From a virus (Duplodnaviria > Caudoviricetes): DNA of 55,195 bases. How positions within the stretch are numbered: the stretch's first letter is position 1; the number at the start of each line of letters is the position of its first letter. This document shows, piece by piece, positions 1 through 55,195 of this stretch. Made by a program: the position numbers and the translations under genes. The DNA lies in the IMG/VR virus record IMGVR_UViG_3300017735_000009, positions 1 through 55,195 of that record; one strand, 5' to 3'. The notes under the pieces are model-generated. The model searched no databases and was not told the origin of the DNA. It saw only the letters and a program-made list of their open reading frames with translations.

Positions 1-203
1 AACCATCTTTTAAATTGTATAAACTCTATATCTCTATCATCATGGAATACTTCTATCCACACTTTGAAGTGAAATATATGTCTGTGCTTATATCCTAAAA
101 AGGATACATCATACTCATCTCCTGTCGCTGTAGCAGGGTTTGTGTCTGCTCCAGGATAAAAGTGTATGCCTTCTTTACTAAATGTTACCCAAATACTTCT
201 CAC
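1..203 (-). CDS. QueD-like / 6-pyruvoyl-tetrahydropterin synthase-like (T-fold) protein, 5' part, runs off the window
   Basis: Not in the ORF track. My translation from GTG at 203 (GTGA overlap with the upstream stop) is MRSIWVTFSKEGIHFYPGAD...DVSFLGYKHRHIFHFKVWIEVFHDDRDIEFIQFKRW. The H...HxH pattern resembles the phage QueD-like family. Confidence 0.65.
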   Translation of the reverse strand, partial: MRSIWVTFSKEGIHFYPGADTNPATATGDEYDVSFLGYKHRHIFHFKVWIEVFHDDRDIEFIQFKRW

Positions 204-385
204 GACCAACCTCCGTCAATGCCTTCCATTACTTCATTCATATGACCTAAGAGTTGTGTGATCGCTTCATCGTAGTCACCAATCTCATAGTCAACGTCAT
301 CTTGTTCTTTGAACATTGCCTTTACTTGATCACCGTATTGGATAACCATTTCAAGTTGTTCTCTCATCTCATCTGATATTGCCAT
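200..385 (-). CDS. hypothetical acidic protein
   Basis: 61-aa ORF with GGAGG RBS, tightly packed with its neighbours. Confidence 0.7.
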   Translation of the reverse strand: MAISDEMREQLEMVIQYGDQVKAMFKEQDDVDYEIGDYDEAITQLLGHMNEVMEGIDGGWS

Positions 386-483
386 TAGTTTGCCTCCATT
401 GCAATTAGCATGAATAACATAATCCCCGCTACAATTAAGAACGGAGAAAAGTTAATAAGTAAATTTTTATCCTGCTTGTTCAT
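385..483 (-). CDS. small membrane protein (32 aa)
   Basis: Own translation MNKQDKNLLINFSPFLIVAGIMLFMLIAMEAN; fills the gap with start/stop overlaps on both sides. Confidence 0.6.
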   Translation of the reverse strand: MNKQDKNLLINFSPFLIVAGIMLFMLIAMEAN

Positions 484-908
484 GCTTCCTTGCTCGGGTC
501 CCATATAGTTAGGTTTTTAGTTTTTAGCCTATTAGTTACAATAGTCCATCTATTCTGCTCTTCCTTCCATTCCTTTAACCACTTATGACCATCACGTTCT
601 GCATCAACAAAGATTGCATTTGTCATAGCCAGTGGCACAAGAATTGCGGCATGAATAAAAATACTTGCAACTGTGTTATACCCAAACAAACCTAAGTAGT
701 TTGATGCCAAGAATCCAAACCATACACTCCAAATAGTAAACAGCACTAACATAAAGTAAGTCTGTAAACTTGGGTCTGGGATATACTTTAGTGGATTATA
801 CTTAACACTCATTACACGTCTCCAGCCTGCTACTGTGGACATTACTGCTCGTCTAAACAGACTTGGCTTTTTCATTGTAGGTTCAATTTTACTCATTTCA
901 TTCTCCAT
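480..908 (-). CDS. hypothetical membrane protein (2 TM)
   Basis: ORF with two hydrophobic segments. Confidence 0.75.
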   Translation of the reverse strand: MENEMSKIEPTMKKPSLFRRAVMSTVAGWRRVMSVKYNPLKYIPDPSLQTYFMLVLFTIWSVWFGFLASNYLGLFGYNTVASIFIHAAILVPLAMTNAIFVDAERDGHKWLKEWKEEQNRWTIVTNRLKTKNLTIWDPSKEA

Positions 909-1011
909 TCTTTAATCTAACAGTTATATATTCTTTTATTACATGCATACCGTATGATAACCATGTAACTACTATTAAACTCCAAAACAGTATAACAATA
1001 CTGTCAATCAT
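898..1011 (-). CDS. small membrane protein (37 aa)
   Basis: Own translation MIDSIVILFWSLIVVTWLSYGMHVIKEYITVRLKNGE; fills the gap. Confidence 0.55.
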   Translation of the reverse strand: MIDSIVILFWSLIVVTWLSYGMHVIKEYITVRLKNGE

Positions 1012-1216
1012 AAATATGACTAAACTTTTTAAGTGCTTCTTCTCTGGTCATACCCCATTCCTCTAACACTTCATCAATTTCAAAGTCATAGTATGCACCG
1101 GTAATCCTTCGCAGTTGTGATCTATGACTTAGTATAACTGAACTAATCCAACAGCCATATGCCATAATACTAATTAATACAACACCAAATATAAACACCA
1201 GAATATCAATCATCAT
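1004..1216 (-). CDS. hypothetical membrane protein
   Basis: 70-aa ORF with an N-terminal TM segment. Confidence 0.65.
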   Translation of the reverse strand: MMIDILVFIFGVVLISIMAYGCWISSVILSHRSQLRRITGAYYDFEIDEVLEEWGMTREEALKKFSHIYD

Positions 1217-1340
1217 CCCAATATTCTCCGTCGCTAAGTGCTACTAACTTATCTTTGAAGTCTGTGACAATAGCAATAACGTCCTCAATCTCTGAGGCGT
1301 CTTCTTTAGTGTCAATCTCAACTTCGATTTTAATCTTCAT
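1206..1340 (-). CDS. hypothetical protein (44 aa)
   Basis: Own translation MKIKIEVEIDTKEDASEIEDVIAIVTDFKDKLVALSDGEYWDDD; lies directly downstream of a sigma70-type promoter. Confidence 0.6.
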   Translation of the reverse strand: MKIKIEVEIDTKEDASEIEDVIAIVTDFKDKLVALSDGEYWDDD

Positions 1341-1360
1341 ATTTCTTTACCTTGTGTAAC

Positions 1361-1390
1361 ATTATAGCAAATTTACTATATATGTCAACC
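1361..1390 (-). promoter_or_regulatory. sigma70-type promoter GGTTGACA-N16-TATAAT
   Basis: TGTCAA at 1383-1388 and ATTATA at 1361-1366 on the + strand. Confidence 0.75.
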
Positions 1391-1584
1391 TATAATTCCT
1401 CTTGTTTTGCAACAAATTGTTTAGCACCTTCATGCGTATTAAATATACGTTCGTACACTACCTTACCATCTTTATAAGCGGCAACTCTATACTTCTCGCC
1501 GCTGTCTGGTTTATTATCTTTGCTCTCACCGTAGTACACAGGCCAAATTGCATAATCGTCTACATCTAAATTTATCTTTGTCAT
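1390..1584 (-). CDS. hypothetical protein
   Basis: 64-aa ORF with AGGAG RBS. Confidence 0.65.
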   Translation of the reverse strand: MTKINLDVDDYAIWPVYYGESKDNKPDSGEKYRVAAYKDGKVVYERIFNTHEGAKQFVAKQEEL

Positions 1585-1742
1585 ACAATATGCTCCTGTC
1601 TATCTCTTTTTGCAGTGTGCTTAACACCTGACTTAGTAGTGTATTCATCTGTGATACCTTTACTACCTTCGTCTCCAAATAATAATCCTATAATAGCAAT
1701 TATACTTGCTATCATACCTGCGGCTAATATTACACCATCCAT
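1581..1742 (-). CDS. small membrane protein (53 aa)
   Basis: Own translation MDGVILAAGMIASIIAIIGLLFGDEGSKG...QEHIV; ATGA overlap with the next gene. Confidence 0.6.
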   Translation of the reverse strand: MDGVILAAGMIASIIAIIGLLFGDEGSKGITDEYTTKSGVKHTAKRDRQEHIV

Positions 1743-1985
1743 TTACTTCCTCTTTCTATAAAAATTCCAAATGCCATAAACACTTAGTCCAAACCAAAAT
1801 ACTTCTATAACCATACTTGCTAAGTTAAAACTATACAGTAAACTAACTGTGACAAGTATTGCAACAACCATGTTGTTAAAACTATACCAAAAACCTTTAG
1901 GATCTATCCTGTCAAACTGTAGCATTGCATAAGTAACAATTAGTAATGCTACTCCAATTAATCCTACAACGTCTGGTATACTCAT
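1743..1985 (-). CDS. CBU_0592-like small 3-TM membrane protein
   Basis: Pattern DxxGxxGV..Y..LQ..Y...N......SL...FNLAS..IE.FW...S.YG. Confidence 0.7.
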   Translation of the reverse strand: MSIPDVVGLIGVALLIVTYAMLQFDRIDPKGFWYSFNNMVVAILVTVSLLYSFNLASMVIEVFWFGLSVYGIWNFYRKRK

Positions 1986-2113
1986 TTATAAAACTTACTC
2001 CACCATTCCTTGGTAACTTCTTCTGTGTATTTGTGTGAGTATATAAATGCAATTGCACCAAATACCATTGGGCACATCATTACTGCAAGTACGCCTAATA
2101 ATCCTATATCCAT
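1982..2113 (-). CDS. small membrane protein (43 aa)
   Basis: Own translation MDIGLLGVLAVMMCPMVFGAIAFIYSHKYTEEVTKEWWSKFYK; overlapping start/stop with neighbours. Confidence 0.6.
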   Translation of the reverse strand: MDIGLLGVLAVMMCPMVFGAIAFIYSHKYTEEVTKEWWSKFYK

Positions 2114-2622
2114 TAGTCTATGATCTCATCTTTGGTATACTTGGTCCAATCGGTAAACACTTTCCTGTCTAATAGATCGTGTAACGGATGTACCCATACA
2201 CCTGGGTTTGTTGCCTTAAAGTCTTTGTCGTCTAACTTGATACAAGCATTGTAATTCAACTGACCAACGTAAGGCAACCTAACACTAATCATTGGAATAA
2301 AAGTGTTATACTCTGTCATACCACACTCTAACACATCTGCATGTAATTCTACAGGATAATCTAATGTTACCCATATATCATCCTTTAGTAGAGTTGTGGC
2401 TAAGTATTCCCAGTCTTTCCAATCCTGTTCAGTCTCGGGTGCAAAACTCATGTTAGCACCTAAGTAGATGTGAGGACAGTTGTTATTCAATGCCCTTGCT
2501 AATATCTCTTTAGGATTCTGTAAGCCAATAACAAACAATGTTCGCTGTCCATAAGCAGGAGACTTCTCAACCTCTGTGCCTATAAAGAACTTAGTATCGT
2601 CTGTGTATCCGTCTCTGTCCAT
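2113..2622 (-). CDS. conserved phage hypothetical protein
   Basis: 169-aa ORF with FFxGxEVE..P..G..TLFV and KLDDKDF.ATNPGVW motifs that I recall from large phages; function unknown. Confidence 0.75.
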   Translation of the reverse strand: MDRDGYTDDTKFFIGTEVEKSPAYGQRTLFVIGLQNPKEILARALNNNCPHIYLGANMSFAPETEQDWKDWEYLATTLLKDDIWVTLDYPVELHADVLECGMTEYNTFIPMISVRLPYVGQLNYNACIKLDDKDFKATNPGVWVHPLHDLLDRKVFTDWTKYTKDEIID

Positions 2623-2813
2623 TAGTATGATGTGTATCCTAACTTAACTAAATTGTTTTGGTATTGTAATGCTTCCATTACATCAGTTGCACGTGATGTA
2701 GGTGCACCGTTAAATGATTCACTAATGATCACAGTACTGCCATTCTCATCAATATAGAATGCAACATCGTGTCCTTCGTGAGAGTATGTACCTTGATACA
2801 GTTTGTCTGTCAT
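2622..2813 (-). CDS. hypothetical protein
   Basis: 63-aa ORF, translationally coupled to its neighbours. Confidence 0.65.
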   Translation of the reverse strand: MTDKLYQGTYSHEGHDVAFYIDENGSTVIISESFNGAPTSRATDVMEALQYQNNLVKLGYTSY

Positions 2814-3184
2814 TATAGATCTCCTTCTTTAACAAAGATACCATCGATCATTTTACCTTTACGATCTTTGATATCACCGTATGCCTGTGCAAGACAGGCA
2901 TCAAGACTGTAACCATTGCGTTCCATAATGTTGATCAATACAACAATCATGTCACCAATGTCGTCCTGCATGTCTTTGCCTTTACAACAATTGTCTGATA
3001 GCTCACCCATTTCCTGTATTAGTTTTAATATTTGATCTTTGTCTGTGCTACCATCAATTAGATTTCTATCGTGGTGCCATTGCCTAATTGCTTTGTCCCA
3101 CATATCAACCCTTTCACCCTCTGACATATTTGGGTGTACTGTATTTTTGTTGTTTTTAAATATACCAAACATATTAAATTTCAT
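2813..3184 (-). CDS. MazG-like nucleotide pyrophosphohydrolase
   Basis: W..DRNL..Q..KL.QEMGEL...DDIGD..VVL...AY..IKDRKGKMIDG.FVKE. Confidence 0.85.
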   Translation of the reverse strand: MKFNMFGIFKNNKNTVHPNMSEGERVDMWDKAIRQWHHDRNLIDGSTDKDQILKLIQEMGELSDNCCKGKDMQDDIGDMIVVLINIMERNGYSLDACLAQAYGDIKDRKGKMIDGIFVKEGDL

Positions 3185-3192
3185 GTGTCTTC

Positions 3193-4758
3193 CTATAGGT
3201 TAAATAAACTTAATGCTTCTTGTTTAACGGATTCATCTGCATCACCGCCCATGCTTAAATGATCTAACAGTTCTTTGTTGTCTGCTATAATCTTACGTGG
3301 ATTAGTACACTTAGGATCTAATACTTCTTGTACAAGACTTGTGAAATAATATATGTTCACTGGAACATAGGGTGATATTTCTTGCGCCTTACTGCTTTTT
3401 TTCTTGGGTTTAATCCAGTTGGTATAATGTACGGCATCTCGAAACGATTCGACATCTGCCAATCTGTTTGCTTCTTGTACTGCATCAATGTGATTAAACA
3501 CACTATGACCCATATAGTAAAGATAAGTTTGAGTATCCCAGGTTGTACTATCTCGTTCTGCATATAATTGATTACCTTGATCGTCAAGTTTAGGTTCACC
3601 ATGCTTGTCTACAAGTGGTTGTCCTTCACTGAACTTTAAGTTGCCGTTTTTGTCTTTGGCACCTGGTCCCATAGTACATAAGTCGCCCATTGTTAGTCGA
3701 CTCATCACAGGACTGTGACCGAATGGAGCAGGCAAATCACTGCCTACCAAGTTCTGCTGATCAAATGCTCTGTCCATAAAGTATCCGAACTTACCTGGCT
3801 CGAAGAAGTTATGTGCATAAGTTTGACCATATGCAGTGTTTACAAAGGGGGATGCGGCGTCGAAACTTAATGTGATATTAGGATTATCATACTGCCTCAA
3901 TAGACGTTGAATAGCAGTTAAGTAACATGCCCATTGCAATTTACCAGTACCAAGGAAGTGTATCCAATCCTTGCCTTCGAGCAAACCGTCTTCTCTTAAA
4001 TCTAAGAGGCGATTTAGAACGCAAGTTAGGTCCTTCATGTTGATACCTGCAAAGGCATATCCCTCGAGCGTTCTATTGGTGTCACCGTATACTTCGGACA
4101 CAAAACTGGGTTGACTGAAACACTTCACTGCTTCGTACCAAGCCTTACTGGTGGCATCATCCGTGCCACTTAAAACGTTAAGGAACTTGGTGGCGCCTGG
4201 CGTCCTATTCTGCAAAAAGTAATGCAGGTTTAGAAGGCTTATGTCCAAAGTGTCTTGGAATGACGTCAAGCCAGTTTTCTTACTCAGAGGTTCGACAGCC
4301 GCAAATGCTGGTATGTCTAAAGTCATGCTCCAGTCGGCTGTATGTTCGAGCCAACGCAAAATCTTTTCACAGATAGCCAGTCTTGCTGGATCGTTCTGGT
4401 CCTTTGCGTTTGCCCAATCGAGTTTTAGTACACCAGTAGCAATCTGAAATCCGCCACTGTCTCCTAAAAGTGTTGTTACTCCTCTATCTCTGTCTTGTAT
4501 CATTGGCTCGTCTTCATGACTCTTAGTAATATCTAAGTGAGCATGTCCAGCCGAATACAATCCAAATGGATAGTGATAGTATGAATCTTTGTTCTTTAAA
4601 AAGTCGAGTCCTTCGTTGCCTAATTCAAACCCTGCAGGTGTACGACTTTCGTTAGGTACTTTGTTAACAATCTTGTCTAATTGTTTTGTATAGAAACTAC
4701 TAATAGCAGGTAAGTATACCGCATAGTCTTTCTGTGATTTACCTAAGTCTTTCATCAA
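3193..4758 (-). CDS. TGT-fold guanine transglycosylase (DpdA-like or tRNA-guanine transglycosylase-like)
   Basis: Motifs LGDSGGFQ, MTLDIP, IHFLG and SFDAASP match TGT/DpdA catalytic segments; no CxCxxC zinc site seen. Confidence 0.75.
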   Translation of the reverse strand: MMKDLGKSQKDYAVYLPAISSFYTKQLDKIVNKVPNESRTPAGFELGNEGLDFLKNKDSYYHYPFGLYSAGHAHLDITKSHEDEPMIQDRDRGVTTLLGDSGGFQIATGVLKLDWANAKDQNDPARLAICEKILRWLEHTADWSMTLDIPAFAAVEPLSKKTGLTSFQDTLDISLLNLHYFLQNRTPGATKFLNVLSGTDDATSKAWYEAVKCFSQPSFVSEVYGDTNRTLEGYAFAGINMKDLTCVLNRLLDLREDGLLEGKDWIHFLGTGKLQWACYLTAIQRLLRQYDNPNITLSFDAASPFVNTAYGQTYAHNFFEPGKFGYFMDRAFDQQNLVGSDLPAPFGHSPVMSRLTMGDLCTMGPGAKDKNGNLKFSEGQPLVDKHGEPKLDDQGNQLYAERDSTTWDTQTYLYYMGHSVFNHIDAVQEANRLADVESFRDAVHYTNWIKPKKKSSKAQEISPYVPVNIYYFTSLVQEVLDPKCTNPRKIIADNKELLDHLSMGGDADESVKQEALSLFNL

Positions 4759-5511
4759 TTAACCCTGTGCTGGTAAGTAGTATTTGTATTCACTGATACC
4801 ACTATCAACTGTAATCTTTAATACACCTTGGTTCATGATTTGTAACGCAACGTTAGAACCATCACCAAGTCTAAGAATCTTTAGCACAACATCAAGTGGC
4901 CAATTAAATTCTCTTGTTAGTTCTCCACCAGCAACATCGGATACTTTAATTTTACTTCTGTCTCCGCCTTGATCACCAACGTGGAAGTATAATGCACCAT
5001 CTTCTACTTTGGGTGTAAACATACTTTCGTATTGTCCAAGAATGCTGTTAATAGCAGTTAAGTCTTTTAAGTTCTTCTGTGTAGGCACAATGCTTACTTC
5101 ATATTCTTCTGCACCAACATACTCGATGTTTCCTAATTGTGCATCAATAATACTTGCAGGCATAAACCTAAAGTTTGCTGTGTTACCATCTTCACCTTTC
5201 AGTGCAATTTCAGTAGGTGCATCTTCGCCGTTACGTTCTTCAGTAACAACTTCTACTGTGTCGTTTGCTTCACTAAACATCTTCAAGTAACCATCAAGTA
5301 CTGGAAGTCTATTCCATCCAATAGTTGCGTCAACAAACTCTGGTACTGGTGTTTTAGTGTTAGCAATAAAAATAACTACCTTGTCTGTATCAACTGATAC
5401 AATATCTGTTTGATCAATAGTGCCTGAAATCTTAAGCATCTCAAAGATACCTAAGTTATGTGTGTGCCTCAAAATGTCTTTGAGTGTGTCTTTAATAAAA
5501 TTATCTGCCAT
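4759..5511 (-). CDS. DNA polymerase sliding clamp (gp45-like), putative
   Basis: 250 aa, acidic, C-terminal YxYYLPA, next to the polymerase B gene. Confidence 0.65.
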   Translation of the reverse strand: MADNFIKDTLKDILRHTHNLGIFEMLKISGTIDQTDIVSVDTDKVVIFIANTKTPVPEFVDATIGWNRLPVLDGYLKMFSEANDTVEVVTEERNGEDAPTEIALKGEDGNTANFRFMPASIIDAQLGNIEYVGAEEYEVSIVPTQKNLKDLTAINSILGQYESMFTPKVEDGALYFHVGDQGGDRSKIKVSDVAGGELTREFNWPLDVVLKILRLGDGSNVALQIMNQGVLKITVDSGISEYKYYLPAQG

Positions 5512-5534
5512 GGGTGTTCTCCTGTAAGTGTTGT

Positions 5535-5562
5535 ATTATACTATAGTTTAGTTTATTGTCAA
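5535..5562 (-). promoter_or_regulatory. sigma70-type promoter TTGACA-N16-TATAAT
   Basis: Consensus hexamers upstream of the clamp/TGT operon. Confidence 0.7.
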
Positions 5563-5583
5563 GTGTTTTATTCATATATCTAT

Positions 5584-5841
5584 TTAGATCTTTTGTTGTG
5601 TATCGCCGTATTTTTTTCGATTTCTGTCATCGAAATATAATCTGACGTATGTTTTTCTTGTGATAGCAAACACTGTAAAGATCGATGTCATTATAACACT
5701 GGTCCAAAATGTACCTACTTGCCACACTGTTATGCAAAGATACACTAACAAAAAGTTTAAAGGTACGTTAACAATAAATGCTAACCCTGTATCACTAAGT
5801 GCTTCTTTCAATGCTATTTTAAATTTCTGTTGGTATGTCAT
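5584..5841 (-). CDS. hypothetical membrane protein (2 TM)
   Basis: 85-aa hydrophobic ORF. Confidence 0.7.
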   Translation of the reverse strand: MTYQQKFKIALKEALSDTGLAFIVNVPLNFLLVYLCITVWQVGTFWTSVIMTSIFTVFAITRKTYVRLYFDDRNRKKYGDTQQKI

Positions 5842-5849
5842 GTCTATCC

Positions 5850-8546
5850 TTAGAACTTAAAGAAGTTCTGAACTATTTTATTATCATTGGCACGTTTTAG
5901 ATCCCAACCCATTGCTCCAAGTACATTTTGTATTTTCTTGTTGAGCACACTTTCTTCCATTGCCTCTTCATCGAATGGCAAGTCTTTAAACCATTGAGGC
6001 AATCTTAATTCATCTGTTGGGTATGCAACACTGGTGTAACCCATTGGATTATCTTTTAGTTTACACACAATAACTTTCTGCCCATCCATAATTTCCATAC
6101 TGTAAGCATCGCTGTTACCAACTTTAAGTGTATTCCAGTTGATACTTGCCCTAACATGACCTGGCACCATAACAGTTTCTTTCTTCTTAACACCATCCAA
6201 TCTACGTAGAGTTGGATTCTTCATCAGCGAGTTATGTGCTTCACGTTTTTGTTTAGCCATCTTCTCACCATATGTGGTTAAGTTGTTTACACGTTTAGGC
6301 ATACCTTTCATCCAAGGTTCCATTGCCCTAAAGTCATCTTTAAACAGTTGTATCTTTTTAATTACATCTGCTTCTGGCATACCATCAAGTGCATTGTCTA
6401 ATACTTCTTCAAGGAAGTCCTGTACAAACTCAGGCGTATCACTTCGCTTGATATCCATGCCCATGATCTTTAGTTTACCACCTTCGGGTTGATAGCCTTC
6501 GATGTCTAAACACTTAATAGCATATCGCTTCTTAGTAATAAACAAACCTGAACGACCAACTACTTCTCTGCCAGCCTTCATAACTGAGCCAACTTGCTTA
6601 GGCACATTGAACTCATTTAATAGCATGTCTGGGAACGTGTCACTAACAGTGTCTGATACATGATCATACAATGCAATAGCACTTTCCATGTCTAACTCTT
6701 TATCTTTGGGTAATGCTGGCGTGGCACTAAAATACACAGAGTCAGTGTCACCGTATATCATACAGTCTCCTGTGTGATCATACTTGCCTGTTAACAGCTC
6801 ATTAGTTTTTGCACCCATGTGCTTAGTAATAGCTCTGCCTGTTAGTGTAGTACTCTGTCCTATGCGTTTGTCAAAGAATCTACAATGTGGATTAAGTATC
6901 GCACCATACAAACTGTTCAAGTTAATCTTCTTAACCAACTGTCGCTTATCCCAAAACATTATTTCAGCATCTGTTGTGGCTTCTTTTTTCTTTGCTTGTA
7001 GTTCTTTACGTTCAGCATACCAACGTTCAAGTAGTCCTGGCACTGTGCCCTGCACATCTGTTTTAAAGATAGTACCGTTAGCACTGATGTTCCAAGGTTG
7101 ATCGCTGTTGAATATTAAGTTGTACACATCGCCACCAGTGACATCATGTTCGCCACCATCTTCCATATCTAAAATCATCTTGTGCTTGGTGTCTCTGCCT
7201 ATAACCATTTCGTACTCATTAGTACCAAACTTGCCTAACCAAGCATCAGCAAAACTCTTCTTCTCTAATACAACTTTGTCGTTGATCTCTTGATCAGTAT
7301 AGTCGGGCCTAAGTTGTCCTACAATAGTTTCAGGTGCCATGTTGAGACATCTAATCACACTTGGATATAGACTGTTCAAGTCCATTGAGCCAATCCATTC
7401 GTGAAATCCTACTTTAGGGAATGCCACATAGGCACCAGCCGCCTGTGTATTGTCCTCACGTTTTCTAACTCTGTCAGGCACAACCATGTTACGTCTATGA
7501 CACTCATTGATAATTGCTTGTTCTGTTGTTGCCACAGCACCCATTGTGGTTGGCAATAGCACTGTGTTATCATGTGCAATAGTGTTAGCCAAGTCGATGA
7601 ACTGTAACTTCTGATCTAATTTGTGTAGCAACAATGTATCTTGAATGTTGTATTCTAAGAACAGTTCAAAATCGTGATTGTAAAGTCTATCAAGCGAACC
7701 TTCGTATGCTACTTTCTTTTCACCTACTTCCATCTCACCAATGTAGTCCAGCCTGTAACTGTGTCGCTCTTCATAGTTGTATTTGCGATACAGTTGCATA
7801 TAGTCTAAGTGTACACGACCTATAAGGTCAAATGTCTCACGTTCATTGCCGAATGCTTCATATGTTCTTTGCTTAGGCATCTGATCCCACAAACACAATC
7901 TACGTAATTCATTCTTGCCTAATACTTTAACAATCCTATTCACAGTGTAAGGAATATCATAACCCTCACTGTTCCAACCTGATAAAATATCAGCATCATC
8001 AATGAGATCGAGGAATGTGTTCAGTAGTTCTTTTTCTGTCTTAAACAGCATAACCTCAGGCATCTTACTTGCTATGCTTTGTGCTTGTCCCCAACTAATT
8101 GTTCTGGGTGGTACTGCTAAACATACCATGGCATCCATCCACTGTAAATATACAGCAACAGATGTTATAGGCATAAATGCATCTTCGGGAGAACTGTAAC
8201 CACGTTGTGGATCAAAGTCAACCTCGATATCGAAGAATGCTGTTTGCAGTTTGGGAATGTCAGCATTGAGATAATGCTTTGCTAAACTTTTGTTTAAAGG
8301 TTTGATGTCGCTCTCATACTTTTGTTGAGTGCTGTGTATTGCTACGTTCTTGCGAAACTCTTTTACATTACGACATCGGATTTCTTGTACTGGGTCGCCG
8401 TGGATAGTTCTATGGCTACCACGTGGGTCTTGGATATAGAAGTTGTACTCTGGCTTATGTTCAACAAGCAATCTCTTGCCGTTTACTCTTTCGACTACCT
8501 GAATAGTATCCTTCTTTTTATCGTAGAAGGCATCTACGTAACTCAT
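5850..8546 (-). CDS. DNA polymerase family B with 3'-5' exonuclease
   Basis: FDIE (ExoI), GWNSEGYD (ExoII), YNIQD (ExoIII), DLNSLYPS, KINLNSLYG and YGDTDS motifs. Confidence 0.97.
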   Translation of the reverse strand: MSYVDAFYDKKKDTIQVVERVNGKRLLVEHKPEYNFYIQDPRGSHRTIHGDPVQEIRCRNVKEFRKNVAIHSTQQKYESDIKPLNKSLAKHYLNADIPKLQTAFFDIEVDFDPQRGYSSPEDAFMPITSVAVYLQWMDAMVCLAVPPRTISWGQAQSIASKMPEVMLFKTEKELLNTFLDLIDDADILSGWNSEGYDIPYTVNRIVKVLGKNELRRLCLWDQMPKQRTYEAFGNERETFDLIGRVHLDYMQLYRKYNYEERHSYRLDYIGEMEVGEKKVAYEGSLDRLYNHDFELFLEYNIQDTLLLHKLDQKLQFIDLANTIAHDNTVLLPTTMGAVATTEQAIINECHRRNMVVPDRVRKREDNTQAAGAYVAFPKVGFHEWIGSMDLNSLYPSVIRCLNMAPETIVGQLRPDYTDQEINDKVVLEKKSFADAWLGKFGTNEYEMVIGRDTKHKMILDMEDGGEHDVTGGDVYNLIFNSDQPWNISANGTIFKTDVQGTVPGLLERWYAERKELQAKKKEATTDAEIMFWDKRQLVKKINLNSLYGAILNPHCRFFDKRIGQSTTLTGRAITKHMGAKTNELLTGKYDHTGDCMIYGDTDSVYFSATPALPKDKELDMESAIALYDHVSDTVSDTFPDMLLNEFNVPKQVGSVMKAGREVVGRSGLFITKKRYAIKCLDIEGYQPEGGKLKIMGMDIKRSDTPEFVQDFLEEVLDNALDGMPEADVIKKIQLFKDDFRAMEPWMKGMPKRVNNLTTYGEKMAKQKREAHNSLMKNPTLRRLDGVKKKETVMVPGHVRASINWNTLKVGNSDAYSMEIMDGQKVIVCKLKDNPMGYTSVAYPTDELRLPQWFKDLPFDEEAMEESVLNKKIQNVLGAMGWDLKRANDNKIVQNFFKF

Positions 8547-8609
8547 CTATATTCTCCAAGCATCACTTACGGCTGACGCAATACCAAATTAAAAATAATA
8601 GTTATACTA

Positions 8610-8873
8610 TTATAGTGTTCTACCAACTGTTTCGAGGATAGTTTCAAGTTCATCAAACTTGTCATACTCATCTTGGAAACTGGCTTTGTGTGCAATCTTA
8701 ATTGCTTTGTTTATGATTCCAGGCTTAAGGTCCATCTCTTCAGCAATTGCTTTTACTGTGTCTCTAAGACCTTCACGCAATGTCTCCATCTCGTAGGTAA
8801 CTTGCATACCCTCATCAATTAACTTTTTAAGACGTGCCTGTTCTTCTGCGTTGAATGTTCTATTAAATGCCAT
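8610..8873 (-). CDS. small helical dsDNA-binding protein (T4 DsbA/GapR-like), putative
   Basis: 87-aa coiled coil ...LRDTVKAIAEEMDLKPGIINKAIKIAHK. Confidence 0.55.
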   Translation of the reverse strand: MAFNRTFNAEEQARLKKLIDEGMQVTYEMETLREGLRDTVKAIAEEMDLKPGIINKAIKIAHKASFQDEYDKFDELETILETVGRTL

Positions 8874-8914
8874 GTGTTTTCCTCTGTGTATTGATATTTA
8901 TGTTAACTGGGTAT

Positions 8915-8944
8915 ATTATAACAAAGAATACGGTTAAGTCAACC
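8915..8944 (-). promoter_or_regulatory. sigma70-type promoter GGTTGACT-N16-TATAAT
   Basis: Hexamers at 8937-8942 and 8915-8920. Confidence 0.65.
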
Positions 8945-8945
8945 G

Positions 8946-9812
8946 CTATTTTACAGCATCACTCCAGCCACCAAAAGGATCAGGACTCCAAGTAGCCCAA
9001 GTGGCTTCACTGTAATGCCAAAGGTCTAATGCTGGCAAATGAATATGCTCGTCGAATGGTTGTACTGTAACAAGTTGTCCTATTAGTTCTGCCATTACAG
9101 CATTGTTTTGAATTGTTAAGTGACACGGTCTTGTGTCAAGTAAAGGATTAAAGCCTGGTCCATTATTAATAACAGTTTCTTTCCACTGTATCGGATCACC
9201 GTTGCCGTAGTCCTCTGGCTCATAGCCTGACTCTCTGGCACTGATCTCATCCAAGCCTGTGATTACAGGAAACTTTGTAGGATACTTGTTGCCAAACATT
9301 ATGTCATCCGGAAAACAGTCTACGTTAATTAAGTATATGCCTAAACGTTCACAGGTGTCCTGTACGTCTCTCCATATGTGGTTAGCCACATACATCATAT
9401 AATCTTCATCAAAGAAATACTTCTGCCACAACTCTACAGCCTTGTTGAACTCGGGTGTTTCGTTTGGTTGCGGATCATACATCCATGCACTGCCTGTTTT
9501 GTTTGCTGGTAACACAGGCATTCTGGAATATGCTGTCCAGCCAAATATGACTAATTTATCTTTGAATAGGTATGAGGGGTCTTTAGCACTTGAAATATTA
9601 GCAGTGTTTATAACTTTGTTAATCCACGTTTGAAATTGTGTATAAGAATAGTACACACTTGAACCACAACGTGCATAGTTGTGTACATGATCTACGCCAA
9701 AGTTGTGTATTGCTGAAGGCCAAGCAACACTACTGCCCTCTGCTTTCCAGTCGCTGTCATCGAGATAACTACAACCGAATAGAGTAACTTCTCTTTCCTG
9801 TGTGTCTGACAT
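8946..9812 (-). CDS. SGNH/GDSL-like hydrolase-fold protein, putative
   Basis: FGCSY, NYARCGSS, IFGWT..SR and a C-terminal DxxxxH..N motif. Confidence 0.5.
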   Translation of the reverse strand: MSDTQEREVTLFGCSYLDDSDWKAEGSSVAWPSAIHNFGVDHVHNYARCGSSVYYSYTQFQTWINKVINTANISSAKDPSYLFKDKLVIFGWTAYSRMPVLPANKTGSAWMYDPQPNETPEFNKAVELWQKYFFDEDYMMYVANHIWRDVQDTCERLGIYLINVDCFPDDIMFGNKYPTKFPVITGLDEISARESGYEPEDYGNGDPIQWKETVINNGPGFNPLLDTRPCHLTIQNNAVMAELIGQLVTVQPFDEHIHLPALDLWHYSEATWATWSPDPFGGWSDAVK

Positions 9813-9819
9813 TTATCCT

Positions 9820-10200
9820 CTATGTGTAATCTATTTCAACCCAATCAGTTGCGTCACCTTTCTTCATAATGACTTCTTTAGTTTCGTGTGTCGTTTTACC
9901 ATTGCTTAATTTAGCATGTTTAGTTAATAACTTAATTGGATTTGGACCTGTGTATGCCCATCGCTCTGAAACTAATCCACCACCTGCAGGTTCTTGTTCT
10001 TTGTGTGCAAAGCCGAGCTTTTCTAAATCACCCCATGCATAACCGTGTATTGAATATCCTGCATTTCGTATTGAAGGAATCTTTCCGCCTTCAATTTGTG
10101 CTTTTAAGTCGTCATCACTCTTGTTAAGTTCTGCTAAACTTTTAAAGTCTCTTGACAATCTTGGCTCTCCTGCCTTCTTAAATAGTTCTGATAGTTTCAT
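9820..10200 (-). CDS. hypothetical protein, possibly head-packaged
   Basis: N-terminus MKLSELF; lies downstream of a late-type promoter. Confidence 0.65.
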   Translation of the reverse strand: MKLSELFKKAGEPRLSRDFKSLAELNKSDDDLKAQIEGGKIPSIRNAGYSIHGYAWGDLEKLGFAHKEQEPAGGGLVSERWAYTGPNPIKLLTKHAKLSNGKTTHETKEVIMKKGDATDWVEIDYT

Positions 10201-10502
10201 TATATCTCCAGGCTTGTTTCAAATTCAAAATCAATGTCTCTGAGTTCTACATTGAGTTCATCTGAGATGGCCTCTCCTTCTTCTAAATTCAATTGTTCTT
10301 CTAATACTATTTCGTAAATGCTTTCATTGTCTTCTGCACTGTATACAGTAACATCAGCACTGATAGATTCACCATCATCGCTGTATGCTTTTACAATTTT
10401 TGTAGGGGAAATACTCTGTACTATGTCAAAGTATTCCATTACTTGATCTCTATCAAGTTCAACTTGTGTAATTAATCTACAAAAATGCTTTACGAATTTC
10501 AT
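10200..10502 (-). CDS. hypothetical acidic protein
   Basis: 100-aa ORF, coupled to the next gene. Confidence 0.7.
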   Translation of the reverse strand: MKFVKHFCRLITQVELDRDQVMEYFDIVQSISPTKIVKAYSDDGESISADVTVYSAEDNESIYEIVLEEQLNLEEGEAISDELNVELRDIDFEFETSLEI

Positions 10503-10507
10503 TAGTA

Positions 10508-10837
10508 TTACTTACCTTTAGCAAATGCTTGAGCACCAAAGAAGGCGGCAACAATACCTGCTACTGCTACAAAGTATGTAGGAGCCATACTGCCTAACGT
10601 TTTTTGTGCTTCATCAAGTCCTGCCATGCTGGCAATAACTACTGCGAATGGGTATAATAGCATACCAAACAATGAGAACCATGCCATCTTACGTTGTGCA
10701 TCTCTCATCGCATCTGCGTCTTCTAACTCTTTGCGTTTAAATTCGAGGAACATAGCCTCTTCTTGTTTAGACACTTTACCATCTCCATTAGTATCAGCAG
10801 GATGGTGTGTCGTTGTTTTAATTACTTCTTCTGTCAT
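10508..10837 (-). CDS. membrane protein with EF-hand-like loop and 2 TM segments (holin-like topology)
   Basis: ADTNGDGKVSKQE followed by two hydrophobic helices. Confidence 0.6.
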   Translation of the reverse strand: MTEEVIKTTTHHPADTNGDGKVSKQEEAMFLEFKRKELEDADAMRDAQRKMAWFSLFGMLLYPFAVVIASMAGLDEAQKTLGSMAPTYFVAVAGIVAAFFGAQAFAKGK

Positions 10838-10862
10838 GTGATAACTCCTACCGTTGTAGTAG

Positions 10863-10871
10863 TATTTATCA
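10863..10871 (-). promoter_or_regulatory. T4-type late promoter-like motif TGATAAATA
   Basis: The same 9-mer recurs upstream of genes at 14468(+), 19590, 25706, 26162, 33605 and 51014. Confidence 0.6.
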
Positions 10872-10883
10872 CTTTACTTGAAA

Positions 10884-10959
10884 TGGCTCCCTGACGTGGG
10901 CTCGAACCACGGACCTAATGATTAACAGTCATTTGCTCTACCAACTGAGCTATCAGGGA
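10884..10959 (-). tRNA. tRNA-Asn(GTT)
   Basis: Cloverleaf with acceptor TCCCTGA/TCAGGGA, anticodon loop CTGTTAA, GTTCGA and encoded CCA. Confidence 0.95.
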
Positions 10960-10965
10960 AAAACT

Positions 10966-11039
10966 TGGCAACCCAGCAAGGAATCGAACCTCAATCTACG
11001 GTTTTGGAGACCGCCGTAATACCATTATACCACTGAGCT
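10966..11039 (-). tRNA. tRNA-Trp(CCA)
   Basis: Acceptor AGCTCAG/CTGGGTT, anticodon arm GCGGT-CTCCAAA-ACCGT, encoded CCA. Confidence 0.92.
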
Positions 11040-11047
11040 ATTTTGAA

Positions 11048-11365
11048 TTATTGTTTAGGCATGCCTTCTTGAATGAACACACCGATTGTTCCAATCTGTC
11101 CGTCAGTAAGGCCTTTTGCAGTTGGCCACATCAACATACTTTGCGGTCCAATAGTTTCACCTTTTTTGTATGCCATCAGTTTAGCGATAATATCGTCTGC
11201 TGATTGGTTGTTCAGTTGAGGTCCTAAGTTGCCTTGCCCTTGGGCTCCATGACATGCTTGGCATCCTGTCCATGCTTGTCGAATGTCAGCAAAGCGATCT
11301 TCTGCTGTTGCTGTTGCTGTTAGTCCTAAGAGAACTGCTGTTGCTATTAACTTTTTCATATCCAT
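11048..11365 (-). CDS. periplasmic monoheme c-type cytochrome (c553/c4-like)
   Basis: Signal peptide, CQACH heme motif, GPQL and a distal Met (SMLMWP). Confidence 0.9.
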   Translation of the reverse strand: MDMKKLIATAVLLGLTATATAEDRFADIRQAWTGCQACHGAQGQGNLGPQLNNQSADDIIAKLMAYKKGETIGPQSMLMWPTAKGLTDGQIGTIGVFIQEGMPKQ

Positions 11366-11378
11366 ATCCTAATTAAAT

Positions 11379-11465
11379 TGGTACCCGGAGACGGACTTGA
11401 ACCGTCATGCCATTGCTGGCGAGGGATTTTAAGTCCCTTGTGTCTACCAATTCCACCACCCGGGC
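11379..11465 (-). tRNA. tRNA-Leu(TAA)
   Basis: 87 nt with long variable arm, AGGGA-CTTAAAA-TCCCT, encoded CCA. Confidence 0.95.
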
Positions 11466-11483
11466 ATCACATACTATTTACTC

Positions 11484-11672
11484 TTACGCACTCCAAGAGT
11501 TAGTTATTTCGGCCTCACGTCTAAGTTCGTAGGCTTTTTCCTTTTCAACTGTTTGTCGCAGGATACTAATAACTCCTTCCTGTACAAGTAGTCGAAGAGT
11601 TTCTTTGTCTAAGTCAAGTTCTACAGTTGCAGAACCATCCTCATTTTCATTTATGTTTGTTACTGTTAACAT
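11484..11672 (-). CDS. hypothetical protein
   Basis: 62-aa ORF between tRNAs with AAGGA RBS. Confidence 0.65.
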   Translation of the reverse strand: MLTVTNINENEDGSATVELDLDKETLRLLVQEGVISILRQTVEKEKAYELRREAEITNSWSA

Positions 11673-11688
11673 TTACTTTCCTTAAAAA

Positions 11689-11765
11689 TGGTGGGCCCAG
11701 AAGGACTTGAACCTTCGACCTGCCGATTATGAGTCGGATGCTCTGACCAACTGAGCTATGGGCCC
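11689..11765 (-). tRNA. tRNA(CAT), probably Ile2 (lysidine type) rather than Met
   Basis: Acceptor GGGCCCA/TGGGCCC with C4-G69 and C5-G68; anticodon loop CTCATAA; no initiator features. Confidence 0.85.
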
Positions 11766-11772
11766 AAACACT

Positions 11773-11943
11773 TTACAATACGCCTCGCTTCACTAACTCA
11801 TTACGTATCTTTTGTTTCTTTTTTGGTGCAGTTGCTGAACTATTCAATGCTTCCTGCAGTACTTCTAAAGGAGTTGACTGCATGTAATAGTTTTGCATCT
11901 TGCCATTACGTTCCTTAGTTGACTCTTTAAATTTAGTTGGCAT
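11773..11943 (-). CDS. small basic hypothetical protein
   Basis: Start reassigned to MPTKFKES (GGAG RBS). Confidence 0.65.
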   Translation of the reverse strand: MPTKFKESTKERNGKMQNYYMQSTPLEVLQEALNSSATAPKKKQKIRNELVKRGVL

Positions 11944-12334
11944 CTTGTATCTCCAACTCTTTGAGTCCATGTTCTCTGTCAAGGAACTTCCATTCTACCT
12001 TTGAAGGCTCGAACTGCTGTAGCTCATCAAAGATGTCTTGCTTGTTAAACGGTCCACATGTGTATACATCTAACTGTATCAATGCAGGGTTAGGTTCGTC
12101 CCATACATGAATTGCAATGTGGCTTGTCTCAATAATCACAACACCTGTTACACCACAGTTACCCGGTACGTCTACGTACGATGCATGTGGACCATCGCAT
12201 ATTGTCATACCAATCTTCTCTACTAAATGCCCTAACCAATCCTTAACCCATTCTGCTTCTTTGGGTGGACTGTTTACTTCTGCCCGAATTATCAAATGCT
12301 TATGTTCGGGTACTACTTTACCAACTTCTGCCAT
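11933..12334 (-). CDS. speD: S-adenosylmethionine decarboxylase proenzyme
   Basis: HKHLI, GVTGVVIIETSHIAIHVW (pyruvoyl cleavage site), LDVYTCG. Confidence 0.9.
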   Translation of the reverse strand: MAEVGKVVPEHKHLIIRAEVNSPPKEAEWVKDWLGHLVEKIGMTICDGPHASYVDVPGNCGVTGVVIIETSHIAIHVWDEPNPALIQLDVYTCGPFNKQDIFDELQQFEPSKVEWKFLDREHGLKELEIQDAN

Positions 12335-12357
12335 TTGTGTACCTCTTTATTATTGTT

Positions 12358-12434
12358 TGGCCTCCCGAGCAGGAGTCGAACCTGCAACCTACGGCTTAGA
12401 AGGCCGTTGCTCTATCCAATTGAGCTATCGGGAG
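12358..12434 (-). tRNA. tRNA-Arg(TCT)
   Basis: Acceptor CTCCCGA/TCGGGAG, ACGGC-CTTCTAA-GCCGT, encoded CCA. Confidence 0.95.
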
Positions 12435-12448
12435 ATAACTTGTTTAGA

Positions 12449-12652
12449 TTACATCTCTTGCTGTAATCGGTCCCTCATCTCATTGTCCGACAACACTTGA
12501 TCAATGTGATGTTTATCTGCATAGATCCATTGTACACCACGTGAAGGGTGAAGGATCTGGCATTGATCTTGACTGTTGATATCTAACACTTGGTGCCACT
12601 CATCGCCTAAACGAATCCAATCACCTTCAAATACTATTGTGGTATCAATCAT
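12449..12652 (-). CDS. hypothetical protein
   Basis: 67-aa coupled ORF. Confidence 0.6.
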   Translation of the reverse strand: MIDTTIVFEGDWIRLGDEWHQVLDINSQDQCQILHPSRGVQWIYADKHHIDQVLSDNEMRDRLQQEM

Positions 12653-13071
12653 TACAGTTGTCCTTTTGTGAATAACTCAGCCATTTTGTGTTGCAATTTA
12701 CGTGCTTCTTTTTCCCAGGGTTGGTCCCAATACTCTATGTCTCCAACATAACGATTACTCTTCCAACGTGTCATGTTAGGATCAAGTTCTCCCCTGGCAA
12801 ATTGTTTTACATGCACCATTTCATGTGCAAGGTTACTTATCCAATTACAGTATAAACCAACGTCAATAACGAATGTACGCTCGTCTACTGCTTCACACAA
12901 TGCCTCGGCATCGCCCTCAACTAACCACTTGTGATGTAATTTTACTGTGATGTTAGTTTTGAGCCGGTTAATACCGAGATACTTTGCAAAATCTTTAACA
13001 GCCATGTAAGCCTGTATTTGTAAATCCTTAGAAATCTCACCGCCCCGTGGGCCTGTAATAGCGATATCCAA
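12652..13071 (-). CDS. HExxH zinc metallopeptidase-like protein
   Basis: LAHEMVHVKQF...YWDQPWEKEA. Confidence 0.8.
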   Translation of the reverse strand: MDIAITGPRGGEISKDLQIQAYMAVKDFAKYLGINRLKTNITVKLHHKWLVEGDAEALCEAVDERTFVIDVGLYCNWISNLAHEMVHVKQFARGELDPNMTRWKSNRYVGDIEYWDQPWEKEARKLQHKMAELFTKGQL

Positions 13072-13100
13072 TGGTGTTGCTCCTCTGCAATTGAGTGTAT

Positions 13101-13130
13101 ATTATAACAAATTGTGTCTGTATGTCAACC
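13101..13130 (-). promoter_or_regulatory. sigma70-type promoter GGTTGACA-N16-TATAAT
   Basis: Hexamers at 13123-13128 and 13101-13106. Confidence 0.75.
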
Positions 13131-13817
13131 GAATTTTATTCGATTAACCATTGTTTCTTTGCCGTTGTGAAAGTTACTTACTTGTTGAGATTTAACAAAT
13201 CCTTGTAGTTTTATTGTTTCACCTTCAACCAACTTCTTTTCATTGATATCAACAAAGAACTTAACAATGTTTTTGCCGTTCTCACTACAACATACCAGGC
13301 TACTGCCCACAGAGTTGATGTAACGAATGTTCTCAACCTTAAGTGTAAAAGGACACCTGGAGTTAACAGTTCCTACATACTCACTGATACGTGCTAATTC
13401 ATTCTCACGATCACCCCACACATCTTGTACCTGCTTGTTCAAGTACACCTTAGGTAAACTTGCGGCAATACCAATGCTTTCTTTACCGATAGTTTCGGAT
13501 GTGATCACAGTGAGAACATTGTGTTCAAAGTCTGTGAGTTTACGTTCAAGTGCTTTGAAGCTCAGTCCTGTGAGATAATCTATAATCTCAACTGCTGTTG
13601 TTTGATCTTGCGGATTTACTCTGAGCTTCTTATACTCATGTTTACCTGTTTCTTTGTTCAACTTGCCTAAGAAATGACTGTACAGCATTGCACTGTTTGG
13701 TGTCACTCCTTCGTCTTGCATACCTGACTTCACAAAGCCTTTGTTTTTTCTATGAGCCGCACATGCCACTTCAATGACATTTAGGGTTGAAAATTTGTTA
13801 GATTCTTTCTTAGACAT
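13125..13817 (-). CDS. hypothetical protein with possible C-terminal OB fold
   Basis: Start reassigned to MSKKES (GAGG RBS); SEYVG...ETMVNRIK ending. Confidence 0.7.
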   Translation of the reverse strand: MSKKESNKFSTLNVIEVACAAHRKNKGFVKSGMQDEGVTPNSAMLYSHFLGKLNKETGKHEYKKLRVNPQDQTTAVEIIDYLTGLSFKALERKLTDFEHNVLTVITSETIGKESIGIAASLPKVYLNKQVQDVWGDRENELARISEYVGTVNSRCPFTLKVENIRYINSVGSSLVCCSENGKNIVKFFVDINEKKLVEGETIKLQGFVKSQQVSNFHNGKETMVNRIKFG

Positions 13818-14323
13818 TATGCTACCTCTTTGTTTGATTCGAACCACTGAGTAAGTCCTGCATAGTTCACAGACTGCTGGTTTTCCATAAGGAACGTTTG
13901 GGCATAATCTTTCTGCTTACCGCCACGTGCCATGGTCCATGACTCTGTCTTCTTGAGGATTTCACGACGCATGTAGCCCATGTCACCGTTATCAGAAACA
14001 CGAACAGCATTCCACAACTTGCTCTCTGTGTCGAACGTCAACACAATGGGAGATTCCCACTCTTCGCATACTGACGCATCGTCTTCTTCGATACTCCAGT
14101 CCAAGATGTACTCCTCAAACATATCGCTCTTGCTCTCAATGAGCAGGCTCAATGTAGGGATACCACCCTGAGCAATCTTGTTGACTGCTTTGGCAGTGAG
14201 GCCTTCGACAACATACGTGTTGCCACCCTTGAACTTCCAATACTGAGGACAAGAACCCTCACCGTCCCAATCATGGGCGCCGTAGTTCTCTTTGTGTTGG
14301 GTTTGAATAACTAACTTTGACAT
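13817..14323 (-). CDS. conserved phage hypothetical (early) protein
   Basis: KLVIQTQHKENYGAHDWDGEGSCPQYWKFKGG; first gene after a strong promoter. Confidence 0.75.
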   Translation of the reverse strand: MSKLVIQTQHKENYGAHDWDGEGSCPQYWKFKGGNTYVVEGLTAKAVNKIAQGGIPTLSLLIESKSDMFEEYILDWSIEEDDASVCEEWESPIVLTFDTESKLWNAVRVSDNGDMGYMRREILKKTESWTMARGGKQKDYAQTFLMENQQSVNYAGLTQWFESNKEVA

Positions 14324-14357
14324 GCTTTCTACTCCTGTTTTCTCAAACTATGCATAT

Positions 14358-14387
14358 ATTATAGCAAATTTACTGGTTTTGTCAACC
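14358..14387 (-). promoter_or_regulatory. sigma70-type promoter GGTTGACA-N16-TATAAT
   Basis: Hexamers at 14380-14385 and 14358-14363. Confidence 0.75.
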
Positions 14388-14415
14388 GGTATTTGCCAAC
14401 TATTTGCCGTATATA

Positions 14416-14428
14416 AATCAATGACTTA
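14416..14428 (+). promoter_or_regulatory. IHF consensus site
   Basis: AATCAATGACTTA matches WATCAANNNNTTR exactly, within a divergent promoter region. Confidence 0.45.
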
Positions 14429-14467
14429 CGTGTGAGCCAGAATAGTAAATACAGTGATAATACAGCC

Positions 14468-14476
14468 TGATAAATA
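14468..14476 (+). promoter_or_regulatory. late promoter-like TGATAAATA
   Basis: Immediately upstream of the + strand gene pair. Confidence 0.55.
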
Positions 14477-14481
14477 CGTGT

Positions 14482-15057
14482 ATGAAGATGCAAACCGGAA
14501 CGTTAAACTCTTACCCCGTATTCCCTAATTGGGTATTTGAGGGAAATATGGTACTAACACCCGAAATATCACAGCAAATAATTGATGGTATGGATGGTGA
14601 AATACCCTCTGAAGATGTACACTTTGGTACACTCAGTAAACGTGGTGCAAAGACAAAGGACCTACTTAACCTAACAAGGCTAATGGGCAGAGTATTTGCA
14701 GACAATGTGTTGTCACACTTTAGATTATTAGACAGACTGCCACAGATTGAATCAGTAGACAGTCAAGTTATAACAATTAATCCTACAAGGGTAGTACCTG
14801 CAAGTGTTCAACGTCACCGATGGTATCAAGCAATATTGTTCCTACAGAGTGATGAGAACAGTTCTAATCTATATTTAGACAATATGGACACAAAACTATG
14901 GGCATCACCTGTTGGAGTACAAGAGTACACTCACGTGATTACACCGGAGCAGTTTAAAGTAGTATTTTTTCCTGCACATATTCCATGGGGTTTCACTCCT
15001 AATAACTCTGCCAGAGACACAGTAGTGTATGGCACTTCATTTATAATTAAAAATTAG
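14482..15057 (+). CDS. 2OG-Fe(II) oxygenase-like (TIGR02466-like) protein, degenerate
   Basis: PVFPNWV...QAILFL...[17 protein letters not shown] pattern; the distal His position reads Trp. Confidence 0.55.
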
Positions 15058-15065
15058 AAGGTAAT

Positions 15066-15401
15066 ATGACATTTGTAGTTGGTAGCCCATGTGTTGGCTG
15101 TAAAGACACAGCCTGCGTTACAGTATGCCCAGTTGATTGTTTCTATGAAACACCTAACATGCTTGTAATCAATCCCGATGAATGCATTGACTGTGGTCTT
15201 TGTGAACCTGAATGTCCAACTGATGCTATATGGGCCGACGATGATTTACCTGCAGAACAAATACCCTTTCTTGCTATAAACGAAAACCTATCCAATGATG
15301 AACGTTTTAATCAAGAACCAATAGTAGATGACAAAGAAGAAATGGCATCTGAATCACCCTATACTGTCGAAGAAGCAATCGCAGTAGCCCTCGCAGAATA
15401 A
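15066..15401 (+). CDS. fdxA: 7Fe ferredoxin
   Basis: [18 protein letters not shown]...[17 protein letters not shown], Azotobacter FdI-type spacing. Confidence 0.92.
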
Positions 15402-15407
15402 ACAGTC

Positions 15408-15434
15408 AAAAAGAAAGGGACCTAAGTCCCCTTC
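15408..15434 (-). terminator. intrinsic terminator between convergent genes
   Basis: GAAGGGGAC-TTAG-GTCCCTTTC-TTTTT on the minus strand. Confidence 0.7.
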
Positions 15435-15452
15435 TCATGTTTAAATTAACTA

Positions 15453-18400
15453 TTAAACGTAGTTGTAATGTACAGTAATTGTACCAACACCTGCAGTTGT
15501 AGTTGCATCTGTTGATCCATCTGCCTGCTTAAACTGTACTTGTACTGCCGCATTCTTAGTTAGTGAAATATCACCATCTAATTCAACAATATAAGTTCCA
15601 GCCGTTGCCGCATCTGCATCATCTGCCGCTACAAGTGTAGTTCCTGAACCACCATTCTCTTTAACAAGAATTTGGTTGAATGAACCACCACTAAATGCTG
15701 TACCAATCTTAATTACGATTTTACTTGCATAGTATGTTCTGCTACTAACATTTGGCATAGCCGCTGTGTCAATAGTAGTAACACCACTTGTAAGTGCTGA
15801 ACGAAGCATGAGGCCATCGCCACCGAAGTTATCGACATAGTCTCTAACCGCCGCTGAGGTTGGGATCGTTGCATCGTTATCGTTGCTTGATATAGCATCT
15901 GCTTCAGTAACAAATCCAGTTACAGTGTCTGTTCCATCACTTAATGAACCAAAACTTACTGCACCACTGAATGTACCAGTTGTACCTGAAACGTTACCAG
16001 TATGTGTACCTGCACTGTCACCAGTTAAGTTACCTGTTACGTTACCTGTTACACTGTTAAATGTTACGTCATCGCCTGTGCCAACTGACTGTCCAATACT
16101 GAACTGTCCGCCTGCTGTATAAGTAACACCAGTACCAGCACTTAAATGTGCTCTTGTTTCTGCCGCTGTTACACCAGTAAATGTAATAACACCTGTTGTG
16201 CTGTTGTATGCTAAGCCGCCATCACCACCAGCATCAGTAACACTGATTGCCGCTCTTGCTCTCGCAGGAGTGTGATATTCGTTAGTACCTTCTGATAAGT
16301 TAGTTGTACTATGGTTAGCAATACTGCTTACAGTACCAGTTACATCACCAGTTAAGTCACCTTCAAACGTACTTGCTTTTACATTCTCTGAACCGAAGTC
16401 CCATTCTGTACCAGCCGCTGTATAAAGGATGCTCTTAACACCACTTGCTGTATTGGCTTCAAAACCTGCATCAGTATTAGTACCTGCTGTGTTAACACGG
16501 AAGATTGGATCTGCCGCTTCAACTGTTGTACTGTTAACTGTAGTTTGAGTACCTTGAACTGTTAAGTTACCTGTAATGATTGCATCACCTGTTACACTAA
16601 CGCTTGATGAAGTAATATCATCCGATGTTAATGTTCCAGAAACAGTTGGGTTAACCAATGTTACGTCATCTGGTATGCTTAATGTTACTGAGTCACCACT
16701 TACGGCTACATCAATTTCATTTGCAGTACCATTAATTGTTAGTGTATCACCACTATCAATTGATGAAGTACTTGATCCATCGCTAACTGTCCACGCAGTA
16801 CTTAATGCTGTTTCAGAAGCACTTGTGATTCTACCTTGAGCATCAACTGTGAAAGTTGGTACTGTTGTTGAGTCACCATATGTTCCTGCTGATACAGCCG
16901 TATCGTCTAACGATACTGTTACTGTGTCAGTTGCACCACTTACTGTGCTTATGCCTGTACCACCAGCAATAGTGATTGCATCACCATTGTCAACAGTTTG
17001 AGCACCACCGCTATCACCTTGGATAGTAGTTGAAGTACTAATTGCAACTGTTGAAGCCGCTGTTAGTCTACCATAAGCATCAACTGTGAATGTTGGTATA
17101 GCAGTTGTGCTACCATACGATGCGGCAGTTACGCCTGAATCATTCAAGTTAATTGTTACTGTGTTACCACTTGCTGTTGAACTTAATACATTACCACCTG
17201 CAATAGTTAATGATTCTGAGTCTAAGTCAATTGAACCACTACCACTATCACCAGCAAAGTCTAAGTCTTGAGCTGTTAACTGTCCGTCAACATAAGCCTT
17301 TACAGATTGCTGTGTAGGTATAAGTGTTGCACTGTCTGAAGCCATGTTGTCTTCATCTGCAAAACCTGTAATTGTAATTGCACCATCATTTAAAGAACCA
17401 AAACCTACTGTTCCTGAAGCAGTTACGTTTACCGCACCTGTTAAAGAACCAGAAGCCAATGTTGCTGTTCCGTCTGTTAATGAAGCACCAGTTACTGCAC
17501 CTGCTGTTGTTACTGCACCAGTTAAACCAGTAATTGCACCACCAGTCATTGTTGCTGTACCATCAGTGAATGAACCACCTGTTACTGCACCACTAAATGT
17601 TGCCGCTACACCACCAGTTAAAGAACCACTGCTTAATGTTGCTGTACCATCTGTAAATGATCCACCAGTTACTGCACCAGAGGCTGTTAAGGTTGTTACA
17701 CCTGTTACTGCACCTGCTGTAATACTTGCTGTACCATCTGTTAATGTATCACCTTCTACTGTACCAGTTGCTGTTACATTTTCTAATGAAATGTTAGCAT
17801 CTAAACTTACAGTAGCAGTGTCGGCACTTACAACACTTGTCAAGTTTGTTCCACCAGCAATTGTGATTGTATCACCGTTTGCTAATGCTGAACTACCTGA
17901 GTCGCCTGCTAATGACATACCGATTGAAATAGAAGCAGTACCTGCCGCTGTCAATCTACCTTGTGCATCAACTGTAAACGTTGGAATAGCAGTTGAACTA
18001 CCATATGAACCAGCAGTTACGGCTGTGTCATCTAAGTTTACTGTTACGCCATTGCCTGAGCCTACTGAACTTAAACCAGTACCACCAGCGATTGTTAACT
18101 TCTCACTATCTAAATCGATAGATAAGTCGCCACCTGAATCACCAGCAAAGTCTAAGTCGACTGCGCCTACTGTAGTATCTACGTATGCTTTAATGGATTG
18201 TTGTGAAGCAATTGCTGTAGCACTGTTTGAACCAAAGTTATCTTCGTCCAAGAAGTCGCTAATTGAATTACCGTTTACAACAAAATCATTTGCTGTTACT
18301 GTACCTGATGTAAATACATCATCGCTGATTTCCCATCTGCTTTGTCCTGGAACAAATAAGATGCTTTCGATTGTACCACCAATGTTAGCCTCAAGACCTG

Positions 18401-19484
18401 CACTTTGAGAAGCGCCATCTGAGTTAACACGGAAAGTTGCATCGTCAACTGATACAGTTGTTGAATTAACAATAGTTTGTGTACCGTTAACTGTTAAGTT
18501 ACCAGAGATGACTGCGTCACCACTTACTGTAACCTGTGATGATGTAATATCATCCGAGTTAAGTGTACCAGTAACTGTTAAGTCGTTACCAATTGTTACG
18601 TCATTTGGTAGACCAATAGTTAAAGTGTCACCACTTACTAAAACGTCTACTTCGTTTGCTGTTCCGCTTACTGTTAATGTGTCTGAACTATCAATTGATG
18701 AAGTATTACTACCATCACTTAATGTCCAAGCACTGCTTACAGTTGCTGAACTGACCGCTGTTATACGACCTTTTGCGTCTACAGAAATTACTGGAACAGT
18801 ACCTGCTCCTCCGTAGTTACCTGCTGTTACGCCTGAGTTTGCTAATGTCATTGCTATTGAAGCCGTGTCACCCGCATCTTCGAATGTTGCACTACCTGTT
18901 GCATCACCTGTTAAAGCCACGGTTACTGCTGATGATAAACCATCTGCATCTTGTGCCGTACCTGTTAAGTTACCTGTGAAACCAGTATTTGCTACTATTG
19001 TTGTACCTGTGATCGCCGCTGGTGTAGTTCCGCCAATGATAGTGCCGTCTAATGCGCCACCGTCTATGTTTACGTTATTACTTGCCTGCGTTGCTATTGT
19101 TCCTAAGCCAAGGTTTGTTCTTGCACCGGATGCCGTTGAAGAACCAGTACCACCAGATGCTAACGCAAGTTGAGTGTTAGTATTAATGAAGTCAGCATCG
19201 CTGAGATCAATATTACCGGCACTTGCCGTTCCGCTATTAACTAATAGAATACCTGTTGAGCTTGAGAAATCCTGACCTGTACCACCGTACTGTGTGCCTA
19301 TCGCTGTACCTTGCCATGCTCCTGCTGTAACACTTCCAAAACGAACGTCTTCGAGTGTGCTACCATTAGATTGGACAAAATCAAAACGTGAATTACCGGA
19401 ATCATACTTAAGACGACCACCGCTTTTTCCCATTTGTACATCGCTGGCAAGACCTTTTATACCAAAGTTCTTAATGTCAGCCAT
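15453..19484 (-). CDS. large virion structural / fibre protein with internal repeats
   Basis: 1343 aa, G/T/S/D-rich; repeated VTAGxYG...PxFTVDAxGRxT and DEDNxxSxSATxIxxQQSxKAYVD units. Confidence 0.8.
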   Translation of the reverse strand: MADIKNFGIKGLASDVQMGKSGGRLKYDSGNSRFDFVQSNGSTLEDVRFGSVTAGAWQGTAIGTQYGGTGQDFSSSTGILLVNSGTASAGNIDLSDADFINTNTQLALASGGTGSSTASGARTNLGLGTIATQASNNVNIDGGALDGTIIGGTTPAAITGTTIVANTGFTGNLTGTAQDADGLSSAVTVALTGDATGSATFEDAGDTASIAMTLANSGVTAGNYGGAGTVPVISVDAKGRITAVSSATVSSAWTLSDGSNTSSIDSSDTLTVSGTANEVDVLVSGDTLTIGLPNDVTIGNDLTVTGTLNSDDITSSQVTVSGDAVISGNLTVNGTQTIVNSTTVSVDDATFRVNSDGASQSAGLEANIGGTIESILFVPGQSRWEISDDVFTSGTVTANDFVVNGNSISDFLDEDNFGSNSATAIASQQSIKAYVDTTVGAVDLDFAGDSGGDLSIDLDSEKLTIAGGTGLSSVGSGNGVTVNLDDTAVTAGSYGSSTAIPTFTVDAQGRLTAAGTASISIGMSLAGDSGSSALANGDTITIAGGTNLTSVVSADTATVSLDANISLENVTATGTVEGDTLTDGTASITAGAVTGVTTLTASGAVTGGSFTDGTATLSSGSLTGGVAATFSGAVTGGSFTDGTATMTGGAITGLTGAVTTAGAVTGASLTDGTATLASGSLTGAVNVTASGTVGFGSLNDGAITITGFADEDNMASDSATLIPTQQSVKAYVDGQLTAQDLDFAGDSGSGSIDLDSESLTIAGGNVLSSTASGNTVTINLNDSGVTAASYGSTTAIPTFTVDAYGRLTAASTVAISTSTTIQGDSGGAQTVDNGDAITIAGGTGISTVSGATDTVTVSLDDTAVSAGTYGDSTTVPTFTVDAQGRITSASETALSTAWTVSDGSSTSSIDSGDTLTINGTANEIDVAVSGDSVTLSIPDDVTLVNPTVSGTLTSDDITSSSVSVTGDAIITGNLTVQGTQTTVNSTTVEAADPIFRVNTAGTNTDAGFEANTASGVKSILYTAAGTEWDFGSENVKASTFEGDLTGDVTGTVSSIANHSTTNLSEGTNEYHTPARARAAISVTDAGGDGGLAYNSTTGVITFTGVTAAETRAHLSAGTGVTYTAGGQFSIGQSVGTGDDVTFNSVTGNVTGNLTGDSAGTHTGNVSGTTGTFSGAVSFGSLSDGTDTVTGFVTEADAISSNDNDATIPTSAAVRDYVDNFGGDGLMLRSALTSGVTTIDTAAMPNVSSRTYYASKIVIKIGTAFSGGSFNQILVKENGGSGTTLVAADDADAATAGTYIVELDGDISLTKNAAVQVQFKQADGSTDATTTAGVGTITVHYNYV

Positions 19485-19589
19485 TTTATATCTCCTAAAG
19501 ATTTTTTTATGTTATCGATAACACTTGCTAATCCCAATGCCTTGGGTCTCTAAGGAAACCTATCCAAGAGTCTAACATGTGCTAAACTA

Positions 19590-19598
19590 TATTTATCA
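19590..19598 (-). promoter_or_regulatory. late promoter-like TGATAAATA
   Basis: About 105 nt upstream of the structural gene start. Confidence 0.6.
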
Positions 19599-19623
19599 CT
19601 TTTGGATCAAACGTGTAGGTTAT

Positions 19624-19644
19624 GAGCAGAAGGGAATTCTGCTC
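19624..19644. terminator. hairpin after the 676-aa gene
   Basis: GAGCAGAA-GGGAA-TTCTGCTC perfect 8-bp stem; no clear U tract. Confidence 0.4.
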
Positions 19645-19654
19645 TTAAGGGTAT

Positions 19655-21685
19655 TTAAATGTAGGATATCTTAACTGTTACAGCACCAGCAGTGGAACCG
19701 TAATGCCAACATCTTGCTTTAATTGTTAAGTCATTTGATGAGCTTTCAGGATGTGTATATTCTGGGAAACACATAAATCTACCGTTTGTCTCAGTCAAGT
19801 CGTTACTTGGACTATCGCACACAAGATCCGGATCACTTGTTGTTCCTACTTCAATATTTGGTGTTATTGCACCTGAGTATCCTGTAAAGGCTGTGTCTAC
19901 ATCGACACTCACTGTGGTTATCTTAGCACCTGCAGATATGTTTCCTAATGTATTAGTTGTGCTTACACCGAAGCCTCCAACTGGCATAGTAAATGTAGTT
20001 GTATAAGTTCTTGCATCTGTTGTACTGCTGTCCATATCAGATATCTTAACCCAACTACTTCCATCATACAAGTATAATGCCCACTCGCCATCAGCCGCCG
20101 CAAGTACATGAGCCTGGTCGCCTACCTGTGCCGCTAATGCATTTCTTGCCGCAATGTTTGCCACAACTTTAACTGTACCGCCTCTGATACCTTGTTCAAC
20201 ATTTAATGCCAATGGATACATTCCTGTGTGTCCACTTGACATGCCCACATTATTTCTAAAGTGTTCAGTGCCTTCGTATATTAATATCTCACCGCCGTCA
20301 CTTCTTGTTAGTGTGACTTGCTCAGTGCCTGTTGCATTTGTTGTTGCAGGTAAGCCTGAAGTATGATTAAGTCCTACAAATGGATTACCGTTTGCATCAG
20401 CACTCACACTGTAAATGTTAACAGTGTTACCGTTTTCTTCTGTTAGTGTTAATGTTCCTGCATTAAATGTAGCAGTCAAATTAGGTATGTTTGCGGCATT
20501 GATATCTGTAGCCATATCTTGTGGGATACCTACTGCAATACCGTACTGTGCCTGTCCTGCTGTATCAGTTGTAAACGATACTAATGTGTTACCGTTACCG
20601 CTGTCTATGTTTGCACTAAAAGGCACATAACCACCTACAAGTCCGTATGCTGTTGCACTTGCATCACTGTTTATAACAGTTTTAGTAGGTGTTACACTTG
20701 CTGTTACTTTATGTGTACTTGTATCAGCGTTTATTTGACTTACTATTTGACTTGTGGTTACTGGGTTTCCGCCTGTGCCAGCAAAGGTAATAGCATGACT
20801 GTTTAATTTCATTACGTGAGTGTCAGGCACTGTAGGATCGTTGCCTATGCCTTTTAACACTGTAGGAATAGCAGGTTGTAATACAAGGAACTTAGCCGCA
20901 TCACTTTCTGTTGTGCTTAATCCACCTACGTCTGTTACATAAACAAACTGACCTTGCGTTCCTGGTATGGTTGGTTCAAAGTCGATGATTCTATTGTTAG
21001 GCATAATCATAAATTGATCAGGACCTGGTCCTGGCTCTGTTACTATTCCTATGCTTTTACTAACTGTTGCTGAATTAGATTTATGAAAACCTGTAGTACT
21101 CACAGATATTACATCACCTTTGTTAAATCCATGTGCTGTTTGTTCTAACACATAATTAGTTTGAGGATTCATATATTGGAATCTACTCATCACTGTTGGA
21201 TAGAACGAACTTGAAACTGTGGTAGGTAATGGATCTAACATAGGTATACCGTTCTCGTTCAATGAGAACACTGCGGCTGAACCTAATCCAAATATGCCGT
21301 TACCTGTTGCACTTGCAAACGTGTTATAACGTAACCAATCTTCAACCACTGCTGTAACACTGGTTATTGTTTTGCTTTCTATACTAATTACTTTAAGACA
21401 AACACCTGTTGTGGCACTTGCAATCCAATCGCCTACAACTATATCTAAACCGTTATATGTTTTGTCATCTCTGGTTAAGTGAGAACCATGTGTTTGTGCT
21501 GTAACATCAAACACAATAGTCCATCGATAATTCTTTGGTGTACTGGCTGATGCATACCATGGATCATCTGAACCATTAGCATGTGGCCAATAACTTTTAC
21601 CAGACACAGATGTTACTGATACTGGTAAGACTTTATTTGGGTAGTTTAGCCTTATTTGGCTACTCTTATAGTTGATCAATGCCAC
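19655..21685 (-). CDS. virion structural protein
   Basis: 676 aa, T/S/G-rich beta composition, located between fibre genes. Confidence 0.7.
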   Translation of the reverse strand: MALINYKSSQIRLNYPNKVLPVSVTSVSGKSYWPHANGSDDPWYASASTPKNYRWTIVFDVTAQTHGSHLTRDDKTYNGLDIVVGDWIASATTGVCLKVISIESKTITSVTAVVEDWLRYNTFASATGNGIFGLGSAAVFSLNENGIPMLDPLPTTVSSSFYPTVMSRFQYMNPQTNYVLEQTAHGFNKGDVISVSTTGFHKSNSATVSKSIGIVTEPGPGPDQFMIMPNNRIIDFEPTIPGTQGQFVYVTDVGGLSTTESDAAKFLVLQPAIPTVLKGIGNDPTVPDTHVMKLNSHAITFAGTGGNPVTTSQIVSQINADTSTHKVTASVTPTKTVINSDASATAYGLVGGYVPFSANIDSGNGNTLVSFTTDTAGQAQYGIAVGIPQDMATDINAANIPNLTATFNAGTLTLTEENGNTVNIYSVSADANGNPFVGLNHTSGLPATTNATGTEQVTLTRSDGGEILIYEGTEHFRNNVGMSSGHTGMYPLALNVEQGIRGGTVKVVANIAARNALAAQVGDQAHVLAAADGEWALYLYDGSSWVKISDMDSSTTDARTYTTTFTMPVGGFGVSTTNTLGNISAGAKITTVSVDVDTAFTGYSGAITPNIEVGTTSDPDLVCDSPSNDLTETNGRFMCFPEYTHPESSSNDLTIKARCWHYGSTAGAVTVKISYI

Positions 21686-21697
21686 GCAATATCCCCG

Positions 21698-24600
21698 TTA
21701 ATCATGCATTACAAATTGTATCCAGGCGTGTGTCGCTGTACCGAAACTTCTACTTGCTCCTGTTTCTGCCTCTCTGAGTCTCAACTTAACTGCAGGAGTA
21801 CTTGCTCCGTTAAACAAAGTTGGAGAACCAGCACTGCCACCACCTGCGATTTCTCTTAATCCCATTGAGGTTTCTAATGGAACAATTTGGTATTTGTTAC
21901 TGGCATAAACATAACCGTACATCATAACAGATGCTGGAGGTATGTTATAACCAGAGAATGTTACTGTTACATCACCGCCGGTTGCACTGTCTATGCTAAC
22001 ACTTGCTATACCGCTTGTTAGATCTGAAGTAGCACTTAAGGCTCCGCTTGTACTGTATGTCAATTTAAATCTTTCTACATTGGCACCGCCGCCACCGCCA
22101 CCGCCACCTCCGCCTCCGGAGACTGCAACGTTTGTTACGTTGGTTACACGACCTTGTGCATCTACAGTAATTTGTGGTACTGTTGAACTTGAACCGTATG
22201 TTCCTGATGATACGCCAGTGTCTGCTAAGTTTACTGTTACTGAGCCACTTGCTCCACCACCACTTAATCCTGTGCCAGCAGTAACACCTGTGATGTCTCC
22301 ACCACCTCCGCCTAATGCACTTAGGTCTACTGAGTTACCACCTGTTATACTTAATGTTGTTCCTGCTAATGATAATGTTTGACTGTCTTGATCAGTTGTA
22401 ACATAAGAACTTAAATCTGGTGGTGTAAATGTGAATTGACCGTTAGTGTTATCGTATGCTAATGAACCTGAACCACTTGCACTACCTGTGGATACACTTA
22501 TATTTGATAACTGTATTCCGTCTGTACCATCGGCTCCGTCTGCTCCGTCACTACCGTTTGTTCCGTTAGTTCCGTTTGTTCCTGCAGGTCCTTGAGCTCC
22601 CGTGGCACCTGTTGCTCCTTGTGGTCCTTGAGCTCCTGTTGAACCCTGTGGTCCAACTACTGCTCCAACGTTTATTGTTGAGCTGTCTGACATTGTGAGT
22701 ACTAAGTCATTACCTGATATAGTACCACTGTTTACACTTACGCCATTTGTACCATTTGTTCCTGCGGCTCCAGTTGCACCCTGTATACCTTGAGGTCCTT
22801 GTACAAGTCCTACATCTTGTGAAGAACTGTTTGAATAATTTAGTACAAGATTACCACCTACAAGATTTACTGCTGTAACACCTACGCCATCATTACCGTC
22901 GGCTCCATCGTTACCTGCACTACCAGTAGCACCTTGTGGTCCAGTTGCACCTTGAGGTCCTGCTACTGTGCTGTCTGCTCCTGCTGGTCCTTGAATACCT
23001 TGAGAACCTGTTGCACCAGTATCACCAGTATCACCTTTGGCACCCTGTATACCTTGAGGACCCTGCACACCTTGTATGCCTTGATCACCAGTAATACTGC
23101 CTAAGTTTTGTACTGAGCTGTTACCGTATGTTAATACTAAATCACCTGATGTGATTGTAACATTTGTTATGCCATTACCTGCGGTACCTGTTGGGCCTGT
23201 TGCACCCTGTGGTCCTACTGCTCCTACACCAGACAAGTCTATTGTAGTGCCATCGTATGTTAAGTCACTGCCACTTATTCCTATTGTAGGTCTATTAGTT
23301 ATGTCAGTGTAATCACCACTTGTAGCAACTGTGCTCAATGAACTTGAACTTGCTTTAGTGGCTATTGAATTTGTTATTGTTGTAGCAAAATTAGGATCGT
23401 CACCAAGTGCGGCCGCTAATTCGTTTAATGTATCTAATGTTCCAGGCGCACTATCAGTTATCTCTGATATGATATTTGCTTTTGTGTCAAAGCCTTGTGC
23501 TGTTAAGTATGATGATACGTTTGCATCACCGTAGTCACTTGTTACACTGCCTAATGCTGATGTTAAATCAATTGTACTTGCATCACCTGATATACTAATT
23601 ACGTTGCCACTTAGGCTCAATGCTTGTGAATCAACGTTGTCTAACAATACACTTAGATCAACACTGTTACCACCTGTTATACTTAATGAGCTTGTACCAG
23701 CATTCCAACTTAATGTTTGACTGTCGTTATCTGTTGAGCTATAACCTTGTGCATTTAAGTATGCTTGTACTTGTGAATCACCATAACTGCTACCAGTTGT
23801 GTAACCGTTAGCATCTAAATATGTTTGCACATTGCTGTCAGTGTATCTAACACCTGTAGCATAACCCTGTGCATCTAAATATGTTTGTACTTGGCTATCA
23901 CCGTAACTACTTGCTACTGATCCAGGACGGAATTCTCCAGCACTTGCATTCCAAACAAGAGCTTGTCCGTTTGTTATACTGCCCAGTGTGCCTACATCAT
24001 TTAAATCTGCTACACTGCTACTTTCAATGTTTGCTGATGCGGCCCCTGTTGCGTTAATTGTGATAGTATCAGTGCCAGCATTTGTTGTAATGCTTATGCC
24101 TGTACCACCTTCGAATGTTATTGCATCATTAGGACTATCTGCTGATATAACAGCCTGACCGTCTACATAAAATGATTGCCATATGTTTTGTTCTAATGCT
24201 GATAAGTCTACAGTGTTACCACCGTTACTTAATGCTAATTGATTGTTGTCTGCATTCCAACTTAAACTTTGAGTGTATGCCGCATTACTGATTGTGTTTA
24301 CATTTGTTACACGGCCTTGCATGTCAACTGTAATCTGAGGTACACCTGTTGCAGTACCATATGTACCAGGTACAACACCTGATGAAACTGGACTTACATT
24401 TGCTATGTTTGTTACTCTACCTTGTGCATCTACAGTAATTTGTGGTATTACACTTGCATTACCGTATGTTTTAGCAGTAATGCCTGTGTCTGCTAAACTG
24501 ATTGCACCTGATGTGCTGTTATAACTTATACCTGTGCCGCTACTTAAACTTGTTAATGAAATGCTATTGTCTGTTTGATATACAACTTCTTTGGTTGTAG

Positions 24601-25663
24601 GATCATACATTACTACTTTGTTCTTAGTAGCATCTTCTCTGATAGGATTTACATATAAACCTGCACCGCCACCTAACGTATCATCGATGTTGTGTCCAAT
24701 TACAACTGAACTATTATAGCCTGCTGTGTTGGAGTTTCTACCAATTGCAATACCTGAGTTTGTTGCGGCATTGTTACCAATTGCTATTGCACCACTGTTT
24801 GTTGGAACTGCGGCGCCTTGTCCTACTTCAACATCAGATGATACTGTGTTAGTTGAAGAGAATGTTATTGTATCTGAACTTGGATCAGTTGTTATACTGA
24901 TGCCACTGCCTGCTTCAAATGTCAGTATATCATCACTGCTTTCTGCGGCTACTGTTGTGGAACCAGATACTTCAATACTGCCAAACGATGCACTTGCACC
25001 ACCACCGCCACCACTACCTGATGTTTCGATTAAATCTACTGATTGTAGTCTACCGTATGTATCAACTGTTAAACGTGGAGTATGTGTAGCATTACCGTAC
25101 ACACCTGCTGTAACGCCCGTAGCAACGAGATTAAGTGTTGCATTACTATTATTACCAGTTCCGCCTAATACACTAATTTGTCCTGTAGTACCTAAAACAT
25201 TACCAACAAAGTCGTTAGTAATTGTTTCTGCCTGAGTTGCTATTATTGTTGTTTCAGTTACGCCTGTTACTTGGCCTTTTGAATTAACTGTTAATACTGG
25301 AACGTGACTTGCGTTACCATATGTTCCTGCCGCATCAACAATGTCTGCAATATAAACACCACTTGCATTTGATACCAGTCCACCTGCCGCAATAACTTCA
25401 ATAGTACTTGCAGTTTTATTTAAACCGTTTCCTGCACTATATGGGTCATTATCAACTGGACGCCATTTTCCTGCGCCAGCACTGTAAGTAAGAACTTGTC
25501 CTGTCTGCGGAGCATACGCACCATCGGCTTCAACGTTGCTGATTGCATTTAGATCTGCATCTGCAAACGTTAAACTGTTTGCCGCAGATACTCTTACAAA
25601 TTTGAGAGCAGAACCGCTAAAACTTGACGGGGTATCGTTTAATTCAATAAATGTGTTTGCCAT
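21698..25663 (-). CDS. tail fibre-like protein with collagen triple-helix repeats
   Basis: Gly-X-Y runs (GPQGATG...), the APGTLDTLNELAAALGDDPNFATTI fibre motif and PQITVDAQGRVT repeats. Confidence 0.85.
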   Translation of the reverse strand: MANTFIELNDTPSSFSGSALKFVRVSAANSLTFADADLNAISNVEADGAYAPQTGQVLTYSAGAGKWRPVDNDPYSAGNGLNKTASTIEVIAAGGLVSNASGVYIADIVDAAGTYGNASHVPVLTVNSKGQVTGVTETTIIATQAETITNDFVGNVLGTTGQISVLGGTGNNSNATLNLVATGVTAGVYGNATHTPRLTVDTYGRLQSVDLIETSGSGGGGGASASFGSIEVSGSTTVAAESSDDILTFEAGSGISITTDPSSDTITFSSTNTVSSDVEVGQGAAVPTNSGAIAIGNNAATNSGIAIGRNSNTAGYNSSVVIGHNIDDTLGGGAGLYVNPIREDATKNKVVMYDPTTKEVVYQTDNSISLTSLSSGTGISYNSTSGAISLADTGITAKTYGNASVIPQITVDAQGRVTNIANVSPVSSGVVPGTYGTATGVPQITVDMQGRVTNVNTISNAAYTQSLSWNADNNQLALSNGGNTVDLSALEQNIWQSFYVDGQAVISADSPNDAITFEGGTGISITTNAGTDTITINATGAASANIESSSVADLNDVGTLGSITNGQALVWNASAGEFRPGSVASSYGDSQVQTYLDAQGYATGVRYTDSNVQTYLDANGYTTGSSYGDSQVQAYLNAQGYSSTDNDSQTLSWNAGTSSLSITGGNSVDLSVLLDNVDSQALSLSGNVISISGDASTIDLTSALGSVTSDYGDANVSSYLTAQGFDTKANIISEITDSAPGTLDTLNELAAALGDDPNFATTITNSIATKASSSSLSTVATSGDYTDITNRPTIGISGSDLTYDGTTIDLSGVGAVGPQGATGPTGTAGNGITNVTITSGDLVLTYGNSSVQNLGSITGDQGIQGVQGPQGIQGAKGDTGDTGATGSQGIQGPAGADSTVAGPQGATGPQGATGSAGNDGADGNDGVGVTAVNLVGGNLVLNYSNSSSQDVGLVQGPQGIQGATGAAGTNGTNGVSVNSGTISGNDLVLTMSDSSTINVGAVVGPQGSTGAQGPQGATGATGAQGPAGTNGTNGTNGSDGADGADGTDGIQLSNISVSTGSASGSGSLAYDNTNGQFTFTPPDLSSYVTTDQDSQTLSLAGTTLSITGGNSVDLSALGGGGGDITGVTAGTGLSGGGASGSVTVNLADTGVSSGTYGSSSTVPQITVDAQGRVTNVTNVAVSGGGGGGGGGGGANVERFKLTYSTSGALSATSDLTSGIASVSIDSATGGDVTVTFSGYNIPPASVMMYGYVYASNKYQIVPLETSMGLREIAGGGSAGSPTLFNGASTPAVKLRLREAETGASRSFGTATHAWIQFVMHD
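22515..23228 (-). repeat. interrupted collagen-like Gly-X-Y coding repeats
   Basis: Four Gly-X-Y blocks separated by ~30-aa spacers (GDLVLTY, GNLVLNY, NDLVLTM); boundaries approximate. Confidence 0.8.
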
Positions 25664-25705
25664 AAGTAATCCATCGATAAAGCATGTTAGTTGCCTTATT
25701 ACAAC

Positions 25706-25714
25706 TATTTATCA
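25706..25714 (-). promoter_or_regulatory. late promoter-like TGATAAATA
   Basis: Upstream of the collagen fibre gene. Confidence 0.6.
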
Positions 25715-25725
25715 CTTTAACTGGA

Positions 25726-26139
25726 TTAACTGGAAAGGATGATTCTGTTAACTTGACCGTATGAGGAATCGTAAGTTACACCGTCACCTACGTGGTCTCG
25801 GTCTACTTTTGTGCGAATATAAGTGTAGTTACCTTGGAATGTGTATGCTTCACTGGCATTGCGTGGATCGTTTGCGTTAAACTGTATGTAACCGTCTCTG
25901 TTGAACTCTTTGCCTGTAGTTGATGCAGGATATATGTCAAACCAATCTGTGTCAGTAGGCTCTAATGATAGTGTGCCTTGTATACGAAAACGACCTACAT
26001 ATTGACTGTAGATAACTTGAATGGTGTGCAATCCGTCAGTGTAGCCGTAGTAACTATCGCCTTTAACTGCTTCGCTAATTGCTGTCATAGTTGTGCCTGT
26101 GGCTTCTTGTAATACTACACTTCTTCTGTTTATAGGCAT
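25726..26139 (-). CDS. putative virion structural protein
   Basis: Start reassigned to MPINRR (GGAG RBS); KGDSYYGYTDGLHT...IQGTL...P...DWF; late motif at 26162-26170. Confidence 0.7.
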   Translation of the reverse strand: MPINRRSVVLQEATGTTMTAISEAVKGDSYYGYTDGLHTIQVIYSQYVGRFRIQGTLSLEPTDTDWFDIYPASTTGKEFNRDGYIQFNANDPRNASEAYTFQGNYTYIRTKVDRDHVGDGVTYDSSYGQVNRIILSS

Positions 26140-26160
26140 ATGGTCTCCAACTCTATGCAA

Positions 26161-26913
26161 CTATTTATCAATTAAATACAGTTTATGATAAGTTATCTCC
26201 ACCTTAGGAAATTGTAACATTAAGAATGGCATCAAGTCATTTACAGATTCTTCATTGTCTATGAATATCTTTGCTTGCCAACGGGCACTGCTAAATCTAT
26301 AATCACCTTCTACATTGTCTTTTAAATAATCACGTATATCTGAATGTACACCTCGCAAACCTGTGATATTATTGCGTGTGTATTTCCATCTAACCCAAAA
26401 TGTATATGCATAGTCATACTTGCCCCACCATGGCTTATTCTTTACACACACGTCAGCAGTGCTTTCCCACAGATGATTTCTGTGTTGGTCGGTTACTGGA
26501 CCTGCAATTTCTAATATAGCATTAGGATAATTTTTATGTATCCATTCTAATGTGATGTTGTCTTTATAATACATCGAAATAGCATGTTTGCCATTGAATG
26601 TTGTATTTAATGTTCTGTTGTGATATTTGCTAACATCTACTACTGCCTCTTCGGGCCTGTCTGCTATTACACCCAACTGCACAAAGTCATGTACCATTTG
26701 AGGTAATCTCCAATACCACATCAACGTAAAAGATCTTCCGGAATTTTCGTCTGGTAACTCAGGCTTGGTTATGAAAGGCAGTTCGCCTACATCAAGTTTA
26801 ACTCTGTAAGGGTAATTACCGTAATAAACACGTTCACTTGGTATAACCCTATAGTCATTAACAAATGGCTTAGATATAATATCAGTATCATTCTTTGAAA
26901 TAGAAATCTTCAT
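26161..26913 (-). CDS. hypothetical protein
   Basis: 250-aa ORF. Confidence 0.7.
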   Translation of the reverse strand: MKISISKNDTDIISKPFVNDYRVIPSERVYYGNYPYRVKLDVGELPFITKPELPDENSGRSFTLMWYWRLPQMVHDFVQLGVIADRPEEAVVDVSKYHNRTLNTTFNGKHAISMYYKDNITLEWIHKNYPNAILEIAGPVTDQHRNHLWESTADVCVKNKPWWGKYDYAYTFWVRWKYTRNNITGLRGVHSDIRDYLKDNVEGDYRFSSARWQAKIFIDNEESVNDLMPFLMLQFPKVEITYHKLYLIDK

Positions 26914-29074
26914 TGTAATCCACCGTTATAGTTCCTGATTGCAAGTCTTCAAATAATATCTTTTTACTTAAAGGCTTCTTAATCTTTTCTTCGAATACTC
27001 TCTTCAAAGGTCTTGCACCCATACTCGGTTCGTATCCTTGCTCTGCTAATTGCTTACGTGCGGCTGATAATAATCTAATCTTGATTCTACTGTTGTTGCT
27101 GGACAGTAACTTGTTTGTTTCTATAACAAGCCTATCAACAATCATTAGCATCTGACCTGGCTCTAATTTATTAAATTGCACTGTTGCATCAAGTCTATTT
27201 CTAAACTCTGGTGTAAAGAAACTTTTAACTGCTTTGTTTGTTTCACCTTTACGTACTTGATCACCAAATCCAATTTTAAGTTCTTCGCCTTTACTTGCAC
27301 CAAGGTTAGAAGTCATAAGCAATACAACATTACTAAAGTCAACAACCTTGCCCTGACTGCCTGTGACTCTACCATCATCCATAACTTGCAATAAGATTTG
27401 CAATACTTCTGGTGCGGCTTTCTCAACCTCATCAAGTAATAATACACAATTAGGATTGTCTTCTACTTCAGCAACTAATTGTCCTTGCCCCATCTTACCT
27501 TCTGCGTGTCCAACATAACCAGGAGGAGCACCAATCAGTTTGGCCACACTGTGACGTTCTTGATATTCACTCATATCAAACTTAACAAGTTTTGCTTGAA
27601 GTTCTTTTGCAAGTGCTCTTGCTGTTTCTGTTTTACCAGTACCAGTTGGACCTACAAACAAGAAACTGCCTATGGGCTTGTGGGGTTCACGCAATCCGGA
27701 CTTGCTAACAAGAATTGCTTCCACAATTTTATCAACAGCCTCGTCTTGTCCATAAACAGTTTCTTTGATTCTGATATCTAAATCTTTGTATGCATTTGAA
27801 CTTTCTGTGTCAATTACATCTTCGCCTATTTTACTAATCTTGCTGATTACTTTTACCATGTCCTTAATAGTTACTTCAGTGTCTTCTCTGAGTTTAACAG
27901 CGGCTCCGGCGGCATCAACTACATCAAGTGCTTTGTCTGGGAAATGTTTTGTTTTTACATATCTATCTGTGAGTTCAACACTTCTATCTAATAATTTGCT
28001 GTCGTATATTACACCGTGAAATTCTTCGTAGTAATGTTTTAATCCTTGTACAATTTCTTTTGTGCTTTCAAGATCTGTTTCGTTAACATCAAGCCTTGCA
28101 AACCTACGCATTAGAGCGCCATCCTTTTCAAAACTGTCTGCAAATTCATCTGGTGTTGTTGCACCAATTGTTAATAATCTACCTCTGCCTAACACAGGCT
28201 TTAGTAGGTTAGCGGCATCAACATTACCACCACCAGCACTGCCGGCACCCATAATCATGTGTATCTCATCAATGAACAATATAGCATCGTCATCTGCTTC
28301 GAGGCACTGTAGCACACCTTTAATACGTTCTTCGAAGTCACCCCTGTATCTTGTGCCTGCAAGTAATTGTCCAAGATCTAAACTGTAAACTACTTTGTTT
28401 CTCAGTGTCTTAGGTACTTCACCATCAACAATCTTTTTAGCAAGTCCTTCTGCAATAGCAGTTTTACCTGTGCCTGGCTCGCCTACAAGTACACAATTAT
28501 TCTTTTTACGTCTTGCAAGAATATGTACAAGATCACTTACTTCTTCATGCCTACCGATCAGAGGATCAATACGTTTCTTTCCTGCTTCATCGTTGAGGTT
28601 AACTGTGAACTCTTCTAATAATTCTCTGTTCTCATTTCTTGATACTTCTTTTTGTTGCTCGTCTCTGAGAACTTCTTTGGTTAGACCATTTAGCAAACAG
28701 TAATAAGATGCATGTGAGTCTTCCTCATACAAAATACTTATAAGTAAGTCTGCTGGTGCAAATGCATCACGTTTATTAAACACAATTGATGCTAACCCAC
28801 GTTGAAATACTTCCTCAAGTTTTTTTGTTTTTTGCGGAGAACCTTTAGAGCCATTCATACACACTAATCCATTCTCTTGATCATCGAGATAGTGCTGTAT
28901 GTCAGTCTTAATTTGCTCGTGGTCAATGCCTTGTCTATCGCAATGTCCTACAATCTCATGATCATCTAATAAACAAATGGTTAAATGTTCAAGTGTTACA
29001 TACTCATGATTTTGCACATTGGCTTTTTCAATTGCATTGTGTAATATTACTTCTACTGGATTTTTACTGCTCAT
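26888..29074 (-). CDS. clpA: ATP-dependent Clp protease ATP-binding subunit
   Basis: Clp-N (HEYVTLEHL), two AAA+ modules (GEPGTGKT, GPTGTGKT), IGF ClpP-docking loop, no ClpB middle domain. Confidence 0.92.
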   Translation of the reverse strand: MSSKNPVEVILHNAIEKANVQNHEYVTLEHLTICLLDDHEIVGHCDRQGIDHEQIKTDIQHYLDDQENGLVCMNGSKGSPQKTKKLEEVFQRGLASIVFNKRDAFAPADLLISILYEEDSHASYYCLLNGLTKEVLRDEQQKEVSRNENRELLEEFTVNLNDEAGKKRIDPLIGRHEEVSDLVHILARRKKNNCVLVGEPGTGKTAIAEGLAKKIVDGEVPKTLRNKVVYSLDLGQLLAGTRYRGDFEERIKGVLQCLEADDDAILFIDEIHMIMGAGSAGGGNVDAANLLKPVLGRGRLLTIGATTPDEFADSFEKDGALMRRFARLDVNETDLESTKEIVQGLKHYYEEFHGVIYDSKLLDRSVELTDRYVKTKHFPDKALDVVDAAGAAVKLREDTEVTIKDMVKVISKISKIGEDVIDTESSNAYKDLDIRIKETVYGQDEAVDKIVEAILVSKSGLREPHKPIGSFLFVGPTGTGKTETARALAKELQAKLVKFDMSEYQERHSVAKLIGAPPGYVGHAEGKMGQGQLVAEVEDNPNCVLLLDEVEKAAPEVLQILLQVMDDGRVTGSQGKVVDFSNVVLLMTSNLGASKGEELKIGFGDQVRKGETNKAVKSFFTPEFRNRLDATVQFNKLEPGQMLMIVDRLVIETNKLLSSNNSRIKIRLLSAARKQLAEQGYEPSMGARPLKRVFEEKIKKPLSKKILFEDLQSGTITVDYNEDFYFKE

Positions 29075-29875
29075 TTATCTATCTATTTCCCTGTTTATTT
29101 TATTTAACATTTCAAGGTGGCCTGAGTCCGAAATTCGAGGTGTAAAAACCTCAATTACTGCATACAAATTACCATATAAATTTCGACCATATACTGGCAT
29201 ACCCCAATTACTCAATCTCAATCTCGAACCTTCTTGTGTACCTGCCGGTACTTTAATTCTCACTTTCTTTCCACTAACATGATCTACTTGTACTTCTGTG
29301 CCAATCATTGCTTCTATGGCGTTTATGCGTACTGCCTGTAATATGTTATCACCGTCTATTGCTGTGCCCGGATCAGGTCTCACATGTAATCTCACTATGA
29401 GATCACCTGCTGGCATATCTTTGTAACGACTGTGTCCTTTGCCTGCTATCCTTACTTTGGTTCCATTCCTCATGCCTGGCTGTATTTGTATTATCTCTCT
29501 GGCATACCCTACGTCAACAATGACTTCTTTGCCCTTGTATGCTGTTTCCATGTTAATTGGTAAATCTACAAGTGCATCTGGATTTTGTCTTGCTCTTCTG
29601 TATTGATTACCAAATTGACTAAACATGTCACCAAATGGACTGCCCTCGCCAAATGGATTAAAACCTGGGTCTTGTGGACTGTCAGTACCAAATTGATCAA
29701 AGAACTCTTTCTTTTGCGGGTCACTTAATACATCGTATGCTTCTTGTACTCGCTTGAACTGTTCAGCATCACCGCCTTTGTCAGGGTGGTGTTTACTTGC
29801 AAGTTTACGATAGGCTTTTTTAATATCTTGGGGGCTGGCGCCACGTGCCAATCCAAGAGTGTCATAATGATCCAT
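29075..29875 (-). CDS. DnaJ/CbpA-type co-chaperone
   Basis: J domain with HPD and a DnaJ C-terminal domain; no zinc finger. Confidence 0.92.
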
Positions 29876-29881
29876 TGATAT

Positions 29882-29910
29882 ATTATAGCACAGTTATTTT
29901 AATTGGTCAA
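29882..29910 (-). promoter_or_regulatory. sigma70-type promoter TTGACC-N17-TATAAT, near-leaderless
   Basis: The -10 box ends 6 nt before the DnaJ ATG. Confidence 0.55.
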
Positions 29911-31111
29911 GACTTATAATGTATTTTTCTGGAGCAGTTTGCATGATGGTAAGATCTTTGCCATTGTTGTTACGGTATGATATTGCCTGCCAAAAGAAGT
30001 CATGTAAATTCATTACACGGTCACCAGTACTTCCTAAAACATATTCATCTTTATCAAGTAACCATTGTTTGGTCTTTTTATAATTTGCAAGTAGTAACTG
30101 TTTATTGTGTGTAACCATTTCTCTAACTTCATCTTGGTTTGCACTGATGTTATTGTAGAAGTGAGATACCACATATTGTATAGACTCGTAGTCATGATGT
30201 GCTGATCTTGTATTATCTGATGCAGGGCACTGGCTCATAGGATAAAATTTATCTAAAGTAATTCCATAGAATTTTTCAAAGGTTTGGTATCCAAGTTTGT
30301 TTAGATGCTCATGTAAACCATATTCACCTACTATAACAAATGGATGGCTGTTCATGATAGGCCTATAAGTTTTTTCAGAAATCATAGGACCGTCTTGATA
30401 CAATCTTGGTTGTACAGGTTCCCATGGATTTGGAACGTTGAAGCCAGTGTTAGATTCTGCTATCAAAGACCAGCCTGTGTTTTCGTATATGCGAGTTTGG
30501 TATGGATATCCTACGTAATGTTGCATTCCGTTAGCACAAATATCAGTCATCTCAATATCCATGGTTCTATTTAGACTCAAGAAATATTCTACTGTACCGC
30601 CTATTGTATCAATGCAGTCTTGTTGACTTTTAATAACATTTGCAGATATTGTTGGGTCACTTGGTTCTAATACTTTTAACGAATAATCTAACTTATGTAA
30701 TTGGTTTGCTTCATCCAAGTACTTCAATATAGCCAACCTTGTTGGTTTTGTTGTTTTGCCAGGTTGGTATAATCCTTTGTCAATGCAATTCCATTGTTGA
30801 CTTTCTGTTGCCACACCATTTTCGTGATATGCGCCTGCTTGATATTCAAAATATTCTACTGGAAATCCATGAGGTGTAATATCACTTGTGGAATTACCAT
30901 ACCATGCTATATCATATCCTGCACTCTTGCATTCAATAACTTGTTGCACGATTATATCTTTATCATTCAATAGTTCGTTTACTGTGTGAAGGAAAAAACA
31001 ATTAGGTGTAGGGCTGATAGATATATAATGTAATATTTGTGGGTTATGTTCTATCTGTTGTAACAGGGTTTCTCCCTGCGGACTCGCAGTGAGTTTTGTG
31101 CGAACGATCAT
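29894..31111 (-). CDS. hypothetical protein, possibly glycosyltransferase-like
   Basis: SLIAES...ISEKTYRPIMNSHPFVIVG...LGYQTF motif, recurrent in large phages. Confidence 0.6.
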   Translation of the reverse strand: MIVRTKLTASPQGETLLQQIEHNPQILHYISISPTPNCFFLHTVNELLNDKDIIVQQVIECKSAGYDIAWYGNSTSDITPHGFPVEYFEYQAGAYHENGVATESQQWNCIDKGLYQPGKTTKPTRLAILKYLDEANQLHKLDYSLKVLEPSDPTISANVIKSQQDCIDTIGGTVEYFLSLNRTMDIEMTDICANGMQHYVGYPYQTRIYENTGWSLIAESNTGFNVPNPWEPVQPRLYQDGPMISEKTYRPIMNSHPFVIVGEYGLHEHLNKLGYQTFEKFYGITLDKFYPMSQCPASDNTRSAHHDYESIQYVVSHFYNNISANQDEVREMVTHNKQLLLANYKKTKQWLLDKDEYVLGSTGDRVMNLHDFFWQAISYRNNNGKDLTIMQTAPEKYIISLDQLK

Positions 31112-31114
31112 TTA

Positions 31115-31828
31115 TTAATCCTTAGATGGTAATCCAGGTATAAGTTTACTAAGACTGAATCCACCTTGTTCTTTAACAGGTGCTTCAGGCTGTTTGTTAT
31201 CTGCTTTTACTTCTTCTACTTGTTCTACTTGTGCTTCTTCGTTCTTATTAATCCAATCTTCTTTGTCATCGTTGGATTCGGCACCTGTTGCTTCACGGTA
31301 GTAAAGTATAATTTCTTTTTGTTGTTTGATATAACGTTTGATGTCTTGTAGGTTAGCGGCCATGTTCTCATAACCTTTTGGGGTCATGCCCATTAACACA
31401 AAGTCTCCGCCTAATGTCTTTTCAACTTCAGCAATTTTTTGCTCCAAGTTACCACATACCATTATGACTTCGCCGTTTTTGTCTTTGAGTTGCTCTCTGA
31501 GAATACGTTGACCATCTACGTCTCTGACTGCTCTTGTGCTTTCTGTACCATCTTCCTTGGTATACTTTTCGCTCATATACTTTTCGGTTGTATAATACTT
31601 AGGTTTCTTGTTCTCACCAGTTGCTGGCTTACAAGGTGTATTAGTTAATACTTTCCATTCAACATTTTGCATTTGAATTTCTTGTGGTAATGGTGGTTGA
31701 TATATTTCTAATTGTACTGTTTCAGTGATTACTTTAACAGGTGGTAGTGGCTGATAGCCTCCTCCCATACTGCTACAACCAGTTAGAAATAATAAACCTG
31801 CTACTGTAAATAATCCTTTCTTAGTCAT
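31115..31828 (-). CDS. outer-membrane lipoprotein, o-spanin-like
   Basis: Lipobox FLTGC, Pro-rich segment, GYENMAANLQDIKRYI; follows an i-spanin-like gene. Confidence 0.7.
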   Translation of the reverse strand: MTKKGLFTVAGLLFLTGCSSMGGGYQPLPPVKVITETVQLEIYQPPLPQEIQMQNVEWKVLTNTPCKPATGENKKPKYYTTEKYMSEKYTKEDGTESTRAVRDVDGQRILREQLKDKNGEVIMVCGNLEQKIAEVEKTLGGDFVLMGMTPKGYENMAANLQDIKRYIKQQKEIILYYREATGAESNDDKEDWINKNEEAQVEQVEEVKADNKQPEAPVKEQGGFSLSKLIPGLPSKD

Positions 31829-32261
31829 TTGGTTCACCTGTTTGTGTGTCTTGTGCGTCTAATTCTCTACTGTCTTCTTCAACACTGCGAAATACTTTCT
31901 CAGTGGCTTTGTTTGCTCTAAGTTCTATGCTTCCTGGTCTTGCTCTTGCAAGTTTAGTGAAGTCATGATCTTTAAATATTCTAAGGTAACTGTCACGCTC
32001 TGCGTTCAGCTCGTTATTACGATTAGTTAAGTTGCCCATAGCCAGTGCCTGTGCTTTACTTTTTTCTTCGAGGCCTCTGATGGTGTCTTCTTGAATTTGC
32101 TGTGCTGATTGCAATGCAACGTTTTGCTGAACTGCTTGATCTAAATTCATCTGTAATTGATCAATGCGTTTGTCTTTTTCGTTTACTATAAATTTGTGTG
32201 CGCCAAATCCTAACAAGGCTACAAATATAATTATGGGAAGTGCTTTTATGAATCCGAGCAT
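31821..32261 (-). CDS. i-spanin-like protein
   Basis: N-terminal TM, long coiled coil, LARARPG.IE..AN.AT..VF. Confidence 0.7.
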   Translation of the reverse strand: MLGFIKALPIIIFVALLGFGAHKFIVNEKDKRIDQLQMNLDQAVQQNVALQSAQQIQEDTIRGLEEKSKAQALAMGNLTNRNNELNAERDSYLRIFKDHDFTKLARARPGSIELRANKATEKVFRSVEEDSRELDAQDTQTGEPND

Positions 32262-33025
32262 AGTTTAGTTACCAGTATGTTATCAGCGCCTTCTCTAAAG
32301 ATCACAATGTAATTGTCTATAGGTATTGCTCTCATCTCTCCTAACATACTGTTAAACTGTCTGAGTGTGCTATCTAAAGGCTTAATTGCACTTTCTGAAA
32401 TGCCAATGTCTGCCATTGTGTCGTTAGCGGAACCAAACCCAACCACTTCTAAACGTGCTGTGTTGTTCCTTGCGTCTGTCATTGTTATAATATTTTCTGC
32501 AAGTTCTACATTCATTGATGATTGTCTTGCAAATTCTAATATTGCAGATTCAAACTCTTGTGTACGTTCTGCTTCAGCGGCCTCTTCTGCCTCTGCATTT
32601 GCTATCCATTCATCTTTAGTCATATAGTTCTCTGGGTCAGTGATTAACCAAGTGTTAATGTCGTCATTTAAGATGCCGTGAAAGTCATCTGTTAAATGAG
32701 TTTGCCCTGTCCATTTCATGTTGCCTGCAATGTTATTTAAATCAGTGCAGATTTCTTTAATTGTTTCTAATGATTTCTCATTACGATCTATCTCAACAAA
32801 CACCATATAGTATCCATCTGGATTAGGGTTTGGAGATACTTCAACATCTCTGATTTTTGCGATGCCTGTGTTTAAAAATTCGTATACATCTTGTCCAACC
32901 TTTTCATCTACAGTGTTGAAACCCACAACAATAACATCCTTGCTTTCACCTGTCTTAGGTTCAAACGTATCGATGACTACTTTGCCAAGCATTGTGTCTT
33001 TTAATTCACCTACCTTGATACCCAT
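32246..33025 (-). CDS. conserved jumbo-phage hypothetical protein
   Basis: ID.FEPKTG...DVIVVGF...DVEVSP.P..DG.Y.VFVEI.R. Confidence 0.75.
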   Translation of the reverse strand: MGIKVGELKDTMLGKVVIDTFEPKTGESKDVIVVGFNTVDEKVGQDVYEFLNTGIAKIRDVEVSPNPNPDGYYMVFVEIDRNEKSLETIKEICTDLNNIAGNMKWTGQTHLTDDFHGILNDDINTWLITDPENYMTKDEWIANAEAEEAAEAERTQEFESAILEFARQSSMNVELAENIITMTDARNNTARLEVVGFGSANDTMADIGISESAIKPLDSTLRQFNSMLGEMRAIPIDNYIVIFREGADNILVTKLCSDS

Positions 33026-33582
33026 TATATTGTTGGTCCTGTTCCAATATCGCCCAAGTCAGTTTGTTGCATGTCTTGTTCTTGTTCGATTTGAGTTTCT
33101 GCATTCATTGATTCAAGATCAACATAGTTGTTTTCATCTTGTTCAAGTTGGTCTGTGTTGAACTCGTCAACATACTTACGTGGCAGTTTAATTTCAACTA
33201 CCCAAACAGGTTCTGATTTAGTTCTTGCTCTGGTCTTTGTTGTGCCATTTGGTCTTTGCTCTACAGTTAAGTCTCCAAACTCTTTGACTTTAACTGGACG
33301 TATTAGTGTATCTTCTGTGAACTTTACCATACATTCACGTGCAAACAATCTTTTAGCACCATTAGGATCAGGCATGTCCGCTTTTGGGTACATCAACTTG
33401 ATCGAAATGTAATGTCTTTGTAACAAAGGACCTTCAAGCAATTCACCTTTGATCCAGTTTTTGTATGCATATAGGTTTGTGTCATCAAGGAACTTTTCAA
33501 ATTCCAATAACATATCTAAGAGACTGTTTGTCTCTGAAACTTTTCTTACGTGATCGTTAAGCATTTTAACGGCTATAGTCAT
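33025..33582 (-). CDS. conserved jumbo-phage hypothetical protein
   Basis: Y.YKNW..GEL.EGP...MPDP.GAKRL; late motif at 33605-33613. Confidence 0.75.
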   Translation of the reverse strand: MTIAVKMLNDHVRKVSETNSLLDMLLEFEKFLDDTNLYAYKNWIKGELLEGPLLQRHYISIKLMYPKADMPDPNGAKRLFARECMVKFTEDTLIRPVKVKEFGDLTVEQRPNGTTKTRARTKSEPVWVVEIKLPRKYVDEFNTDQLEQDENNYVDLESMNAETQIEQEQDMQQTDLGDIGTGPTI

Positions 33583-33614
33583 AACAATAAACTCCTGTTA
33601 CAACTATTTATCAA

Positions 33615-34223
33615 TTATTGTTCAATAAACTCTGGGTTATGAATATAACATGTATGCTTTTTCTTTTCATACGTGACCACTAATTGCTTTGATGTGTCTG
33701 CTTTGTTAAACACATGGCCTACTTTATATGAATCTTGTGGCTTGACCTGTACAGGATAGTCACCAAGCCAACCATCTATGCCTTGGCTTTCTTCTTCTGC
33801 TGTTGAGAATCTATACTCCATGTCAAAGTATTTTGCCGCGGCCTTGATAGCAGATGTCTCACCACCCATACCAAAGTGTGTTTTGTTAAAGATAACTTCT
33901 TCAACATATGATCTACATAGTTCTTTGTCTAACCAAGGAATACGCATATCATTTACTGCTTTGTCAAACAGTTTGTCTGCCGCCCATTCTATACCTTCCC
34001 AGCCTTGCTGTTCAATATAAAACTGCTCCCAATTTTCGATAGTATCAGGCTGTCCTGTTTCCATGAATGCTAACCATGTCTCTTTCATAGAGCCTACTTT
34101 GGTTGCTTTAAAACACTGTGCATTCTGACCTGCAATGTTTAGCAACTGTGTTGCATAACGAGGCCATTCACGTCTGCTACGTGAGTCATGTTCTTTGTAA
34201 AAACGTGCTGTTAACTTGATCAT
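33615..34223 (-). CDS. MjaI-family type II restriction endonuclease-like protein
   Basis: PRYATQLLNIAGQNAQ...VGSM.E, KT..G, YRFSTAEEESQGIDGWLGDYPVQVKP (PD-(D/E)xK-like core with QxK). Start reassigned to MIKL (ATGA overlap). Confidence 0.75.
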   Translation of the reverse strand: MIKLTARFYKEHDSRSRREWPRYATQLLNIAGQNAQCFKATKVGSMKETWLAFMETGQPDTIENWEQFYIEQQGWEGIEWAADKLFDKAVNDMRIPWLDKELCRSYVEEVIFNKTHFGMGGETSAIKAAAKYFDMEYRFSTAEEESQGIDGWLGDYPVQVKPQDSYKVGHVFNKADTSKQLVVTYEKKKHTCYIHNPEFIEQ

Positions 34224-34408
34224 ATACCAAATACCACATGTAATATCAGTGTGAAGATAAACAGTAATCCCCAATTTGCTATCAGGGTGTTAAAAGACCA
34301 ATACTTCCTTTTTGCATTATATCCTATTAGTCCTAATGCTAAACTAAAACCATAGTATATTGACATAAAGAATAGTATTAATACACCTATCCACCATATT
34401 GTTAACAT
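34220..34408 (-). CDS. small 2-TM membrane protein
   Basis: 62 aa, GGAGG RBS, coupled to the nuclease gene. Confidence 0.65.
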   Translation of the reverse strand: MLTIWWIGVLILFFMSIYYGFSLALGLIGYNAKRKYWSFNTLIANWGLLFIFTLILHVVFGI

Positions 34409-34436
34409 ATAAACCTCCTACGCTTATATAAAAAAG

Positions 34437-34483
34437 TAGTAGCAACCCTTAGCAATCTTTAGCAATTTAACGTTTTGCTACTA
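34437..34483. repeat. three TAGCAA direct repeats at 10-bp period plus an inverted copy
   Basis: TAGCAA at 34440, 34450 and 34460; TAGTAGCAA/TTGCTACTA inverted pair. Confidence 0.7.
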
Positions 34484-34492
34484 TTTACATAT

Positions 34493-34522
34493 ATTATAGC
34501 AGATCTACAGGGTTTGTCAACC
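34493..34522 (-). promoter_or_regulatory. sigma70-type promoter GGTTGACA-N16-TATAAT
   Basis: Hexamers at 34515-34520 and 34493-34498. Confidence 0.75.
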
Positions 34523-34553
34523 GGAAAACGGGCCTCCATGGCCCTGATAAATG

Positions 34554-34922
34554 CTAACATCCGCCGCCAAATGTAAGTCCATCTGGGGTGCATTCTACTT
34601 CTTCAGTAGGCTGTTCCTCTTCAACCAAACATGCTTCGTAACTGTAACCTGAGGGTGGTGCAACACCTCCCCATGCCCAGCATAGTTCATCACCAGTTAC
34701 TGGCTCAGGAACATAGTCACGTTTATTCCACTCTTTTGCATTGAAAAAACGAACAGCATTTTTCATACTGCCAGTGGCAGTGTATACATTATCTTTGTTG
34801 CTAATGTAAATGCTTTCTTTGTTTTTGAGAGTGTAGGTTGATCCATCTTCGTAGTTTATTACTGTCTGAGCAGATACCGAAGTGGACAAGAGTATCATAC
34901 CCAACATTGTTGCTATTTTCAT
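34554..34922 (-). CDS. secreted hypothetical protein
   Basis: Signal peptide, four Cys in the C-terminal half; TATAAATA motif upstream (~34971). Confidence 0.7.
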   Translation of the reverse strand: MKIATMLGMILLSTSVSAQTVINYEDGSTYTLKNKESIYISNKDNVYTATGSMKNAVRFFNAKEWNKRDYVPEPVTGDELCWAWGGVAPPSGYSYEACLVEEEQPTEEVECTPDGLTFGGGC

Positions 34923-35013
34923 AACTTCTCCTTGTTGGACAGTACATGATACAACTGTATACTGAAATAATATTTATAGGCTATATTGTATTGCTGTTAG
35001 ATATTTTGGTCGT

Positions 35014-35037
35014 AAAAAAAGCACCACTTGGATGCTT
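35014..35037 (-). terminator. probable intrinsic terminator
   Basis: AAGCATCCA-AG-TGGTGCTT followed by a T run, after the porin-like gene. Confidence 0.45.
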
Positions 35038-35055
35038 CCTTTACGTTTCTAAAAT

Positions 35056-35664
35056 TTAGAAACCTATTGAGTAGCCAACATAGAAGTTGTCAACGTCTTG
35101 TATCTTATCTAAAAGATCTTCGTCGTTGTTATCGTGGTCGATAAAACCAACTTTTACTTTGCCACCCGCTAAGTCAAATGACTTAGATACTTCCAAAAAG
35201 GAACCTGCATTGTCCCAGTCGCCATAAGCAACATCAACAATTTTTAATGCACTTGAATCTACTTTGTAGAAATCACCTGCATCATCAAGTCCTTTAGAAT
35301 AGTATACGCCAAATAGGTCGAAATCCGCTCTCACGTTTAATTCTTCCCATCCATCGCTGTCAATACCTTGGAAGCCACGGTCAACGTATGCAACGTTTAA
35401 ATCAACGCCACCTAAGTCAAAACCATAACCAACCAACATAGTTGTCATTAAATCTGAATTTTCATTCAGTGACATAACACTTGCTCCAGCAAAGATACCA
35501 TTGTCAAGACTTAAATTGCCTTGAGCAGAGTATCCAAAACCGTCACTCATACTAATGCCTCTGAAAATATTATCAGATGCGATGCCAACTTTACCACTAA
35601 TATCAGCGGCGAAAGTTGGAGTCGATAGCATAATTGCTATCATTGTTGTAAATATATATTTCAT
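35056..35664 (-). CDS. TorF-like (TIGR02001-type) outer-membrane beta-barrel protein
   Basis: Signal peptide, ISG.VGIASD.IFRGIS.S, C-terminal YVGYSIGF beta signal. Confidence 0.75.
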   Translation of the reverse strand: MKYIFTTMIAIMLSTPTFAADISGKVGIASDNIFRGISMSDGFGYSAQGNLSLDNGIFAGASVMSLNENSDLMTTMLVGYGFDLGGVDLNVAYVDRGFQGIDSDGWEELNVRADFDLFGVYYSKGLDDAGDFYKVDSSALKIVDVAYGDWDNAGSFLEVSKSFDLAGGKVKVGFIDHDNNDEDLLDKIQDVDNFYVGYSIGF

Positions 35665-35743
35665 ATATTACTCCTTTCTTTTTATTATAAACTACGGAAA
35701 TTACAGACAGGTAAACCCATCTATAATTCCTATAGTTAACTAA

Positions 35744-35773
35744 AGTATACTATAATTTGATTATTTGTCAACC
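35744..35773 (-). promoter_or_regulatory. sigma70-type promoter GGTTGACA-N16-TATACT
   Basis: Hexamers at 35766-35771 and 35744-35749. Confidence 0.6.
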
Positions 35774-35807
35774 AAAATACAGCCTACTTTATATAGTACA
35801 AAAGTAT

Positions 35808-36044
35808 CTATTTGCTTTTGCTATCATCTCCTAAAAGGTGAATGATAATAATCGCCACTAACAAACCGACTAAGCCGCCTTGTCCAAGTGTTGATACTAA
35901 TGCTGTGATGTTACCAACAACGTCTCCGATCATAGCATTAGAACCAAATAATAGTCCTGCTAAGATGCCTAAACCTAAAAGGTTTACAAACACTGCTGAT
36001 AAGCCTTTGACAAAGTCATTGGCTTTTTTCATTACTATATCCAT
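35808..36044 (-). CDS. small 2-TM membrane protein
   Basis: LLFG...DVVGNI..LV..LG..GLVGL. Confidence 0.75.
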   Translation of the reverse strand: MDIVMKKANDFVKGLSAVFVNLLGLGILAGLLFGSNAMIGDVVGNITALVSTLGQGGLVGLLVAIIIIHLLGDDSKSK

Positions 36045-36345
36045 ATGTTACTCCTATATAGATATGACACAAGATAATTCTTATGTCGCATATATTTAAG
36101 TTGACTTCGGTACCCGTTAACACAGGTTAGAAGTTAACTAAACACTTTATTATAACATAATCTACATAAATAGCAACCATTTATAATATTAACTGCCATT
36201 AAAATGGGCCCATTCACAGTGCTAAATAATATTACATGATGATTAACAACCATTCAAAAAGTTGTAGTAAACAACACATACAAGTTATGGACCGTGACGG
36301 CAATGCCCTACACGGTTTTTTTATGGCTTTACAAAGGAGTATAAC

Positions 36346-37098
36346 ATGTCCAGAAAAGCAAGAAAGCAAAAGTGTAATAAGTATCGTAAACAACAAAACG
36401 GAGATAACTATTTGAGAGTAATACAGGGTGGCGCCATAGAACGCCAAAGAAATACTAAAGTAAGTATAACACCAAGGAACTTTAATCAAGACGAGTTACT
36501 TGGCTTATTAGAAGATCGAAATATCAATATAGTGTTTGCAGTAGGTCCAGCAGGAACGGGTAAAACACTAATCTCAACACTCGCAGGAATCAAAGCATTA
36601 AAGGAAAATGACATAGATAAATTTGTTGTCACACGTCCTGCTGTGAGCGTAGATGAGCAACACGGTTTCTTACCAGGCACGTTACAGGAAAAGATGGCGC
36701 CATGGACGAGACCTATCTTTGATGTGTTCGAGGAGTATTATTCCCCTGAGCAAATAGAATATATGTTGAACGATAATAAAGTAGAGATAGCACCTCTGGC
36801 TTATATGCGTGGACGTACATTTAAAAACAGTTTCATTATTGCAGACGAAATGCAGAATGCAACAGACAGTCAAATGAAAATGCTGTTAACAAGAATAGGT
36901 GACAATAGTAAAATTGTTGTTACTGGCGACTTGGCACAGCATGACAGAGGTTTCGAGAGCAACGGATTAAAGTTGTTCATTGAAAAATTAATGAGATCAA
37001 AGAGTGATCGTATTAAACTGGTACAGTTTAATCAAGGAGATATAGCAAGGCATCCAGTGGTCGATGAAGTGCTGAATATCTACAACGACGAAATATAA
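36346..37098 (+). CDS. phoH: PhoH-family ATPase
   Basis: GPAGTGKT, TRPAV, GFLPG, PLAYMRGRTF, DEMQN and TGD..Q.D motifs. Confidence 0.95.
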   Translation: MSRKARKQKCNKYRKQQNGDNYLRVIQGGAIERQRNTKVSITPRNFNQDELLGLLEDRNINIVFAVGPAGTGKTLISTLAGIKALKENDIDKFVVTRPAVSVDEQHGFLPGTLQEKMAPWTRPIFDVFEEYYSPEQIEYMLNDNKVEIAPLAYMRGRTFKNSFIIADEMQNATDSQMKMLLTRIGDNSKIVVTGDLAQHDRGFESNGLKLFIEKLMRSKSDRIKLVQFNQGDIARHPVVDEVLNIYNDEI

Positions 37099-38606
37099 TC
37101 TTGTTTTAGTTTTATGTATCGAGTAACATGATCGTTGCTCGATGCATAGAATTTATCACTGTAGTAGAATTTTTTACCTTGCTTCAGTACTTGTTCTTTA
37201 AACTGTTGCTTGCCTTCTACACTCAACAAATCATTCAAACCTAAGGCTCTACGACTCACAGCCTCCCAACTATCTAACATTGTGATACCTTTCTTGAACA
37301 CGTTAGATGACAGCCTTCTTGAATATATTGTTGCCTGTTTGAAATTCATAGTACCGTGTTCCCAATCGAGTATATGTTCATTACTGCCAGGCTTTTTAGG
37401 TTTTATAGTTATACCAAACTTCTCAGGGTTTTTGTTTATCTCTGCATAGTTTAATTCATTATCCTCTACTGCATACACACCCAGTGGTTGTATAATAGCA
37501 GAGTCTAACAGTTTTCTTTCAGTTAGTTCTTCCCACACATCTAATACATGTTCAATGGGTTCTGGTGGTAGGCCAACTATGTAGCCACTGCATATCCACC
37601 AATGAGGGTACTTCTCACGTAATTCTTCCAAGTAGTTCAAACTACTCACACGTTCTATACCCTTGCGTATGCGTTTACTTGCTTCTCTGTGCAACGTTTC
37701 TATGCCAAAGTAATGTCCATGGAAGCCACAGCGGTCAAGCATCTCTGCTTGGTGAGGTCTTGCTTTAAGTAAATCAAATCGTGTGTATCCAATTATCTTT
37801 GGCTGATAGTCTAATTGTGTAACAGCACTCAGCAAGTTTTCTATCTTAACATCGTCCTCGTTGAATGTGTCATCCACACAACTAAAATGCTGTATGCCAT
37901 ATTTGTTTTTTGCTGTTTCAAAATAATGCTGTAAATCTTTTGGGTCAGCATCGTGTGTGTTTTTAGCATTGCGGAATTCAAAGTTACAAAATGTACAATT
38001 AAACTTACAACCTAATCTTGTTTCAAAACTCACTATATCATTTTCTGTTAGACAGTAATCATCATACAGTATTGGCACTATGGGTTTCTCGACTATGTCT
38101 GTACCAGTCCTGTGATACACTGTGCAATCGCCTTTCATAGTAATAGTATTCAACAAAGGTTCATGTGGAGTATCGAGCCATCGTGTAAACAAGTGTAGAC
38201 TTCTGCCTCTGAACACTGCATCAGGCACTATGTCACAGTTTGGGTCGAGAACAGCAATAGGTCCTCCTGTGAAGTATTTACTGTCGGGGAAGTGTTGTTT
38301 AAATTTATTAACAAAGTCGTACAACTTGTTGCCTTTGCTTATTAAGAATTTATTAAACAATGATGTGCTTAACAACAAAGGGTTTGTAACGTTCTGCGAT
38401 TCGCACCATGTCACAATGTTTTCTAACAGTGTGTCGTTATCCCAGTCATAAAAATAGTCAAACAGTGTTGCAGAGTAATCTCTTTTTACTATTTCATGAT
38501 GGATTGCCATTGGTGCTAATGGCCTAATTACTTGAGCTCTCTCACCACTCATATTAGAGGAGTTGGTGCAGTCGATTATAATCGCACCGTCAAGATATGG
38601 ATTCAT
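37080..38606 (-). CDS. radical SAM protein (B12-binding / class B-like architecture)
   Basis: ETRLGCKFNCTFC, DDTFNE, FGIET and IVGLP, with a long N-terminal domain. Confidence 0.85.
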   Translation of the reverse strand: MNPYLDGAIIIDCTNSSNMSGERAQVIRPLAPMAIHHEIVKRDYSATLFDYFYDWDNDTLLENIVTWCESQNVTNPLLLSTSLFNKFLISKGNKLYDFVNKFKQHFPDSKYFTGGPIAVLDPNCDIVPDAVFRGRSLHLFTRWLDTPHEPLLNTITMKGDCTVYHRTGTDIVEKPIVPILYDDYCLTENDIVSFETRLGCKFNCTFCNFEFRNAKNTHDADPKDLQHYFETAKNKYGIQHFSCVDDTFNEDDVKIENLLSAVTQLDYQPKIIGYTRFDLLKARPHQAEMLDRCGFHGHYFGIETLHREASKRIRKGIERVSSLNYLEELREKYPHWWICSGYIVGLPPEPIEHVLDVWEELTERKLLDSAIIQPLGVYAVEDNELNYAEINKNPEKFGITIKPKKPGSNEHILDWEHGTMNFKQATIYSRRLSSNVFKKGITMLDSWEAVSRRALGLNDLLSVEGKQQFKEQVLKQGKKFYYSDKFYASSNDHVTRYIKLKQDYISSL

Positions 38607-38929
38607 TATAATATTTTGCGTATTTGGTAATCAAATGGCTCAACAGTTTTAATCTCAAATGGCTTACCAAATATATCTTTACCCACTATGTGCGTGGCTG
38701 TTTTCTTGCTGATATCTTTTAATTGGAACTCTTTGCGATTACGTTTTACTGTTTTAAGGCCTTCCGCATTAATAGTTGTTTCAGTGTGAAACCAAACAAC
38801 TACTTCATACTCTTCTTTCCACAAGCTCAACCACCATTGCCACAGTCGTTTGTACCATACTAATTTGACTACGAGTACTTCCGTATCCTGTATAACTGTT
38901 TTCTTTGTTGTGTTTGTTGGCTTCTTCAT
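38606..38929 (-). CDS. hypothetical protein
   Basis: 107-aa ORF between the radical SAM paralogues. Confidence 0.7.
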   Translation of the reverse strand: MKKPTNTTKKTVIQDTEVLVVKLVWYKRLWQWWLSLWKEEYEVVVWFHTETTINAEGLKTVKRNRKEFQLKDISKKTATHIVGKDIFGKPFEIKTVEPFDYQIRKIL

Positions 38930-38937
38930 AATACTAT

Positions 38938-40380
38938 TTATCCAATTAAGTAGGCACTTTTCTGCTTAATGTACTTTTGAACTAATTTAGTACGTCTTAC
39001 GTTGTGTGCTGGTAAAGCCATGTTATATTCAGCATGACTAAGTCCTGGTAAGCAACTTTTAATACTTTGGAACTCGTGACCAGTGTATCTGCTTTGTAAG
39101 TTCTTATCATAGTAATCATCGAGCCAACTTGTAATACGGCCTGCCTCGGTAGACGATGTCCAATCATTAGCCCATGATTGAGAACTGTAACCTAACTCCG
39201 GCCAATTCCTGTCTGTGCCTATAACTTCGTATCCAAACTTTTTAGGATTTAAATCAATGTCACTCATTATCTCAGTGTTATCAAGACCTTGATAAAGCCT
39301 TAATGTATTACATCCTGCACTGGTTAACAGTTGTTCGTTAACAACTTTTTCAGCATAGTATCTAATATCTTTCTCACAGTCGCCAGTTAAGCCTATAATA
39401 AAATTACCATATGTAAATATGTCTGGGTGCTCATCACGAATCTTTGCCAGTGTATCCATGTTCTTTTCTGGTTTACCACCCTTACGTATTAACTTGGTTA
39501 CGTTGGTAGAAAAACTTTCTATGCCAAAGAACATGCTTTTAATATTAGCACGTTTTATTAGTTCCATTTGATGCGGCTGTCCACCAAGTACATCTAATCT
39601 AATAAATCCCATTAGGTCAGGCTCAAATGTTAAATCCTCACATACATCACCTAATAGTTCTAACTTATCGTCAATCTCATTCATGGTGTCGTCTGCAAGA
39701 TAAAAATGCTTGATGCCAAACTTATCATATGCTGTTTGCATAGTTTCTGTTAACAATTCTTTGTCTACGAATACACTGTTCTTATTACCTCGATAGTCGT
39801 AGCCACAAAAACTGCAATTAAACTTACAGCCAAGTGCCATCTCTAATGACATTGTTTCTCTGGGACTCCAAAAGTCACCGTCTTTAGGAACAACACTGAC
39901 AGCAGTTTCACGTATGATTTTGTCTGGGTTTTTGTATGTTAGTGGGTTAGTTGAATGAACGTATTGATCTAAGTCTTTACCTTCAAGCCAATCTGTGAAT
40001 ATGTTGGTACATCTACCCATGAATGCTAAATCAACCCAACTGCTATCACCTACAGTAACACGATACCCACCTAACATTACTTTAACAGGGCAGTGTTTTT
40101 TTATTTTAACAACAAGTTCTTTGAATGCTTCTGTGCTACTACCATCGATACTGCCACTTAGACTAATCCAACACGTTGGATCATCACCAAAGAAACTCAC
40201 AATACTTTCTATGAGTAGTTCTTCAGGCCAATCTTTCCAATAGTCAATAGCCTCAGCATCTACACCGTGGTTGTTGGCTATGTTTACAATATGGTGAACA
40301 CCTGCTGGCCTATTATTATTTAATAATGTACCTACACGTGTAGGCTTGGCACCTAAATCTGACATTACAATTAATTTCAT
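38938..40380 (-). CDS. radical SAM protein (B12-binding / class B-like architecture)
   Basis: EMALGCKFNCSFC, DDTMNE, FFGIES and FIIGL. Confidence 0.85.
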   Translation of the reverse strand: MKLIVMSDLGAKPTRVGTLLNNNRPAGVHHIVNIANNHGVDAEAIDYWKDWPEELLIESIVSFFGDDPTCWISLSGSIDGSSTEAFKELVVKIKKHCPVKVMLGGYRVTVGDSSWVDLAFMGRCTNIFTDWLEGKDLDQYVHSTNPLTYKNPDKIIRETAVSVVPKDGDFWSPRETMSLEMALGCKFNCSFCGYDYRGNKNSVFVDKELLTETMQTAYDKFGIKHFYLADDTMNEIDDKLELLGDVCEDLTFEPDLMGFIRLDVLGGQPHQMELIKRANIKSMFFGIESFSTNVTKLIRKGGKPEKNMDTLAKIRDEHPDIFTYGNFIIGLTGDCEKDIRYYAEKVVNEQLLTSAGCNTLRLYQGLDNTEIMSDIDLNPKKFGYEVIGTDRNWPELGYSSQSWANDWTSSTEAGRITSWLDDYYDKNLQSRYTGHEFQSIKSCLPGLSHAEYNMALPAHNVRRTKLVQKYIKQKSAYLIG

Positions 40381-40391
40381 ACTTGTATTTA

Positions 40392-41321
40392 TTATCCTTG
40401 TGCATTCATCTGTAACTCAATTAGGGTAGCACTAAGATTAATTTCAGGATCAGCACAACTAACACTTTTTACTAAACCATCTCTAATAATAACCACTGCT
40501 TGGTCTTGTTGTAAGTCTGTTGTTCCCCACAGTCCAATATTGCGATACATAAATCTGTACACATCTTCGTATTCTTCTGGTCTTGCTTGGGTAACAATTA
40601 GTTCACGTGCTTCTTTAAAGTTGCCTTGCTTAAATAATTCTACTACACTCAGCATCCATTCAGCAGTGCCTTTTTGATCTCCCACTTCGGGTCTGTTTAG
40701 TACACCGTCTTTTACATTTTGTTGAACAAGGTTAATACACTTACGCAAATCTGGATAACTTGCTTGTACATAAGTATCAAGTGTTTCTATATCAATGCTA
40801 ACACCCTCATCTATGCATATGGTTGCAACACGACTTGTGAACTCATTGATATCTAACTTCTCAATATGAAAGCCTTGACACCTGCTTTGTATTGCTGGAA
40901 TAATCATATGGACATGATTACAAGTGAGAATGAATCTACATGTTGATGCGTATGCTTCCATTACTCCACGCATAGCCGCTTGACCGTCTTTGGTCACATA
41001 GTCAGCCTCATCGAGTATGATGTATTTCAATTCACCGAACGGTAACGTGCTACTAAACTTTGTTATCTTGTGCCTAATAACGTCGATACCGTTCTCACTA
41101 CTGGCATTAATCATCATGATGTCCATGGGACTTACATTTAATTCTGCTAACAGTAGTTTTGCCAAAGTGGTCTTACCAGTTCCAGGCGCACCACTAAACA
41201 ACAAGTGAGGCAATGCACCCTCTGATATCCAACTCTGTACCTGCTCTTTTTGTTTCTGATCTCTAAAAACGTAGCCGTCTACGTTGTTGGGCCTATATTT
41301 TTCTGTCCATAATTCTTTCAT
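40392..41321 (-). CDS. clamp loader ATPase subunit (RFC / gp44-like)
   Basis: LWTEKYRP, GAPGTGKT, INAS, LDEAD and SRC motifs. Confidence 0.93.
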   Translation of the reverse strand: MKELWTEKYRPNNVDGYVFRDQKQKEQVQSWISEGALPHLLFSGAPGTGKTTLAKLLLAELNVSPMDIMMINASSENGIDVIRHKITKFSSTLPFGELKYIILDEADYVTKDGQAAMRGVMEAYASTCRFILTCNHVHMIIPAIQSRCQGFHIEKLDINEFTSRVATICIDEGVSIDIETLDTYVQASYPDLRKCINLVQQNVKDGVLNRPEVGDQKGTAEWMLSVVELFKQGNFKEARELIVTQARPEEYEDVYRFMYRNIGLWGTTDLQQDQAVVIIRDGLVKSVSCADPEINLSATLIELQMNAQG

Positions 41322-41354
41322 GTGTATACCTGTGTGTGTTCAAAATGTCTTAGC

Positions 41355-41384
41355 ATTATACATTAAAAATAATGTTTTGTCAAC
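41355..41384 (-). promoter_or_regulatory. sigma70-type promoter GTTGACA-N17-TATAAT
   Basis: Hexamers at 41378-41383 and 41355-41360. Confidence 0.7.
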
Positions 41385-42357
41385 GATAAGTTAATGACTT
41401 TATAAATTCTTTTGTAGATTTTTCCCAGCAATGCTTTAATGCCTGCGTTTCGCATAACGTCCTGTTATAATTCAAAACAATCTCTACTGCTTCGTGTAAA
41501 TTTTCTTTGGTGCATCCTGTGATGCCTGGCTCAATGATATCTATTGGTCCTGTTACTGGATATGCCGCAACTGGTGTACCACACGCCATACTTTCTAACA
41601 TAACGTTACCAAACGTATCCGACTTGCTTGGAAATACAAATACGTCTGCAGATGCATACCAAACTGCTAACTGGCTTTTTGTTTGCTCCCCAGTAAAAAT
41701 AACGTCTGGGTATTTGCTTTTTAGTTCTTGCAAGTACGGTCCATCACCGCACATTATCTTTGTTGCCCTATCGCCAAATTGTGTAGTGTCTAAACTACAA
41801 AAATCATCCAAACCTTTTTCTTTGATAGCTCTGCTTACACATAACAATATAGGTCTACCCACTGTGGTAAGAGCATTTCTTTTACTTGGATTAAATATTT
41901 CTTGATCAACACCTCTTGACCAAACACGTATGTTCTTAAACTTGTTATCGTGTAACTCTTGTTTACCGCTGTCCGTTGGAACTAATATTGCTGTGCTGAA
42001 CCAATGTAACAATCTAAATATTTTAAAAGTCCAGGTAGTAGGTATATAATATTTTTGCTTTATGTACTCAGGCCAATTGGTATGGAATCCTGTGGTAAAT
42101 GGTATGCGATTAAATACACAATGTTTTAAAAACTTAAATCCTATTTTGCTTTCTGGTGTTGCTATGTAAATAGCATTAGCCCAAGCACACCACTTGCGTT
42201 CTTCTCCTGCTATGTATTTTGAGATTACTTGTACTGAAAATCCTTTATTCTCTAATTCGTTGACAGTGGTTTTTAATGCTGTAACAACTCCGTTAGTGTG
42301 TTCCCAATAATCAGTAACTATTAGAATATGGGTTCCTTTGACGTGATTAATATTCAA
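41380..42357 (-). CDS. glycosyltransferase family 4 (GT-B)
   Basis: NGVV, RGVD, FVFPSKSDTFGNVMLESMACGTPVAA. Confidence 0.9.
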   Translation of the reverse strand: MNINHVKGTHILIVTDYWEHTNGVVTALKTTVNELENKGFSVQVISKYIAGEERKWCAWANAIYIATPESKIGFKFLKHCVFNRIPFTTGFHTNWPEYIKQKYYIPTTWTFKIFRLLHWFSTAILVPTDSGKQELHDNKFKNIRVWSRGVDQEIFNPSKRNALTTVGRPILLCVSRAIKEKGLDDFCSLDTTQFGDRATKIMCGDGPYLQELKSKYPDVIFTGEQTKSQLAVWYASADVFVFPSKSDTFGNVMLESMACGTPVAAYPVTGPIDIIEPGITGCTKENLHEAVEIVLNYNRTLCETQALKHCWEKSTKEFIKSLTYR

Positions 42358-42360
42358 GTG

Positions 42361-43164
42361 CTATTTGCTACGATGTTTTTGATTTAGTTTTACGGATGTT
42401 TCTAATATTTTTAATTTTTGATTCTTACTGTCAGCATATTTTAAAATACCTGCTGTGTCTTTAGGAAAACAGTGTCCACCAAAACCAAACTTACCATCTG
42501 GACCTGGTACTTGCATGTGAGTGTTTCCTATGCGACTATCTCTGGTCAGCATGTCAGTGAACTGAGACCATGAACTATTTGCACCACTGGCTTCGTGTAA
42601 ATCGTACAACTCGTTGAAGAATGATACCTTGGTTGCTAACCAACTGTTAATGGTATACTTTAATAAACTTGCACTGATTAAATCAGTTTTAAATGTTGGT
42701 ACAACTTTTACTTTGCTGTATCTCACATAAGCCTTTTCTACTATGTCGCAGTCTTTCCATTTGCCACCCAACACTTGCATTTGAGGATTAATAAAATCGT
42801 TGTGGGCATTTGCTTCTGTGAGAAACTCTGGATTGTAAACTAAACGTATGCCAAAGTCCTTTTTCATTTTAGTAAGATGATCTGGTGTGATTGTGCTTTT
42901 CATTACCACAATGCCTTTATAGTTTCTATCCCACAAGTCACTTACTACTTGTCTTGCTATAGATACATCAACATCACCATTATCAGTTTCTGGTGTAGGT
43001 ACGCACACAAAGGTTATCTGTGGATCAAAGTCACCTACCAGATCTTGTATGTTGTTATGTTCGCTCACAACAGGATCAACAATGTATAAGTCTACAGATT
43101 CTGTGTCGAATCCGTTTATAACACTGCCGCCTACAAAGCCTGCGCCAATAACACCAATCTTCAT
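42361..43164 (-). CDS. UDP-glucose/GDP-mannose dehydrogenase family protein (lacks the C-terminal domain)
   Basis: GAGFVG, CVPTP, KSTI.P, NPEFL and GFGGHCFPKD. Confidence 0.88.
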   Translation of the reverse strand: MKIGVIGAGFVGGSVINGFDTESVDLYIVDPVVSEHNNIQDLVGDFDPQITFVCVPTPETDNGDVDVSIARQVVSDLWDRNYKGIVVMKSTITPDHLTKMKKDFGIRLVYNPEFLTEANAHNDFINPQMQVLGGKWKDCDIVEKAYVRYSKVKVVPTFKTDLISASLLKYTINSWLATKVSFFNELYDLHEASGANSSWSQFTDMLTRDSRIGNTHMQVPGPDGKFGFGGHCFPKDTAGILKYADSKNQKLKILETSVKLNQKHRSK

Positions 43165-43165
43165 A

Positions 43166-43384
43166 TTATACTAAACTCGCTACCAACTTAACTGCATCAA
43201 TGATTTTACCTACCATTATGGCATCTGCTTCAGTGCCAATCTTAGCACTGATTTTAGCAGAGTCTGTGATGTCTTCTACAAGCTCATTGTATTCACTTTC
43301 TGATAAATCTCCAGCCTCATGCAATCCTTTTAATTCAGTTACCTGTGCTATCATTTCTTCTTGTAATTTTGTATAATCGCTCAT
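43166..43384 (-). CDS. hypothetical protein
   Basis: 72-aa coupled ORF. Confidence 0.65.
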   Translation of the reverse strand: MSDYTKLQEEMIAQVTELKGLHEAGDLSESEYNELVEDITDSAKISAKIGTEADAIMVGKIIDAVKLVASLV

Positions 43385-43761
43385 TTCTTTCTATCTCCAA
43401 ATGTATCCATTGCTTGGTCAATCAATGCTGTTATGTTGTTTCTTTTTATTTTGCAATATGCTGGAGAAGGATCTGTTCGTTCTACCAGTTGCATAATTTC
43501 TGTGTGTATGCCTTCATATATGTCTGCGATGTTTTCTTTTAGTGTGCCTTCGCTGTACTTCATCAATACCGCACTGTGATATCTCATAGCGGATAATTCC
43601 ATACTGTTACATGACTCGCTAAGAGTTGACATCACTGCCAGTTCAGATAGTTTCATATATTCGTTGCCGTCAAAATTCTCTGGTATGTACTTGTTAAGGT
43701 TTGTACACGATACCATAAAAAATGTTATTGCTATTGTTAGTGCTAAAGTTGTTTTATTCAT
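43381..43761 (-). CDS. lipoprotein
   Basis: Start reassigned to MNKTT (GGAGG RBS); lipobox MVSC. Confidence 0.7.
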   Translation of the reverse strand: MNKTTLALTIAITFFMVSCTNLNKYIPENFDGNEYMKLSELAVMSTLSESCNSMELSAMRYHSAVLMKYSEGTLKENIADIYEGIHTEIMQLVERTDPSPAYCKIKRNNITALIDQAMDTFGDRKK

Positions 43762-43999
43762 CTCTGCCTCCAAGTTTTTTAATTGCTTCTTTGTCTTTTT
43801 GTTCTTGTATCCAATCCTCTTCTCCGAAGTAGTGTGGAGAATTTTCAATTGCCTTCTGTGCCTGCCACAATACTTTGTAAATCTTTTGCTTACAACCAAA
43901 TCCATTAAAGCCATCTATGTTTGGGTCGTGCATTACACCTTCCCATTGCCATAGTTGTTCTTGTATTGCTTTGTTACCTGTTTTTTCAATGTACGGCAT
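43754..43999 (-). CDS. hypothetical protein
   Basis: Start reassigned to MPYIEK (GAGG RBS); DPNIDGFNGFGCKQ. Confidence 0.65.
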   Translation of the reverse strand: MPYIEKTGNKAIQEQLWQWEGVMHDPNIDGFNGFGCKQKIYKVLWQAQKAIENSPHYFGEEDWIQEQKDKEAIKKLGGRDE

Positions 44000-44567
44000 T
44001 TTCGTCCCTCGGTGCGTATTTAACTGTGGGGTCTTGATCTTTACCCCATATAAAAAATTGTATTGATACTCTGTGATAATTGTTGACTGTTGTAACTTCA
44101 TGTGGCATAACATCTCCCTCATTGTATAAGGCCCAAACGCCACAGTTATATTTTGGTATGACAGAGTATGACTCTTTTGACTGTTCATTCTCCCACCAAA
44201 GAAATTCTCCACCGTTAGAAGTGTCATACTCTTTGTTTAGAAATACTGTTAAACTACCGAGGGCAGTATCAGTGTGTCTCGGTATTCTACTTCCTGGTGA
44301 GATTTTTTGTATTGCTATATTAGTGTATCTTAAACGAGCATCGTTATGAAACGGTGAGTTTTCATTGTCAAACAGTAAAGATAGTACTAATAGTTTATCT
44401 TTTTTAGATATATGTTCTGTGTAGTTAACAGGTAAAGTATTCTGTTCGGTCATTAGCGGAGGCCATATGTCGTAACTTAATAAGTCGTCTTCTTTGACTG
44501 TGATATATTTATTATGTAGTGAGTCTATTACATCCTGCGGAAATACATTCTCAATATAATTAAACAT
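43986..44567 (-). CDS. 2OG-Fe(II) oxygenase
   Basis: HTD...GGEF...HEVT.V...R.S. Confidence 0.85.
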   Translation of the reverse strand: MFNYIENVFPQDVIDSLHNKYITVKEDDLLSYDIWPPLMTEQNTLPVNYTEHISKKDKLLVLSLLFDNENSPFHNDARLRYTNIAIQKISPGSRIPRHTDTALGSLTVFLNKEYDTSNGGEFLWWENEQSKESYSVIPKYNCGVWALYNEGDVMPHEVTTVNNYHRVSIQFFIWGKDQDPTVKYAPRDENAVH

Positions 44568-44722
44568 TATCTACCTGATTCTTGCCCCACGGCACTCATT
44601 AGCAGTGGTATTGCTAACAGCAACCACCATCCGGAAATAAACTCTCCTATGATGGCAACCAGTAAGATACATCCTACTGCTCCAGTTGTGCCTATGCCTG
44701 TTTTACTTTCTGGAAATTTCAT
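44567..44722 (-). CDS. small membrane protein (51 aa)
   Basis: Own translation MKFPESKTGIGTTGAVGCILLVAIIGEFISGWWLLLAIPLLMSAVGQESGR; TAATG coupling on both sides. Confidence 0.65.
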   Translation of the reverse strand: MKFPESKTGIGTTGAVGCILLVAIIGEFISGWWLLLAIPLLMSAVGQESGR

Positions 44723-45099
44723 TATTGATCTAATACGTTAGAGTAAGAGCCATCGAATGCTGTGCTCTTGTTGTAATTTAATTGTTGCGATGGTTGTTCG
44801 TCACTTACTGCAAGGCATCCTTCAGGATCTATTTTCCAAACTTTTGTTTTACCATCTGGAAAACGCTCATCCTCACATTCAAGTCCCTCGGTCCATCTAC
44901 CATAAGCAACATATACCCACTGACCTACTGTTAATTCTTTGTCTGCTTCGGGACCTAATTCAAATATTTGAAACCAACGTGGTGTGATACCTTCACTCTT
45001 GCCAGCAGTGGATTTAATAATCAACCCTGACTCAGTTGTCATATCACCAAAGTCACCATTGATGCATAAAATGTTGTCTCTGATTGCTCTTAGTTTCAC
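44722..45099 (-). CDS. GroES-like co-chaperonin
   Basis: MKLRAIRDNIL...TTESGLII...GP...LTVGQWV. Confidence 0.75.
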   Translation of the reverse strand: MKLRAIRDNILCINGDFGDMTTESGLIIKSTAGKSEGITPRWFQIFELGPEADKELTVGQWVYVAYGRWTEGLECEDERFPDGKTKVWKIDPEGCLAVSDEQPSQQLNYNKSTAFDGSYSNVLDQ

Positions 45100-45437
45100 G
45101 TGTTTGTTCCTTTTAATTTGTTCAATGCTAATGCTGTATCGAACATTGCTTTTATCTCACTGCCTTCTGCACTCTCAATTACATCAAGTAATGCATCCAA
45201 CTTTTGTATTTTATCTTCAGTTAAAACATGACTGCCTATTGTTATATTACCAGCAGGTATAGTAGGATCTGAAATAGTGATAGTGTTGTCTAAAGAAAAA
45301 TAATCACTATCACAAACAGACCAATTAGTAGTGGTAGTAGTGTCGCTACTATAAACTGTGTCGCCACTGTAAATTGTGTCCAATTTGCTCAAGTCTAAAT
45401 CCAAAACTATCGACGAATCTTCAATTGAATTTGTCAA
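45096..45437 (-). CDS. hypothetical protein
   Basis: 113-aa S/T/D-rich ORF; start uncertain. Confidence 0.55.
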   Translation of the reverse strand: MTNSIEDSSIVLDLDLSKLDTIYSGDTVYSSDTTTTTNWSVCDSDYFSLDNTITISDPTIPAGNITIGSHVLTEDKIQKLDALLDVIESAEGSEIKAMFDTALALNKLKGTNT

Positions 45438-45442
45438 GGTTT

Positions 45443-45946
45443 TTACTTATCCTCTTCTCTATAATATGGAACCATGTCAATATCACCGTTTGGTAACTCT
45501 ACTTCTTTGAAACCAAGAGGCTCTGTTCCTTCTGGTGCATCAAATTCATCTGGTTCATTAACTTCCGGTGGAATATCTGAGATACTTAAATTTTCTTTGT
45601 CTGCAATAACTTCGTCTACTGTGTCTGCTACAGAAGGTTCTTGCATTGTGCGTAGATTTTCTGCGGCTGTCTTAGCAGTTTTAACATCCATTATTGGTTG
45701 TTCGTTAGCGTCAGGTGTTAGTGTTGGTCTTTGACCTTTAATACTTGCCTGTGCAGTACTACTCTTAGGATTATTTTTATAATATGCTCTAACACGCTCT
45801 TCCGAGGATTGCACAACAACACCATCTCGCACTGTTTCGCCTTTAGCATTAACGCCCATGTTGCCGACTGCTACTGACTTTTCATTAGCCGCCATTATAG
45901 CATCCATATCAATTATCGTGCCTTTGTTTGATCTTCTGTTTACCAT
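45443..45946 (-). CDS. conserved phage hypothetical protein
   Basis: G..IDM......NE...AVGNMGVNAKG. Confidence 0.75.
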   Translation of the reverse strand: MVNRRSNKGTIIDMDAIMAANEKSVAVGNMGVNAKGETVRDGVVVQSSEERVRAYYKNNPKSSTAQASIKGQRPTLTPDANEQPIMDVKTAKTAAENLRTMQEPSVADTVDEVIADKENLSISDIPPEVNEPDEFDAPEGTEPLGFKEVELPNGDIDMVPYYREEDK

Positions 45947-45954
45947 TTTTTCCT

Positions 45955-46425
45955 CTACTTTAAAAATTCTCTAATATCCAAATTGTATTTTATACTGTCT
46001 ACTTTATGTATGCCTATTAGATAAAGACAGTAACTTGCTACGCAACTGCCTCTTCCAACACCCCAAACAAGATTATTCATTCTCAGGGTATCAACTATAT
46101 ATATCAGTAATTGTAGCACCGGAAATAGGTTCCTGGCACTAAATTCTGCTAATTCCTGTTCTACTCTCGCATTGACAGATATATCTGAATCGCCGCTTTG
46201 TGGAACTAACCCTCTAATATATTCCTCAACATCAATGTTCTTGTAGTGTTGCGGAATGTTAAAGTCCTTACTGTAGTTGCCTGTTTCGGATAACACTGGC
46301 AATTCTAATTCAGTACAAAACTCATTAAATTTGTTTACAACATCTTCACTGAACGGCACGTCTTCTATGTAACGTGTCCTATATAATAATTCAATGCCTG
46401 TGTTCTCAGAATAGGTATGTGTCAT
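45955..46425 (-). CDS. DNA polymerase III alpha (DnaE) fragment
   Basis: RVEQEL..F....L...VWGVGRGSCVASYCLYLIG...D.IKY.L....FL, then a stop codon. Confidence 0.8.
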   Translation of the reverse strand: MTHTYSENTGIELLYRTRYIEDVPFSEDVVNKFNEFCTELELPVLSETGNYSKDFNIPQHYKNIDVEEYIRGLVPQSGDSDISVNARVEQELAEFSARNLFPVLQLLIYIVDTLRMNNLVWGVGRGSCVASYCLYLIGIHKVDSIKYNLDIREFLK

Positions 46426-46431
46426 TAGTTT

Positions 46432-46461
46432 ATTATACAGTGATTAGTCAATATGTCAACC
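46432..46461 (-). promoter_or_regulatory. sigma70-type promoter GGTTGACA-N16-TATAAT, near-leaderless
   Basis: The -10 box ends 6 nt before the ATG. Confidence 0.7.
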
Positions 46462-47198
46462 TACTTATTTGTGGGTTTATCAAATAAGTTAATAATCTTA
46501 CCTTCCTTGGGCATAGGTGCTTCTTCTTTAATATCCTTGCCTGCAAGTTCCAGCATTACACTCTTAAACACATTTTCTACTTCGCTTTCAATGTCGTCAA
46601 ACATCTGCATGTTCTTTTGATCAATGTTTAGTTCTGATTTTTTCTTTATCCAGTCACTGTATTCTTCTTGTGTCTTAGCAACTTTATCATATGTTGTAAC
46701 ATCTTCTCTATACCACCATGGTATATCCCAATATGTTTTATCACCTAACCATTCTTTTAATGTAGGTAATGGGTAATCGTCTTCGGCATCTGCTGAGTAA
46801 CTGTATTTTACCTTGTCGTCTTTGTCGTACATGGTTACTCTGGTAATGTAGGAATCTTCTTCTATGATACTATTCAGTTTGCAATGTATTGCCGCACACA
46901 CTGTATTTTCTGTGAGGTCTGGTAACAATACAAAATTATTGTTTAGTTCGTAAAAGTCTAACTCAGTACCCTCAAACATAAGAGACTGATTTAGTATTCC
47001 TTCTATCCAACCCATTGCTTTACCAAAACTTACATTTTGTTTGATCTGTGCATTCATTATTGAGTCTTCATCTACAGCACTTACTGATGTTAACATATCA
47101 AATGTTAAATCAACGTTTTGTATTAAAATGCTCTTACCTTCCTGCGAGTATATCAGCAGTTGTATTGGGAATGTTTTTTCTAATGTAAATTTGCTCAT
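46461..47198 (-). CDS. hypothetical protein
   Basis: 245-aa ORF with PWW.R.D motif. Confidence 0.7.
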   Translation of the reverse strand: MSKFTLEKTFPIQLLIYSQEGKSILIQNVDLTFDMLTSVSAVDEDSIMNAQIKQNVSFGKAMGWIEGILNQSLMFEGTELDFYELNNNFVLLPDLTENTVCAAIHCKLNSIIEEDSYITRVTMYDKDDKVKYSYSADAEDDYPLPTLKEWLGDKTYWDIPWWYREDVTTYDKVAKTQEEYSDWIKKKSELNIDQKNMQMFDDIESEVENVFKSVMLELAGKDIKEEAPMPKEGKIINLFDKPTNK

Positions 47199-47518
47199 GT
47201 GTTTTTGTCCTTTGGTAGGTAACTGTGTACCATAATATCTAACATCACTGTTTCATCGTACTCAGGTTCTGTTACAGTGCTTTCCATTTCGCCTATGTCT
47301 AAGGCTGTGTTTTGGTTCTTATCCGCTTTGAGTCTTGCTCTTGCAAAACTATCGTTGTTTGCCTGCATTGCCATTTCTAACATTGCTGATAATTGATTAA
47401 ACATAGGTGTACCCTGCGGTACTTTGTGCATACGTTTTGTTATCTTAGATATCTCATCGCCTATTTTATCTTCTTTGAGATTATTGACATAATCATAGTA
47501 ATCAAAATGTTCGCTCAT
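47195..47518 (-). CDS. hypothetical protein
   Basis: 107-aa coupled ORF. Confidence 0.7.
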   Translation of the reverse strand: MSEHFDYYDYVNNLKEDKIGDEISKITKRMHKVPQGTPMFNQLSAMLEMAMQANNDSFARARLKADKNQNTALDIGEMESTVTEPEYDETVMLDIMVHSYLPKDKNT

Positions 47519-47817
47519 CGTTCGTACTCCTGCAATCCACTTAGTAAGGCTAATGCTTTAGTTTCTGTATCACGAAACCTAACTTCACCGCTCCTCACTT
47601 GGAAGTGGAAAAACTCTTTGTAACCTAATTGTTTGAGCATTCGTTGTACTGGTAACATCTTGTTCTTTTTTAACTTAACTCTGGTTTGTCTCCAGTCCAT
47701 CCACAACTCAAAAAATACTGCTGTTCGCTTACGCACATCAGCAAGTTCATACTCGTTGTTGAAATATTCACGCATTAAATCCTTGTCAAATATTTCTGAG
47801 TATGTTTTACTATGCAT
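47515..47817 (-). CDS. hypothetical protein
   Basis: 100-aa coupled ORF. Confidence 0.7.
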   Translation of the reverse strand: MHSKTYSEIFDKDLMREYFNNEYELADVRKRTAVFFELWMDWRQTRVKLKKNKMLPVQRMLKQLGYKEFFHFQVRSGEVRFRDTETKALALLSGLQEYER

Positions 47818-48652
47818 AGTGTTGCCTCAGTGAATCTTCTTTGATAGATAGGTATTGCTTACGCATTCTAAAGATCAAATCCATTCCAGGCAATGCATTG
47901 GGTATTAGGTTTTCAATACTGTAACTGTTTTCTGTGCCTACTGCAATACAATTATATCCTACAATCTTGTGATTCATTGTGCCGTAGTTTAGTTTTTCAG
48001 GCTTGTCAAATTTCTTAAGTTCTATGTTTGCAAATGCACATGCAGATGTAGTGTGCCATACGTCATGCGTTTCACATATCAGTGTAGGCATGTTTCTGCT
48101 GATATTACTTTTGTTAACTAAAATAGTGAATCTATTGTTCTCACTGGTTAACATATTATAAGTATCACTGCTTGATGAGAATTTAAATCCCATTGCGTCT
48201 TGGTAGAAGTCCATCATGGTATTTGTACATGCATTGTACACAACACCATTCATGTTAGTTAATCCTAATGTTTGGTCTTCGTTGTTTGGACTGACCAATG
48301 AGAATATGTTTAACTTTGTTTCAGTGTCTATGTCATTGAGATTGACGTGTATGATTCGTGTGCCGCATGTATCATTGGATATAAACATTCCCAAGTCTTC
48401 ATCTAACCATGCGTTTAATGTGTCGGGGTCTTCATTGCTGGTAAGTCCTAATCCAGTAATGCCCGGCATTGTTACGTTGTCTGTTTCTCTGATTAGCATG
48501 ATGCACAAACCCTGCACCCACATAGTAATACTGCCATCCTCGTTTGTGGTTCTGGGGTTGAATTTTAGTTGTCCTAATCTATCCTGAATCTCATCTCTGG
48601 AATTCTGTAATGGATTGTAACTGTATTCGATGAAACTGTAATTTCCTATCAT
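47810..48652 (-). CDS. VOC / 4-hydroxyphenylpyruvate dioxygenase-like fold, degenerate
   Basis: YSFIEY...L..LKF...ITMWVQG...MLI and DFYQDAMGF resemble the two VOC domains of HPPD. Confidence 0.45.
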   Translation of the reverse strand: MIGNYSFIEYSYNPLQNSRDEIQDRLGQLKFNPRTTNEDGSITMWVQGLCIMLIRETDNVTMPGITGLGLTSNEDPDTLNAWLDEDLGMFISNDTCGTRIIHVNLNDIDTETKLNIFSLVSPNNEDQTLGLTNMNGVVYNACTNTMMDFYQDAMGFKFSSSSDTYNMLTSENNRFTILVNKSNISRNMPTLICETHDVWHTTSACAFANIELKKFDKPEKLNYGTMNHKIVGYNCIAVGTENSYSIENLIPNALPGMDLIFRMRKQYLSIKEDSLRQHYA

Positions 48653-49014
48653 ATTTCAAATGTCACGCTCTCACCACAGCCACATTTACTACTGGCTAAA
48701 GGTGAAGTTATATCTATCATGTTGCCTGCTATGCCTGTGATCTTATCAACCACACTGCCTGCAAGATAAGGTTTGCTCATGTCGTCTAACCAGAATTGAA
48801 AACCTTCGTATTCTTTGGACCACTCGGTAAGTTTGATGTCACCCAGTTCCTTGACCAGTTCCCATTCATAGGCATATCCGGCACAGCCGCCGCCTGTTAA
48901 TTTTAATCGTACACCTAATGCTTCACTGTCTTGTGATACTTGCTTAAAGTGTTTTTGGGCGCCATCAGTGAGAGTGATTAGTTCTTCCTGTGGATTAAAT
49001 GTTTTCATTTCCAT
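48649..49014 (-). CDS. iscA: A-type Fe-S carrier (IscA/SufA/HesB)
   Basis: ITLTD.A, GVRL...GGGCAGYAY and CGCGES. Confidence 0.9.
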   Translation of the reverse strand: MEMKTFNPQEELITLTDGAQKHFKQVSQDSEALGVRLKLTGGGCAGYAYEWELVKELGDIKLTEWSKEYEGFQFWLDDMSKPYLAGSVVDKITGIAGNMIDITSPLASSKCGCGESVTFEI

Positions 49015-49018
49015 ACTA

Positions 49019-49519
49019 CTATTTAACCGTTTTTAGTCTTAAATTTGCTACGTATCGGATGCCTTTTGTCACTGGTGTTACACCGTGTTCTGCATCGTAA
49101 GTATAATAAACGGCATCTCCTATATTAAGTTTCTGCTTTCTATTATTTATAACCATGTCCCCACCTTCGTATTCGTTAGGGTCATTTAATTGTATTATCA
49201 AACTAACGTCACTTTGCGACTGCGTTGTGCTGTTGTATGTGTCTAAGTGCGGTTCTATGTAGCATCCAACGTTATACTTCAGCACACGGGCGTATATTAG
49301 CTCTAAGCGGTGGTTTAAACGTGGTTCTATGTGTTCCCAATAAGGTTTAAACTCGTCTTTTGAGAACTCTGACACCATAAAATGCCCAATTCCACTTGGA
49401 TAATGTCTGTCTCTAATTTGGTTTTCTATTGAAACTCGGTTAGGTAAAGTCCTGTATAGGTCTAATAAAAATGCTGTTAAATCAGACGTTAAAAGGTTTT
49501 TAGACTTGGTTATCACCAA
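49019..49519 (-). CDS. 2OG-Fe(II) oxygenase
   Basis: HLD, SLIIQLNDP.EYEGG and HGVTPVTKGIRY. Confidence 0.88.
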   Translation of the reverse strand: MVITKSKNLLTSDLTAFLLDLYRTLPNRVSIENQIRDRHYPSGIGHFMVSEFSKDEFKPYWEHIEPRLNHRLELIYARVLKYNVGCYIEPHLDTYNSTTQSQSDVSLIIQLNDPNEYEGGDMVINNRKQKLNIGDAVYYTYDAEHGVTPVTKGIRYVANLRLKTVK

Positions 49520-49526
49520 ACATTCC

Positions 49527-50117
49527 CTATGCTCTGTTAGAGATAATTTCGTCTACTAAACCAAAGTCAAGTGCTTCTTGAGCCGTCATAAAGTTATCAC
49601 GATCCATTGCTGATTCAAATTGTTCGTATGTTTTGCCCTTGGTGTTGTGCTTAACGTATGCTTCTGTGAGTTCACGTTTGATACGCACAATCTCTTTAGC
49701 ACGGATTTCGATATCACTTGCTTGTCCTTGAGCACCACCTAATGGTTGATGAATCATGTGCCTTGCACCTGGTAACATAAAACGTTTACCAGCCGCACCA
49801 CTGTTAGCAAGGAAACTGCCCATGCTGGCCGCTTGTCCCATTACAATAGTACTAACGTCTGGCTTAATGTATTGCATTGTGTCATACATTGCCATACCTG
49901 ATGTTACTGCACCACCCGGTGAGTTGATATAAAAGTTAATATCAGCATCTGGGTCGTCTGCTTCGAGGAAAAGTAGTTGGGCACAAATGCTGTTTGATAC
50001 TGCATCATTTACTTCGCCGTTTAAAAACACAATACGTTCTTTGAGCATTCTCGAATAGATATCGTAACTACGTTCTCCTTGTGCTGTTTTTTCAATTACA
50101 TATGGTACAAAGTTCAT
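49527..50117 (-). CDS. clpP: ATP-dependent Clp protease proteolytic subunit
   Basis: YDIYSR, YINSPGG, GQAASMG, MIHQP and DRDNFM. Confidence 0.97.
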
Positions 50118-50144
50118 TTAATTTCCTCTTTAGTTAAGTTACAC

Positions 50145-50173
50145 ATTATACATGCTTAACTGTTGTTTGTCAA
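50145..50173 (-). promoter_or_regulatory. sigma70-type promoter TTGACA-N17-TATAAT
   Basis: Upstream of clpP. Confidence 0.7.
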
Positions 50174-50536
50174 GTTATGAATGCGGTTAAGCATTTTAGA
50201 AAAACCTATTAGTTCATCTCTGCTTAATCCACGTGTTATATCTTTGAAGTCTATAAAATTAATACCGGCAGTGTTGTCGGTCATATTATAAACATCAGTT
50301 AAAATTTTTCCCAAGCCTTTTGTTTTTATTGCATCGCTGTCAAACACAATGTTGTCATCTACTTTGTCAATCCAACAATTATTTTTACACCCTTTGATGT
50401 AATTGGATCGCACTCTCAATTCACTGGTGTTGGATGTCGATAATGCATTACCCAAAGTAACCAACCATGCATCAAAATCATTCTGCGATTGGAAACTGTT
50501 TACTGCTGTTTTGTATTTTTCTAATATACTTGACAT
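50156..50536 (-). CDS. SufE-like Fe-S sulfur acceptor
   Basis: Start reassigned to MSSILEKY; L..LG..L, IKGC...WI, DSDA..TKGL..IL and LS......GF..M. Confidence 0.7.
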   Translation of the reverse strand: MSSILEKYKTAVNSFQSQNDFDAWLVTLGNALSTSNTSELRVRSNYIKGCKNNCWIDKVDDNIVFDSDAIKTKGLGKILTDVYNMTDNTAGINFIDFKDITRGLSRDELIGFSKMLNRIHNLTNNS

Positions 50537-50560
50537 GCAACTATTTATAGGTGCAGATAT

Positions 50561-50593
50561 AAAAAAGCCAGTATTAATGACTAACACTGGCTT
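50561..50593 (-). terminator. intrinsic terminator
   Basis: AAGCCAGTGTTAG-TCA-TTAATACTGGCTT-TTTT. Confidence 0.75.
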
Positions 50594-50639
50594 GGTACTG
50601 TTCTTATTTTTAGTGGGTAGAAAAGATTTGCGGTTTAGA

Positions 50640-50819
50640 TTACCATACGATAATCGGTTCCATAGCCAACCACATAAACCATAATGTAAACATTAAGCCG
50701 CCTAAGGCGCCTAAGTCCTGACAAGTTTGTCCATCTGGACAAAACTTCTCTTTGAATGTCTGCATTGACTTATAAGTGCTACGGAGCAAATCCTTACTAC
50801 CATTTACGATAGCAGTCAT
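50640..50819 (-). CDS. small membrane peptide (59 aa) with CxxxxxC
   Basis: AAGGAGG RBS before MTAIV; FCPDGQTC followed by a C-terminal TM segment. Confidence 0.7.
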   Translation of the reverse strand: MTAIVNGSKDLLRSTYKSMQTFKEKFCPDGQTCQDLGALGGLMFTLWFMWLAMEPIIVW

Positions 50820-51010
50820 ATTGCCTCCTTTTAAAGCACTCTCATTCACAGATTCTTACGAACTCTGCTCGGGGGTTAAAGTTCCTAAACTTTTATATTG
50901 ACTTCGTATTGTTGTATCTTCACGATGAGATCTACAGCGGATACACACCGCTTCAACCGACAATCAATCAACCGTCCCGTTGTGGAAGAGAGAGTTAGTT
51001 CATCTTCCAT
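50820..51010 (-). ncRNA. putative structured 5' leader RNA
   Basis: Non-coding ~190 nt between a late promoter motif and the RBS, with four hairpins (see findings). Confidence 0.45.
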
Positions 51011-51013
51011 GAG

Positions 51014-51022
51014 TATTTATCA
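51014..51022 (-). promoter_or_regulatory. late promoter-like TGATAAATA
   Basis: Immediately upstream of the first hairpin of the leader. Confidence 0.6.
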
Positions 51023-51062
51023 ATCATTAACTGATGTGTTAAGTTTTCCGGTTATTTTGATC

Positions 51063-51091
51063 AAAAAAAAGCATACCGGAAAAGTATGCTT
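51063..51091 (-). terminator. intrinsic terminator
   Basis: AAGCATAC-TTTTCCG-GTATGC followed by T8. Confidence 0.75.
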
Positions 51092-51105
51092 AATTTTTGG
51101 TAAAG

Positions 51106-51420
51106 TTACTTCTGTTTTGCTTTATGACCTTTTTTAAGATCTGCAATCATTGTATCTTTGTTTTTCTTCTTGTCTAACTCAATTCCAAATTCCAGACCCA
51201 TCTCTACGAGTTGTGCCTTAGTTTTCTTTTTAAGTTGTCCAGGAGTAGGCAGTTTTTTAAGTTCTGCTTTTACACCAGCCTTAACATTTTTAGTTGCTTC
51301 TTTAAGATCTAAAACATTGATGTCGCCATCTTTGTTAATGTCTAAAGAACCAGCGTCCTTGTTAAAGTACCAGTATAATCCACCTGCAACAAGAAGTGCT
51401 CCAATAATAATAAATTCCAT
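51106..51420 (-). CDS. membrane-anchored protein with EF-hand-like loop and HeH/Rho-N-like C-terminus
   Basis: N-terminal TM, DINKDGDINVLD, LKKKTKAQLVEMG...GIELDKKKNK..MI. Confidence 0.65.
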   Translation of the reverse strand: MEFIIIGALLVAGGLYWYFNKDAGSLDINKDGDINVLDLKEATKNVKAGVKAELKKLPTPGQLKKKTKAQLVEMGLEFGIELDKKKNKDTMIADLKKGHKAKQK

Positions 51421-51422
51421 TG

Positions 51423-52367
51423 TTAACTCCTTATATAGATATCTAATTTATCCAAGTCCTCATATCTCGATGAGTCCATGGGGTGATCAAGATTGAAAGG
51501 ATTTGATCGTTTGTAAGTAGTACTCCTCACTCGACTAATAACAGCCTCGACTATCTCTCTATCTCTCTCGGTTAATGAATCTAAATCAATTCCTCCTCTC
51601 ATAATTTTGAAAAGTGCAAGATCAAATTCAAGGTAACTAAAACCAAATTGGTCCTCGTCACCGTTTGCAATACCCAAACCGTCTGTGGGTTTTGCTTCCA
51701 CAATACTTTGCGGAACACCAAGAAGCTCTGCTAATGCAGGAACTTCCCAGCTCTTGGTCAATGCTTGGATAGGTGAGACGTCACCAACGTCACCATGCAA
51801 TGTCCAAAAACCTGCCGCAAGTTCTGAGAAGTTATCTGTACTTGCCACACAACCTCCAAGTTTACTTGCTAAATTATAAAGTGTAATCATTCTAAGTCTT
51901 GCTCGAATGTTACCCTTTCTAATGTTTTGGTCTTTCATGTTGTTATCAACAAGTTCTTTGTTAAAGTCAACATCAATGTTTTTATAAAATTCTACTAATT
52001 GATCAAATGCAGATGTGAGGTCGATCACTTCTTTGTTGATCTCCAGTGCCTCACATGCCTCTTCCCCTCTTGCCGTCTCGGTTGGATCTTGATGTATTGG
52101 CATAACAACGCCTGTTACATTCCACCCTGCCTCTTTAAATAATGCGGCTGTTACGGCACTATCAATGCCACCACTCATACCAATAGTGATATTTTCAATG
52201 TTATGCTTTATGCGATACTCTGCAAGACCTGTTACAAGTCTACTGCGTAATACTGATATATCGTTGTGATACAAGCCAAATGCTATTTGTTCGTCAAGCA
52301 TTGTGCTAAACCAGTCGCTTAATTCTGGATTCCTATTTAGTTTTAGGATATTGTCTTTTAAGTTCAT
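51423..52367 (-). CDS. nadE: NH3-dependent NAD+ synthetase
   Basis: GMSGGIDSA, GNIRARLRM, T.N.SE..AGFWTLHGD, PTDGL and DEDQ.G.SY. Confidence 0.93.
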   Translation of the reverse strand: MNLKDNILKLNRNPELSDWFSTMLDEQIAFGLYHNDISVLRSRLVTGLAEYRIKHNIENITIGMSGGIDSAVTAALFKEAGWNVTGVVMPIHQDPTETARGEEACEALEINKEVIDLTSAFDQLVEFYKNIDVDFNKELVDNNMKDQNIRKGNIRARLRMITLYNLASKLGGCVASTDNFSELAAGFWTLHGDVGDVSPIQALTKSWEVPALAELLGVPQSIVEAKPTDGLGIANGDEDQFGFSYLEFDLALFKIMRGGIDLDSLTERDREIVEAVISRVRSTTYKRSNPFNLDHPMDSSRYEDLDKLDIYIRS

Positions 52368-52413
52368 ACGTTTATTTATGTGTTATAACCCTGTTAAATT
52401 AATAATATGGCCG

Positions 52414-53466
52414 TTAGTCGCCTACGGTTAGGTTCTCGTAAACCGTATTATACTGCCTGCCGTTGTTTACTTGCACAAATGTAGTGCGTTTACTAAGTTC
52501 TTTTAAACTCTTTGCGCCAACATAAGTACAAGTACTGCGGAGACCGCCAAGTATGTCTCCAACAATGGGTCCAACTGGACCTTTGTAAGGAACCTGTACG
52601 ACTCTGCCTTCACTTGCTCTATATTCTTTTGTACCACCATGTTGCTCCTGTGCTTCGTTTGAACTCATGCCGTAGAATTTAACCACGCCACCTTCTATTT
52701 CGCCGCCACCTTCATCTGTGCCTGCTAACATTCCACCCAGCATCACAAAGTCTGCTCCGGCTCCAAATGCTTTTGCTACGTCTCCCGAACTACTACATCC
52801 GCCATCGGCAATGATGTGTCCGCCAAGACCATGAGCGGCATCGGCACACTCAATGACTGCTGATAATTGTGGATAACCCACACCAGTTTTAATACGAGTA
52901 GTGCAAACACTACCAGGGCCAATGCCCACTTTAACGATATCCGCTCCACGTAAAATTAACTCCTCTGTGATATCAGGCGTTACAACGTTGCCTGCAATTA
53001 TTGTTGTAGTTGGAAACTTTTCTCTGAACAAACTTACTGCTTCGAGAAAACGTTCTGAGTATCCATTAGCAACATCAATACACAGATAATCTATTGCTCT
53101 ACTTAGTTTTAATGTTTTTTCTGTTCTTTCTATTTCGTCAGCAGTAATACCTGTGCTGACTGCAATGGTTCTACATAAATCATCTTTGTGTTGATTATTA
53201 TTTAACCAATCCCAAACCTCTGCTGAACTGTAATCCTTTTTAAGCACTGTGAATAGTCCGTGCTTTGCTAAAGGCAGTGCCATTGATGTAGTGCCAACGC
53301 CATCCATGTTAGCGGCCATAATAGGCACACCACTGTATGTTTTACCGCTGTTCCTAAATGTATATGATCGATTGAGGTCTACTTCTTTACGGCTACCCAT
53401 TTCACTACGTTTAGGTCTAAACAGCACATCACTGTAGTCTAATTTAATATCTCGTTCAATCCTCAC
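52414..53466 (-). CDS. guaC: GMP reductase
   Basis: [44 protein letters not shown] and YRASEG. Confidence 0.95.
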
Positions 53467-53665
53467 CTTTTAATTTCCTTATGACTATATTATCTTTGGT
53501 TTCGTATTCTACCTGATCAACTACTGTTCTTGTGTATACATACCTACAAAAAACTGTTTTACCACTTACAGTTTTCCTCGGCTTTACTATAAACACTTTC
53601 TTCCATGCTGTCTTTGTTATCAGGTGTGGGTATCGAGCGTAAACAGGATGACCGTATACACTCAT
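53456..53665 (-). CDS. hypothetical protein
   Basis: 69-aa coupled ORF. Confidence 0.6.
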
Positions 53666-54360
53666 TCGTCAAAGTATCCGTCTTCCTCTAACTGTTCGAT
53701 AGTGTAATGATCCATTTGGTCATGCCACTTTCGGTTGACGTAACCAACATGGGCATAGTATGCCTTGCCAGTTGTGTCGTTGTAATCATAGTTTGCTTCA
53801 AGTTCTTCTTTACCGTAGTAAACTGCTTCAACAAGATCTGCAAGGTCACTTTCACAACTGCCAAATCTCAATTTCTCTGCATCAAATTCTTCGTCGGTAT
53901 CTAAGAACCAAACTGCAAACGTACCTTTCTCTGAACTGTGGAATGCTAATACAGGCACTGTTTGGTCTGCATATTCCTCACTAATTTCATCTGAACTATA
54001 ACATTCTCTGCTGTACATGTGAGTAGGTTCAACAGTGATTTCATTTTCCCATGCCCAATCATCTGAACCGTCAGTTGGTACAGGGATAATTGTCCAAGTG
54101 CCATCTGAGTATGTGCCATTTTGATGTTCAAGGTCATCAACGTCATGCCAGTAACTGTCTAACATAGGTGGTGCATCAGGATTCTGTAATGCATCCTCTG
54201 GTTCTTCATCACTGTAATCATCAAAATCTGTTACTGCTTCTATGAGGTCTTCTTGATCCTCATGTTTCCAGTACTCTACAAATGCTTCTGATACTTCCCC
54301 GATGGTTAATTCACCACCGTAGTTGCCTGCTTCAATTCTATATCTATATTTTGCCATCAT
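53662..54360 (-). CDS. highly acidic hypothetical protein
   Basis: 232 aa, D/E-rich, YGGE.TIG and SSEKG.F motifs. Confidence 0.75.
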   Translation of the reverse strand: MMAKYRYRIEAGNYGGELTIGEVSEAFVEYWKHEDQEDLIEAVTDFDDYSDEEPEDALQNPDAPPMLDSYWHDVDDLEHQNGTYSDGTWTIIPVPTDGSDDWAWENEITVEPTHMYSRECYSSDEISEEYADQTVPVLAFHSSEKGTFAVWFLDTDEEFDAEKLRFGSCESDLADLVEAVYYGKEELEANYDYNDTTGKAYYAHVGYVNRKWHDQMDHYTIEQLEEDGYFDE

Positions 54361-54857
54361 AAACTCCTTGGTATAACTCTAATTCCGGATGAGCAAGTAT
54401 TATAACGTGAATACTTGTTTGTGTCAAGAAAACCTGTTACCCAAACTGCATCACCTTTCTGATATTGTAAATTTGGATCTACTTCTTGAATTATACTTCG
54501 TGCTTTGCCTTTGACTTCTATGATCAATTCAATACCATTTCTATCTTTGGATTTGCTAACAGCATTACCAACAGCATCACCTATAACTGCTCCTGCAAGT
54601 GTGGCTACTAATTGTGTTGCATCGTTCTCATCTTCTGTTGCTTCATTGGCTATATATCCGCCAATGCCTGCACCAACTGTTTTTGATGTTTGTCTACTTT
54701 CTTCTAACGTTACATTAAGTAGATCAATTATTGTGCCTGCGGTTACAGGGCATGAGTCTCTGGCATCACCAATGCTTGGAGCAGTTGGTGTGTAAGAGTT
54801 GCCAGTGGCACATGCCTGTAATAACATTACTAAACTGATAGTGAATAATTTGTTCAT
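54357..54857 (-). CDS. glycine-zipper outer-membrane lipoprotein (SlyB/Pcp-like)
   Basis: Lipobox LQAC, GAGIGG...LAGAVIG..VG and G.EL.I; start MNKLF. Confidence 0.8.
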   Translation of the reverse strand: MNKLFTISLVMLLQACATGNSYTPTAPSIGDARDSCPVTAGTIIDLLNVTLEESRQTSKTVGAGIGGYIANEATEDENDATQLVATLAGAVIGDAVGNAVSKSKDRNGIELIIEVKGKARSIIQEVDPNLQYQKGDAVWVTGFLDTNKYSRYNTCSSGIRVIPRSL

Positions 54858-55195
54858 AGTGCTAAATTTATTTCTTCCCATGGTAATCCATTGTTCTTGC
54901 CAAAGTGTCCATATACTGTTGTTTGTGTGAGGTCTAATGAAAATAGATCAAACCTATCAACAATACCTTTGGGTGTTAAGTCTACTTTAGAGCAAATCAA
55001 ATCTGCTAAGTCGGTTCTAACTTCACCGTCAGCATATACATAAACACTGGTTGGTTCTTTAACACTAATAGCATAACTTAATTGTACTGTGCAATTTTCT
55101 GCTTTACCTGATGCTACAATGTTCTTTGCCAAATAGCGAGCCATATATGCGGCTGATCGGTCGACTTTAGTACAGTCCTTACCGCTAAATGCACC
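54854..55195 (-). CDS. metK: S-adenosylmethionine synthetase, C-terminal part (start outside the window)
   Basis: GAFSGKDCTKVDRSAAYMARYLAKNIVA...YGHFG...PWE. Confidence 0.95.
   Translation of the reverse strand, partial: GAFSGKDCTKVDRSAAYMARYLAKNIVASGKAENCTVQLSYAISVKEPTSVYVYADGEVRTDLADLICSKVDLTPKGIVDRFDLFSLDLTQTTVYGHFGKNNGLPWEEINLAL

Follow-up and report, generated by a model that had tools for sequence, protein, structure and literature searches.

The locus under study holds the gene of a putative restriction nuclease, read on the minus strand of the window, by which we mean the whole stretch of DNA that was analysed (55,195 b). The gene is the distal member of a short operon, and the operon and its promoter lie within a small cassette (Table 1). 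The open reading frame of the nuclease spans positions 33615-34274 (-) when it is read from a TTG codon, and the ATG at 34223 gives the 202-aa product. This protein matched the Pfam family RE_MjaI (PF09568) with an E-value of 3.4e-29 and 102.2 bits (cut-off 22.7) over profile positions 1-161 of 164. It is thus a member of the family above the curated cut-off and across most of the domain, and the initial annotation had already pointed out MjaI-family motifs. When the profile was run on 14 control genomes, only Methanocaldococcus jannaschii was matched. PHROG 14722, which carries no known function, was also matched by the protein. The RE_MjaI family is small, with 225 representative clusters at E <= 1e-3 among 1.84 billion.

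Table 1. Positions of the features discussed in the text, given for the whole window.
Feature	Positions	Strand	Remarks
CTAG-free genome fragment, presumed protected 'self'	1..55195	.	0 CTAG vs 127-188 expected
Solitary RE_MjaI-family PD-(D/E)XK nuclease gene (202 aa), presumed target CTAG	33615..34223	-	Pfam PF09568
Predicted membrane ORF (62 aa), first of two-gene operon	34220..34408	-	stop overlaps nuclease start (ATGA)
Consensus sigma-70 promoter, extended -10 (TTGACA, 16 nt, TG, TATAAT)	34493..34520	-	12/12 match
Cassette: nuclease, 62-aa ORF, promoter, 122-aa secreted-type ORF	33616..35070	.	no counterpart in collinear relatives

The residues that characterize the family were kept in the window's protein. 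Four positions that are invariant in a 59-member alignment (G44, W65, K161 and Y185) were unchanged, and so were six positions that are conserved in at least 90% of that alignment (N29, A81, G118, E145, I149 and D150). The acidic/lysine core E145, D150 and K161, as expected of a PD-(D/E)XK enzyme, was kept in 15 members of the clade, and its pattern, E...D...(S/Q)xK, is shared with the RE_MjaI family. PF09568 is listed within the PD-(D/E)XK superfamily (PMC3424549), and MjaI itself (MJ0984) is described as an active, CTAG-specific enzyme (PMC2615612). Because identity to the wider RE_MjaI family outside the clade was just 23-32%, the presumed CTAG specificity of the window's protein was deduced from the word that is missing from its carrier.

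The AF2 model of the 202-aa nuclease had a pLDDT of 92.7. Its C-terminal domain was modestly PD-(D/E)XK-like, with I-Ssp6803I as the top structural match (Z 6.0, rmsd 2.8, 78 residues aligned) and with Hjc, VRR-NUC and lambda exonuclease as lower ones. Foldseek returned no match for this model at E <= 1e-3, and a sequence search against solved structures gave no match for this protein nor for the second, 183-aa nuclease described below. A homodimer prediction reached an ipSAE of 0.50, against 0.00 for the best of three controls. Of proteins with solved structures, 20 of 30 pairs attained this mark but only 1 of 23 single chains did, counts that apply roughly here because an alignment of our own was used. 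Three homodimer runs shared at least 76% of their contacts with a partner pLDDT of at least 83, and the interface was symmetric, made up of residues 22-34 and 92-97; the protein is thus predicted to form a symmetric homodimer. When 12 pairs of clade members were tried, the six unsaturated ones gave dN/dS values of 0.03-0.13. These values indicate that the nuclease gene is under purifying selection and, together with the promoters found upstream of it, indirectly support an active nuclease.

The initial annotation had placed the gene in an operon behind a consensus sigma-70 promoter, and this arrangement was confirmed: the promoter is followed by an AGGAGG ribosome site, the small membrane ORF and the overlapping nuclease gene. 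The membrane ORF had no Pfam match, and no counterpart of it was seen next to the nuclease gene of other phages. In 12 other records (G001, G033-G040, G042, G044 and G045), promoter-like sites that match 10-12 of the 12 consensus positions lay 23-45 nt upstream of the homologous gene. RNA-library contigs spanned the nuclease in two of four runs (X15 32131-34282, X16 33730-34474). Contigs of this kind prove neither that a gene is transcribed nor from which strand or how strongly, and they were given no weight; the missing cover in X17 and X18 is equally uninformative.

Collinearity with the whole window, at ∼65-86% nucleotide identity, was seen in two relatives that lack the cassette, G002 (97 kb) and G003 (56 kb). 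The blastn alignment to both breaks at 33614-33615 and picks up at 35071, and the cassette is therefore a replacement at one slot. The same slot in G002 contains a 67-aa membrane ORF and a 183-aa ORF, again with overlapping stop and start, and in G011 the genes that flank it are 227 nt apart. No homology was detected between the small membrane ORFs that stand ahead of the two nucleases (E 18). The neighbourhood of the nuclease gene differs between phages.

The window is a whole IMG/VR record, linear, with a completeness of ∼13% as estimated by CheckV. Its DNA polymerase and its ClpA-like ATPase were 40-47% identical to their counterparts in the jumbo phages Phosso and Atu_ph07, a 349-kb Vibrio phage, Rak2-like phages and PA5oct, and because of this resemblance the record was taken to be a fragment of a jumbo phage. 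The sequence was present in many seawater metagenome runs (16 with at least half of the sampled words), and a search for near-identical DNA in the phage collection gave no match.

The word CTAG was absent from both strands of the 55,195 b, as the initial annotation had noticed. The expected count was 161.5 (sd 11.8) from 100 dinucleotide shuffles, 127.3 by the Markov model and 188.4 by base composition, and the density in relatives, 3.0 sites per kb, corresponds to about 168 sites at the length of the record. The GC content was 38.8%; the earlier estimate had been roughly 150-200 sites at about 38% GC. Other palindromic tetramers, said to be plentiful, were so (GATC 152, GTAC 217, CATG 194), and TTTAAA had 42 sites. 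When six large gene-bearing records were compared, CTAG was the sole 4-mer that was absent or more than 10-fold depleted in all of them, and none of the 5-mers that do not contain CTAG was absent or depleted to that degree in all six.

A caveat raised at the outset was that CTAG is under-represented in many phages and proteobacteria anyway. This did not hold for the relatives of the window. None of 80 IMG/VR loci with a DNA polymerase 57-80% identical to that of the window was CTAG-free, and together they contained 3,169 CTAG against 3,530 expected in 1.04 Mb. RE_MjaI was found in none of the 31 largest of these polymerase-relative records, one of which was 91% complete. The collinear relatives without the cassette, G002 and G003, carried 251 (expected 288) and 122 (expected 157) CTAG, which is 0.78-0.87 of expectation. 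Relatives that lack the gene thus retain the word at roughly expected density, and a general rarity of CTAG was ruled out as an explanation. At 72 CTAG places in the aligned polymerase genes of nine relatives the window differs, and the dipeptide was kept at 34 of these 72 places, which are not independent of each other.

A DNA polymerase search in 16 gene-bearing records gave no match, and for this reason kinship was assessed with a ClpP tree. In this tree the window nests (96/96) among the CTAG-bearing G002, G003, G011 and G012, and G042 and G043, both without CTAG, group apart in a clade of their own. The CTAG-free state needs at least two changes on this single-gene tree, by which an effect of lineage was ruled out as far as one gene can do so.

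Methyltransferases were searched for at several scales. None was present among the 40 window ORFs scanned with Pfam, and, as had been claimed, none lies adjacent to the nuclease gene. A six-frame search for PF01555, PF00145, PF02086 and PF02384 found none in the record (∼13% of the genome), and the same four families had no match in 460 kb of the five largest gene-bearing records; the best record of the MjaI clade is 45% complete. A Type II restriction-modification (R-M) system has a cognate methyltransferase alongside its nuclease, and this was looked for and not found within the record, 13% of the genome; the gene is therefore described here as a member of RE_MjaI and not as part of an R-M system. 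A solitary nuclease is recognized by a carrier that has neither a methylase nor the site, and this is the state of the record. The same was seen in 12 of the 14 further records without a methylase, the longest being 160 kb.

The link between gene and missing word was followed through viral records and metagenomes. These locus scans used the smaller alignments (A2, A4), the wide ones (A1, A3) being too diverse, and methylases were detected in them with PF01555-type queries only. The close-clade scan of IMG/VR gave 16 loci, 15 of them with no CTAG. Among the 16 other gene-bearing viral records, 14 had no PF01555 match, and 12 of these 14 contained no CTAG; the CTAG-free records include ones of 160, 115, 73 and 68 kb. 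In the remaining two, CTAG was confined to one terminal stretch. Over these 14 records, which add up to 716,812 b, 22 CTAG were counted where 1,671 were expected. A PF01555 methylase lies immediately downstream of the nuclease in G046, which has kept 7 CTAG. G047 is a complete phage of 45.7 kb; it encodes two methylases and a homologue of 31% identity, and CTAG is absent from it.

Of 141 relatives in JGI/ENA metagenome contigs, 80 were retained. Close-clade loci without a methylase-like ORF numbered 54, of which 51 had no CTAG; taken together, over 500,684 b, they contained 10 CTAG where 1,158 were expected, and all 10 sites were at most 617 b from a locus end. Three close-clade loci with an adjacent methylase had 0, 0 and 2 CTAG. 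In a distant clade, a methylase-like ORF was adjacent in 20 of 23 loci and CTAG was kept (85 versus 222 expected). These records are not independent: at least four metagenome loci duplicate IMG/VR records, and as several records carry identical nucleases, the whole amounts to about 6-7 independent lineages.

The CTAG sites that do occur in methylase-less records and loci are restricted to G038 (19), G035 (3), L236 (6), L271 (2) and L278 (2). In each of them all sites lie at one contig end, with the three sites of G035 within 610 b and the 19 of G038 within 4,347 b. Positions 1-4756 of G038 had no counterpart in its sisters, to which it is 98.6% identical from 4757 on, and two of the G035 sites sit where identity to G039 falls. 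Judged by these alignments the five contig-end exceptions look like assembly chimeras; if real, they would be self-cutting genomes.

A second nuclease family showed the same pattern with a different word. The 183-aa protein that occupies the slot in G002 and G003 is unrelated to the MjaI family (hhalign probability 1.5%) and matched no Pfam family. It belongs to a family of more than 367 homologues without names that has an invariant ED...DxK motif, and its AF2 model (pLDDT 92.2) matched R.SwaI (Foldseek E 2.2e-6, TM 0.69-0.73), followed by HincII and EcoRV. The word TTTAAA, which is the core of the SwaI site and the site of DraI, was absent from G002 (44-82 expected) and occurred twice in G003, both times at most 285 b from the contig end. 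Among polymerase-control loci of 12 kb or more, 42 of 46 contained it, and the four without it are the G002/G003 cluster. A relative of the 183-aa protein was found in 33 IMG/VR records, 23 of which had no PF01555 match. TTTAAA was absent from the locus in 22 of these 23 versus 2 of the 10 with a match. Three records with strong full-length methylases had 29, 13 and 9 TTTAAA, about the expected count, and six with weak partial methylase matches (three of them interrupted by stops) had 0-4. One carrier of a gene of the 183-aa family, G078 (303,564 b, 89% complete), contained no TTTAAA (96-199 expected), and no credible methylase was found in it.

Words were also missing where a matched nuclease was not identified. 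GCWGC did not occur in the window (46-71 expected), nor in many relatives without the MjaI gene. GTAC was absent from G078 against 575-1,108 expected, as were AGATCT and CACGTG, and AGCT and CGCG were depleted across the lineage, with AGCT at zero in many relatives. It follows that host restriction can purge words too. MjaI-type systems are common in bacteria (at least 568 matches), and where a bacterial genome has both partners of an MjaI-type R-M system, CTAG was ∼10-fold depleted (120 versus 1,209 expected); 38 of 80 bacterial MjaI-type loci had no CTAG at all. Since these loci and G047 stand at zero, a zero in a short locus is not diagnostic of a missing methylase.

Restriction enzymes are usually partnered with methylases, and a solitary one is expected to be suicidal unless the genome is free of its site. 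The reading we prefer, with a probability of about 0.75, is that the slot carries interchangeable solitary restriction nucleases and that the phage protects itself by purging the site. The initial annotation had proposed a methylase-free discrimination of self and non-self by site elimination, and this is supported as far as computation goes, no computational test having gone against it. On this reading, a variable slot of a marine jumbo phage is occupied by a small cassette that brings a strong sigma-70 promoter of its own and encodes a solitary, Type IIP-like endonuclease of the MjaI family, which would probably act as a homodimer and cut the palindrome CTAG; cleavage of CTAG by the 202-aa protein receives indirect support from CTAG being the sole word missing from the gene-bearing genomes compared. 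With no CTAG in its DNA, the phage could do without a methylase, and the missing word would be what marks self. The enzyme would probably be made by host RNA polymerase soon after infection and could then cut CTAG-bearing DNA, be it the host chromosome, co-infecting phages or mobile elements; sibling phages retain CTAG. A likely route to this state would lead from a phage-borne R-M pair through a purge of the site to decay and loss of the methylase. That the R-M pair came first is suggested by the graded states seen, namely methylase with sites, methylase remnants with few sites, and neither. Loss of the methylase would end the protection that it gives to host or rival DNA.

The purged words without a matched phage nuclease (GCWGC in the window and its relatives, AGCT in relatives, and GTAC, AGATCT and CACGTG in G078) invite another explanation, in which CTAG was lost to escape a CTAG-specific R-M system of the host and the nuclease is a later, harmless passenger with little or no part in shaping the genome. 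MjaI-type R-M systems are common in bacteria, and complete site avoidance as a means of anti-restriction occurs in phages. Several findings speak against it: no CTAG-free genome was seen among the 80 relatives without it, the match of gene and word holds for two unrelated nuclease families, and members that bear a methylase keep their sites. Purifying selection and the kept catalytic residues also speak against a neutral passenger. We regard this explanation as unlikely, though host avoidance could still be the first step, the loss of sites preceding the arrival of the nuclease.

Protection might instead be split or hidden, with a methylase or a base hypermodification encoded elsewhere in the genome, so that the nuclease would belong to an ordinary, dispersed R-M system. 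The record covers only 13% of the genome, the window also encodes two radical-SAM proteins, two 2OG-Fe(II) oxygenases and one glycosyltransferase, and separated R-M systems exist in prokaryotes (PMC3488263). Chemically protected DNA, however, would have no reason to shed every CTAG, and the methylase families that were searched for in the 460 kb of gene-bearing records and in the 89%-complete genome of the sister family yielded no credible candidate, which makes this possibility quite improbable. The least credible of the explanations considered is that the protein does not cut CTAG, being a relic, a DNA-binding regulator or a homing endonuclease with a long target, and that its association with the missing word is coincidental or ancestral. 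It has in its favour that the top structural match, at a modest Z-score, is a homing endonuclease and that the gene is free-standing, sporadic and mobile between contexts. Against this stand a Pfam match over the full length to a family typified by a CTAG cutter, the fact that no other word is missing from all gene-bearing genomes compared, the rejection of a single origin of the CTAG-free state by the ClpP tree, the low dN/dS and the symmetry of the predicted dimer. Genome-wide loss of a 4-bp palindrome, combined with a symmetric dimer in the models, would fit a Type IIP enzyme better than a homing endonuclease.

A wider proposal can also be made, which we advance tentatively and hold to be somewhat less than an even chance. 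The slot may be hot-swappable for methylase-free nucleases, MjaI-like (CTAG), SwaI/DraI-like (TTTAAA) and possibly others directed at GCWGC or GTAC, with the erasure of a word to match each; their main targets would be siblings that bear the word, and the path from R-M pair through purge to methylase loss would have been taken repeatedly. Targeting of siblings, if true, would amount to exclusion of phage by phage and could drive rapid, genome-wide divergence between collinear phages. To this phage, DNA that lacks the word would probably count as its own and DNA that bears it as foreign. Provided that the enzymes are active, this would be a modification-free discrimination of self and non-self in viruses, a plausible means of host shut-off or of exclusion between competing marine phages, and a pressure under which entire genomes are remodelled at synonymous positions. 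A missing word might then also serve as a rule by which restriction enzymes are found and their specificity predicted from metagenomes, and the 183-aa SwaI-like family is an immediate candidate for its application.

The nuclease shares its Pfam family, its core and the presumed 4-bp palindrome with Type II R-M systems of the R.MjaI/MthZI type (CTAG). It differs from them in its lack of a partner: a PF01555-type methylase lay within 300 nt of the nuclease in 65 of 80 bacterial RE_MjaI loci, and in cyanophage S-RIM32 the methylase overlaps the nuclease gene, whereas none is found here. The phage clade forms one side of a branch that sets it apart from the bacterial rows (SH-aLRT 91). The 183-aa protein has a fold like that of the blunt-cutting Type IIP enzymes R.SwaI, HincII and EcoRV (PDB 5tgx, 5tgq, 1tw8, 2ge5), but has no sequence-level match to solved structures or to Pfam and, unlike these enzymes, is without a methylase in 23 of the 33 records that carry its relatives. 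A search of the literature, supplements aside, found no paper on solitary restriction nucleases of phages with matching site-free genomes.

Known viral systems offer partial parallels. The T4 enzymes EndoII and EndoIV attack host DNA, and hydroxymethylcytosine protects the DNA of the phage. The likeness lies in phage DNA being spared and other DNA in the cell being attacked, but T4 discriminates by base modification and the phage described here would do so by sequence content alone. Chlorovirus R-M is aimed at host DNA and marseillevirus R-M at co-infecting viruses (PMC7253447). As in these viruses, a virus-encoded restriction enzyme would be turned against non-self DNA and probably expressed early; chloroviruses and marseilleviruses, however, keep the cognate methylase for self-protection, in the place of which the absence of the site would stand here. 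The closest concept is that of PacI from Pseudomonas alcaligenes, a solitary endonuclease in a site-free carrier genome (PMC3488263). In both cases a nuclease without a methylase would be tolerated as the genome of its carrier has no site. The site of PacI is an AT-only 8-bp sequence. PacI is bacterial and its site is rare by composition in a GC-rich genome, whereas the word missing here is of 4 bp and expected ∼3 times per kb. The carrier, moreover, is here a virus of several hundred kb, and the pattern recurs across lineages and in a second enzyme family.

The slot that holds the nuclease cassette in the window is occupied, in both phages collinear with the window (G002 and G003), by a 67-aa membrane ORF and an unnamed 183-aa protein, which is predicted to have a SwaI/HincII/EcoRV-like fold. 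TTTAAA is missing from the genomes of both phages, and across 33 viral records gene, missing word and methylase were linked for the family of the 183-aa protein in the way seen for the MjaI gene. In three records with relatives of this protein (G051, G072 and G073), partial matches to the DNA methylase family PF01555 adjoin the SwaI-like nuclease gene or share its short record; adjacency was determined for G051 alone among the three. The genomes with these stop-interrupted matches contain just 2-4 TTTAAA sites. The matches may be decaying methylase genes.

Another record with a relative of the 183-aa protein, G078, has no GTAC (575-1,108 expected) and is also entirely devoid of TTTAAA, AGATCT, CACGTG and AGCGCT; the loss of several palindromes suggests several independent purges within one genome. 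The complete 45.7-kb phage G047 (GC 51%) encodes an RE_MjaI homologue of 31% identity and, despite two PF01555 methylases, contains no CTAG (32-178 expected).

The window itself lacks GCWGC (GCAGC + GCTGC; 0 vs 46-71 expected). This word is also missing in many polymerase relatives and in the homologue-bearing records G033-G040, and it occurs at a normal level in G001 and G041-G047, which also carry the homologue, and in the CTAG-bearing relatives G011 and G012. The GCWGC purge does not go with the MjaI gene. AGCT (29 vs 135-188 expected) and CGCG (1 vs 20-76) are strongly depleted in the window. When the window and loci L026-L105 were compared, AGCT was absent from many relatives, nuclease-bearing or not; it was normal in G041-G045.

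Otherwise word-free genomes contained a few CTAG or TTTAAA sites, always at one contig end. Sister contigs that are nearly identical to G038 lack anything corresponding to its positions 1-4756. The site-bearing ends probably arose by chimeric assembly with relatives that co-occur and carry the sites.

Locations of the features discussed
Feature	Location	Remark
Slot counterpart in collinear phages	L323:8354-9108 = G002:C1:28354-29108	equivalent of slot 33616-35070 in the window
Partial PF01555 match	G051:C1:22339-23469	weak, in-frame stop codons
Partial PF01555 match	G072:C1:4962-6092	weak, in-frame stop codons
Partial PF01555 match	G073:C1:11883-12875	weak, in-frame stop codons
Several missing words	G078:C1:1-303564 (L365-L380)	jumbo-phage genome, 89% complete
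G047 side observation	G047:C1:14569-16914 and 26900-27838	
Contig-end sites	G038:C1:1-4347	
Contig-end sites	G035:C1:1-610	
Contig-end sites	L236:194-617	
Contig-end sites	L271:93-105	
Contig-end sites	L278:4-83	
Contig-end sites	G003:C1:186-285	
Variable island	window 34554-36044	
Auxiliary genes	window 26888-29875, 36346-40380, 41380-44567, 49019-53466	

The variable island of the window includes a 122-aa secreted-type ORF, a 78-aa membrane ORF and a 202-aa porin-like ORF with a weak Gcw_chp match, the last of which is kept in G002 and G003. Contigs covering window positions 35146-36126 had a several-fold greater depth than neighbouring contigs in all four RNA libraries, from which transcription, strand or level cannot be read. 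Elsewhere in the window lie auxiliary genes of types typical of jumbo phages. Among them, a group-1 glycosyltransferase gene adjoins a UDP-glucose dehydrogenase-like gene; the others encode a ClpA-like ATPase, DnaJ, ClpP and PhoH, NAD synthase, an IMPDH/GMP-reductase-like protein, two radical-SAM proteins and two 2OG-Fe(II) oxygenases.
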